DNA of 59,339 nt, filler included, from Asterionella formosa (taxonomy: Eukaryota), in NCBI GenBank assembly GCA_002256025.1. It is 7 parts of 7 records of this genome, joined end to end, with 100 filler letters (N's around TTAATTAATTAA, not from the genome) between each part and the next. Parts side by side here need not be neighbours in the genome. Positions count along the whole stretch, not along the records: positions 42,479 to 50,860 come from NKIB01012258.1; positions 50,961 to 59,339 come from NKIB01012261.1; 5 more parts are not named here. The stretch is one strand, 5' to 3'. Position 1 is the first letter of the stretch. Each line of letters begins with the position of its first letter. Below, in pieces: positions 1 to 59,339 of the stretch. Made by a program: the position numbers and the translations under genes. Below the pieces are notes generated by a model that worked only from the letters and a program-made list of their open reading frames with translations, had not been told where the DNA came from and made no database searches.

Positions 1-2
1 AA

Positions 3-287
3 CGTTTTCGTTTTGGCTTGGTTTACGAGTCCGAAGGCAATTCCGGTGCAGCTCATGATGAGCAACTGGTACGCCTTGTCGTTGGCCTCGTAGATAGCCC
101 TGACTCCTTTGTCTGTCTCCAATTCGTACTCTTCGTCAGAACACGGGTTATGGTTCTTGGAGTACATCGTTCGGAATCCTCTTGCCTTCGCCAGAGCGAG
201 CGTTTTAACGCTCCACTGGTACCAGTTCGTTTCGTTGCCATCAAACTTGATGAGCCTCATGCTCTCTTCAGACATTTCTGTAGACAT
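3..287 (-). mobile_element. Ty1/Copia gag N-terminus, runs off the window edge (missed by the ORF track)
   Basis: Manual translation: MSTEMSEESMRLIKFDGNETNWYQWSVKTLALAKARGF...ANDKAYQLLIMSC. The F-DG-N-W--W--K pattern is typical of Copia gag starts. It lies directly downstream of an LTR-like segment. Confidence 0.8.
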
Positions 288-316
288 GTTAAAACACTTA
301 AGTCCGTTTATAAACG

Positions 317-737
317 TGTTAAAGTATTACCTTTTGTATAGATCTATATCGTTAGACAAAGAAGACTATAGATAGAGACGTTCGTTTCTCTTTCCGTTTC
401 TATATTCTTATTGTGAGTTTACTAATCTAGTTTAGGTTGTTCTGTTTGAACAAAACAAACGAACTATTCTCCAAATGCTGTTTGCATTTCTAGGAACATA
501 CAATCATAGATAGACCCATGTCTATCTCACACTTACTGATCATAGGTATTTAACCATGATCATTCATTTCAAACTATCGGTCTTCCGAAATAGCTTATAT
601 TGTCCGGCTCATTGTAGTCGGAGTAGCAAAGTATAATGTGTGGTTGATGAGAGCTTGGTACATCAAAGTGGACTCATTCGAATCGTTTGACTCGTTTGAC
701 TCCGAGTCCTAACTACGTAGATGAGCTCACTTTAACA
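317..737 (-). mobile_element. Putative 5' LTR (421 bp) of the Copia element
   Basis: Bounded by a perfect 9-bp inverted repeat TGTTAAAGT(317-325)...ACTTTAACA(729-737), giving TG...CA ends, and sits about 30 bp upstream of gag. Confidence 0.65.
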
Positions 738-1140
738 CCAGTATACAGGAAGTTGCACCAGTACACAATGCAACATGTTGTCCTTCAAATTAGGTGCGAC
801 TAAAAGGGCAATTTATTTTGGTGGTAAAAAGAATTCTAACTTCTTCGCAAGGTTTATAGCTAAATTAATTTCGTTTCGTCGCTGCAATCAAGAGAAAGGA
901 AATGAGTGGGTCGATCGAAAACAATTTCTTTTTCATTTGTCAGCCAATCTTGGCCACATTTTAGATTTACGCAAGCACCCAAATGTAATTCAAAGAAACT
1001 AAGTTAGTACTATTACAGCGATCCTACTAGCACTGGTAAGCACCCTCTCTCACCATGGAGGACAATGTTTATTTACAGCTGCACCATCAACTAAGTACAT
1101 TTAAGCGCCATAGGAGCTACAAAGTAGAAAACATACTATG

Positions 1141-1630
1141 AGCAGATGAAAGAACCACAAGAATTGACATGAAACTTATGGAGAAAGACCAAAATGACCA
1201 AGATCCACCCAAAAGCATCATTGAATTGAGTAAGGCTTTTGATGATATCCACGAATCCAAATCAGATCCAAACAGACCGTTTCCGTCGCACTGTAACTAC
1301 ACAGGAATATACAACACGCTACAAGCAGATGGAAGAATCACTAGAATTTCGAGAACCTAATGGAAATAGACCAAAATGACCGAGATCCATCCAACAGCAT
1401 CATTGAATTGAGTAAGGCTTTTGATGGTGTACACGCATCCAAATCAGATCCAAACAGACGGTTTCCGTCGCACCGTAACTACACAGTATGCAACAGACTA
1501 AAATCAGATGAAAGAACCACTAGAATTGACAAGAAACTCTTGGAGATAGACCAAAATGACCGAGATCCACCCAACAGCATCATTGAATTGAGTAAGGCTT
1601 TTGACAAAGGATGTCCATGCATCAAAATCA
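1141..1630. repeat. Tandem repeat, ~180-bp unit, ~2.7 copies
   Basis: GACCAAAATGACC-AGATCCA-CCAA-AGCATCATTGAATTGAGTAAGGCTTTTGA recurs at ~1187, ~1369 and ~1549. Confidence 0.9.
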
Positions 1631-3020
1631 GCTCCAATCACCCCACCTCACATGGGCCATGGAGCGCAATGAAGATGCAACTAGAAATTGACCAGTAATA
1701 ATGCGCTATAAAAATGATTAACATATACTCCTTTACATTGTAGCTTCAATGGCGATTTGATTGTTTGATTGATTTTCGACTAGAAATACTACAGCTTTAC
1801 TAGCGAATAAGACATACTGTCACACCATGCATTATACATGAAAAATACGCGACAATTAAAACCAGCAGTACAGATCCCCATGCACCAGCGCCCGAAGTCA
1901 CCAAGTTTGTTTGGACAATCCTGTATTGGTAAATAGATACACAACTACATGAACATCAGGGCTGACAGTGCCAGGAAGCGCTACACGGACTACCATTCTA
2001 GCAAATTATTAGTCTTAAAGCGCTTAATTTAGGCGAGGTTCATGCCTACTGGACGAAATAGGCTAGCTTTCCATTCCAAACTTCCTTGAGTAACTTGCTA
2101 TAAGCAATGTCAAGACATTTTTATTCATTAAATCCAAGATGTGTTCTGATGATCGAAATCGTGTTCACCTACTACTGCTGGTAATGGTATCCAGCAACTG
2201 GAAGAGGGTTTGCTTATATGTTTCACCAATCAATAACTTCTAATCGTAGTTTGCAATTTTTAGTCGTTGTCAGCAGATTTCTAGTTGCATGTACTCACTA
2301 ACTGGATCAGCAGCTAATCGTAAAAAAAGAGTCATTGTGAAAATTTCAAAGGCCTGTCAATTGATATTATTTAAATAGAGAAACAAATAAAATTTGGTTC
2401 GACCTACAGATTACCGTAGTGTAGAGTGTTGCATGTTGTGGAAGCGTCAAATGAATTGTGAATCAATAAACTACATGAAAAATGTACCCTTTTCGTTGTC
2501 AATATTTGTGTTATTAAAATAATTCTTTCACGCTTGTATTGACTAGTACTATGTCAAATTTAATATATGTACCAAATAGCAAAGCGTCGTTTTCATGCAT
2601 TGTTCATGGTGATATTCATTATTTTCGTCATGGTCAAGGCTGACGACATGATGCAGTATTCTCCAGTTGCTCACAACAACTCTACTGTAGTGTTTTGTGT
2701 ATAGAAAAAAAAGCAACATCTTGGCTAAATAATTATACACTAGCGTCTACAAGGAGGGCTACTTTGGGTACATTGGGTGATAACATATGTATGATATTGC
2801 AAATATAGCGGTACCAGTGCCCGGTAGGCTGTTGCATCCGGCGTGATAATGATTGTGACCACGCCATGATGTATATAGATATAACGTTATGAAAAATGTT
2901 CATACTAGTATTGGCAGGGCTATCACGGGGTAGTGGTTGTGTCTGTTCATGCATATACGACACTTCATAGGCGTAAGGGTCATTCAGAAAATCTATTTGT
3001 ATTCGCAAGTTCTAGTTGAT

Positions 3021-3095
3021 GTCAGAAAATTTTAATCATTGTCAGCGAATTCTGTTTGCTGTCAGCAAATCCTAGTCATTGTCAGCAGAATCTAA
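3021..3095. repeat. 20-bp-period minisatellite (GTCAGCAAATCCTAGTCATT-like)
   Basis: GTCAG at 3021, 3041, 3061 and 3081, with related single copies near 2269 and 3163. Confidence 0.7.
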
Positions 3096-3489
3096 ACGCA
3101 GAAAGAGATGATTCCTATTTGTATTCCGAAGCTAGAAGACGGTTTGCTGAAGCGGTTCATCAGTCAGCAAATCCGAGTTGTGATCAGAGACTGATTTTGC
3201 AAATCTTCATTGGTCAATAAGAGTATTGTTTTCCTAAATTACTTAATGAATATTATTTCTAGCGAATGCTGGTGGCCTTACTCGTCCGGTAGGCATCGGA
3301 CGAATCATTGGGAGTGATTCGAAACTGAAAGGGTCCACATAGAACGTGCGCTACCAGACCTTCCTGGTATCAGTACCTGGTACCGGTATTCTGTTTAAAT
3401 TTTTTTAAATATTTACCAGTGTCAGAATGCATGCCAGAACCAGCATACTTTTCAATGGCAAATGCACAGTACTCCCTCTGGATGGGTGA

Positions 3490-3650
3490 AAACAATTGCG
3501 TCAATTTGCAGCGACTCAATGGCTGAGCAGCTTTTTCTAGGACTGATTTATGTTTTCTACGTGAGGGTCGGCTTACTCGAAAAATTGCGTTTAGTCATTT
3601 AGACATGCAATCACTAAATAAATTAATCGAAACCAATTTAACATACTTAC
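3490..3650. repeat. Dispersed repeat, homologous to 50645-50860
   Basis: Shared blocks TGAGGG-CGGCTTAC-CGAAAAA, TAATCGAAA-CAATTTAACATAC and ATTTGCA...GAGCAGC. Confidence 0.65.
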
Positions 3651-4284
3651 ATTTATAGCGTATATGTACATGTCGCCAAATGCTGCTCTACATCGGCCTT
3701 CTTGTCAAATATTTCCACGAAACCGAACAATGCAAAATGTTACTTTCATTATAATAAAATCCATGGAATAATTGTCGTTCAGTTTATTTTCTACAGATGT
3801 TATACCTACATCAACCATGCCAGATATTCAACTGTTTTGGCAAAAAAATTAGTGAGGTATGGTTAACCTTAATGTAGATATCTATTTAGCTTCACAGAAA
3901 TACCAATTTGGATCCAAATTGGAATCAATTTAAATTATATTGTCAAAGTGCTCTGACTTATGAAGATTCCATTGTTTGTCTACCTATTGCATCCATGACT
4001 AATCAGAAGTGCTGCTTGATAAAGGATTGTTGGGGAGCAATGGATGGTTTGAAACTCAGACACCCTGCAATGAGCTGGAAATAAAAAGCAGCAGAACAAT
4101 TCCTACCATGGGTGAAGTCATGAACACTATGTTACAAACTTGTTGATACTCGTCCAATGGAATCAGAAGAAATTGCAGCATAAGTTTCTTACATTTGAAC
4201 CGCTTTATCGTTGTTTTGACTTTCCTCAAGTAGCTAACATGATTTCATCATCAACATTGCCTATCCCAAGTACAGCTAACATAT

Positions 4285-4445
4285 TGAAGTTCCAGTTTGT
4301 TCCTTGTTTGGAAAATTTTCATTGTGTTAGGATGCTACACATTCCCATTCATGTGATCCAATTGGTAGATGAGTCAGAACACTGTCCAACAATGGCATGA
4401 TCTCATTGATCCTAAATTTTTGGCCCCTGCCTTGGAAATGTTGGT
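4285..4445 (-). pseudogene. Degenerate DUF6818/Myb-like (transposon accessory-type) coding fragment
   Basis: Reads GAKN(fs)INEIMPLLDSVLTHLPIGSHEWECVAS*HNENFPNKEQTGTSI, matching the LL--V---LP-G---W--VA--HN pattern. It carries a stop and a frameshift. Confidence 0.4.
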
Positions 4446-5179
4446 GATTGATATCACCTGCTATTGCTACCAACAGTTTTCGTTACTATTGCAACTGTTT
4501 CTATGTTTGATTTGCACTGTGGCATGACGATTTATTGCCATTCCTTGATGAAGACTGCGAGACACCAATCTGAGAGACACCATATGCACCAACCCTGATG
4601 TCATCATTGCTGGATTTTTCGTAAGCACCAGTGTCACCTCCAACTTCTTTCTCCTACTCTCTGATTGCAAGTGTTGTTCCTGCTGGAGACAGCAGTGTTC
4701 TAGCAGCCTTGGAGAGGAAGGGACACCCTTTTTGGCTGTCTCCTCTGGAAGAGGAATGACAACATTGTTCCAGTCTAAAACAGATGACAAATATATACTT
4801 TTACCCTGGAGGTTGATTAAAGTTTATATGTATAGCTATGCATACCTATTTTGGCAAGAGCAAGCCATTTCAGGTATGAGCAAGCAAATCTTGAAATATT
4901 CCTGGAAACTATGTACCGGTAATGTGTATTGAATGAGCATATTTAGGGGTTATGAGTACAACAAAACATGTTTTCCTCACGACACCAACATGATGCAATA
5001 TAATTTTTTAAATTTTCCAAAAGCGCTTTCTCTTGAGCTTTCACACACGCCTTTTTGGTTTGTGCCAATAATATAACACACGAGTTCAATTTCGATCTCC
5101 TCCCTGTTATGCATAGCAGTCTATTTGCTTATTGTTTCAATTATCGCCTCGTCGTTTGTCGCGATTAACTTCACTTATC

Positions 5180-6184
5180 ATGGTAGTAGCTGAGCAGCAA
5201 GGGGACGAAATCGGACCTTTTGAATGGCTGACATCATCGGCGAGCCTGTCACCAATTCTATCCACACTCAACTTTGCAAGCACATGCGCAACAGCGCTTC
5301 ATGTTGGATGTGGCTCCTCAACACTAGGTGAGTACCTCATTGAGCGCCACGAATATGCTCACGTGGTCAACATCGACATAGACAAAGAAACTTTGGATAA
5401 AATGGAGCAACGATGGAGGAACAAGAAGGCGCCCGACGACGACCGATTGGAATTCAGGCGAGTAGATCTAGCCTCGGACCCGGTACCTTTTCCCGCCCAA
5501 TTCTTCGACCTAGTTATGGACAAATCCGCGCTAGATTGCACGCTGTGTAGTGACAAGGCAACCACCGGTTTGTTGTGCGAGACCTATCGTGTACTTAAGG
5601 GCAATGGGGTGTACTTTGTTGTGTCCTTCCACCACCCAGAATTTTTGATTCCGTTGCTGCGAGATATTCCTGGAGCAGACTGGACCATCGAACATCAAGT
5701 GCTCCGTAGACAGTTGGATACTTTGAATAGAAAAAGCAAGGAATGTAGTGTCAACGATACATCACAACTCGACGAACTCCAACCACCGACTTCAAGGTGG
5801 TCTACTGGCGAATTCGTGCCGGACGAAAATTATAATACAACTGTTACTGTGCTATTATGCCGCAAGGGTGAAAGTTTTGATCGCGATAATTTGGATCCCG
5901 ATGAAGTTCATAAACATGTCTATGAGACGAGCAAGATTTGGTTTCAGTCGCAAGACCCCATGGTGACTCCATCAAGAAGAGATGAGTTGAAGATCAAGTT
6001 TGGATCTGAGTCAAAAAGTTTACAAAGGGCGTATTTAGCTATTTTCACAGATACAGAACGGGAGCATTTGGATTTTGATTATTTCATGGAGGACTGGAAT
6101 GCCTTTCTTGAAAGTCGGCCTACCCTCGAAACAGAGTTCATGACAGCTGAAACAGCTGTCGAGTTTCTCGAAGAGATGCAGTGA
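5180..6184 (+). CDS. Class I SAM-dependent methyltransferase (EEF1AKMT4/METTL13-like)
   Basis: Motif I LHVGCGSSTLG, post-I VVNIDID, motif II FDLVMDKSALDCTLC, and YRVLKGNGVYFVVSF. Intronless. The first ATG is at 5180. Confidence 0.88.
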   Translation: MVVAEQQGDEIGPFEWLTSSASLSPILSTLNFASTCATALHVGCGSSTLGEYLIERHEYAHVVNIDIDKETLDKMEQRWRNKKAPDDDRLEFRRVDLASDPVPFPAQFFDLVMDKSALDCTLCSDKATTGLLCETYRVLKGNGVYFVVSFHHPEFLIPLLRDIPGADWTIEHQVLRRQLDTLNRKSKECSVNDTSQLDELQPPTSRWSTGEFVPDENYNTTVTVLLCRKGESFDRDNLDPDEVHKHVYETSKIWFQSQDPMVTPSRRDELKIKFGSESKSLQRAYLAIFTDTEREHLDFDYFMEDWNAFLESRPTLETEFMTAETAVEFLEEMQ

Positions 6185-6680
6185 ATTGTTAAATGAAAGG
6201 GTCAGCACAGCACAAACAAAATCGCTCAAAGATAGGCTATTAAAGTTGCAGCCCCAGCTTAAATCTAGTTTGGAGTAAAACATAGCTAGGGTTGTAAAAT
6301 TGGCATGGAGCAGGAAATTTGTTTCTGTGTATTCCCATGATGCAGTTTCTGTGTATTCCCATGATGCAAGTATCTGTCTTAATATTTAAACTAAGTAGAA
6401 ATTGGTGCAACATTGAAAGAGTTCCATTTCAAACAAAATCAAAACCTTTATGTTATATCATTGAGTCAATGTAGATTTAATTTTACTCCCTGCCAGAGCA
6501 CATGGTATAGACTAGCAATATAAAATTATCAAGTAAAAGTTATAGTATGCTTTTGTTAAAGAACTCAAAAATTGTGGAGGTTGTTGTGAAGTTGTGCTTG
6601 GCCCCCTGAATGGCCTTGGACCGGCTTTTTGTCTGCCTCACCACCCATACCCAAGGGACTACATAAACAAGCAAAGCAGT

Positions 6681-6743
6681 TGGAGAATTTGGGAATCGAA
6701 CCTGCCACCTCGGAGGGGGAGCTAACCAACTAAGCTATTCCCC
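6681..6743 (-). pseudogene. tRNA-Ala-like pseudogene or SINE head lacking a normal anticodon arm
   Basis: Minus strand GGGGAATAGCTTAGTTGGTTAGC...GGCAGGTTCGATTCCCAAATTCTCCA has an A box, a B box and an acceptor stem with G3:U70, but is only 63 nt. Confidence 0.55.
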
Positions 6744-8409
6744 TATAGACCTTGAGCATCATTTAATCATCCTGCTTCTATATATACTTGGTTCTCCTTT
6801 GAGCAGCAAAATATCCTTGTGTTGATGTCCTACATTAAACTACTGGTACTAGTACTGATTTTACTGATGCATCTAATACATGTGGTTCAAGAGTGGCTGG
6901 CATGATTTTACAAGACCAGGATACTGCAGCCGATCTGGAGTAGTTCAGTGAATTCAACTCAGCCAATCAGAATATGTGTACTAACACAGGAACTTACCAT
7001 GGAGTCTTTTCGGACAGAGAGTTATTCAGGCAAACATCCCTACGCAAGACTTCTATATCTATGAGAACGTTTCACATGCATGTACACATCATTCCAATTC
7101 CAATATTTTGGAGACTGTTGAAATAGCCAATTGGGTCAACTTTTTGGAGGAGTATTTCTCTATATCTGTACTAGGGTTTCATGGAGATAAAAATATGTAG
7201 GCATGTACCCTAGCTAAAACATCATGAGTTAACTTCTGGAGAGAAGTGGCAGTTATCCCTTGTAGATATTTTAGAATGCTTGCTTAGTAGCACCTTTTTT
7301 GAAAAAAAGTGACCGATGACTTTAAAGATAATTTTACCTTTGACTTATTTATTTAGGTTTAGTTATTGTGTGGATTGAGGTAAATCATAAAATATATTGG
7401 GAAAAAAAGACCTTGCAATTTGTAGTTACTAACTGCAGGGCCAAAACCTTGATGAAATTTTCTTACCAGGCCAAGTACTGTTAACCTTTTTATATCTCCG
7501 TGTGCTTTTCGGGATTTAGTAGAGCACGCTTAGTGATGTAATAGAAATGGTTGTGGAGTTATTGTGAAACCCTAACCCTATTCCGTCTAAATTTAGGGGT
7601 TAGGAGGGCTAGGTTTCGTGACATCATCAGACACCAAAATAAATGTCAACAGACACCACCCGAATAAATATTTAGTAAATATACAAATTTAGCTGACTTG
7701 TATACAGGTAAACATGTTGTAGAAGCGCTAAACCATGTAAGTACAAATTTTGATGGTGGGTATGTATCCATGTATAAATGATACTATGCTAAGAATATTG
7801 CAGTGCGTTACTTATTGAACTATTATTTTTATTTGTACCAGTATTTTAAATAAACCTACCAGAACATCCAATTATGGTACCTGTTACCAGGCACTGATAT
7901 ATGTAGGTATAGTGTCAAATGGTAATACATATGGCCTACTATGTAATACAAAACAGATGATGCATGCATGATAGCTAGTGGGGGGGTAGCTAGTACCCTT
8001 GTGTGTATTGTGTTACATCACCATGTTGACCTACAGCGTCATCACATATGTAAAAATCTGCCTTTATGTGGAGATATTATGATTGGCTGCTGGACCCCAA
8101 TGTGGAGTGACTTTTGATGCAGGGTGCATGTGGAGTTAAAATATCTGTGGAGATATTTAGAGGTTCATGGAAAGCTGTTTTTGTGATGCCAAAGTGGATA
8201 TGTTACCGATTCCCTTGCATTGTGATGGAACATCCTTATGATCTAGTATTACCAATCCATATCATGGAGATCGAGTTGGATGTGCTAATCAATAATAGCT
8301 GAAAAAGATTAAGTATACATTAATTCACCAGCCTCTACTATGCTTATTTTTGACATCCAAAATACGCATTATCTGGTCCTGGTAGTCTACTCCAAGTGGT
8401 ACCTGGTAC

Positions 8410-8509
8410 NNNNNNNNNNNNNNNNNNNNNNNNNNNNNNNNNNNNNNNNNNNNTTAATTAATTAANNNNNNNNNNNNNNNNNNNNNNNNNNNNNNNNNNN
8501 NNNNNNNNN
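8410..8509. other. Artificial scaffold linker N44-TTAATTAATTAA-N44 (also 16911-17010, 25410-25509, 33899-33998, 42379-42478, 50861-50960)
   Basis: An identical 100-nt spacer with stops in all six frames. The flanking scaffolds are all 8379-8409 bp, consistent with size-sorted concatenation. Confidence 0.98.
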
Positions 8510-8791
8510 CATGACGATAATAAACTTAATCAAAAGCGGTAAAAGCAGTATTCCGCTTTTGGCCTTTTGGGCTGGGGACTTTTCTGTCGTAGACGCTTTG
8601 GCATCTTCGTCTTTAGCAGCCTCGCCGCTCATCGCACGTCGAGTGACTATTGATGAGTGAAAGAGGGGTGATTGAATGGCACTCTTGGAAATCTCAGATT
8701 TCGCAAGCGGCGCCGTTGATCTTCCTAAGGAACTGAAGGCATTACATTGTGCTACCACAACTACGGAAACAACGATCCAGAGCCACATCAT
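8510..8791 (-). CDS. Plastid-targeted hypothetical protein, 5' part (copy 1, truncated by scaffold end)
   Basis: MMWLWIVVSVVVVAQCNA/FSS signal peptide with the AF motif, an S/T-rich transit peptide and a hydrophobic segment at the break. Confidence 0.75.
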
Positions 8792-8798
8792 GGTGAAC

Positions 8799-9018
8799 GG
8801 AAAGAAGAACAATAGGAAGGGGCGATTTCAAAAAGCGAAACGTGCAAGAGTGTGGAAAGAAGAAAAATGGGAAGGGGCGATTTCAAAAAGCGAAACATGC
8901 AAGAGTGTGGAAAGGAGAACTATGGGAAGGGGCGATTTCAAAAAGCGAAACGTGCAAGAGTGTGGAAAGAAGAACAATCGGAAGGGGCGATTTCCAAAAG
9001 CGAGACGTGCAAGAGTGT
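8799..9018. repeat. 55-bp tandem repeat x4
   Basis: GGAAAGAAGAACAATAGGAAGGGGCGATTTCAAAAAGCGAAACGTGCAAGAGTGT at 8799, 8854, 8909 and 8964. Confidence 0.95.
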
Positions 9019-9119
9019 CCACACCCTATCGTCGAAATCTGTTGGCATATTGGATCATACAGAGTCCATGAACACATAATAACGGTACCTACATAAATGT
9101 AGGAAGGGCAACAAAAGGA

Positions 9120-9635
9120 CAAACTACCAGTACCAGGTACCCTGGTACAGGTACCAGGTACCGCTGATTGCATTTATTGTCTCAGCACCGGTACCAGGTA
9201 CCAGGTACCGTAGTCTACCTTGCACCGGTGCCAGTGTACCAGGTACCCTAACCTACCGGTAGGCATGAGGACGTGCCGGTCGTAGTAAGAAATGAAAAAA
9301 TGCAAATACATACGACTGGCATGTACAGTACCTGGTATCAGGGTACCTGGTACCAGTATACACAAGCAACGAGAAGAAATCCTAATGGCAAGTTCAAGCA
9401 AAGGATTCTTGCAGTGGGCTAGAGATGACAGGTTTTCGTTTAGCTATAGGTATCTACAGAGAACTACCGGTAGTCATGCAAGGTGATACTGGGTATACCG
9501 TTTGCGTACAAGTATCTGGTACATGGTCACGGGTAAGCTGGCTGGTATGTATACCGGTAGTACCTGGTACCTGGTACTCTAGTATAACCAGGTAACTGGT
9601 ACAGGGCACCTGGTAACAGGTACCAGGCTGCTGAA
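9120..9635. repeat. GGTACC/CCWGG-rich palindromic tract
   Basis: Dense GGTACCAGGTACC / TACCTGGTACC runs. Similar tracts occur at 18710-19055, 41265-41290, 49255-49905, 51255-51280, 53570-53590 and 59010-59040. Confidence 0.9.
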
Positions 9636-9750
9636 ATATAAAAAGAACGTTGTGTATGTATCATATGTATACCTCGTGGAGAGGATTGTTCCTCTCCATG
9701 ATAATTTGTATTAAATATGCTAGAAACGATTTCACTGGCACGAAGCATTT

Positions 9751-9824
9751 GCTGGGATGGTCTAGTTGGTTATGACGCGGCCTTAACACGGCTGAGGTCC
9801 TGGGTTCAATTCCCAGTTCTAGTA
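9751..9824 (+). tRNA. tRNA-Val(AAC)
   Basis: Full cloverleaf GCTGGGA-TG-GTCT...GAC-G-CGGCC-TTAACAC-GGCTG-AGGTC-CTGGG-TTCAATT-CCCAG-TTCTAGT-A, followed by a T-rich terminator. Confidence 0.95.
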
Positions 9825-10066
9825 AGGGAGTTCTTCTTTTTCTTTCTCGTAAGAGTGTTCCTTCTTTTTAATTTACTTCGACGTCCATCACCTGCTACTT
9901 TCTTTCGCTCACACGTATCTAATACATAGGAGTACTAGGTACCCGGTACCGGTAACTGTAAACGACACAACCAAAAAAATCTTGCTTTTGCCTCCCCTTA
10001 TCAATTGCAGGCCAGCTGAAGAATTCAGGATCAAAAATGATTTAGAGCGTTGTAATAGTGCTGCTG

Positions 10067-10140
10067 GCTGGGATGGTCTAGTTGGTGATGATGCGGGCTT
10101 AACATGGCTGAGGTCCTGGGTTCAATTCCCAGTTCTAGTA
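10067..10140 (+). pseudogene. tRNA-Val(AAC) degenerate copy
   Basis: Four substitutions versus 9751-9824, including an anticodon-stem mismatch and two CG>TG changes. Confidence 0.75.
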
Positions 10141-10342
10141 ATTTGCCCTCTTTCTTTTTACCTTATGTTGCAAACTTACCAATATCTGTTTGCTATTGCT
10201 TTCACTTGCATATATCTAGGAGTACCAGTAACTGTAAATGACACAACCAAACTTTATCTGGCATTTGCCTCCTCTTATATACTGTAGGCCAGCTGAAGAA
10301 TGGAGTATCAAAATGATCCAATATGTTATAACACAGCCAGCT

Positions 10343-10420
10343 GCTGGAATGGTCTAACTGGTTGTGACATGGCCTAAACATGGCTGAGATCCTCCTGGGT
10401 TCAATTCCACAGTTCAAGTA
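10343..10420 (+). pseudogene. tRNA-Val pseudogene (heavily decayed)
   Basis: GCTGGAATGGTCTAACTGGTTGTGACATGGCCTAAACATGGCTGAGATCCTCCTGGGTTCAATTCCACAGTTCAAGTA, with indels and all CpGs lost. Confidence 0.8.
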
Positions 10421-13400
10421 AATGATTGCTTTCTTGTTGCCTCATATTATCATACACTCGCTTTACATATTGTTGCTTTCATAGGATCATCAATAAAGTT
10501 AGGGACATCCCAGAAAGTATATGGCATTTTCCTCCCGTGCATTATATTACAGGCCACTTTGAGAGGCTGAAGAAACAAGAATGAAGTATCACCTTTCACT
10601 TTCCAGTTCTTTTGAAAGAAATTTTTCAATACTCCAGGAGTCTGGTATAACTGCACCTGGGCCTCACTAGACTACATGGTACTGCTTAACTTCTTACTTG
10701 TACCAATGATATACCAGTATTACAACAGGCACTGGGCTCATTTGACTTTTCTCTTGTTCTAGTTATTTGTTGAATTCCTCCTCGAATATCTCCATTGTCA
10801 AGGATTTCTCTTAAAATCAGTGTTTTTCTTGCAGCACATGATGGCCACCCAAGCTGAGTTAATTCAGCTGTGTTGACCCGCCTTTTGTTTCTGACATATT
10901 ACTATTGGCTGTTACTTCCCTTGGCGCTAGCCTCTGCAGTTCTGCCTTCATTTCGGTTCCTCCCACGGACACTATGATTCTTGAGTCACAATAGTTGATA
11001 AAAATTTTCTATTTTCTCTTGTTTCATTCATCCAATATTTCTAGGCAAACTACTCAAACCCATCTCCGCCGAGAGCATACTACAAGGTTTTCCTGAAAAA
11101 TACCTTCGTTGCACCAAAGTGTCCCAAAATGCACAATGGGATAGTCCAGGGAACTTGTGATCACTTTTTTCCTAAAAATCTAGCAAATCAATGATCTTTT
11201 ATATTAATGTATTATAGTATTTTTTATGGCCAATTCGTACTCCCTTATTCCTATTTCGTACACATATCTAGTAGCCTAACATAGTGGATGATAAATTCCA
11301 CTTTAAAAATGGTTACATTACGAATTGGCAAATGGTATGGAGGGTAAAAAACGAAGGGTTATGCAAGGTTCAATACAATTTATGATCAAGTCGAGCACCT
11401 ACGTGAGTCTTCAAACAGCATTGCTTTGGAGTCTATGTTCATGAATATGCAAAAGAAGGATACAAATGTGACCAAAATGGGAGGTAGCTAAGAAATGATT
11501 TGTTATTATTAATATTATTATCATTCTCATTTACTAACTAACACTAATGTAATCACAATTCTAATGCGGGTAAGTTCTTGCTTATATGCCAACAGTGATT
11601 AGGGTACGAAACGACCTGGGGAAGGCAAAAATTCCAAGTAGCTACCGCTAGTATCTCTCCCAAAGCCTATTCAATTAGTGACCTTTCGGGCACTTCACCA
11701 GCAACTGAAAGAAGCAGCACCGCCTTAAGAAATCCAATTCGTGTTGATGGCTCTTTCCCACGACCACCCAATGTGGCCTCGCTACCAACAATGGAAGGAA
11801 ATTTGACATCATCAGGAAATGAACTGAATGGAAAGTCAGGAAGTTCTATGAAAAGCTTATTGAATCGCTCACAAAGGTCGGCTAAAACACCCACTACTTT
11901 GAACCAGGTGCAAGTTAATTGGAAATCATCGTTGGACAAGGATTTCATGAATTTCAAGCGCCAAGGAATGGCTATTCTGGTTATGGAAGCCATGACAAAA
12001 CTTATAGAGCGAAGGTCGGAACGCAAGTCATTACCTACCAAGAGATGCATGTTAAAGGCAAACAACAACTATGAAGCATTCTACCAGATGACTATGGAGG
12101 ATCTCCATGACAGTGACATTCCCGAGTATAGGCAAGTCGATAAAAAAGATTCAAGACATGCATATTTCATTGAGTGCTGTGCTGAGACATCGGGTTAATT
12201 TCTCTGCTTTCAATAAAGGGGAACAAGCTTGCCACACTGAGGAGCTGAACAGAAGAGGTCATCTACCTAATTAACATTACCTTTCTACCGGTAGTAGTGT
12301 TCGGAGAAATATGATGCAGTGTGAAGGAGAGATGGAAGAGATCTAACCGTCACAAATATACATAGCTGTTAGTAAATGGTAACTTATTTCGTATCTATGA
12401 AACAATGCATTTGCAATTTAAACAATGCATTTGCAGATGTTATTTTCATATGTCTCCAATGTCTGCGCTTCCTGCCAATATCTACTCATTACCTCAATCG
12501 TCTCGACTGGTGGCATCGAGTAAAACACATGCGAGAATGTATGGATCTATGGGAAATTGATCACAAACAGAAAGAAATTTAATTTTTCGTGAGCAGTACT
12601 ACCAGTAAATCTAGTAGTTGCTCGTCGCCTGAAATTTTTCTAGGCAAAAACTGATGTTCTGCTTATTTCACCTTCTATCACTTAATTGCATCATTGAATG
12701 AAAATCAAGGAGTGTCTACCGTACTGATGTACATATATATATTATATATATATAATATATCATAAAAAGGCCTATTGATAGTCAACTAGTAGTAGTATCA
12801 ATATGCTATTCTAACAAATCATGTATTCAGATAATATATAGATATATTCAAGTAAGCATTTTGATGTTTTCAACTAATTCATGTGAACCATTCAAAATCA
12901 ACTAGGCTTATTTATGTGAAGGTCGCTTCAAATAAAACGCGTCTTCCATGTAATTCTTCAATTTGTTCACATAATTCTATAATTCCCTTCAAGTAATTTT
13001 CTGAATTTCATTCAACTAATTTCCTGAAGGTTATTCAAATAAATTAATTTTTTTTCAAATAGCTAGTGTAGTTAACTAATTCAACTATTCACACTTTATG
13101 GGAAAAAATCTCGACATGCAATAAAGGCTGTCTTTTCAGAGTGAGCGAAATCTGGAGTCTTGACGAGCGAGAAGGCAGCAGACATCATGAGAGACCTGTA
13201 TGGACAATGCAAGAATAGAAGCCGTTCATTCAGAATGGAACAATCGTCACTCTTGAACAGGCATCTTGTGCGACATAAATACAGCAGGAATGCATCATAC
13301 TGGTTTCCTTCCTCTCCTTGAAATGCCTTGTTCATTGTCCTGCATAGATTTTCACAGCAACATTGTGTCAGTAAACCATTCTAGCTACAACGGAAAGCAA

Positions 13401-15801
13401 CATAAACACATGCGCCATTCAACTGTTTCAGCACGGAGCCATTTAAATGACAGCGAAGCACCAGCATCAAGCAAGCAGCACCACAACTCACTAGTACGTT
13501 CAAAAGAACGCTCCTGTTCTGAAATGCGCCACAAAATTTTTAAATAAATGTAGATAACCACAACAGATCAGTGTGAGTTATCGTTCCATTTTCTGATATG
13601 ATGATGACAAAAATGAAGATTAATCTTACCTTAAAAGACTCCATTGCGGATCTTTATGGTGCATCATTTCACCTTCTTCTATCACTCCGCCCTGCCTTGT
13701 AAGGAACACTCCTTTACTGAAAAACCTGTTCGAATGTCAAGTGAAGAACAAAGAGAACAACAGTATGATACATCGCTCCCTTGGTGACATGATAGCAAAA
13801 ATAGCAAGCAAATTTATCTTACCTTAAAAGCATCCAGGGCGTATCTCAATGATGCGCGCATCATTCCATCATCAGTTGATGCAACAAACAGCATATGATT
13901 TGATAAATGATTTGTCAATAGTGAGGCAGCTGAGAAGCTGGAAGCGGGACGCTGGTTGAAAGGGTTGTCCCCATGATGGAAAGATATTGTGGTTTTTATA
14001 AATTCAGATGGCCAAAAATCCTGGCGCTGCCATGGCTTCCTCTTTGTACCGCAACGACGTACAATCTACACGAAAACATTTGGCGCAGTCTTGCTAATAG
14101 TTTTTTTCTGGACCAATGTCTGAGGCTAGAAGTGTGACTCTGAACAAATACGACAAGTACTAGTAGAGGTTACAGCCAATGATTGCTTCTAATGGCCCAT
14201 GCACTGGATGATCTACCAGGCTTCTATTAGAATAACAAGTAAATACATGGAATTTGTATTGAAAACAAATCAACTGATAGAGTTAAACAGCTCATTCTCC
14301 ATCATTGAAAAGATTTGATATGTACTTTCTACGCCAATCAATTAAATATATATCACAAAACTATTATGGAAGAAGGGCGTTACGCCTGGTGCATCATGAT
14401 GAAATTTTGTTCTATGATGTCCTCCTCAATTTCTGTGTGATTCGTACATTCCGGGTAATGAATACAATGACAATGACGACAAGGAGACACTTCGAATAAG
14501 ATGGTTTACTGGTGAGGGATGACAAATGAATGATTTATGCAAAATTAAATTTTAGAAATTTACATTGAAAATGTGCATCTCTTACAGCGGAACACCAATG
14601 GACATGGTTGCTTCAATTTCGGTGCATCAGGATGGCAAAATCTCCTTTCTTTGTATCTTCGTCATTGCCTGAGAGATTCATACATTCTTGGCATATACGA
14701 CGATAGGAGTCACTTGTAACATGTTGGTTTATGGATGACGGATGAAAAATGAATGATAAATGCAGAAATGAATTTGTCACATATGAAGCTAGTACTATAA
14801 TCTGCTTTTTAAGTGCCTTCAGGTACATATTTTCGTTCCCAGGTTGCTTCCATGTTAGCTCAGCACTGAGCATTCTAGTGGTGCATGCCCAATCTTGGAG
14901 CTGCAATTGGTCAGGGTTGGGAGTTGAGGATAAGTACCTGGTTAGTAGATGTGATGTGCTGTGAGAGTAAAAAGTATATCTAGCCAGTAATTGGTCCTCC
15001 GACCAGCCGGTTAACATGCTATGGCATCATTGATGGAGTACCTGATGGTACTATAATATTATCGATATCAAGGGAATGACATCGTGGTTTAGCACATTGC
15101 CTTTGATCAGAGGTTGTGTGATTCGATTCCCGCTTTTTTTAGCAGCAATTGTTGGGTTCAACTCCCACACTCCTCCTTACCGTCCTTCAAGGTCTTGCCT
15201 GGTGGTGTGCAAGAAATATTTGGTTGACTTCCTACAAGCTTCTTGTGCCGCCTTCCTAGGCGGTTGGACTTTTCCTTAAGCTGCGGGTAGTAAGACAATG
15301 ATCACCTTTCGCGAAAGGTGGTTGGGGACTAGACTACAAGAACAAAACTAGGTAAGCAAAGGTCTTGTTGGCAGGTTGCACATTTAATTCTTGCCTATAG
15401 AACTAGGGAAGTACGAATGGGACATAAAATTGACTAACTTCTAGTATTATTGATTTAAAAACTTGGCGCAAGACAATAAAATCATCCATATTGTAATACT
15501 GGTATATCATAGGTACAAGTAAGCAGTTAAGCAGTACCATGTAGTCTAGTGAGGCCCAGGTGCAGTAATACCAGACTCCTGGAGTATTGAAAAATTTCTT
15601 TCAAAAGAACTGGAAAGTGAAAGGTGATACTTCATTCTTGTTTCTTCAGCCTCTCAAAGTGGCCTGTAATATAATGCACGGGAGGAAAATGCCATATACT
15701 TTCTGGGATGTCCCTAACTTTATTGATGATCCTAGTATGAAAGCAACAATATGTAAAGCGAGTGTATGATAATATGAGGCAACAAGAAAGCAATCATTTA
15801 G

Positions 15802-15882
15802 TACTAGAACTGTGGAATTGAACCCAGGAGGATCTCAGCCATGTTTAGGCCACCATGTCACAACCAGTTAGACCATTCCAGC
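15802..15882 (-). pseudogene. tRNA-Val pseudogene (mirror of 10343-10420)
   Basis: Reverse complement is nearly identical to the decayed copy at 10343. Confidence 0.8.
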
Positions 15883-16002
15883 AGCTGGCTGTGTTATAAC
15901 ATATTGGATCATTTTGATACTCCATTCTTCAGCTGGCCAAAAATTTATAAGAGGAGGCAAATGCCAGATTAAGTTTGGTTGTGTCATTTACGGTTACCAG
16001 TA

Positions 16003-16031
16003 CATGTCATAACCAACTAAACCATTCCAGC
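16003..16031 (-). pseudogene. 5' fragment of tRNA-Val
   Basis: Reverse complement GCTGGAATGGTTTAGTTGGTTATGACATG, truncated after the D arm. Confidence 0.6.
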
Positions 16032-16259
16032 AGCTCCATTGTAACATGTTGGATCATTTTTGATGCTCTCCATTCTTCAGCTGGCCTACAATTTATCAGA
16101 GGAGGCAAATGCCAGATAAATTTTGGTTGTATCATTTACAGTTACCGGTGACCCTAGATATGTGCAAGTGAAAGCAATAGCAAACAGATTACAGGCAAGT
16201 TTGCAAAATTAGGTAAAAAGGAAGACGACCTTTAGTAAGGTTTAAAAAAGAAGGCAAAT

Positions 16260-16333
16260 TACTAGAACTGGGAATTGAACCCAGGACCTCAGCCGTGTTA
16301 AGGCCGCGTCATAACCAACTAGACCATCCCAGC
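16260..16333 (-). tRNA. tRNA-Val(AAC)
   Basis: Exact reverse complement of 9751-9824. Confidence 0.95.
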
Positions 16334-16628
16334 ATTTGATTCGTGACATTTCACATGCTTTTGATTTATTTAATCAGTGAAAAATGATGTAGAGGTGAAA
16401 TTTTCTTCACGAGGACACATACCGGTACTAACATTCTTTTATAAACCTGTCATGATCTCCGGCCGACTGCAAGAATCCTGTTGCTTGAACTTGCCACAAA
16501 AGATTTCTTCTCCTTGCTTGTGCATACTGTACATGCCTGTGGTATATATTTGCATTTTTTCATTTCTTACTCGGTCCTCAGTCCTAGGTACCGGTCGCCC
16601 CTTCCCATTGTTCTTCTTTCCGTTCACC

Positions 16629-16910
16629 ATGATGTGGCTCCGGATCGTTGTTTCCGTAGTTGTGGTAGCACAATGTAATGCCTTCAGTTCCTTAGGAAGA
16701 TCAACGGCGCCGCTTGCGAAATCTGAGATTTCCAAGAATGCCATTCAATCACCCCTCTTTCACTCATCAATAGTCACTCGACTTGCGATGAGCGGCGAGG
16801 CTGCTAAAGACGAAGATGCCAAAGCGTCTACGACAGAAAAGTCCCCAGCCCAAAAGGCCAAAAGCGGAATACTGCTTTTACCGCTTTTGATTAAGTTTAT
16901 TATCGTCATG
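16629..16910 (+). CDS. Plastid-targeted hypothetical protein, 5' part (copy 2, truncated)
   Basis: Same 282 nt as 8510-8791 with three amino-acid differences (W/R, S/N, R/L). Confidence 0.75.
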
Positions 16911-17012
16911 NNNNNNNNNNNNNNNNNNNNNNNNNNNNNNNNNNNNNNNNNNNNTTAATTAATTAANNNNNNNNNNNNNNNNNNNNNNNNNNNNNNNNNN
17001 NNNNNNNNNNTG

Positions 17013-17150
17013 CTCAATGACACCCAATTTCCTTCCAGTGACAAAGAACGGAAAGAAATGGAGGTTAAGGCGAAACATGATGAAGAATTTTGGGACGGGC
17101 TCTTTGGAACGCCGTCTGACGCTGTGGATGAGCACAAAGTATGTGTGTGA
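17013..17150 (+). CDS. Possible 3' or internal exon of an unknown gene (truncated by scaffold start)
   Basis: Open frame LNDTQFPSSDKERKEMEVKAKHDEEFWDGLFGTPSDAVDEHK, then GTATGT (possible donor) or TGA. Confidence 0.35.
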   Translation, partial: LNDTQFPSSDKERKEMEVKAKHDEEFWDGLFGTPSDAVDEHKVCV

Positions 17151-17710
17151 CTAACCGGCTTGTAACGAAGCTGCATGAGTCACCTGAAAAACCGGCATGT
17201 TTTCAGAATGCAGTGAAAGTGGGACGAGCAAAATCAGCCCGATTCCAGGGCGCGATTGTTGTTCCATTTGAGGATTTTCGTGGTACCTGTCTAGTATTTG
17301 CGGACTGCGATTTCACTGGCAAGGCAAGAAGGACCTACGAATTCATGGTGATGCATTGCCTGGCCGGTCGCATGGAAACAAGGTGGTTCGAGTGAAATTG
17401 CTGCGAGTGTTGTTTGGATTACCGGCAACTACCTTGGCAATCAACTGAGGTTACACCTGTGACGACCTTAACCACCACCAACAGCGAAACTCCCTATTCT
17501 ATTGAGATTTTTGAATGCCATTATTATGTTTATCTGCCTTGATGTGCATAAGAGTGCATATGTTTGAGCATACATTCGTCACCGGCACTGGATCATATGA
17601 TCGGTTGCGATTCCTTGTTCATCTGAAGTTGTTCGCTACTTTCAGCTTGTGTCATTTGAAAACTGCTGCGATCGCTGATGATAGTGTGGGTTTTTTGGGA
17701 CGCTGCCGAA

Positions 17711-18363
17711 CTAAAGTTGGAGAAATTGAGGTATCATAAAGATCATTCCAAGGGCAGCGCAAAAGACAGCGGCCTCCAACGTTCCCTCATCGAGCATCAT
17801 CAAGGTGGAAGTGGCTTCGGCTTTTGTGGGAACATGCATGTTATGGTCATCACTTTCAACTGAAAACTGATCTGTTGTTTCGTCTTCAACGAACAAGTGA
17901 TCCGGAGGCATCTCGTGATTCAACAGGTCTAGCTGAAGGTTTAATTCATCCTCGAGCAAGCGTTGTTCCATGACAGTAGAGACATCCTCCGCTTCTGCGG
18001 TACCCATCATATTGGCCAGCAGCATGCTGCGAACTCGTTTTTGGTGGAGAGCTAAGTAATGGTATGTGCGTAAGTTGGGGTGTGTTAGCAAAATTGTTAA
18101 ACAAGTATCGGGCATATTGGTTTTATCAACTCACAATCTCGAAGAGTCTCCAATTCCCCTGGGGTGCATTTACCGAAATGTTCCGCGCAGTCCTTGACCC
18201 GTTCGAGGTCTACTTTGTCTTGTGAATCCATCGAAACAGATGACTTAAAGGATCGCTTGTTGCTGTGGTTGATCAATGCCATGTTTTGACCCAAGAAGGC
18301 AGCAGAGGCTACCATCCCAAGATTGGTAGCAAAGATAACAGAGAGGAAGGAGCGATACATCAT
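17711..18363 (-). CDS. Plastid-targeted hypothetical protein, 2 exons (intron 18052-18134)
   Basis: MMYRSFLSVIFATNLGMVASAAF presequence. An 83-nt GTGAGT...TTAG intron joins ...TLRD-S-LHQKR... in frame. It has a C-terminal hydrophobic helix. Confidence 0.8.
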
Positions 18364-19245
18364 GATTGCGAGTGAAAGCATAAGTATGTAAGTCATAGAT
18401 TTGTGAGCTGCGAGTGTTTTCCGTTTTGTTTCAAGATCTTTGTGGGAAATCCCTTCAGTGCATGGGAACATCAAAGGCCATCTGGGAGATGCGAACGATT
18501 CCATCAGACGGGGTTCGTTATTCGTGTTCTTGGTGTCAAATGTGATTAACTTATGCGAACCATGCATGGAACGTCATGATTTTGCCCTCGTTACTTAATA
18601 TTTACTTATATACTCATATGTATACTTTTATATGCTTGAGCTTGTCTCAGCTTTTTTCTTGGCACAGAATATACAAGCACAAGTATGTGGAATGTATACA
18701 TTTTTATACCACCTGGTACCTGGCACTCCACCACAGTATCCTAAATAAATAGCCATACTGTTCAGTATACCAGATACGGATACTTGTGGAAGTTGTGGTA
18801 AAAGACGGTTCTTCCTGATAAGGAAACTCCCGGTGAAGTGCCGGTATTAGGTAAGCTAATTGTTTCATACACCTCAAGGGTGGTGCATGTACCAGGTACC
18901 GGTACCTGGTACCAGGTAATCGTCTACTATCACTGTACGACCCTTGGTATCTGGTATCATTGTACCAGGTACTACCTGGTACCAGTACCAGTACACTGTC
19001 AATTCCAATGCCGGTACCAGGTACCAGGTACCAGTACCCTGGTACCAGGTACATGAGATTTTCTGAACCACCAACACACCACGAGAACCACGACATGAGA
19101 ACTGAGCGAAGTGACAGTGATGGATGATACATACATAACAATTGGACAAGCAGAAAATGGCAACAAAATATCGGTAACTGACTGACCTGACCATCCGACG
19201 ACATTCATCAATCAGTCTGTCATTTCTGCGGCTCAAGCAGCTGAC

Positions 19246-20297
19246 ATGAAGGCCCAGACGTTGTGCATTCTGTTCCTAGTTTCTCCAAGGTTCGCGAATG
19301 CCCATCACGCTTTCTTTCTCCTGTTGGCACTCCCCAAGCCGCTAGTGCCTGGGAATAAGAGATACCGAGCTCGTGTTGCCTACGATGGAGCTGGATTTCA
19401 AGGCTTTCAGGTACAGCCTAACTGTAGAACCATTCAAGTGAGTTCATTCATTTAACCTAGTTTTGGAAGCAACCTTCTTTTATTTGCCGATCTTTTCACA
19501 TTCGACTCAACACACTTTGACACATTGGAATAATACATCGACAGGGAGAACTAGAGGAAGTTCTTTCGAAGAGATTCAATCGAACCATGAGAGTCGTTGG
19601 AGCGAGTCGAACAGATGCTGGCGTGCATGCGAGAGGACAAGCGATACATTTTGACCTCACAGAGGGCGACATGAGAACCGTGGATGAACCGAAAAAACTG
19701 GAAAAATCTCTCAACAAAATGTTACGCCAAGACTTGAGAATTTGGAATATTCAAGAAGCCCCTACCGTTATCAAGGATTTCACCACTCGAGTGCAGGAGG
19801 TGGAATGGAACGCTATTATTGACTCTAAAAAGAAGTTATATGTTTATAGAATGTCAATTGGAAATCAAATGGATCCATTAGATCGACACACTCGCTTTCA
19901 AGTACCGTGGCCCAATACTGACATTGAAGTGCTAAGGCGTTGCCTCAATCGTTTCGAAGGCCGCCATGACTTTCGAGCCTTTGCGTGTGGGATGGAGAGG
20001 CTGGAAAAGAATTTGTCCGGAACAATGGATACGTGTCGAGATGTGTACAGTATTGATTTGATAGATGAAGGTCATGGATTATACCGCATCGAAGTTGTTC
20101 TCAAGGGAGCATTGTATAAGATGATCCGCAACATGGTGGGGACGGCCTTATATGTGGCGATTGGGAGATTCGACGAATGTAAATTTGTGAAACTGATTGA
20201 ACAGGAGAATGGGGAGTTTACTCGATACAATAATCCATGCAGACCAGCACCTCCGAATGGACTGACTTTGGAGAGAGTATACTACGAGGATTATTGA
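19246..20297 (+). CDS. truA: tRNA pseudouridine(38-40) synthase, organelle-targeted, 2 exons (intron 19438-19544)
   Basis: YRARVAYDGAGFQGFQ-Q...TIQ|GELEEVL, catalytic SRTDAGVHA, GRHDFRAF, LYKMIRNMVG and APPNGLTL. It has an N-terminal signal peptide. Confidence 0.93.
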
Positions 20298-20488
20298 GCT
20301 CGGCTGGTATAGAAGGAGTGCCGGTTTGAAACTCGAGCACTCCTTGTGTGGATTCTCGACTCTTTGCTTCTCTGAAAAAGATATCAGGAAAGCAACGATG
20401 TAACTTTACAGTCTTGTAGCAAACAATTACTTGTTTAGAACCATACCAAACCCTATTACATACGAAACCCATCAATCACGCTCAACAT

Positions 20489-21796
20489 CTAAAGCAGAAA
20501 CATATTTGGTCGAAACGATCGACGGTAGACAATCCTATCCATTTGAACAACAACCTTCTTGCTCAATTTCGGGCACTTGATCTTACATATCAGCTCTAGT
20601 TCTTTGGGAAGTAAAGGGGTGTCTCCGCTGAACAACTCTATGGGAAGAGGTATATCTTGCAATTCGTTTACAATGTCAAGGTTCTTGATCCCAATCGTTC
20701 GAAGTCGAACTCGTTTTAAGTCCCCAGGTACTTTCTCGTTGATACTTGTTACAAACGAGATAGCTCCAACCAAATTTCCAGGATGGACGCTATTGACGTA
20801 GTTGACATTTATCAGTTCCTCGTGAATGACTTCGTGCAAATCTCTGGACGCTGCTGACATGGCCAAACCCAGCACCAACCCACCAGGTATCAGTAGTTCG
20901 TTCTGGTCGTACTTTCGAGTGTTAAAATGTCTGGGATGAGTTAGCTTCACAAGAGAGGCGAGCTGTTGCGATTGAGACCCCGAAAGGGATCGCTGCATGT
21001 TATGTAGGACCAGCTGTCCAGGTCTGAGCGCCGCCAGTGACTGGCTACCCAACTCTTCCAGAATGTTTGCCTTGGCAAACAAGTGATTTCGAAAGAGTTG
21101 TTCGGGTTCGTCTAAACTGCAAGTGGTCGACGACTCTTGCACGGGAAATTCAAACAGCATTCTCTTGTCCGCTCGCATGCACAGTCGACCACGCTGATTG
21201 ATGAGGTCACAGGTGAAATCCATGATCGAGTGGTTCCCATCCGACGTGTTTCGCACCGCCTTGACGTGAAATGATTTCTTGAAGGTGTCTCCAGCAAAGG
21301 CGGGCCATAGGTAATGCACATTACCAAAGCCGACCTGAACTTTAGCAGCGTCGGCATGTGTCATGGAGGAAGTTAAGAACAGTACCAGCGGGAAAGGAAG
21401 GACTTGGTCCTGGAGACCTATTTTCCTTGCAAAGGGTCTTGATGTGTGTATTCGATCTTGTGAGTGAAAAGCAGACTGCCAAAAGTCGTGCAGTGACTCC
21501 GAGACGGTCAGCTCATAGGGTATCTCAAGTTTATCTCCAGGTCTAAGAGCTTGTAGATCGACGGCAAGATCAAGAACCTCCCCTTGAATGAAACCAGCCT
21601 CGGTTTTGGTGCTCGTGAAATCTCCGACACTCGTCGTACGATCTGTATCGTTTCTGCTGCCAATTGTGCTCGGTCCAGGCCGAGCTTGCGGAGGGATTGA
21701 CGTTGTAACAACACTTCTCCGCTGCATCGACCTGCTAGCTTCATGTGCCCTTGTTGCTCTCTGGAGACAGGAGGTGCAGATTTTCATGGTGATCAC
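20489..21796 (-). CDS. Double-hotdog MaoC-like hydratase (mesaconyl-/2-methylfumaryl-CoA hydratase-like), probable mitochondrial presequence
   Basis: Two MaoC-like halves (IHTSRPFARKIGL...WPAFAGDTF...LINQRG and HPRHFN...LIPGGLVL...RVRLRTIG) and an R/S/T-rich N-terminus. Confidence 0.75.
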   Translation of the reverse strand: MITMKICTSCLQRATRAHEASRSMQRRSVVTTSIPPQARPGPSTIGSRNDTDRTTSVGDFTSTKTEAGFIQGEVLDLAVDLQALRPGDKLEIPYELTVSESLHDFWQSAFHSQDRIHTSRPFARKIGLQDQVLPFPLVLFLTSSMTHADAAKVQVGFGNVHYLWPAFAGDTFKKSFHVKAVRNTSDGNHSIMDFTCDLINQRGRLCMRADKRMLFEFPVQESSTTCSLDEPEQLFRNHLFAKANILEELGSQSLAALRPGQLVLHNMQRSLSGSQSQQLASLVKLTHPRHFNTRKYDQNELLIPGGLVLGLAMSAASRDLHEVIHEELINVNYVNSVHPGNLVGAISFVTSINEKVPGDLKRVRLRTIGIKNLDIVNELQDIPLPIELFSGDTPLLPKELELICKIKCPKLSKKVVVQMDRIVYRRSFRPNMFLL

Positions 21797-22879
21797 GCAT
21801 TCCGGTTAGATGGACAGTGAGTGCGCTTGTCATGAAAGCTAGCTTTGCGTATTACCCGCTACCGATAGGCCAGCTGAGGCATTTGTTAGTCTTCACAGTC
21901 ACACAAAATGGAAAAATATGTTGCTCATTCAGCCAGACAAAAAATTTGTATCGCACACATCCCGGTGATACGTTGCTTCCAGTAACACTTTTCGTTGTTG
22001 CTCCGAAATGTGTATCTGTGTGTATCGCTGCAGATACAGCAGTAGCAAGCAACACTAATTTTATAAATTTTATGATGTCATGTAATTAAATTAATCAACA
22101 AAGACACCATTTTCATCCATAAAATGGCAACAATGGAAACGATTTTTGGGAGGAGGGATCAACAGCAATTATTATCACAACTTGTGTAACTATGGTTTCA
22201 GTACTCCTCCTTATTGCAACATCTACAAGTTGTGCTTCTTGTTGTCGTTGCTCCTTCTCATAGAGCAATGACATGGGAAGAATGATGGTGTTCTTGCCTG
22301 GATGGCTTGAGAACCAACTTTCTGGTTGCACATATCTTACAAATGCTATTTGCAACTCCTTCAAAAATAACTTTATGACAAGTGCTTTTGTGAAACCAGA
22401 AATCTATGGCTAAACAATCCCTCATGGAACAAGGCTCAACCTGTATTGCCTTGGACTCCATTGTGCATAAATCAGAAGGAGAGGAGAAATGTGGTAAATT
22501 GAACATCAGATATATTTCATCAGAGTTATGATCATCAGAGCAAAAGGTTGTGCATATGCCACAACTAGCTAGCTACAGGATCCTCACTATAATTTTGCTG
22601 AGTTTGATTCACATGTTTTGGGTGACAAGAAAAGAGCAGCGGCTGACCATTTTGCCAATACAAAGATATATTTTCTTGAAATTTGTCTCTGTATAGATTC
22701 AATTCTTAACCAGGGGAACAATAGTGGTTGCTCAGGACCAGTACTAGATGGGGACAAGACTGCAAACAGTTCAACAACATCTAAGACACCATTTACAGCA
22801 GACGCACTTTTTCGAATTTATGTCTTCAGTGATGTATTTATGCTACTTTGCTAAAAACTTATGCTACTTCTAAAAAACA

Positions 22880-23620
22880 GATATTGCATATTTTAACCTT
22901 GCATGTCGCCATAGTGAGTCGAAATTGAGATGTGCCACAATGGCCTTCTCCGTTTCGGAGCAGCTACAAATAGTCTACATCGATAACTCTAGCTACTACA
23001 ATATAGAAATAGAAGCAAAAGATGAGTAGTACGGCAAGCTGTCAAAGATTGAATTCGTAAAATTGTTTAGGAGCAGCTGTTGCATATTTTAACATTCAAT
23101 GCATGTCGCTGTACTGAGTCGAGATTGAGATGTTCCGCAATAGCCTTCTCCGGTTTGGAGCAGCTAGCAATAGTCTGAAGCGATAACTTTAGAAAGCACA
23201 ATTTAGAAAAAGAAGCAAAGGATGAGCTGTTGTCAATGATTGATTTCATTAATTCGTTTACAACAGCTGTTGCATATTTCAACGTTCAATGCATGTCGCC
23301 AAAGTGAATCGACTTTGAGATATGCCTCAATGGCCTTCTCCATTTCGGAGCAGCTACAAATAGTCTACATCGATAACTTTAGCTAGTACAATATAGAAAG
23401 AGAAGCAAAAGATGAGTAGTACGGGTAGCTGTCAAAGATTGAATTCGTAAATTCGTTTAGGAACAACTATTGCATTAGTGAGTCAAAATTGAGATGATAT
23501 ACCGCAATGGCCTTCTCCGTTCGACGCCACTATAAATAGTCTACATCGATAACTTTAGCAAGCACAATATATAAAAAGAAGAAAATGATGAGGAGTAGCT
23601 GTCAACGATTGAATTCGTAA
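22880..23620. repeat. Degenerate tandem repeat, ~190-200-bp unit x4
   Basis: GCATGTCGC...TTGAGAT...CAATGGCCTTCTCC-TTTCGGAGCAGCTACAAATAGTCTACATCGATAACT recurs at ~22901, 23101, 23291 and 23470. Confidence 0.9.
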
Positions 23621-23705
23621 ATCAGTAATATTAGTAATAATTTTTGTTCCTAGGTCATTTGCCATTTGACAATGGTCAATTCGTCAAAATTGAAATTTAT
23701 GTTCA

Positions 23706-24620
23706 CTAAACTGGAGTGAAGTTCAATGGTCTCGCAACATCTTTCATTGACCATTTGAAATACTCATATTCATTCCTAGTTTCATTTGCCACCTTGATTC
23801 TTTCATCTGTCATCTCCACTGGTTTTTCGTCTAATTTGCCTTTCTTGAACATGTAAAAGTCCCTGTGCAACTTTACGTAAATCTTCTTCTTTGCCACTTT
23901 GTATTTCCTCTCGCCCTTTGCTGCGACCTCCCCGAATTTCTTAATGTAGCTCTCATCATTCATCATCCCTTCTTTAATTTCATCTCCAAAAAGCTCTGGG
24001 GGTGCAATTTTCTGATCAATACAAGCTTAATGGATTTCACTCTTTTTCTTCATCCAAAGCTCCACCTACATCTTTTTCTTCATCTCTTGGAAGTACGAAT
24101 CTGTGGCACCCTTGACTTGGTTTGGGGGAAAGTGCTGAATAATCACGTTCGAATTCTTTGCACTCTTAGTACTACTAGTTGTTATTGTTGAAGTTCTTCC
24201 TGAACTAACTTGTGGAGTCAATCCACTGATGGAAGATGCCGGAGTTGTGCTTACTGGAAGAGAAATGGCCACTAGATCATTACGAACTCTATTGGCAGGC
24301 AAACTGGGCCCTGTTGTTCCCTGGCATAACTTCAATGAAAATGTCCATCACTTCGTCAATATTTTCCATAAACATCACTTAAACAATACCACTTTGTTCT
24401 ATTCCCCGAAGTGACTTAAATTGTGGAACTCCAGCCAAAACAAGAAGCTTGGACTTAAACCTGATCTCCAACTGTCTGCTCATGGCAGTTGTCCTTTGAT
24501 GAAAAACTATGTCTTACAGACTGTTGAACCTGGTATATCCCTTTGCGTCCCAGTACCCATGATATCTCGTTCCCTGGCTGTCCTCCACTACCGGTATAAA
24601 CGTATTTTGGTGCAGGAGCA
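23706..24620 (-). pseudogene. Fragmented coding remnants, probably transposon accessory ORFs
   Basis: Stop-interrupted frames such as YHGYWDAKGYTRFNSL*DIVFHQR...RQLEIRFK and a K/E-rich segment MMNDESYIKKFG. No firm family assignment. Confidence 0.3.
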
Positions 24621-24861
24621 TATCTTCATGACCCTTCATTATTGCCTTATGCAACCAGACATCCCGACAATTCTCCTAGATCAACATAGGCGCTTGTTAC
24701 CCAAATGTCGAATCTGATGCGTGTCTTGCATTCCTGCCAGACCCGAACCACTTTCGTCACATGGTCAACAATAGTCGATGCACAACAGAGGTAAGAGAGG
24801 CGTTCCCAGAACATTTTGAGATTGCCCTCCTCCCACCAGTTCACGTGTTCAGGAATGTTTT

Positions 24862-25155
24862 TGAGGCACCCCGTCATCCAATCAAGTCCTAGTGTCCGGT
24901 GAGGCACCCCACCCCTTCACCTGGGCGAGGTAGTGTGAGACTTTCACTCACTAAAACCTGTGAGCAGCCCCAGTCTTGACCAGTACGCGGTCTGCCCTAC
25001 CCGTCGGGGGGGGGGGGGGGGTGGGCCGGGGGGGGGGGGGGGGCCCCCGGAAATTGCCTCACTTGCGTAAGACCCCCAACGGGACCTGATTATGTTAGCA
25101 CGAAGTCTAACAACGCTCATCAGGAACCTGGCAAGGGTGGTGGCCCCTGCCGGCG
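24862..25155 (-). mobile_element. Structured repeat element (copy A), candidate LINE/SINE 3' end
   Basis: Conserved blocks shared with 56089-56360. It abuts and truncates a Copia RT fragment. Confidence 0.55.
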
Positions 25156-25409
25156 TGCTTTTTCAAGCACTGCAATCCTTCCAGTTGCCCCATGCCCTGC
25201 TATGCTGAACTCTTCTCCTAGCCTGCAGAATATCTTTTCATTTGTGCTGTCATACAAATACGCATTCCCTATATCCCCTGTGAATACCCTGAGTTCGTTT
25301 GCACTTGCAATAAGCATGAGGATTCTGGCACTGATTCCTTTCATGTTGGTCGTGTATGTATCGTGTCCTGAGGCATCGATCATGTGACCTCCTAGAATCA
25401 GCCGGGCCT
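25156..25409 (-). mobile_element. Ty1/Copia (CoDi-like) reverse transcriptase fragment
   Basis: ARLILGGHMID...SARILMLIASANELRVFTGDIGNAYL...EKIFCRLGEEF...IAVLEKA. It stops just before the expected LYGL. Confidence 0.88.
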
Positions 25410-25509
25410 NNNNNNNNNNNNNNNNNNNNNNNNNNNNNNNNNNNNNNNNNNNNTTAATTAATTAANNNNNNNNNNNNNNNNNNNNNNNNNNNNNNNNNNN
25501 NNNNNNNNN

Positions 25510-27860
25510 TGACGACTTGTCCTTATGTAGACTCAAATTATACCATTCTGTTACAGGATTTCTATTGTCGCCTTTCGAAGATCCAAACAAGTCATACGAT
25601 ATTTGGGTTCATGGTCTTGGTATGACAAAAGTTTATTTCCAGATTGGAATTATCATTGGTGATACAGAAGAGCACAATAAAATTTGTGGCTTCAGGGGTG
25701 GTAATGGATTATATCGACGATATATTTGTCGTGATTGCCTGGTTTCAACTGAGGATGCTGATAGTCCTGATATTGGATGTGAACGTCGTAAAGTGTCAGA
25801 TGTTAAATGTTTTTAAACAAATTTCTTGAAAAAAGTGCATATCCGGATGGAAAATTACCATGTATCCCACCTGAGTACGGTGTCTCCCAATCTAATTGCG
25901 AATACGCAGCAGCAAACGAGTGGTGCCGTGTTATATCGCATAATCCTATTATGCCTGCACTAATAAATCATTTTTTGGTGGTGACTTAGAAGGATTATTT
26001 GGTGCAACTCCATTTGAGGTTCTTCATCAATTACTACTTGGATTATTTAAGTACATTTTGGAATCATTGTACAATTATCGGACTATCCCTGAAGAATGGA
26101 TAAGTTTTTTCAAAGAAAGAAAATCACCAGATATTCCAGAGAACATCTCTGATCAGAAACGTATCACTGAAACAACAGACACTGCTTTTCTTGATCAAGA
26201 GCAACCGAAGAAACGGGCAAAGACAAAAAAAGGACACACGCACCAGTTACCAAAAATATCTACACTGGCAAAAATCAAGACCCAACACTTGTACCAGCAC
26301 CAGAAATGTAGCTATTTTCGAAACTTTACTATACTTCGAACAAAGTGCTAGATATATCAATAGTCATTTGGAAAGGCAAAGCGATCGTGATATTCCAAAA
26401 TTGTCATACAGATCTGGGATGACAGCTTTGTCGAAAATGTCAGGGCAAGAAATTCCCGGATTATGTCTGTTAACTATTTTTTCAATGGGTGGAATGATGG
26501 GTTCAGAGAACATGCACCTAGAAAAGGATTTCACATTGCTGTTATGGTTATGTATATCTATCAATGACACTTTATTCATACCACAATATACATCAACATG
26601 TATTGATATTTTAGAGGAAAGGGTGAAGAGATTTATGTCAGTTACTAAGATTATGATTGGTCCCCAACGGGAAATGATATATCAAATTGGCTTACGAATG
26701 GCAAAATTTCATGGAATGAAACATTACCCTAATCTGATTAGGAAGTTCGGATCTCCTCTTTATTTCTTTGGTGGATATTTGGAGTCTTTTTTGAAAGACA
26801 AATTATAACAAGCGACCCAGTAAGCGTGTCAACCGACGATTACATCGATTAAAGCATGACATTTTAACAAGGTCATATGAAACAAGGCAGTTTGCCTTGG
26901 CACGAAAACTTGTTTTTGTAAGTGATTCATTACATACAGAAAACAAACAAAAGAAGATGAGTAGAGAAAATACCATCAATGTAACTGAGGGTATTTCAAC
27001 AGAAATTGATTTCGAAGGAATGATTCCGGATACAATGATGTTGCCTAGTAGGTCGCCTGAAAATTTGGGAATATCGCCTACCAAAATCCATTCACCAGCC
27101 CTTCCTGTTAAAGTTCAATTCACTCTCTGCTTCATCATCAAATGGTCTATGGACTGTTGCAGGTGTCCCTAATACGATTGGGCAGCATGTGTCACGGAGT
27201 AAGGATGCACCCTTGTCTCAATTGGTTCATCCTGATTTACCGAAGGGGGCCAACTACGTAAAGAGCATTGCGAATTCAGCAATAGAAATAGCAAGAATTA
27301 AAAGTCTTGAAGATGGGGTTGGGCCTGTTTCCATTGTAAGGATTGACTTTTATTATCATGTTAAAATTGAAAGTAACGTTCCCGGCCCAAATACTATTTT
27401 CAGATGCCATCCGAAATGGAATAATGATTCAAAGGCAGGAATCTCTGGTCGTGAATGGTTTGACTGGGTCGAAGTGAACTGGGAGAAGGGAGATGGATCA
27501 AGTTCCTACTCAGTTCTTGCAAAACTACTTCTTTGGGGAAATGTTATTTTCTACAACACAACAACCATTCTCTTAGCGTGTATTCGTTCCTTGAAAAGTT
27601 CAACTGAAATGAAATTTCATAAATGTATGTATGTTTTTTGCAAGAGGAGACACCTTATGCAATGATAGAACTGAATTGAGCGTTGTTGAATTTCATAACA
27701 TACTTTCGGCAGCATTTGTTCTTCCTGCTTTGAAGCCACAGGAATCAAGGAAATCTCTGAAACACACCGCAAGAAGTTTTGGAACAGATACGAAAAGATA
27801 ATTTTTATGTTGCCATGCCTCCACGTAATTTATGGAAATCAATCGGGTGGGACCAAATTC
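25510..27860 (+). mobile_element. Plavaka-type (CMC/CACTA-related) transposase, frameshifted
   Basis: IIGDTEEHNKICG, CRDC, GLFGATPFEVLHQLLLGLFKY, RQSDRDIPK, KFHGMKHY..IRKFGSP..F..G..ESFLK and IFRCHPKW...WFDWVEVNW, spread over several frames. Confidence 0.8.
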
Positions 27861-28006
27861 TAACAAGCGAACGTTGATAAATATATAAGAATAATATAAA
27901 TGATAATGGTAACAATATAGTTTCACATACTAAATTGGTTATTATGAGGTTTTCACAAACTACAATTTCCTAAGTAATGATGACATTGGATAATCCCAAT
28001 GGTCCA

Positions 28007-30095
28007 TTATTTGTTCTTTTTCACTCCCAAAGAACCTAAGATGGTCCTTCTCGTTTCGTCCGAAATTTTGCTTCTCCACTTTTCAACTGCAGTTCGATAT
28101 GAGTCTGTAAACGTTTTCAATTTGATTCCAGAAGGGCTATCATCAGATACAAAATTTTCTTTCAACTTTTTGTCAATTTTGATGCATCCAGAAATTTGGC
28201 CAACAGGTGCATGATTATACCATTTGAAGGGAGCAAGTTTTTCATTACTTTGTTGTATCTTCATCCTTCTTGAAAGAAGAGATGCAAGGAACTCGTCCAA
28301 ATACTTGCTTCGTTCAACATTTTTAAATCTAAATAGTAGCTCAAAATTTTGTCGATACAAAATTGAAGAACAGTTTTTCCAACTGAAACATATCCTCACA
28401 AGAATTTGTCGTGCGTTGTCACTTGAGGCTAAACTGTTCCAAGATGAAAGTATATTGACTTGGTTGGTGGGTCAGATGTAATGGATAAGAAATCGTCTGT
28501 TCGATCTGTTGCTACCACCTGACGTTTTAAAGCTTTCCAGGACTCAGTCTCCAAACGGAAATGTGCCCTTTTGCCAAGAAATTTGGTTTTGCCATTCACA
28601 TTCCTTTCTAATTGCAATAGAGTTTCCAACACTTTCACAATTGTAAAAGGTCCACATGACCATCCACTATCATCTTCTGGTTGAAATAACATGGAATCAT
28701 GTTCAGTGGCCATACTGATCTGCAATGGTGCTTTGGTGCCAGTATAGAAAGATTCCGAGAACCCAATTGCTTCAGGTATATGGGATTCTTGTTGAAGATA
28801 TCCTGTATCGGTGCATAACAATTCCAATTCTTTTCTGCATCCGGGGACGATGTAGTACTTACGGGCAAGGTGAAATACTTGACCATAATGTTCATCCAAA
28901 CTTGCATCTTTTCCTGGATCACGGACTTGACATAATCCATCATTTATAGCAAAAAAATAATGCACAAAATGATTGTTTTCCTCCTCATCTAATCTTTTGC
29001 AATACACAATTAGAACATAGTTACTTTCGTGATAAAGTGGATGACAATCACCTTGGTAGATATCATAGAGGTAATTGTTTCAAGGTTTGCCCAATATGCA
29101 AGATCTTTAAAATCTGAAGATGATTTTTTGATACCTTTGACTCCATAAAATACAGAGGCGTAATTGCATATATCTTGTGGGGTACGCCGAGTGTACAACT
29201 CTTTCCACAATTTTAGTTGTCCATGCGATTTCGGCAAACTTAAGGAAAATGCCGTTTGCTTTGGCATAATAAAAACTCTACACATTTCACATGCCGACTC
29301 TTCACAAAAGTAGCTGCCTTCTGGATAGTTTTCAATGATTTTACAAAGAAATCCTAATCTTTTTCTTCCATGTATGATTTGGAAAAAGATTCAATTTTGT
29401 GCTTCGAACTTCATTCCCGACTCAGTGCATCAACTGCCTTAGCCAGCATCATATCTCTGTCTGCTTTGATCTTATTGAATTCGAGGTCTTGATCTAGCGC
29501 AGAATTTTTCTTGAATATCTTTTCTTTTAGAAATGCAATAGTTTCTCTGCTTTCATGATGGTCATCTTGATTTTCTGGATGAAGAGCAATGAGACATATT
29601 TCTTGGTTCTGCGACTTTTCAACCATTTCTACTTCTGAAGTGATGTCTGCCACATTTCCGCCGATATTTTCATTCATCGCATGATTTTTTTCATCAAATG
29701 AATGAGAATCACTGAGTTCTTCTTCATTATCGGCGATTTTGGGAGAATGAGCAAAATACGACACTGGATGGTGGAACTGTGGCTCTGTACAAATAGATTC
29801 TTCATCCACGAAGACCAACTGTTTGGGTTTCCTCTTCGAAAGCAATCCAATCTTTCCTTCTTTTTCAATCTCAGCCGCTATTGTATCGGCATACTTGCTT
29901 CATTATTTTTTCTGGAGTATTATGAATCTGTTCAAATTCATTTGATCTTTGAGTGTATTCAAAGGAATATTCGATTGATTGATTTCATAAGTCTCTTCAT
30001 TTTCTTTTCCGAAAACATAAAGTCGTGTAGTGTAAACAATGGAAGTAAGTCTCGTTTCTTGTTTGACTGATCCTTTCCATGAAATCCGTGAAATG
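28007..30095 (-). pseudogene. Fragmented ORF containing a Ulp1/SENP-like (C48) cysteine protease domain
   Basis: NNHFVHYFF (His), QVRDPG (Asp) and FQPEDDSGWSCGPF (Gln...Cys) in 28429-29007. Neighbouring ORF pieces appear joined by frameshifts or stops. Confidence 0.55.
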
Positions 30096-30504
30096 CCATT
30101 TGGAGAGTTTTCAAAGGGCCAGAAGACAATGTTGTAAAACAGTGGAAGGGAAACGCGGAGCTTTTCGTGGAGCTTATTGCGGCGCTTGTGGAGGTGGAAC
30201 TGGTGTGATGGTAACCGAGTGTAGTAATTGTTGAACAGAGCACAGTGTAATATGCATGTTCCGCCAGCATATTGTTTACACAATACACATGCTGGCACAT
30301 ATATAGCTAAAACAAGGAAAGACGACACGACAATGAACGTGATGGCTGGTTGTTGAGGATACCGGTATGTGATATGCATCAGTCCATATCACAAATCATA
30401 TTATAGTGATGTACATATCAACGCATCCGAATACTTAGATCCTATCCACTGTATAATACTATCATATTAACTGTTGAATTTAACTGTATACATTAAACGA
30501 CAAA

Positions 30505-31410
30505 CATATATATTAATTAACATACTTTATGATTGCTTGATTTATATTCTATGATGTCTTGGTAACACTTGCGTACATATTTTATCGTATTTTATTGTCA
30601 TTGTATTATTTTAACATACCGGTAATCATATTTTGATCAAAATTATAACATAAACATTATATAAAATCATCATAGTTTTATGATCAATGTATCATAACTA
30701 TGTGATGTACTTTATTCAATATTACGTATCATACTTTGGTGATGTATGCATCGATGTAACCCTATCATGATTTCACAGTATCATCTTATCAATCATGATG
30801 AGATGATTAGGAAGCAACTGTATTCTGCATTGTGCTACAGGGGGGTATATTATTATATCACGCAATTTAGTAGCGAAGTCACTCCACCTGTAATGTATTA
30901 AAGTCGACAGTGCACATACTCACACGCTAATCAGGTTTGAGGAAACGGACAGTGGTTCCAAGGAGCGAATGATGATTTCCAACGAAAGAACTTGTCTCTC
31001 TATTGATGAGGATGACACGGACACGGACACCGACTTTTCCAGGAGCAAACAACAATGAAGAGACCCACTTGACGCTCTATTGATGGTAATAAAGATGCGG
31101 ACAAGTTCAACAGTGAATACAAGAACAACATACCATTGAAAACAAGTCGACAGTGTGTGCACGCACACGCCAAGCAAGTTTGAGGCAACGGACAATTCCA
31201 ACAAGCAAATGACGATACAGATATCAAATTTTTCCTACGAGCAAACAACAATGAAAAGAGCCACTTGCTTTCGCTCTCTTGATGGTATCAAAGATGCGGA
31301 CAAGTTCAATACCGGTAGTTAATTCAAGTACAGTATACCAAATGCAGAAACGAGCGAGCGATATGAAAATGAAATCATTCTATAACTATAGCTATGTGGA
31401 CAGTAGTCTG
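30505..31410. repeat. ~900-bp dispersed repeat with an internal ~240-bp duplication; second copy at 56538-57535
   Basis: Long colinear matches, e.g. TTTATTCAATATTACGTATCATA-TTTGGTGATGTATGCATCGATGTAACCC and AAAGATGCGGACAAGTTCAA. Confidence 0.9.
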
Positions 31411-31762
31411 TGTTGTAACAACTACCGTATTCGACCGTATCGTAGGCCTTGAACCTAGTACTGTGTTAATCGAATACAGTTGATGAAATTGATAGCAACG
31501 AGGAAGTTGTCAAACTTAAACTTTCACTTTACTAACTGGATTGTTTCGAGATAATGGTCTCGAAACACTCTTATAACTCACGTTACATTTTAACATTTTT
31601 TCCTGACCTCTGATTGCTTTTCCTTGCATTGTGCCTTTTACCACGTCAGCCCAGGTAAATCTTGGTAGCGGCTGTACGGTTTTAACTGTAGTACTGTTCT
31701 CGCTCGTGTCTACTATACCCTTCACTCCTGTTCTGTGGCAGTCAGCTCGCATTTTTCCAACA
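31411..31762 (-). mobile_element. 3' LTR (352 bp) of a Copia element
   Basis: TGTTG...CAACA termini. On the minus strand it is preceded by the purine tract GAGGAGCG, just after RNase H. Confidence 0.8.
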
Positions 31763-33898
31763 CGCTCCTCGGCTGTTGCCAGGGAACTGGCAGTCAGGGT
31801 ATCGACGTGCGCAGCTCCTAGAAGCACATTTCGGAATGTTCTGAACAGGTTTCCTTGCAGTGGTTTCGTAAAAAAATCCCCCAATATTTCCAACGTTGGA
31901 CAGTGGCGAATGGTGATTCCTTCATCTACCGATCGATCCTTAATCCAGAAATAGCGGATGTCGATATGCCGAGACTTTGGCCCTGCCGAAATTCGTCCGT
32001 TCTTCTCGAGTTTAATTGCGCTCTCGTTGTCTTGTTCGAAGAAACTTTCTTGAATCTTGTATCCCTGTGCTTCAAGAAACATTTTTACCCACAGCGTGTT
32101 CGGGAGATAATCGCTGGCACCCACAAATTCAGCCTCCGTCGAACTCTTCGTGTTCAATTTCTGCTTGGTCGACTTGCATATGATGCCTCCAGTTCCAAAA
32201 GACATCACGCCACCGGTGTGGCTCTTCATGTCAGGGTGCACGACAAAGGCCGCATCCACCCACGGCCTCATCTTGCCCATGTCGTCGGCTCCAATGGTGT
32301 ATTCCACATCCATACTTCCATTTATGTATTCCAACACCCGTCGTAGCTCTTTCTGATCTTGTTTGGTGCTTTTTGATACCCTGGTGCATAGGAAACTGAC
32401 CGCCAGTAGCAAATCCGCTCTTGCCCTGATCGAAACTTAAAGCAGTTTCGCCACTACACTATGGAAAATCTCGGCTTCGTTCTGGCTCAAAAAAGGAGAC
32501 TCCTCATCCACTTCAAATAAACACTTCTGGGCTGGCGTGGCCACCTCCCGTGTGATTTCCATCCCTGACTCGCTCAATGCTTCCTTAAGATATTCCTTCA
32601 TAGTAATGACAGCTGTGCCCTTGCCTGTGTATTGTATGTGCATACCCAGGAAAATGTTCTCTGTTCCTCTGGTGACAGTCATTTTGTCAAAACGCTCCTC
32701 GATTTTTTCGATAATTGATGTCACGACGTCCGGGTCCACATGCGAAATCTTGTTGTCGTCTACATACCACGTAATCGTGCACTGCTTCCCGTTGATTGTG
32801 CAGTTAGCAATGCAAGAGCGGTAAGGGTTTAACACAAAACCCATCTCTTTTAGGGTGTTGTGGAATAAATCATACCATAGTAGGGCAGATTTGACACACC
32901 CATAAATCGCTTTCACTAGCCTGACGTACAACACTTTGTTTCCTTTCTTGTTGGACACAAAATTCGTGTGCTCTGGATTCATGTTGCATATTATATCGAT
33001 TGATTCACCAGTGAATTTCATAACAACGAAATCATCCATATCTGCTTTCAAATACGCACCCGCCACATCTGCTGTGGCGATATCTCTTCCTTCATGTGCA
33101 TCAATCATGATGGACAACATGAGTGCATCGGTGGATACTGTTGGAGATGCCGTCTGCGACTTGTCATAAAGTGATTGCTGCGGTCTCCCGTCGGCTACTG
33201 TACGCCCCTTGAGGCGCCCGTCTCTCTTCTCTTTGATGAGATTGATGGCTCGGAGCGCTCCCGTCCTCTGTTCCTTGGTAAGGGAGTTTGCGCTTACGGG
33301 TTCGTACACATCCAGCTCCTCTAGTTGTGCAAATTCTCTCATCAGGGCGGCCTCCGCCGCTTTCCCGTGTTTCTTTATTCCCGCCTTCGCGGTCATCTGG
33401 TTCATTACATACCCAAAAATATGTTTACTTGTGTTGTCGTCTGCGTATGGCATCGTTGTTCGAAATCCGCGTTGTACGAACTGTCTTGGTGGAAAGTATG
33501 ACTTGTTGCCATGCGGTGCATCAATGGCCTGCTTGAACTGTTCACTTGTGGCTACCCGGCGTTGTCGGGGATTATGTGGTCTGTGTTCCCCTGCCAACGC
33601 TCCTTGATCTGCCGCCTCGTAGTCGTTGTCAGAACCCGCTTCTTGATTGGCTTCTTCAATGGTCGCTGTCTCTTCCATAGACGCTCCTTGTTCCAAGTGC
33701 GCTCATTGGTTTTCGTTGTTGTGTTCATGTTGTATGTAGTCATCGTAGACAAGCGTGACGTCATCAACTTCGTTCGTGTTTGGGTCTCCTGGGTCCGGGT
33801 CGACTGGATTTGGCTCGACTAGCGGTGCATCGTCCAAATCCGTAGGGTGTGGCCCATCATGGAGCAGATCGGCAACTTCGTGATCATCGATGGCATCA
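31516..33898 (-). mobile_element. Ty1/Copia (CoDi-like) pol: RT + RNase H, two in-frame nonsense codons, 5'-truncated by scaffold end
   Basis: KEKRDGRLKGRTVADG, ADVAGAYL, KAIYGCVKSALLW, WYVDD, VDAAF, KSSTEAE, EQDNESAI and DFFTKPLQG. Stops at ~33704 and 32437-32439. Confidence 0.95.
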
Positions 33899-33998
33899 NN
33901 NNNNNNNNNNNNNNNNNNNNNNNNNNNNNNNNNNNNNNNNNNTTAATTAATTAANNNNNNNNNNNNNNNNNNNNNNNNNNNNNNNNNNNNNNNNNNNN

Positions 33999-35042
33999 GG
34001 TTACTTGGCTGGGTGTGACTTTGTTGATGGAAATTGCATCGTCAATGGTGCTGTCCCTGACTATGGTACAGGCAATTTTTGCACGGAAACAATCACACTA
34101 ACTGAACAGGGATTCGTTCAAGAGCAAGCCTTACCGCAAACATGTGATCCAAGTTACCGATACAAGGCCTTTTGCGATTTACGGGATGCCAAACCTGGGG
34201 AAGTCATACCTCCAGCGGTGAAGGAATACTTTGGTGATGTAGGGGCCAAACTACCCTATACCTTTTCTTCTGCAGATTATTGTCCAATCCCGTCGTTGCA
34301 AATAACAGACTGTACCGACCCCACAGCTCGGTTCATTGTGTCCCAAGATCATCTTGACTCTCGTGAACGATTTGGACCAAATTCCAAATGCATTGACGTT
34401 ACGACTAGAGACTATAGCATTTGTTTGGAGGCCTATTGCAATGAAAAATTGATGAAATTGCAATTGGAGGTATTGTATGGTATCAATGTAACATGCTTGT
34501 ATGATGGTCAAATCATAACATTGATCAAAGCCGATGCACGAAATAGGACGGCAACGCCATTTAAAATCAAATGTCCTCGATTGGCTCAAGCTTGTCCTCA
34601 TTTGATTTGTCCAAACAATTGTGCTGGTCGTGGAGAGTGCATGTATGACAAGACTACTGGCCACGGGAAATGTCGCTGTTTGGATTTTGGCGATAAGACA
34701 GTTGGATGTTATGATACACCATTGGAGCATGTATATAGAAGTGTTGAACAGATGGCAATCAGTTCTAACAACAATCAAGCCAATCTGCTCGTCTTTTTGT
34801 TGATAATGGGGAGTGTTTTGGGTATCTTAGTTGCATCTCGTTCTTACTCACGGTACCGTGCGGATAGATTACGACATTCTCTCGAACCAGATGAGCATCG
34901 TGGATGGAGGGAAACATTGTTTGGGAAACGACATGATGACAATAATATTTCAAGTCAAGCAAAGAAAACGAAGGAGATGATGAGATACGTCCATATCGGC
35001 GAAAGTGATATGGAAATGGTTCGATATCGAAATGCAATATAA
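33999..35042 (+). CDS. Leishmanolysin-like (peptidase M8/GP63) protein, C-terminal part with EGF-like and TM segments
   Basis: GCDFV...C, FC, CDPSY..KA.CDL, ADYCP, E.FGPNSKC, CP....CP..CPNNCAGRGEC and a hydrophobic LLVFLLIMGSVLGILVA. The HEXXH motif would lie upstream, off the scaffold. Confidence 0.78.
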   Translation, partial: GYLAGCDFVDGNCIVNGAVPDYGTGNFCTETITLTEQGFVQEQALPQTCDPSYRYKAFCDLRDAKPGEVIPPAVKEYFGDVGAKLPYTFSSADYCPIPSLQITDCTDPTARFIVSQDHLDSRERFGPNSKCIDVTTRDYSICLEAYCNEKLMKLQLEVLYGINVTCLYDGQIITLIKADARNRTATPFKIKCPRLAQACPHLICPNNCAGRGECMYDKTTGHGKCRCLDFGDKTVGCYDTPLEHVYRSVEQMAISSNNNQANLLVFLLIMGSVLGILVASRSYSRYRADRLRHSLEPDEHRGWRETLFGKRHDDNNISSQAKKTKEMMRYVHIGESDMEMVRYRNAI

Positions 35043-35312
35043 TGATTTGATTCGCGAATGGTAACACGAACATCGTTTTTACGTGTAAAATGACTTTTTT
35101 AAACAACAAATAGGCAAGCAATGGGGAAACATATCGAACCTCTATATTCTCGAATCAATCTATAGGTATAGTCTACTACACTCAACTGGTAGGATCTTTG
35201 GTTTAAGCAAAATTCCCGGTGTCGTAGTTCGCCTTTTTTGCCCTTTTGCTGCACTGCACTGCATTGCACTGCTATAAGAATATTTTTCGCATTGTGCGTG
35301 TGTGTATTGTTG

Positions 35313-36875
35313 TTACTGCTTTGGTCCACCACTTCGTTTGCTCATAATGATTTGATCCACTCTCAATACAGTCAATGCCGCATCAACTGCCAATTGTATG
35401 GCACTCAGTTTCGTTTGATACAAATCCAAAACTTGAGTTGTATGAACGCCTTCTCCTTCTAAATCAACTCCCGACTGTCGATCGTTTGCTTTGGCCAATT
35501 CCGCCAAAATAGCATTCGCGTCCAATCCTGCTGTATCCGCCAACATGCGAGGTACAATCTTGAGTGCCGTCCCAAATGCCCGAATAGCATATTGATCCAA
35601 TCCTGGACTCAAATCCGCATGTGATGAAATGGCCTGCGCCAGGGTAAATTCCGTGGCGCCAGCTCCGTAGACACAACGTCCATCCCGACACGCCACTTGC
35701 AGAGCATGCACCCCATCATCGACAGCCCGTTCAAGATCTTGCAGCATCGATGTAGTGGATGCTTTAAGGACAATGGTTGCGAGTTTTGTGTTGCTTGGAT
35801 TGGTCAACACAGTCAGAACCCTCCCTCCCATGGTAGTCTGTTGTATGGTGTGACATTCCCCCATTTCGTCTGGTGTTGGTGCCCCCAATCGTACTAGGGC
35901 CGTCGCGCCAGTGGCTTGGCACAAGCGTCTAAGTTCCCATTTGGATCCAAGTTTCAAGCAAAGTAATTCGTATCTGTCAATGAAATGCAGTGCCATTTCC
36001 GACACGGTTCCTCCCGTGACGAGAAGCTTTACGCCCGATTCCGCAATGCCTTGAATGATCTCTTCCATCTTAGTTTCTTCCGACTTGTTGTACGAGAGCA
36101 AGTCCTTCGCGTTCTTCATTAGGACCGTCCCCTTTGCTTCTGTCGAGGACGCTTCAATGCCGCAGGAAAAGACCACGACCTTAGCGTTGGTGGCTTCCGT
36201 GAGCAAACTCTCCAGTCCCCTCGTGGCCACATATCCCGGAATCATGGTGGACGTCGAGACCGCGCCTCCCAGCAACTTGACAGTCCTTACAGCTTCCGGC
36301 GCCACATGTCCCTGGTTATCCATGACGGCAAGTCCTGCCTGCACCACCAGCGGCGCCAAGTCCAAGTGCGATCCGTAGTGCTTGGCAGCCAAGACAGGCT
36401 CCACCACTCGGACCAAGTCGTCCCTCGTCACCGTTGCACACACGAGCCCCTCCAAGTACTCTCTCAAGTACTCGTACGCTGCCTGATATCCCACAATGAC
36501 TTCTGATGTATGCAGGCCCATCGTCATGAGTGCCAACGACTGCCGCAGCAACTCTCCCGCCAACGTGACGACCAAGTTCGTCCCATCCCCACATTCCTTG
36601 TCTTGGCGCTTGGCTGCCAATTCCAACAGTTTGGCGGCGGGGTGCTCTACTTCCAATTCTCCCAAAATAAAGGCGCAATCGCTGGTGACTGACATTTTCT
36701 CCAAATGGTTGACCAGCAATTTGTGTCGACCAAAGGGACCCATGGACGTGTGCACGACGGACGCCAATTCCACCGCGGCTTCAATGTTCCGAACGACCGC
36801 GTCGTCCCAATGCTTGTGCCCGTCCTTGAGCATCACACCCAGTCCAGCGGCGGAGTTGTATGACATGGATGACAT
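35313..36875 (-). CDS. CCT8: T-complex protein 1 subunit theta (CCT-theta), 520 aa
   Basis: MLKDGHKH...RNIEA, TSMGPFG, VEHPAAK, GDGTN, TEAKGTVL, KWELRRLC, ERAVDDGV and VLRVDQIIMSK. Confidence 0.95.
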   Translation of the reverse strand: MSSMSYNSAAGLGVMLKDGHKHWDDAVVRNIEAAVELASVVHTSMGPFGRHKLLVNHLEKMSVTSDCAFILGELEVEHPAAKLLELAAKRQDKECGDGTNLVVTLAGELLRQSLALMTMGLHTSEVIVGYQAAYEYLREYLEGLVCATVTRDDLVRVVEPVLAAKHYGSHLDLAPLVVQAGLAVMDNQGHVAPEAVRTVKLLGGAVSTSTMIPGYVATRGLESLLTEATNAKVVVFSCGIEASSTEAKGTVLMKNAKDLLSYNKSEETKMEEIIQGIAESGVKLLVTGGTVSEMALHFIDRYELLCLKLGSKWELRRLCQATGATALVRLGAPTPDEMGECHTIQQTTMGGRVLTVLTNPSNTKLATIVLKASTTSMLQDLERAVDDGVHALQVACRDGRCVYGAGATEFTLAQAISSHADLSPGLDQYAIRAFGTALKIVPRMLADTAGLDANAILAELAKANDRQSGVDLEGEGVHTTQVLDLYQTKLSAIQLAVDAALTVLRVDQIIMSKRSGGPKQ

Positions 36876-37691
36876 GGTGTAGTGNNNNNNNNNNNNNNNN
36901 NNNNNNNNNNNNNNNNNNNNNNNNNNNNNNNNNNNNNNNNNNNNNNNNNNNNNNNNNNNNNNNNNNNNNNNNNNNNNNNNNNNNNNNNNNNNNNNNNNNN
37001 NNNNNNNNNNNNNNNNNNNNNNNNNNNNNNNNNNNNNNNNNNNNNNNNNNNNNNNNNNNNNNNNNNNNNNNNNNNNNNNNNNNNNNNNNNNNNNNNNNNN
37101 NNNNNNNNNNNNNNNNNNNNNNNNNNNNNNNNNNNNNNNNNNNNNNNNNNNNNNNNNNNNNNNNNNNNNNNNNNNNNNNNNNNNNNNNNNNNNNNNNNNN
37201 NNNNNNNNNNNNNNNNNNNNNNNNNNNNNNNNNNNNNNNNNNNNNNNNNNNNNNNNNNNNNNNNNNNNNNNNNNNNNNNNNNNNNNNNNNNNNNNNNNNN
37301 NNNNNNNNNNNNNNNNNNNNNNNNNNNNNNNNNNNNNNNNNNNNNNNNNNNNNNNNNNNNNNNNNNNNNNNNNNNNNNNNNNNNNNNNNNNNNNNNNNNN
37401 NNNNNNNNNNNNNNNNNNNNNNNNNNNNNNNNNNNNNNNNNNNNNNNNNNNNNNNNNNNNNNNNNNNNNNNNNNNNNNNNNNNNNNNNNNNNNNNNNNNN
37501 NNNNNNNNNNNNNNNNNNNNNNNNNNNNNNNNNNNNNNNNNNNNNNNNNNNNNNNNNNNNNNNNNNNNNNNNNNNNNNNNNNNNNNNNNNNNNNNNNNNN
37601 NNNNNNNNNNNNNNNNNNNNNNNNNNNNNNNNNNNNNNNNNNNNNNNNNNNNNNNNNNNNNNNNNNNNNNNNNGCCAATACTACTTTTATA

Positions 37692-40046
37692 ATGCACCAT
37701 CGTCAGATCATTCCAAGAAAGAAGGAGAAACTGAAACGAAAGTATAATGTTGCCATTCTCATTAGGATCCTTCTGCTCATTTTGCTGTTGATTTCCATCG
37801 TTGGTATCATTATCTTATACATCATTATCAATCACTCCACCATCATTCCATCGTCATCATTATCATCTGATGGCGATCGTGTGTATCCAAAGAAGAACCA
37901 TCCATTACATGATATTGCAAATAATGAAAATGGAAATGCTAATTCTAATTTTAATTCTAATACTATTCAAACGATCAACCAACAACTGAACCAAGAAGAA
38001 AAAGAACATACAGAACAACAGGAACAACAACTTGACAACACACTTCGAGCTTTTTTAGAACCCATCCATCTCGACGACTGGACGATCCTTCCTCTTCCTG
38101 TTCGTACAACAACCGCCAAGGATTTGAAACAACTGGACTTTTCTGTGTTGTCATGTAAGAAACTTGCAGAGCAATGGCCAGTCAACAACGATTCCATCAT
38201 ACATCAAGATGCATTCCTACCATGGATACATGATGTATTCCCAAATGCACAGGGGACTCAATTGCAATTCGTTGCACAGAATAAACGACGATGTCATACA
38301 GGAACAACAACGGAAGAAATGCAACTATTGAAACACAATCAACCACAAGTGGCACTCTTTCAAGGAGTCAGCGTCAAACGAATTGTTATCAATCATGACA
38401 AGAAAACTAAGAATGCTACTACTTCAACTACAACTACCACTATCAGTACTGACGAGGAAAGATTTCAATTGGTACCTCATGACGAAGCAGATCCAGATGG
38501 AATGGACACTCGATTCATTTGTCGCTTCAAGCCTTCCAATCAAATAACACTCAGTCAACACAATATCAATTACGACTACGCGGCATATCGGAAAGGACAT
38601 ACAGAAACGTTTACTGAAAAAGGACGTACTGATATTAAATCCATTCATACATCACAATTAGTCTTTTACTGTCCCATTCCGGAAAATTTACAACCTTTAG
38701 TCAAGACTGGGGAGTCAGTACAGAATGATCAAGCAACACTTTTTGTGGATCTTATTCCCATTCGGACACCTCCCCGATATAGTGCTCCCAATTCATACTT
38801 ACCACCTCGGTACAAGGAATTTCAAGAAACAAATACACACAAACGATTTCATCCAAAGACAGCATGGGGAGATGCACATGTATTGCCACTCATTCAAGAT
38901 AGTGGACGATGGGAAAATATTCCAATTTGCAAACCAACCCACTTGACATTTCCTGAATCCAAACCACTACCATCCATTGATACGACGACACAAAAACGAC
39001 ACCGATTGGTGGCTTGTGTTTGGGCATCCTCGGGGTATGCTACTCGTGGAGGGCGTTTCGGGATACATGATGGACAACGACGATTGAGAGAATGGATACA
39101 TTTCAATCAATTGGTGGGATTTCAACATTTTTATATTTATGACAATTCTGTGGCACATTCCAATCAAACTCTCCAATCTGTCACTGATGACTATCCAGAC
39201 ATTACAACAAGAATTGTATGGCCAAGTAAAGTTTGCAATAACAACAAGAACAATGTGGACAGCCCTGGTGAACGATCGTCACAATATGCTGCGGAAAGTT
39301 CATGTCGATTACGATTCGGACCACATGTAGAATGGATTGGCCAATTTGATATTGATGAGTATTTGGTCCCCATGGGAGATTACACAACTGTCCCACAATT
39401 GTTGGATACATTGGATTCACAAGGCAAAAAGATTATTAGCTTTGCTTCTTGGCGGGCCTGGCCAAGACGAGATTTGATTGTCCCTCCTGTTCCCATACAT
39501 GACAATGCATCAATATGTGCTGATCCTCGTCCATGCTTTCATTGTACTGTACCACCCAATCGTACCATTTTGCAAACATACAATTGTGATCGTTTTCAAG
39601 GACAAAAACAAAAAAGTATGCCAGCAGAAAAGCAACTATATCGACCTGAGTATGTACTACAGCACTTTGTTCATTATTCTACAGTCACTGTGTTGTCCAT
39701 GTACAATAAGGAAGAAACATTGGCAGCTGGATTAGTGTGGAAGAATCATATCAGTGTCGATCCATTGTCTCGATTTTCTGATGAAACCAAGGAGGGAACA
39801 ATGTTACATACCAAAGCCATGGCAACTCAGGATACAGCTGGATGGTTGGATACATGTACTGGCAAGTCAACATGGGGACTCTGTCGCATTGGAAATCCAT
39901 GGCCTCCACCCGACCCCAAAATACCAAATGCAACCAAGGATGAATTGGGATGGTTGTACAATTGTTATGTCAATCACAAGATTGATGATTACTATGTTCC
40001 AAAATTGGAAAAAAGTCTCATGGACAAAATTGGTCAATTGTCCTGA
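37692..40046 (+). CDS. Type II membrane glycosyltransferase family 92-like protein
   Basis: N-terminal TM helix, LREWIHFNQLVGFQHFYIYDNS and the DxD motif WIGQFDIDEYLVP. Confidence 0.82.
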   Translation: MHHRQIIPRKKEKLKRKYNVAILIRILLLILLLISIVGIIILYIIINHSTIIPSSSLSSDGDRVYPKKNHPLHDIANNENGNANSNFNSNTIQTINQQLNQEEKEHTEQQEQQLDNTLRAFLEPIHLDDWTILPLPVRTTTAKDLKQLDFSVLSCKKLAEQWPVNNDSIIHQDAFLPWIHDVFPNAQGTQLQFVAQNKRRCHTGTTTEEMQLLKHNQPQVALFQGVSVKRIVINHDKKTKNATTSTTTTTISTDEERFQLVPHDEADPDGMDTRFICRFKPSNQITLSQHNINYDYAAYRKGHTETFTEKGRTDIKSIHTSQLVFYCPIPENLQPLVKTGESVQNDQATLFVDLIPIRTPPRYSAPNSYLPPRYKEFQETNTHKRFHPKTAWGDAHVLPLIQDSGRWENIPICKPTHLTFPESKPLPSIDTTTQKRHRLVACVWASSGYATRGGRFGIHDGQRRLREWIHFNQLVGFQHFYIYDNSVAHSNQTLQSVTDDYPDITTRIVWPSKVCNNNKNNVDSPGERSSQYAAESSCRLRFGPHVEWIGQFDIDEYLVPMGDYTTVPQLLDTLDSQGKKIISFASWRAWPRRDLIVPPVPIHDNASICADPRPCFHCTVPPNRTILQTYNCDRFQGQKQKSMPAEKQLYRPEYVLQHFVHYSTVTVLSMYNKEETLAAGLVWKNHISVDPLSRFSDETKEGTMLHTKAMATQDTAGWLDTCTGKSTWGLCRIGNPWPPPDPKIPNATKDELGWLYNCYVNHKIDDYYVPKLEKSLMDKIGQLS

Positions 40047-41045
40047 ACAGTATTATTGGTAGTTACTGTAAGTATTAGTGATGTAGAAGCATGCAAATTT
40101 GTAGAAATGAAATGAACTCTATCACATTCATGCTTGCTTGTTGGAGATGGTAGACTCACATTTTAGAAAAGTCATAGTAAATTCCAATAAAGTTTTGGCT
40201 ATGTTATATTTGATACTGTACAAGGAAGACTACCAGTACAGTGGTGGTAGACAACTATATTTACAAACATGGAGGGAGAGACCTATCACGTGTAGTGGGC
40301 AACATAGNNNNNNNNNNNNNNNNNNNNNNNNNNNNNNNNNNNNNNNNNNNNNNNNNNNNNNNNNNNNNNNNNNNNNNNNNNNNNNNNNNNNNNNNNNNNN
40401 NNNNNNNNNNNNNNNNNNNNNNNNNNNNNNNNNNNNNNNNNNNNNNNNNNNNNNNNNNNNNNNNNNNNNNNNNNNNNNNNNNNNNNNNNNNNNNNNNNNN
40501 NNNNNNNNNNNNNNNNNNNNNNNNNNNNNNNNNNNNNNNNNNNNNNNNNNNNNNNNNNNNNNNNNNNNNNNNNNNNNNNNNNNNNNNNNNNNNNNNNNNN
40601 NNNNNNNNNNNNNNNNNNNNNNNNNNNNNNNNNNNNNNNNNNNNNNNNNNNNNNNNNNNNNNNNNNNNNNNNNNNNNNNNNNNNNNNNNNNNNNNNNNNN
40701 NNNNNNNNNNNNNNNNNNNNNNNNNNNNNNNNNNNNNNNNNNNNNNNNNNNNNNNNNNNNNNNNNNNNNNNNNNNNNNNNNNNNNNNNNNNNNNNNNNNN
40801 NNNNNNNNNNNNNNNNNNNNNNNNNNNNNNNNNNNNNNNNNNNNNNNNNNNNNNNNNNNNNNNNNNNNNNNNNNNNNNNNNNNNNNNNNNNNNNNNNNNN
40901 NNNNNNNNNNNNNNNNNNNNNNNNNNNNNNNNNNNNNNNNNNNNNNNNNNNNNNNNNNNNNNNNNNNNNNNNNNNNNNNNNNNNNNNNNNNNNNNNNNNN
41001 NNNNNNNNNNNNNNNNNNNNNNNNNNNNNNNNNNNNNNNNNNNNN

Positions 41046-41157
41046 AGTTACGTGAGAGTGACCCAGCCCGCGGGAAGGAGTATGGACCTTTTGCTCCATG
41101 GCTTTGATTTGTTTTGTTCCACCACCCGCCGAATTTCTGCTCTCGGCGGCGGCTCAT
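41046..41157 (-). CDS. Possible 5' end of a gene running into the N gap
   Basis: ATG-initiated open frame MSRRREQKFGGWWNK..., divergent from the DCC1-like gene across a GGTACC-containing spacer. Confidence 0.3.
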
Positions 41158-41927
41158 GACGTATCAGTATACCGGTATGTATGTAATGGTAAGTATCATT
41201 CGAATGATAGATGGTCAGGCAGCACGCATGATTTAATATGTTGACTACATAACGGTTGGGTCAACCGGTACCTGGTTACCTGGTACCGGAACTAATTGAC
41301 AGATATTCTTATGATATATACTCTTACCGGTATATCGATATTCATAAATATATTTGCTTTCGTCGCCGACCACGGCCACAAGAAGACTGCATCGTCATGT
41401 ATTAAAAGCAGAAGGCAGAATTACTGCACAACCTGTCTCAATCCAACGTACGTATGTGTAGAGAGTTATGGAGAACATGTAGTATACCGGTAGTACCTGG
41501 TACTTTGGTGAAGCGCTGGCTGGCAATGTTTGATTTGGTCATGCCGCTAGACGGGGGATTCCGAGGTCACAGGTACGCACCGCTGAAAAGGAAACACACC
41601 ACACGGTATGTCAAGATATACTACCGGTACATAGGAATGAAGCAAGAAACTATTATACTCGAACGAGAGCACAGCAATTTTCCCATATGCACAGCATGTA
41701 GATTTTTCTTTTCGAGAAACATAAAACTGACTGCGGCAGTGCAGAAAGTGATGACCACCAATTTGAACCAGTCTGCCGAGATTCTCACTCTTGTATTTCA
41801 CAATAATAATCTTCTATTCAGTGAATCCTCCCCACCACTCTGTTGTCAACAAAACAAGCAATTGAGCAAGAAAATAAGGAAGCTACTTAGCAAGCTAGCA
41901 CATCGCAATCAGAAATAACAAACCACG

Positions 41928-42378
41928 ATGAAGTATTCAACATTCTACTTTTCCACGATTCTATCGTCCCTGCTAGTTATCACCGGCCACTCCTTGACCA
42001 CACCGCGAGTGACGTTGCCATCATGGACAGCCACATCTTCGATGTTGTCGGCATCAGTGTCAGTGACGGACAAGGAGTTTTCTGGATTTGGGGTGACTTG
42101 GGATTGGGAGCAAGTGACAGCACAAGTCTTTCAAGACGATAAACGACCCATCATTCTCTTTGATGGTGTATGCAATTTGTGCAATGGTGGAGTCAATTTT
42201 GCTTTGGATCATGATGCTAAAGGTGAGTGTGCAGGGAGAATATATTGTATATTTTGTAATCAGACTCCTCTCATTCAAACCAAATTACAATCATAGCTAC
42301 CTTTCGATTCGTTTCACTTCAATCCAAAGTGGGCCAATCTCTCTTAATTCGAAGTGGTCGCAATCCATCGGACATTTC
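41928..42378 (+). CDS. DCC1-like thiol-disulfide oxidoreductase (DUF393), plastid-type presequence, intron 42223-42296, 3'-truncated
   Basis: PIILFDGVCNLCNGGVNF (DxxCxxC). After splicing it continues ATFRFVSLQSKVGQSLL. Confidence 0.88.
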
Positions 42379-43989
42379 NNNNNNNNNNNNNNNNNNNNNN
42401 NNNNNNNNNNNNNNNNNNNNNNTTAATTAATTAANNNNNNNNNNNNNNNNNNNNNNNNNNNNNNNNNNNNNNNNNNNNCATATTTGTATTACTCTATGTA
42501 TCTAATGATGATGATCCCCTGATCATATTTTTTCAATTTATCATATAGCACAATAATTATCATTGTAAATAAAATTGTAACTGTTTCGGCTATTCATTTA
42601 CAATTATTAGTAAAATAAGAAAATTTTAAAGTATGCATTTATTGAAACTCGAATGAAATGGAGTGTTGAGTTGCACTGGTGCCCATATGGGCCCCAAGGG
42701 AATGACTAGTGAAGGTGAGTCCATTGAGGGAGTCATAGGCGGGGGGGGGTTGCAGACTGGGAAACAAATGTAAAGAAGGCAAGCAAGGGAAAGCATCCAG
42801 GTCGTAGAGGAGTCAAAAGTATGTGTAGAGCAGCCAGTATAGGGAAAGAGAGAGCAAAGACAAATGCCAATCAAGAAGTAGAAAGCAAATATGAAAATTG
42901 CATGGCGATTTGGGAGAGTTGTTTTAAATGAGGGTCCAGAAGTGGAAGAATCAATGAAAGTGGTAGCCTGATGATGAAGAAATAAGATGAGAGCAAAGGA
43001 AGGGTCTTGGGAGATGCAGACAGAATACAGCATGGCAAACTGTATTGCCATTTGTGTGAAAAAAATTGAGAATCCTGGCAGCAGGCAATTGCCAGGATGA
43101 AATGTAGGACGAAAGAGCTATGTGAGAGCAAACAAATGGTTAAGTGGACTGAAAGAAGTGCTGTTATTGTATTTGGTTGGTTGAAGCTAGGTTAGCAGCG
43201 GGCTTCCTTGCAGCAGTACTGTCGAGGGAATTAGCGGCGATGTCATTTGGATTAGATGCATCAGACGAGTGCCTTGTACTTGCGGACTGAAGCGGCGATT
43301 GGGGATGTTTGAAGGGAGGTCAAGGGTGGCTGAATGGTTCAGCACACAACATGATACACATCTGGATACCACAACAATGAACGCAACATTGAACTGCATT
43401 GCAACATCAGCCAATCACTTCATAAATAGCATTTATTATAGAACATTCTACTACTGTTGTAGTGAGAACTTATCCTATCCGACTAGTGTAATAAATAAAT
43501 AGATCACATAGTCGAATATAAGATCTATCTGTGCGTGTTTTAGAATTGAAATAAAAGGATGACTACATTAAGTTAAGATTATGATCAAATGCTGTTTAAA
43601 TTAGGTACCGTTACTAAAAACCACTATGATGCAGTCAGAAGACCATGGTTTCATCATGTACGGTGATTTACTTGTCCTATTAATACAATCAATAAATGCA
43701 TAGATCATATAGTCGAATAAGGGATGTATCTGTAGTATAGAATAGAAATAAAAGTATGATTACATAAGCAAAATGAAGATAAAAGTACTGTCGTGATATA
43801 CACTGTAGACCATGATACCACCACCATGAGTTACTATCAACGATGTACTTACCATCTACGATTTATAGGATTAAAGAGTGGGTCGTCGGGACAGCACGAA
43901 ATATTACGCCGATGTAGGGGATTAATTTGGTCACTGACTTGTACTAACAATAGTAGGTACACGAATTGATATTGAAAATATTCAAAAAG

Positions 43990-44310
43990 TAGATCAGGTT
44001 GTGGAAAACAATAAACTTATTCAGCATTGAATATTTTCGAATTATGTAAACGTTAAATTGATGATATTATACACAAGATGGTAACTAAGAATTCTTTGAA
44101 TGATGCAAATGTTCAACTGTATATATATATTCATAAATTTACAAATTTTTTATAGATATAAACATGGCTACTACATCTGGAATCGCGTGTACTTACATGT
44201 TCCTCTTCATGCATACTTCGTGAAATGAAAGATCAAAACACATGATGAGGAAAACTGAATTGACACTACAGCACAAAGTGATACCTTGTGGCTTCGATGG
44301 ATTGAATAGG
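43990..44310. repeat. Dispersed AT-rich repeat, homologous (inverted) to 55360-55690
   Basis: Shared GTGGAAAACAAT...GCATTGAATATTTTCGA, ATTTACAAATTTT, CTTCGTGAAA-GAAA and GTGGCTTCGA. Confidence 0.65.
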
Positions 44311-45670
44311 AAATGTAAAAGGAATCAAGTTATGTACTACGTCAAGGGCAAATGCCAAGATGATTGCTGGTTGGGTTCACAAACACTAAATGATTCAATG
44401 ACTCATTTTGCATATGGTGGCTGGGAAACCACCAGCAATGTAGACAAAAGAATTGGTAAGTGCTCTTGTTAGATCAATTCACACCTTTTAGACCAAAACT
44501 GCACATACATGTTTATCTTTTAGTATAATGTTAAACAAGCATTATTTATAATTTATAATTGCTGGATGACTGCTTTATTGATGTATATTTATGCGATATT
44601 CAACTGACACATTTTTTTCAGAAATATGAGTCAGTTACTTCGATATGTGGTAAGCGAAGATAGAATAGAAGTGCATGTTTTAGTGTAACCAAAACATGAC
44701 TAACAAGTAATTGTTTCTCATTGTTAGTATAGTTAGGACATCAAAATGGATCAAACAACAGAATAGTGGGCGAACTCAGAATCAGACTAAATGGAAAGGG
44801 GGAATGCAAGCGCTTACAAAGGGTGAAACGAATGCAATCAGTGAGATAGAAGCATACAAAAAAATTTGTTGCTACTTGATATATAGAAACATATAAATCC
44901 TCTCTATAATAAGCATCTCAATTATTCGACAATAAAGAAGCATGTCAAATAAATGGGCATTGCATGTCCACCTCTATTAATCACTCAAAATATCAATCCT
45001 CCACTCATAGGATCCCATTATTTTATCATAGTTGAGAAATAGACATATCAGTATACAAGTGCAAGACAGTAAGTCTTCACCCTCTGTCATGCCTTACCTT
45101 CAGTATGCATTAATACAGTAGTAACTGATGGCATTTCTTATTTTAATGCTCTAAGTGAGGGAAACCAACCTGATATCAGTCAAGATATCAGTAGTTTATA
45201 AATGAAAAATTAGGACAAGCGTTGATAACAAAGAAGTCTACGTTATTATTGTGAGTGTGTAAACCATCAAACACACTCCTACTAATCTCACCAAATGTTG
45301 GAAGAATCAATGCCAGCAGTGAAGACCAGAACATAACCTTCATATACCTGGCTCCAGTTCCGACAAAAGAAACTGGCAAAGCCAACACTTCCAAGACCCC
45401 CATCCATGCAGACCAAAGGCTCCAACGAATCCATCGCTAAGCATGGACATGCCCTCAACCATCACACAGCCAAACCTCAGACCATCACCATTTGCTCGGA
45501 TGCCTATGATCAACTCGAATCCAATTGTGGCGCAACGAAACCCGGATAATCCGATATTCACACACAACGGAGTATATGAGAGCACACAAATGAAGGAGCC
45601 AAAGGGACCTGGTACCGGTATACCAAACGGCAACAAATTGACACACATTAATAAATTGTTCGCATGCACG

Positions 45671-47278
45671 ATGGTTGTGTCGACAACACCGTCGCCTCGC
45701 GGCAGGATGATGTCACCATCGCCATCCCCATCCCCTCGAATGGTTCTGAACTCTCCAAGAGGAAACCGGAGATCTCATTCTTGTGGATGGAGAGTTGCTG
45801 CACTAGCCCGGTATGGACCCTTTTCTTTCCTCCTTTTTGCAGCCTACCTTTCTGTTTCTCATCTAAGATCGCAAATACGATTCGGTGCCTTTCTTCACGA
45901 TGATTCAACAGATATTGATTACGATGCAGAGATTATAGACCTTCCAAATTCAAATGGTGCAGGCTTCGTATCACCCTTTGATCCACCTCCCATCGACCCC
46001 GCAACTGAAGCAGCCAAGGCTTTGAAAAGCTACTCTCCCGCCCTTCATCCCATTCTTGATCCTGCCGTCATTACTCCTGATAGTACAAAGCCCTTGTCCG
46101 TCAGGTTTCTCACTGGATCAAACAAGGCGGTCACGTCGGAGACAAGAATGTTGCTCGATGCCATTGAGCGATCGAAATATCTAAAACTCGTGTCCATATC
46201 GTTTCTCGGTCGGCCTCCTACGGTGGATATATTGTACGTCAATGATATAGAAAAATCTAAAGCTCCTGTAATATGGATGGTGGATTTTCTTTCCATAGGA
46301 AGGGACTGCCACGCATTGGAAACCTTGGTGAAGCATGTCAAAGCGTTGGATGGAGCGTCGACGCATCTACAATTGATCCTGTTAGACTACAGTGCAAGTT
46401 GGGAGAATCCATCGTGCCCCAATTTGGAACAATTAGTCCCAAATATTAGACTTGCGAAACGAGGCATTGTAAAAGATCGTCATTGGGACAAAAGTTGGGT
46501 GAAAGTGGGAAAAATCGCACCTAACCTTTCGACGTTTACTGGTGGACCAGCATTGTACATGCCGCATGCTGTCAGACAAGTCTTTGTCGACCAGATAAAA
46601 CTTGCTCATCCATACAAATTGAAAAGATCTACCGATGTTATTCACTTTTGGCGCATGGGAAACAACTCTCACTTCACTCATTTGCGAGACACAGTCAGCA
46701 GTATTGTTTCGTCGATGCAGGGAACAATGGTAGGTACTCACAGGATTCAAGCATTGGTGAAGACTTTTGGAAAGAGCAAAGATATGGATATCAACAGAGT
46801 GCATTCGCAGTACGTTGAAGAAACCTTGAAAAGTAAAATTATTGTCGTTGCACAAAGAGATGAATATGAAGATCATTATCGATTGATGGAATCATTGGCG
46901 AGTGGGGCCATGGTGATGACAGATGTTATGCTTGGATTACCATCGGGCTTTAAAGACAAGGAAAATATTATCGTATATGATAGCGCCGAATCACTTCGGC
47001 AACTGCTAATCTTCTATTTAAATCCAAAGAATGCAGGGAAACGACGTAGAATTGCCCAGAAGGGTTGGGAACTTGCAATGAGTAAACATCGATCATGGCA
47101 CAGAGTCGAAGAACTGTTATTCGGAAAGCCCATTTCAAAAGGCAGGAGAATATTTTCTTTTAAAGCACCCGAGAAAAGGAAACGAAGCAAGGACGGACAA
47201 GAGCACCAGTTTGATTTGGAAGAAACCGTAATATTCAGCGATGTGACTGACAAGGCGAGCAAGGAAGATGATGATTAA
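45671..47278 (+). CDS. Membrane-anchored glycosyltransferase-like protein (C-terminal Glyco_trans_1_2/CgeB-like domain)
   Basis: TM at YGPFSFLLFAAYLSV, plus SKIIVVAQRDEYEDHYRLMESLASGAMVMTD...RRRIAQKGWELAMSKHRSWHRVEELL. The start could be upstream (45443). Confidence 0.8.
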   Translation: MVVSTTPSPRGRMMSPSPSPSPRMVLNSPRGNRRSHSCGWRVAALARYGPFSFLLFAAYLSVSHLRSQIRFGAFLHDDSTDIDYDAEIIDLPNSNGAGFVSPFDPPPIDPATEAAKALKSYSPALHPILDPAVITPDSTKPLSVRFLTGSNKAVTSETRMLLDAIERSKYLKLVSISFLGRPPTVDILYVNDIEKSKAPVIWMVDFLSIGRDCHALETLVKHVKALDGASTHLQLILLDYSASWENPSCPNLEQLVPNIRLAKRGIVKDRHWDKSWVKVGKIAPNLSTFTGGPALYMPHAVRQVFVDQIKLAHPYKLKRSTDVIHFWRMGNNSHFTHLRDTVSSIVSSMQGTMVGTHRIQALVKTFGKSKDMDINRVHSQYVEETLKSKIIVVAQRDEYEDHYRLMESLASGAMVMTDVMLGLPSGFKDKENIIVYDSAESLRQLLIFYLNPKNAGKRRRIAQKGWELAMSKHRSWHRVEELLFGKPISKGRRIFSFKAPEKRKRSKDGQEHQFDLEETVIFSDVTDKASKEDDD

Positions 47279-47657
47279 AGGTTCAATTGTCAACCCTTTC
47301 AACATTGCATCGACCAGCATTTATTTTCTGGTCTGTCGAAGGAGATTTTTTCCGCATATAATGGATAGGTCTGTCAAGGAGGGTTGTCTTGGCACTCTCT
47401 ATGAATTGGAGAAGCAACACGACAAGACTCCCCTATTCAGTCTCAAGAAGCCAATCTATACCGACAACAGTTAATTGATACTTTCAGAAAAAAGGAGAGT
47501 CCCACATAATTTTTTTGAGTGGATAGTTTTAAAGTAATATAGCTCTGGCAATTCTCCTTTTTTTATACAAAAACACACTATATACAACAATTGAAGTATG
47601 AGGTTCGTCACGAGTTTCTTGCCATATACACGAGTAATTTCCTTAGTTGTTTAATCC

Positions 47658-48878
47658 TCATTCGAAATAGCATTCTTCAGTGTCAACCCCATGCCAAATG
47701 CAACCAAATTCGTCACCAGAGAGTTCTTCTTCGATCGTTTCCGATGTCAACTCGAAGCAATGCGCAGCAAAGTCTTTCAAGATGCCAACATCATCTTCGG
47801 CCGTAGGAGGATCTTCCCATGTCTTACCCTTCAGGGAAGTAGCACCACTGTTACGCAGCATCTTCAAAGCCAATTCTGGCGATGGTCGCCCGAAGAAGAT
47901 CTGATGCTCAATTGGAACCCAAGCAAAGCTGAAGTACTCTTGGCCAATGACAATGAGCTGACCTTCCATCCATTGGTTGTTCTTAAAGCCGTCCTCTGCA
48001 ACTTGACCAAGACCAATGTGTCTCGGTAGCTCCTTAGTTCCCCACTTTTGAGCAGCCTTGTCAGTCAAGACAATTGGTTGAAGAGCCTTTTTCACTTGTG
48101 TCTTTCCTCCGATTCGCTTGGGGGGAACAGGTGAAAGGTCAGCTTGGAAAGTAATTTCTCCGAGAGGGACGTTCTTGTCACCCGTTACTTTGTATGCGAT
48201 TAACGTATCCCCGGAATACGTAACATTGATCATTTCATAGCCATGATTGCCATACCTAGATAAGCGTTGGTTGTTAATGGTGGACGAGATTGATGAGCTG
48301 ATGAAACGGAAACAAATGAAGAGAGGAAGGTCAACTTACTTGCCGACCCAAAGTCCTTCAAGGTTAAACTGAGGCAGGCAACTCCTCGCATTCAGAGCCT
48401 TTATCTTGTGCTCTTCGGCAGCATTGATCTCGCCTTTCATTTTTGCGATCTCCATTTCCTCCAGAGCCAACTGATACACCAATTCGGGATCCCGGCTCTC
48501 TATCTTCAGAAGCGAGTCCCGGATCGCATTCTCAACGTCTCGCTTGCCGCTACCAATCGCCGCAACAAGCTCGGAGCTCAATTTTGCCATGGAAGCTCGT
48601 AGTGTCCACAATTCGTCACCGTACTTGGCGAATTGGACACGATTTCGGCTGTCCTTATCCTTGCGCTGGCGACGAACATCAGTCTCCTTCACGGGCTCGA
48701 GGTTGAAGAACTCTGCCTTGCGGCGCAGCTTCTCGCCATCTGTTGAGCCATCCGACGACAAGGGCGAAAACGAGCGCGTCCATGATGTACGTCTGTGTTT
48801 GGCAGAGAGAAATGCATCTGTGCTCTCAGCAAAGAAAAGAACAGTTCCAGCGATGACTAATTGCGAGACGGCAAACAT
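47658..48878 (-). CDS. Plastid-targeted DUF3506 (EXECUTER C-terminal / cyclin D1-binding-like) protein, intron 48256-48339
   Basis: MFAVSQLVIAGTVLFFAESTDA/FL presequence. Spliced GLWVGKYGNHGYEMINV...AYKVTGDKNVPLGEITF...GQVAEDGFKNNQWMEGQL. Confidence 0.85.
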
Positions 48879-49467
48879 GATGAAGGCAACGGCAGGGAGT
48901 TCCTCGGTTGGGTTGGGGGATCTTTGAATGACTTGACGTTGACAATGGAGATTATACAAGGACCCTGTTGCAAGACCCTCAACGTTGTTGAATTGATACA
49001 GGCAGAACTGATGAGAAAGTTGTCAAGCTACCCTATTTTTATGTAACCACAGAATAATCATCATATTTCTGTCCTGCACTGGTGATGCATGAGCGACGAG
49101 AAATTCTAACCTCCTTGGCACAGACGTCATAAATCATCATTGACTTCTTTTCTGTCCTACATAACATGATGACCTCATCGGAAGTCAACCCACGTATGCT
49201 AGACGGTATTTCGACTCCTTCGACCTTCCGGATACAAATTCGACCACGTCGTGAATGGTACAGGTACCTGGTATGGTAGCTGGTACCAGGGTACCTGGCA
49301 CTCCGGAGTACCATACCTGGTACCAGGCACTTTACATACCGCTAAGACGGTAAGACTACCGTACCAGGTACCAGGTACCTGGTGGTACCGGTACTACCGG
49401 TGCTACCGGTAGGCAAAAGTGCCATTCTTTCATGCTGAGCAAGAGCTACATACCGCCCAGGTACCAG

Positions 49468-49555
49468 CACGTTGCAGTAATTGTGCTGAAACTAAAACTT
49501 TAGGTATCTTTATCTGATATTAAATTATTTATTTAAGCAAAATGACCGCAACTAG
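49468..49555. mobile_element. 88-bp MITE with CAG target-site duplication
   Basis: GGTAC-CAG|CACGTTGCAGTAATTGTGCT...AGCAAAATGACCGCAACTAG|CAG-GTACC. Confidence 0.75.
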
Positions 49556-49778
49556 CAGGTACCAGGGCACCTGGTACCGTGTTCGGAAACTCTGACGAGG
49601 AGGACAACTCGACTTCGAACTCCTCCTGGGAAGGTCTATTTCCAGACCATCAGTACCGGTACCAGTTACTCCCTCACCAGGTACCAGGTACTAGGTACCC
49701 CACTATGTAGTTGCAAGTGTTCCGGCACCTGGTACCACGTAGCTGGTACCTGGTTCAAATGGGGGTACCAGGTACCAG

Positions 49779-49866
49779 CAAGTTGCGGTCATTTTGCTTA
49801 AACTAACATTTTAATCTCGGATAAAGATAGCTAAATGCTTAGTTTCAGCAAAATTACCGCGACTTG
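49779..49866. mobile_element. 88-bp MITE, inverted relative to 49468-49555
   Basis: GGTAC-CAG|CAAGTTGCGGTCATTTTGCT...AGCAAAATTACCGCGACTTG|cc-CAG-GTACC. Confidence 0.75.
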
Positions 49867-49904
49867 CCCAGGTACCTTGGTACTACCTGGTACCAGGGTA
49901 CCAG

Positions 49905-50621
49905 CAAGTTACGGTCATTTTGCCAATGAATACCGGCAAACAGATAACGTGGCGACAGACAGACACTCAATTTCAACTCCATGCAACAGCAAAATGACAT
50001 GGACATACTACTAGTATGTTCTTTATACTGGTCCATTCAGAGGCATTCTTCCTAACAATCCATGTTGATGATATACAAACGCCACATATTGTCATCAAGT
50101 AGCCAAAATCTACAACATCATTGGCTGAAAACATTGATTGATTTATAAAGCATGATTTATCTGTTTACAATATGGATATCAATTGCCAGCATGATGTTGA
50201 CATTATTACAACTACCAGTACCAGTAAATGTGTTCCAGGGGGATGCATCATGAATAGCTAGCTATATGCATTCCATATATATCAAAGAGATATAGTTTAT
50301 ATACAGCCCTAGATACTATCATTTTAGTCATTTCAAACTTGACACATAGTAAGTCCAGTCATTACTGTAGATGTTGGTAAATGTTTTCCATGTATTTTTT
50401 TCACTACTGAACCCAACAGAATGTTGTTCACTAGTAAAACCCCAATCTTAGTTTGATTGGGGGAATGAGTTTCACCCTAAAATAGTTCCAGCTGGAAAGA
50501 ATTGAAAATGATCATGCCGCAAATCAAAGATAACCATTGTTCGAGTTTATATTACTTTTAGGATTGGATTGTCATGCGTGAATATCCGCAATGTCGATAA
50601 CGGAAAATTTACCGCAACTTG
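49905..50621. mobile_element. 717-bp non-autonomous DNA transposon with the same TIRs and CAG duplication
   Basis: GGTAC-CAG|CAAGTTACGGTCATTTTGCC...GGAAAATTTACCGCAACTTG|CAG-GTAGC. Confidence 0.7.
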
Positions 50622-52063
50622 CAGGTAGCCTACTCCCTGTGTCTGATAACAGTTGCATCGATTTGCACCAAATCAAGTGCCGAGCAGCCTATTTTTAGGT
50701 TAGATTACATCGAAAACATATCCTTTTTCTAGTTGAGGGCGGGCTTACCCGAAAAAATACGTTTTAAATGAGTTACAGCCATAGACATAATTAAAAATTC
50801 TATTTCTGTAATTAAACTATTAAGATATAAATAAAGTAATCGAAATCAATTTAACATACANNNNNNNNNNNNNNNNNNNNNNNNNNNNNNNNNNNNNNNN
50901 NNNNTTAATTAATTAANNNNNNNNNNNNNNNNNNNNNNNNNNNNNNNNNNNNNNNNNNNNTCCTAACGAGCTCTACTCGTTCGACATACTCAGACACAAT
51001 AGGAGCATCACGCTGATGGAGGGCTGGGGAGAGTGTAGCATTGATATTCGCCATGTTTGATTTGTTCGTTGTGATTTGGTTCTTGTTAGAGGGAAGGCGC
51101 CATCAGCAAGAAGTGATGAAACGCCTTGTTCTCTTGAGTCCTGCTGCCTACCAGTAATACAGTACACATAACGGTATTAAACCTTTTGTTTCTATTGGGC
51201 GCTTCGAAGAATTTGTAACAAAACTAAATCACAAATATTCCATTGTGATTTGCTGTACCTGGTACCTGGTACCAGGTACCGTTGTGCACATGAAGCACTT
51301 GTCGTGACGGAGCGACATGATTTTTGCTCCTCTATGTTGCCTACGTGAATGTCATTAACCTTCTTTTTTTTGTTTAACGAATCTCAACTTTTTCTGATAC
51401 CGGTACCGGTAGTCGACTACCGGTAATCATTTAGTAATTCCAAATTCGTCGAATTGAATTCGTACCGGTAATTGCTTCTCTTTTTGTCTTGAGTTCAATA
51501 TATGTGCGTATAGTGTGGTATGGCTATCATATCCCTTAAATTACCGCGGTAAATACATACGGCACACCGGTTACAGGCTGGCTACGAATATGTGCTTTTC
51601 CCTCTAGACTATTTTGAAACACATCGAGCACTTGTCGTGACAGATAGGATTTTTGCTCCCCTATGTTGCCTATGGGAATGTCATGTAGCTTTTTATGTTT
51701 AGATGTGCGATTATTTTAGTTTCGCAATTGTATCTGATAGTCGACTAATGTAGCAGGCTTCTTCAAGACCCCTGTTTTTGATGTCGTCTGAACCTCAGAC
51801 TTGCTACCCTGATGGTATTTCACCATGTAAATGGCGTCTTACTGTTTGTTTATCATGAGAAATAGTAAAGATGTGTTGCTTTGTTGCTAGTCAAGAAGCA
51901 GCTAATGCGCTAGTCAACAGTAGGAATTCTATATTTGTAGAAGCTTTAACGGAAGTTAAGTGTCCATCATATTCATGCAATGATGCATAAGAAGTACCAA
52001 AAGGAAAGATAATGAAAGAAACTTGGCATCATGAAGAGGAAAAATAGAGGAGTCAATCTTGAA

Positions 52064-52745
52064 CTAAGAGATTTGACTATGTTGGGTATTTGCGTGTAGT
52101 GTAATGAGCGATGATAGTTCATCCCTCCTTGAGATTTCATGCCTTTTTTTGTTAATATTCTTCGATTTTTTCATTGTATTCTGATCGAGAAATTGTATTT
52201 TCCTGCCATTATGTAACACAGAATTTCTTTCCTTCCAGGCGCTGTCCATCAGGAGCCATATTCGTGTGATGGCCGTTTAGACCCAACTGTTGCATTCTGT
52301 TTTTGTTGGACTTGGCTGGATCTGTTGTGGCTCTTTTTACTGCACTTCGCCATCCTTTGCTTAAATATCCTTGTAAAGTCATTATCTGCCCATTTTGTTT
52401 TGTTGTTCTATTGCCTGACATACCGGGGGTATCCTTTTTCTGGTTGTATCCGACGTGCTTGGATTGAAACTTGGCTGAAATGGATCTTTTGTTAACAATA
52501 AAAGATGCTTCATGTACTCCAGCCATACCTGTGCTACTGTTTGTCCCACTTTTGATGATATATTGTCCCAGTCCACCAACTTTTCTCTTTGCTGGTCATA
52601 CTTTTTTTACGAAGTATGCTTTGTAGTTTTCTAGCTTGATATGTTGTCTCATATGTTCGGCTGAGTTTTTGTGGATCATTTTTCCTTGAATGAGTAGACT
52701 TGCTTGCATGGTCTGAAAATGTGTGATTCTTTGCTTTGGCCCACC
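52064..52745 (-). mobile_element. Degenerate non-LTR retrotransposon ORF2 C-terminal remnant
   Basis: VDWDNI, AIEQQNKMG, LQGYLSKGW and AWKERNSVLH fit the Q--IGW---G--S--W...W--RN--LH pattern of LINE C-termini. It has many stops and frameshifts. Confidence 0.6.
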
Positions 52746-52749
52746 AGTT

Positions 52750-53340
52750 GCAACCGACTTAGGATGGTTTCATACAGAGTCATGTTGACATGTGCCTCCT
52801 CTATAAGAAAAACATGTTGATTGTGGCATTTGTTGATGACATGGGAATTGCACAAACAATGCAAAAGAACAAGTCGATATGCTAAATGAAAGAATTGTAA
52901 AGGCAGGCTTTGAAATGACTCGTGAAGGAAGTTTCTCTGAATTTCTTGGTATAAAGTTTGTGAAGGACCCAGTGGAGAAAACCATAACACTCACTCAGTG
53001 TGGATTGATCAAGAAGATCATTGATGCAAGTGGCATGAGCAACTGCAATCCAAATTGTACCCCAGCTACACAGCTTGCACTCGGAAGTGATCCTGGCTGA
53101 TGGAGAAGAAAAGTCAGAATAATGAAGCTACACATCTATTGTTGGAATGCTCCTTTATCTTGCCACCAACACTCATCCTGACATTGCATTTGCAGTCAGC
53201 CAAGTTGCCCGATTCAATCACACACCAAAGCAAAGCTGTGCTACAGCAATCAAGACCATTGTCCATTTCCTCGATCGCACATCTGATAAAGGTACTATTG
53301 TTTGTCCACCTGGAAAATTGCAGCTTGATTGCAGTAGGCT
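52750..53340 (+). mobile_element. Degenerate Ty1/Copia RT fragment
   Basis: QSHVDMCLLYKKNMLIVAFVDD, GFEMTREGSFSEFLGIKF and VGMLLYLATNTHPDIAFAVSQVARF. Confidence 0.88.
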
Positions 53341-53660
53341 TGATAACTTCCAGCATCATTCTTGCAAAAATAATGGAAAACAACAAATAATTACATATTT
53401 TAGCAAAACCATACTTGTGAAACAAGCCCCCCCCCACCTTTCAACTGTAAAGCTTGCTTCTACGAATTGGCCGCAATTGCAGTACTTACTACCAGGCACT
53501 CTACCTACTGCCTGGCTAGCTTGGTGGACTGTCAGCTTCCTACACTTTGGGAAGGAATAACACGACTAGTACCCTGGTACCTGGTACCACACACCACAAA
53601 GTCCCATCATTTTCTTATTGGTAGTAATCGGGTTTACCAATATAATGATACACATGTAAT

Positions 53661-53741
53661 ACTAAGCAAAATATAAACAAGCGCTGAACATAACACAACA
53701 AAAGCATATGCCGCCAGATAGAAAAATACAGTTACCAATTG
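53661..53741. repeat. Direct repeat, second copy 58291-58379
   Basis: TAAGCAAAATATAAACAAGCGCTGAACA...AAATACAGTTACCAATTG occurs in both. Confidence 0.8.
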
Positions 53742-56088
53742 AAAGCTTGTTCCTCTGGCATTTGGCATTGATATGGCACTGTCTGGGGTAAAATACTGTG
53801 TGATTGGGTTGACATTTAAGAATCATTATATCTCCCCTGTTTGCTGTTGTTCTACAGTCATTGGTCAAGTCTCCACTATCTGCTGTCTTTCCACTTAGTT
53901 GTGCTAGTGTGATGAAGTAAGATAGGAGTGTTCAATATCCCCCCTCTTCTCCCAAGAGGGACGGTGAGCGCTGAGCCGACGAGGCAAGCAGAGTCCTTGG
54001 CTGTTGGGAGATAAAGTAAAGGAACAACGAAGTAAGGAAGGAAGAAATCCCCTTGTTAGGTTCTTGTGGGCGTTGTGAGCGTCTTTTTATACTCAGTACA
54101 GAGTAGAATGTGATGAGATGGGGGGCACAACAAATTAGAGCATGTATCCAATGGAAGTGGGTAGTGAGTTTTGCAACCATGACGCACAGGTGGCGGTCTG
54201 CAACAACACTGGAGCGCCACTATGGGCAGCAAAGGTCCGCCGGAAAATCGTCTGCAAATAAAAAGTATCATGCATATAGGATCAAGGGTATTGTACGCTA
54301 AGTGGCACAGGATTTTCCTATAGATGATAATTTTTGGATCAAAATTATGAGCAAGGTATCCTATAACTATGATGATTTATTAATATCTTACGGAACTTGA
54401 AGTATAATGATAATAAGAACATTATCATCACACAATGTATATCAACTGATCAACAACATTTCTCATGAATATCATAAGCGTGCTCATATTATTTTCACTT
54501 CTCATGATCGCCAAATGTAAATTATTACTACAATGCATCCTTAAATCAGCCAAACTCTATTCTATCATGTGAATTGTTTCATCACATATCTATCGTAAAC
54601 ATGATCATAATTCTAATCACAAGCATTGTTCAAAATAGATTAAATTGGATCGTAATTTAACTATCAAATTTAGCAATGCTATCTATGATTCTACAGGCCA
54701 GCAACCCAACGTTTCTCTCTCTACTTGGCTCAATGTATATTGTTCCTGTCTTGCCCTTTTTTCCTCTTTTCTGAATCTTGTGCCAAGCAGTGCTTCGTCT
54801 CTTTCTCTCCTTGCTGTTAGTTTCATTCTGAACTCGCCGACTATTCCGTTGTTTGATCGGTTTTATTGTCCTATGCAGTTACAGTAACAATGAAAAGGAA
54901 TGACTTGTTAGCTAGACATGCTACACTGACACCACAACATCACGCCATTCCATCGTATCTTCTCGCTTGCTTCACTTACCACAGCCAAATCAAAGCAAGT
55001 GATGCATAAGTCTGTAATAGTAAATTGTCAGTAAATTCTTGAATAAGTAAGTTTCAGGTTTCCAATGTTGCCAAATAAAACTTACCGAGGATTCATTTTC
55101 GTTAGCTTAATTTTGAGAGAAAATAAACGTGTCCGTCAGTTATGTTCCAACAGAAGTGAATAGGTCCAACGACAAGAGCACTTACCAATTTTGTTTTGTT
55201 TTGCATTGGTGCTCCGGAACAAGCGAAATGAGCTATTGAATCAACTGAGAAGAAAGGAAATGTGCGTTTAGTTTACAATTTGTTTTTGTCCTGCCTCCCA
55301 ACGATTGTCATCCAAGTACCACATTGATGGCTTCATTAACTTAAATATACTCCAACCTTCAAAGGCTCAATGTGTCGAAGCCACCATGTTTTTTGTTATT
55401 GCATAAACTTTCCTTTCTTGTCATGTGCTTTACTATGATGTTTCTTTTCACGAAGCAGGCATTGTTTGTTAACATGACAGAACGATTTCAAATATATTTG
55501 GCATGTATATAGTTATAAAATTTGTAAATATATAAAAATATCAAGTGTAGTACATTTATAAAATTCAGAGGCACTCTCAATATGGCACCACGTCTGGTAG
55601 CTAGCTATTGTTGAGATGATCATATTTGCATATAGATAATTCGAAAATATTCAATGCACCATATGTCCATTGTTTTCCACGACTTTGTGTACCAGTACTG
55701 TTTCTGAAATTTGTTTGCATCAATATTTTCTACGTCCGTTGGAACTAATTATTTACCGACAGACCATTAAATTGGTGTAAGTCACAACCCATTTGTATCA
55801 TTATTTATATGCAAGGATTTTGGTAGCTAATTAGCTATTTAAGCCCCTTTTTTGGCGAGAGTTCTTCATGTGTACATCATATGATCATAACATTTGATCA
55901 TATAAATACAGAGTACCAGTAGCAGGTAGGAAGTGATATACTGGGGGTAGTTGGAGTAGTAAGTGAGCAACAGAAAACCATATGTCCAGGACTGTTGCTA
56001 CTGCAACGGGACAGTAAATTATCATAGTTTCAGTATCGTATGATCATAAAATTGAAAGGGGATAGCGTGTTGAGAAAGAATTCTTACT

Positions 56089-56360
56089 TCATCCACAGGT
56101 CACTCAGACCTGTGCCCGGTGAGGCGCCCCGACTCCCATCACAGAGCCGAAGCAGTGTGAGACTTGCACTCACTAAAAAACCTTGGGATTCCCCAGTCTT
56201 GACCAGTACTCGGTCTGCCCTACACATCGGTGCGTTGGCCTGTGGAGGTGTGTGGGACCCCAGAAGCAGAGTGTAGCCCCCCTAACTGGGACCTGATTGT
56301 GTGAGCACAAAGTCTCACAGCGTTCAACTGACGCCCAACAAGGGTTGATTCCTGCTAGGC
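56089..56360 (-). mobile_element. Structured repeat element (copy B)
   Basis: Blocks shared with 24862-25155, including a covarying hairpin. Confidence 0.55.
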
Positions 56361-56537
56361 TGTCATTCACATTTGCGTCTGTCCCATACCTAACTACCCA
56401 ACAAATGGGCTGCTCCCTCTGTGGAACAGGTCCATTTGTGCTTGTGACTGGTGGCTTTGGTCTTGCCATCCTGCACACTGAGGGATCCCATAATTACCAT
56501 CTCTTACCCAAAATATAGGCACCATGTCCTAAGTTGA

Positions 56538-57535
56538 ATATATATATTAAGTAACATACTTTATCATTGATTTATTTATTTTCTATGATGTATTGATAAC
56601 ACTTGTGAACATATTTTATCATATTTTGTTATCATTGTATTTTTTTAACATAATAATTTTTTGATTAAGAATAGATCATAAACATTTTAAGAAATCATCA
56701 TAGTTCTATGATCAATGTATCACAGCTACGTGATATACTTTATTCAATATTACGTATCATAGTTTGGTGATGTATGCATCGATGTAACCCTATTGTGATA
56801 TCACATTATCATCTTATCAATCATTCAATGTTGATTGGGACCTGTATTCTGCATCGTACTACAGAGTATGATTTTATCATAACACGCACTTTAGTAGCTA
56901 AGTCACTAGTGTATAATGTACACAAGTCAACAGTGCACGTACTACACACATGCTAAGCAGGTTTGAGGCAACGGACAGTGGTTCCAACAAGCGAATGACG
57001 ATACAGGTACCAATTTTTCCAGCGGGAAACCACAATGATGAAGGACACTTGTCCCTCTATTGATGGTAACACGGACACCGGCTTTTCCAGGAGCAAACAA
57101 CCATGAAGTGAGCCACTTGTCGCTCTATTGATGGTAACATAGATGCGGACAAGTTCATTGGTGAATACAAGAACAACATGCCAATGAAAACAAGTCGACA
57201 GTGTGTGTACGCACATGCTAAGCAGGTTTGAGGCAATTGACAGTTCCAAGAAGCAAATGACGATGCGGATATCGAATTTTTCCTGCAGCAAACCACAATG
57301 ATTATGACAAATGATATTCGTCCCTCTATTGTTGGTGATATGGATACCGGGCGGGTTTTCCATGAGCAAACAATAATGAAGTGAGCCACTTGTCGCTCTA
57401 TTGATGGTAACAAAGATGCGGACAAGTTCAAAAGTGAATACAAGTACAGTATCCCAAATGCAGAAACGAGCAATTTGAAAAAGAAATTGTAATCAGAATC
57501 ATTCTATAACTATAACTATGTATACAGCAGTCTGT
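56538..57535. repeat. Second copy of the 30505-31410 dispersed repeat
   Basis: Colinear match that continues past the point where the other copy is interrupted by the Copia LTR. Confidence 0.9.
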
Positions 57536-59212
57536 TACATTTTCGTATCTCCTTCTATGGTGAATCTCAATGGAAGATGTAGTATCATGTGAGAATTGAA
57601 AATGTCAACAAAAACAAATAGAATGTGTTTGTTTACAAGTTGATTTGCAAGATTTCATGCTGGTGGTTGACGGAATGGATTTACTATTTGCGCTGTGTGC
57701 GGAAGCATTCCGAGTTTGAATGATTTCTTCTCTGTAAACTCTTACTTGAATGATTATGAACAAAGGTTCACTGCACATGACGATTACTCAAAGATATAAT
57801 GATCGCTTGACCAAAATTGAAGACGTCATTATCGCAAACAATCATTCCACTTGTCATTGCTAGTATTTCGTTGTTGTTACAAAAATCGGAGTGATGACAG
57901 ATGGAAATCACGAGCAAAATTACATTACTTGAACTGGTACATTATCCTACCAAGAAATTCAAATACAGGAATCTAATAGAAACAATACATATAATAATTT
58001 TATAAATTTAGTCAAAAGGGTTACTATTTAAAATACAAGGGCATTTATCAAAATTATTAGATGATACAACGAAAAATTATGATGAGATGATCACAATCCT
58101 ATGATGCATCATGGGAATATGATAGTTTTCATTTGCAGACAATGCCTTCAACAGCAAACTTATGGCGCACAACGTTTCAACATGTTGACGATTTGTATGC
58201 AGCAGCAATTGCTTCTGTAGGATGGCGAAGCCCTTCGCAGAAGTATGATGGTTCCAAGGCAAAGGAGCAGTAAGGTCTGCCTGATAAACTAGTAAGCAAA
58301 ATATAAACAAGCGCTGAACAAGAACATATCACGACGAAAACTTATGTCACCAGACACAGAGAAATACAGTTACCAATTGTTTATTTCTACTAATGTGTGC
58401 TCTATTAATTTATTGCATTCCTTGTTGGGTCAGCATCATACTGCAGGTAGTAGTATGCTGTCTGTCCTAAATCCATATATTGAAGTTTTGGCACATACAT
58501 CATACATATTGGACATATGTATCTTCCAACATACTACTGTTGATGTTCACCATTGAATGACTTTATCAGAGGTATGCTGCAATATTCCTCTGCTATGTAA
58601 CAACATTCTAGTGCTATTTCTATTCGCCAAAAGTTTCGGCGTGAGATTTGACTACTCTAGAATTTTGTCGATGCGGTGGGAAAAAATAGGAAAAATTCGA
58701 CTATTGATAAAAAATTTCTCAACCAAGTGACGTGTATTGATATTTTCAACTGCAATTGGCTTTGGTATTTGGTGGATGCGGTGGAGATCTCTGATATGCA
58801 AAGATTGATGATCACTAGCTTTGTACACGGTGCTACTAAATTACTAGTGCACTAGCTTCCACTACGGGTACCAGGTACGATTTAGCTCTGTATAGTAAGT
58901 ATCGTTGCTTCAGCTCGCTTGTCTGTGTGTTGGTCCAATTTCCTTATCGTCTCCTCGATTCCCACCTATGGTTTGGTTTCATATTTCATTTGATTGCAGT
59001 GTGCTTGCTCTACCGGTACCCTGGTACCTGGTACCAGTATATCGGGTAGTATCACCACGTTGCCTGTAGAAATCAACATCATCATCCTGATCTCTGTCTG
59101 CGCAATAACCGCTCTTGCCGACAAGCAATCTTCGTCCATCATTATGATTCGGAGTACCGTTACAAGGTAGAGACTCCTTGCATTGTTTACAACAATCGAT
59201 CCACTATTGATC

Positions 59213-59339
59213 ATGTCAGACCCCGATGATCTCTACACCCTCCGTGCTCAGTACTGGATGGGCCATTACCATCTGTGCCTGGATGAAGCCAAGACTGTCG
59301 CGAGACGTCCCATGTCGGCCGCACTGAAATTGGAGCGTG
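59213..59339 (+). CDS. COPE: Coatomer subunit epsilon, N-terminus (truncated by window end)
   Basis: MSDPDDLYTLRAQYWMGHYHLCLDEAKTVARRPMSAALKLER resembles the conserved D-L---R--F--G-Y---I-EA...ER start of epsilon-COP. Confidence 0.72.
   Translation, partial: MSDPDDLYTLRAQYWMGHYHLCLDEAKTVARRPMSAALKLER

Follow-up and report, generated by a model that had tools for sequence, protein, structure and literature searches.

Three elements in a heptamer tract upstream of a gene

The window, the whole stretch of 59,339 nucleotides of Asterionella formosa DNA analysed here, is not one locus: it consists of seven unlinked scaffolds of ~8.4 kb joined by N44-TTAATTAATTAA-N44 linkers. On one of these scaffolds, a heptamer tract and three elements, designated E1, E2 and E3, lie upstream of the 5' end of a gene with a Cyclin_D1_bind domain (Table 1). 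Adjacent GGTACC motifs in the tracts have a 7-nt spacing with A or T in between, and the window contains 13 occurrences of GGTACCWGGTACC, compared to 0 expected. The motif had been described as forming tracts across the window. Tracts do recur, but since seven scaffolds are joined, the tracts in question belong to four or more unlinked scaffolds (pieces 2, 3, 6 and 7). Rfam matches in the window were limited to three tRNA-Val genes, on a scaffold other than that of E1-E3.

Table 1 Features around the three elements (positions along the window).
Feature	Position	Strand	Remark
Neighbouring gene	47658..49022	-	Two open frames; Cyclin_D1_bind domain in one
Degenerate (GGTACCW)n heptamer tract	49256..49904	.	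Host of all three insertions
CAG left of E1	49465..49467	.	Putative left copy of target-site duplication; GGTAC before
E1, 88-bp MITE copy	49468..49555	-	TIR match; inverted relative to E2
CAG right of E1	49556..49558	.	Putative right copy of duplication; then GTACC
CAG left of E2	49776..49778	.
E2, 88-bp MITE copy	49779..49866	+	Near family consensus
CC spacer and CAG right of E2	49867..49871	.	CC 49867-49868, then CAG 49869-49871
CAG left of E3	49902..49904	.
E3, 717-bp non-coding element	49905..50621	+	Family TIRs with 1 and 2 mismatches
CAG right of E3	50622..50624	.	Then GTAGC

Direct reading of positions 49468-50621 confirmed three elements of 88, 88 and 717 bp with common TIRs and CAG flanks. 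Each of their six ends matches CAAGTTGCGGTMATTTTGC at 0-3 mismatches, and the window has no matches besides these 6, compared to 0.05 expected from 100 shuffles. The left flank is GGTACCAG in all three elements, while the right flanks read CAGGTACC for E1, ccCAGGTACC for E2 and CAGGTAGC for E3. The original prediction held that removing an element together with one CAG restores the motif. This is the case for E1 (GGTACCAGGTACC) and E3 (GGTACCAGGTAGC) but not for E2, whose right-hand CAG is separated from the TIR by CC, so that the duplication does not abut there; the site is restored only if these two further bases are also taken out.

E1 and E2 form an inverted pair over 100 nt with 83% complementarity, and E1, at ~84% identity to E2, is the older copy. 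As a single strand, E2 is predicted to fold into a near-perfect hairpin (-23.7 kcal/mol, z -8.7). The interior of E3 is unrelated to the 88-bp copies, with which it has only the ends in common, and no E3 open reading frame matched a Pfam family above the curated cut-off. The E2/E3 junction is bridged by contigs from two public runs, X4 and X5. An nhmmer search with a profile of six 88-bp copies returned no copies in the window besides E1-E3.

A high-copy MITE family with sharp boundaries

We scanned metagenome contigs with an 18-nt TIR pattern and obtained 59 loci, 19 of which we classed as belonging to the family, with TIR and contig type as part of the grounds; they represent 16 independent places. 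These copies are few, the three from the window lie in a single tract, and several related taxa may have contributed those from the metagenomes. Scanning prokaryotic genomes and viral contigs for the TIR gave chance matches only. Four 88-bp metagenome copies are 92-94% identical to E2 in gapless alignment, and copy-to-copy homology begins and ends at CAAGTT...AACTTG, which defines sharp boundaries with common TIRs. All 29 ends start with CAAGTT except the diverged E1 ends (CACG and CTAG). As in E3, unrelated interiors go with the common ends in copies L007 and L043/L028c. We considered L043 and L028c as ends of a longer element and rejected this, as only ~85 bp are common before unrelated DNA or an LRR gene follows.

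Contigs from four public runs extend this picture. To the 2.36 kb around the elements (48500-50860), 11,872 contigs of run X1 and 1,028-1,339 contigs of each of runs X5, X4 and X7 could be aligned. Summed depth reached 2.7 million in the E2 bin compared to 559-837 in the lowest-depth neighbour bins, an excess of ~3,000-fold or more that is not a strict copy number, and variants at single E2 positions were carried by more than 100 distinct contigs. E1-E3 are thus copies of a high-copy, non-autonomous MITE family of a freshwater, most likely araphid pennate, diatom, with common TIRs, small size without coding capacity, many dispersed copies and a target-site duplication. The earlier assignment to a MITE family is borne out by the 16 further independent places and the thousands of contigs in the four runs.

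The predicted E2 hairpin and the clustering of three copies would also suit a non-transposon origin, in which a foldback repeat spreads through recombination or tandem duplication within tracts. We consider this extremely improbable: the copies lie in 16 or more settings with unrelated flanks, their boundaries are sharp and shared, short repeats flank them, and E3, L007 and L043/L028c combine unrelated interiors with the same ends.

GGTAC belongs to the target site

Across the 29 oriented ends, flank conservation counted outward from position -1 is G 28, W 26, C 22 and C 22, followed by A 18, T 13, G 12 and G 13. The flank logo reaches at least -6. Copies L003, L042 and L028c have 0-1 TIR mismatches yet carry unrelated bases at -4 to -8. 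Since conservation decays outward while the TIR stays intact, GGTAC is target rather than element, as had been proposed. The opposite assignment, in which GGTACCWG is part of a longer TIR and target specificity is nil, draws on E1 and E2, which are bounded by GGTACCWG and its reverse complement in the manner of an extended inverted repeat. This reading is very improbable and largely refuted by the decay with distance next to perfect TIRs, by five copies without GGTAC (L003, L042, L028c, L056 and L009), and by tract flanks that differ in length and register. In addition, a TIR extension would predict an inverted arrangement of the central W, which by our count is instead direct in 8/9 complete copies and favours a duplication.

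The preference for (GGT)ACCWGGT(ACC) sites is strong. Exact GGTACCWG precedes 10/29 ends, compared to 84/3,238 oriented CWG sites across the window (p 1.8e-9). Of the complete copies, 8/9 have a perfect GGTAC half-site on one or both sides, compared to 3.4% of CWG sites (p 1.5e-11) and 33% of CCWGG sites (p 9e-4), with both sets of comparison sites taken outside the E1-E3 region. When the window copies are counted once, the half-site is present in 6/7 (p 1e-8 and 0.0065, respectively). As controls, CWG plus C before the TIR pattern was found in 0/40 other metagenome matches and 0/35 prokaryotic or viral matches. Copies L007, L018, L028a, L041 and L043 abut at least two heptamer units, and the placement of E1-E3 within the 49256-49904 tract is of the microsatellite type.

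The association could also run in reverse, with heptamer tracts arising or expanding beside and inside MITEs, seeded by MITE flanks. Several tract pieces are indeed found inside copies: a 13-bp TACCAGGTACCGG-type insert in the L030 MITE has no counterpart at that locus in L050 or L018, and a 17-21 bp tract piece is central in the L018/L050 and L007 copies. Moreover, a 28-bp tract in one arm of a near-identical inverted duplication (~9331-9358) is missing from the other (~16524). We nevertheless give this reading only a slight chance. The non-tract copies L003, L042 and L009 keep ACCWG or CWG at the junction, the duplication pattern is consistent with insertion, most window tracts are without a MITE (pieces 2, 3 and 7), and three elements of differing age and orientation in one tract point to repeated targeting.

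A duplication that is probably CWG

The nine complete copies were compared for the proposed 3-bp CWG duplication. Four (E1, E3, L007 and L028a) show it as an exact direct repeat abutting both TIRs, two (E2 and L024) show it exactly but across a 2-nt spacer, two have one mismatch and one (L018) is irregular. L001 reads TTG/CTG, and L003 has the inverted arrangement CTG...CAG, which contradicts direct duplication. The majority pattern fits the claim and L003 does not. By our count, both sides carry the same central W in direct orientation in 8/9 copies (p 0.02), and in 5/6 (p 0.11) once the spacer and offset cases are left out. Overall, the duplication is probably exactly CWG. Harbinger3_DR, a PIF/Harbinger transposon of zebrafish, reportedly duplicates CWG as well. 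A model in which GTAC is duplicated (4 bp) and CWG forms the element ends was rejected, because the TIR would then have to be mismatched systematically and because L007, L003 and L001 do not fit it.

The flanks leave room for a shifted boundary. Almost every end has the G at -1 (28/29), more than have the C at -3 (22/29), so a boundary one base further outward with a shorter duplication is conceivable, and at a palindromic site this model and the CWG model yield the identical string. The same target bias might accordingly go with a different duplication or with an enzyme that is not PIF/Harbinger-like. In one variant the element ends are G...C and W alone, or another length, is duplicated; in another, a different superfamily with 3-bp duplications, or an unclassified one, is responsible. 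The invariant G before and C after the element in five aligned copies fit a shifted boundary, and both the TIR start and the transposase searches, described below, fit a non-Harbinger enzyme. Single ends of TTG (L048 and L001) and CAA (L056), however, suit a 3-bp site, read from one side or the other, better than a fixed terminal G, and a palindromic, W-centred 3-bp duplication with an ACCWGGT core is the Harbinger3_DR pattern. We also know of no described cut-and-paste superfamily with a 1-bp duplication, which counts against the G...C-ended variant. We regard this group of alternatives as having a modest chance.

Searches for a transposase, empty sites and footprints

Among 55 open reading frames of at least 110 aa in the window, we found no transposase or autonomous copy; the sole transposon-type domain was a copia-type RVT_2. 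No DNA transposase domain was present in the 27 open reading frames of MITE-bearing metagenome contigs or in E3. An all-against-all BLAST of the metagenome loci revealed no empty sites, and the same-locus sets L018/L030/L050 and L022/L046 were all filled. For the public-run contigs of X1, X5, X4 and X7 on 48500-50860, none of the joints listed (15 of 115) was a clean skip of the element plus 3 nt. They all stem from cross-matching among tracts or among paralogous MITEs, and contigs of this kind cannot prove absence.

It had also been suggested that the tract itself is generated through insertion/excision cycles. Neither the window nor the metagenome loci contain a CWG-CWG excision footprint between GGTAC and GTACC, and the only CTGCAG-type palindrome (L043:460) stands in a TTAC...GTAA context. 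The 7-nt, A/T-spaced arrangement of GGTACC without such a footprint speaks against these cycles, as does the gain and loss of tract pieces without a TIR remnant.

Proposed targeting of heptamer tracts

Existence, boundaries, abundance and target bias of the family are established. Our preferred reading, to which we assign a probability of about 0.65, is that the MITE family is moved by a transposase acting in trans that chooses a palindromic ACC-W-GGT core and duplicates CWG, with the tracts as landing pads. The core member of the family is a foldback of 88 bp, whose TIR of ~19-29 bp starts with CAAGTTGCGGTMATTTTGC, and E3 is a 717-bp relative sharing the ends alone. The enzyme would mobilise a cut-and-paste DNA transposon family; it would pick sites with the ACC-W-GGT core, the best being GGTAC-CWG-GTACC, and a 3-nt staggered cut would lead to the CWG duplication. 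In the (GGTACCW)n tracts of intergenic DNA near genes, every unit junction would be a suitable site, and the tracts would thus collect several insertions, such as the three within 1.2 kb. The odds are about even that this transposase belongs to the PIF/Harbinger superfamily and is of the CWG-duplicating kind, like NuwaI or Harbinger3_DR.

Relation to known systems

Tourist-type MITEs are small, high-copy, gene-proximal derivatives of PIF/Harbinger with TIRs and a 3-bp palindromic, W-centred duplication. The diatom MITE is like them in size, TIRs, a probable W-centred 3-bp duplication, copy number and nearby genes, but combines a probable CWG duplication with a GC-containing extended target, whereas Tourist elements have TWA and an AT-rich target. 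Insertion within a short tandem repeat, by which several copies accumulate in one tract, is a feature that the diatom MITE has in common with microsatellite-targeting transposons. Micron of rice belongs to the latter. Others are MuTAnT, reported as a Mutator-like family of Medicago that targets TA microsatellites (PMC4486113), and those reported for guayule and rice arrays (PMC5907723). The diatom tract differs from the MuTAnT target in its 7-nt, palindrome-containing GGTACCW unit with a CWG junction.

PMC4482050 gives a TWA duplication for PIF/Harbinger, and distinguishes the NuwaI group of the PIF/Harbinger-ISL2EU-Spy (PHIS) superfamily by a 5'-CWG-3' target-site duplication. The same survey records this group from 16 animal genomes only, with TIRs that usually start with GGG and autonomous copies of ~4.5 kb with a DDE and a Myb/SANT open reading frame. 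The CWG duplication of NuwaI probably recurs in the diatom MITE, where it is the majority pattern next to the inverted L003. The diatom TIR instead starts with CAAG, GGG being a usual rather than strict NuwaI feature, and no such autonomous copy was seen among the open reading frames of the window and metagenome loci. Harbinger3_DR integrates into the palindromic consensus AAACACCWGGTCTTT (PMC3016246), and this target has the same ACC-W-GGT core as the diatom site. Insertion of the diatom MITE appears similarly confined to an extended palindrome around CWG, in a small sample. The sites differ outside the core (GGT...ACC compared to AAAC...TCTTT) and the hosts are diatom and fish. Furthermore, the diatom target is itself a tract-forming repeat, unlike that of Harbinger3_DR, and the diatom MITE has no known transposase or Myb-like frame. 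The likeness drawn here concerns the target site.

The NuwaI duplications, the ACCWGGT-core target of Harbinger3_DR and the microsatellite-targeting transposons are precedents that argue against the suggestion of an undescribed system (PMC4482050; PMC3016246). The diatom MITE is a fresh example of targeting behaviour already known rather than a novel type of system. Few transposons have long specific targets, and those that do are useful: they reveal how DNA is read by the transposase or its DNA-binding partner, and they are candidate tools for site-directed integration. If the enzyme were NuwaI/Harbinger3-like, the CWG-duplicating group would reach beyond animals into diatoms, the ACCWGGT core would count as an ancient target that has been conserved, and many natural insertions would be at hand for "safe-harbour" studies in gene-dense algal genomes.

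There is a small chance that (GGTACCW)n is no ordinary microsatellite but a fast-turnover, insertion-like sequence class that newly forms at TA sites, including sites within MITEs, and serves as the dedicated landing pad of a CWG-duplicating Harbinger/NuwaI-like transposon lineage. This would amount to a co-evolving pair of target array and transposon upstream of diatom genes, and to the first NuwaI-type system outside animals. Heptamer tracts near genes, on which the literature searched held no relevant report, are worth study in their own right.

A MITE family with shared ends

Direct reading of the window confirmed three elements (E1, E2 and E3; see table) that share one TIR, CAAGTTGCGGTMATTTTGC, together with the flanks first described for them: each is preceded by GGTACCAG, and they are followed by CAGGTACC (E1), CC plus CAGGTACC (E2) and CAGGTAGC (E3). 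At up to 3 mismatches, the six element ends are the only matches to this TIR in the window, where 0.05 would be expected. E1 and E2 lie in opposite orientation with 83–84% identity, and E1 is the older copy. As DNA, E2 folds into a near-perfect hairpin (−23.7 kcal/mol, z −8.7), and E1 folds weakly (z −1.95). E3 has its ends alone in common with the 88-bp copies; its interior matched none of the other fetched sequences and none of its short ORFs passed the curated Pfam cut-off. The high depth of contigs from the public run X1 inside and just right of E3 points to other dispersed repeats there. An inverted motif in E3, CCCCAATC...GATTGGGG, occurs again in the metagenome locus L028 (~700–740).

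Searching the 18-nt core of the TIR against public metagenome contigs gave 59 loci (L numbers). Nineteen were judged to be family members by a short eukaryote-like contig, a C before the match, recurrence in the same few samples, and a MITE-like continuation or nhmmer support past the TIR; the TIR and contig type are the main grounds for including L009, L032, L056 and a small number of others. Since L018, L030 and L050 are one locus, as are L022 and L046, the 19 represent 16 independent places. The copies in L001, L003, L024 and L028a are 88 bp long and align to E2 without gaps at 92–94% identity, and the same ends occur on other interiors in L007 and in L043/L028c.

Contigs from four runs of four studies were placed on 48500–50860 (X1, 11,872; X5, 1,028; X4, 1,339; X7, 1,045), the majority on the elements and on the tract that hosts them, a degenerate (GGTACCW)n heptamer repeat. 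Summed X1 depth, which is not a copy number, was 2.7 million in the E2 bin versus 559–837 in the lowest-depth neighbouring bins, and at single E2 positions each alternative base was carried by 75–116 distinct contigs. The depth does show the family to be much commoner than its flanks. With its 16 independent places and its abundance in all four runs, it is a real MITE family. The E2/E3 junction is spanned by contigs from both X4 and X5, so these insertions are common to several populations.

Coordinates of features in the window and in metagenome loci
Feature	Position	Details
E1	49468–49555	88 bp
E2	49779–49866	88 bp
E3	49905–50621	717 bp
High X1 depth inside E3	50080–50237, 50396–50553	10–100x lowest-depth neighbouring bins
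High X1 depth just right of E3	50633–50711	10–100x lowest-depth neighbouring bins
Inverted motif in E3	~50440–50465	
2-nt spacers	49867–49868 (E2), L024:714–715, L018:527–528	oriented GG, AG, TG
Linkers	8410–8509, 16911–17010, 25410–25509, 33899–33998, 42379–42478, 50861–50960	N44-TTAATTAATTAA-N44
Seven pieces	1–8409, 8510–16910, 17011–25409, 25510–33898, 33999–42378, 42479–50860, 50961–59339	8,379–8,409 bases
Piece 3 tract	18715–19041	
Tract in one piece 2 arm	~9331–9358	28 bp; missing at ~16524 in other arm
Tract-like insert in L030 MITE	L030:1690–1702	13 bp
L043 palindrome	L043:460–475	CTTACCTGCAGGTAAG
Repeats shared with L042, L044, L032	15069–15355, 2490–2771, 3614–3749	70–83% identity
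CCT-theta chaperonin	35316–36884	minus
Copia-type RVT_2 ORF, piece 4	32440–33702	minus; E 6e-19
G run near scaffold end	25005–25050	38 nt
Long-unit tandem repeats	22900–23475, 56943–57448, 15854–16146	units 190, 273, 148 bp
Piece 2 inverted duplication	8510–10725, 15491–16910	316 nt at 99%, then 83–99% blocks
tRNA-Val(AAC) genes	9750–9825, 10067–10140, 16259–16334	both piece 2 arms
Tandem repeat, one piece 2 arm	8799–9018	55 bp

Target preference

We compared 29 oriented ends, 18 from nine complete elements and 11 single, with an ambiguous boundary in L013R. Flank conservation decays outward from G at −1 (28 ends) through A/T at −2 (26), C at −3 and at −4 (22 each) and A at −5 (18) to T at −6 (13), G at −7 (12) and G at −8 (13), past which base counts level off. 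Even where the TIR is perfect or nearly so, a copy can differ markedly at −4 to −8 (L003, CCAATCTG; L042, CCCGCCTG; L028c, ATATCCGG). In a multiple alignment that includes the flanks, homology ends at the element boundaries, and the only invariant bases nearby are the G before the element, the C after it and one G three bases after. GGTAC is thus target and not part of the TIR. Among chance hits of the TIR pattern, 40 in other metagenome loci and 35 prokaryotic or viral, none has CWG plus C before the match.

The original prediction that the family prefers the palindrome GGTAC-CWG-GTACC held up, as a strong preference, in this small sample. Exact GGTACCWG stands at 10/29 ends, versus 84/3,238 oriented CWG sites in the window (p 1.8e-9) and 98/1,516 in MITE-bearing loci (p 8e-6). 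At least one perfect GGTAC half-site occurs in 8 of the 9 reconstructed targets, against a background outside the finding of 53/1,570 CWG sites (3.4%; p 1.5e-11) and 39/118 CCWGG sites (33%; p 9e-4). When the window copies are merged into one event, 6/7 retain a half-site (p 1e-8 and 0.0065). Since the excess persists even over CCWGG sites, the preference extends past CCWGG, small as the sample is. The consensus of loose ends from paralogous copies in X1 and X5 reads ...CCAGGTACC(N)T ahead of the TIR and supports the bias weakly, because its agreement is low (0.43–0.45). We put the probability that the family and its target bias are real at roughly 0.85–0.9.

Target site duplication

Repeated CWG flanks were seen in most but not all complete elements. 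They are exact and direct, adjoining the TIRs, in four of nine (E1, E3, L007, L028a), and exact with two extra bases on one side in E2 (cc) and L024 (ct). L001 (TTG/CTG) and L003 (CTG/CAG, an inverted arrangement) have one mismatch, and L018 is irregular (CTGtg...CTTG). By our own count, the central W is a direct repeat in 8/9 elements, or in 5/6 when offset cases are set aside (binomial p 0.02 and 0.11, respectively). An extension of the TIR predicts the opposite. Alternatively, the element may end in G...C and duplicate W alone; because the site is palindromic, this gives strings identical to those of the 3-bp model at canonical sites. Single ends with TTG and CAA slightly favor the 3-bp model. 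No empty sites were obtained from contigs of the four runs or from comparison among loci. Overall, the duplicated sequence is probably CWG. The 2-nt spacers of E2, L024 and L018 lie between CWG and TIR and all adjoin the same element end, the one with GGTAATTTTGCTGAAAC; they could come from a cut made 2 nt beyond that end, with the last two bases of a donor C-N-G duplication brought along.

Origin and setting of the tracts

Neighboring GGTACC motifs have a 7-nt spacing, separated by A or T, in 13 of 27 window pairs at most 30 nt apart, and in 26/36 neighboring pairs of the loci. No CWG-CWG footprint occurs between GGTAC and GTACC in the window or the loci. Tract pieces of 13–28 bp are present or absent at matching positions: one piece 2 arm has a tract that the other lacks, the L030 MITE carries an insert missing from the same locus in L050/L018, and a piece of 17–21 bp sits at the center of the L018/L050 and L007 copies. 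These pieces follow TA, start TACC(W)GGTA and leave no TIR remnant. The spacing, the missing footprint and this gain and loss give no support to the suggestion that the element generates the tract by insertion and excision; tracts seem to arise via insertion-like events or slippage. Because such pieces come and go, growth of tracts around the elements keeps a small probability; we prefer the reading in which the elements choose their target. About 40 bp from the MITE end in L043 is a perfect palindrome, TTAC-CTG-CAG-GTAA, which looks like the leftover of a removed L003-type (CTG...CAG) insertion and may be chance.

Four loci are suggestive of a promoter-proximal position for the tracts. In piece 6, the tract and E1–E3 are found upstream of a Cyclin_D1_bind-domain gene on the minus strand; the piece 3 tract lies between divergent ORFs, one a pseudouridine synthase; in L041, a tract and MITE are found ~120 bp ahead of the ORF for a V-ATPase c subunit; and in piece 2, tRNA-Val genes are flanked by tracts.

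Relation to known transposons

We detected no DNA-transposase domain in the window's 55 ORFs of at least 110 aa, where RVT_2 is the sole mobile-element hit, in 27 ORFs of MITE-bearing contigs, or in E3, so the superfamily is judged from insertion behavior alone. The odds that the enzyme is of PIF/Harbinger type would be about even. In Han et al. 2015 (PMC4482050), the NuwaI group (PIF/Harbinger-ISL2EU-Spy) is defined by 5′-CWG-3′ duplications and reported solely from 16 animal genomes; its TIRs open with GGG as a rule, and its autonomous copies have one DDE and one Myb/SANT ORF. Zebrafish Harbinger3_DR integrates into a palindromic consensus (PMC3016246) whose core, ACCWGGT, equals that of the favored site in this family, and transposons targeting microsatellites have been published. 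The behavior of the diatom family thus has precedents, and most likely it works like Harbinger3_DR and NuwaI elements. The proposed undescribed system is therefore better seen as known behavior in a new host lineage; new here, besides that lineage, are the TIR, the outer bases of the target, and a target that is itself a tract-forming 7-nt repeat. Literature searches gave nothing relevant on the 13-mer, a GGTACC heptanucleotide repeat or a GGTACC diatom promoter motif, and no title on this family among the diatom MITE/Harbinger matches listed.

Composition of the window

Linkers, two 44-N runs around a short sequence, recur every ~8.5 kb and divide the window into seven scaffolds, so features of different pieces are unlinked. 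E1–E3 lie close to the right end of piece 6, of which 0.82–0.90 of sampled words are present in runs that carry the label algae or freshwater metagenome, or no label. MITE-bearing contigs L042, L044 and L032 share other dispersed repeats with other window pieces and thus belong to the same organism or to close relatives of it. The named relatives of the CCT-theta chaperonin are diatoms only, the nearest being the araphid pennates Thalassionema and Synedropsis (65–66% identity). The host would accordingly be a diatom of fresh water, and probably itself an araphid pennate. The RVT_2 ORF is a retrotransposon fragment, and the window also holds a G run and three long-unit tandem repeats. The ends of piece 2 form an inverted duplication, which may be either a genuine palindromic locus or an artefact of assembly; GGTACC occurs 14 times in one arm, which also has a 55-bp tandem repeat, and once in the other.
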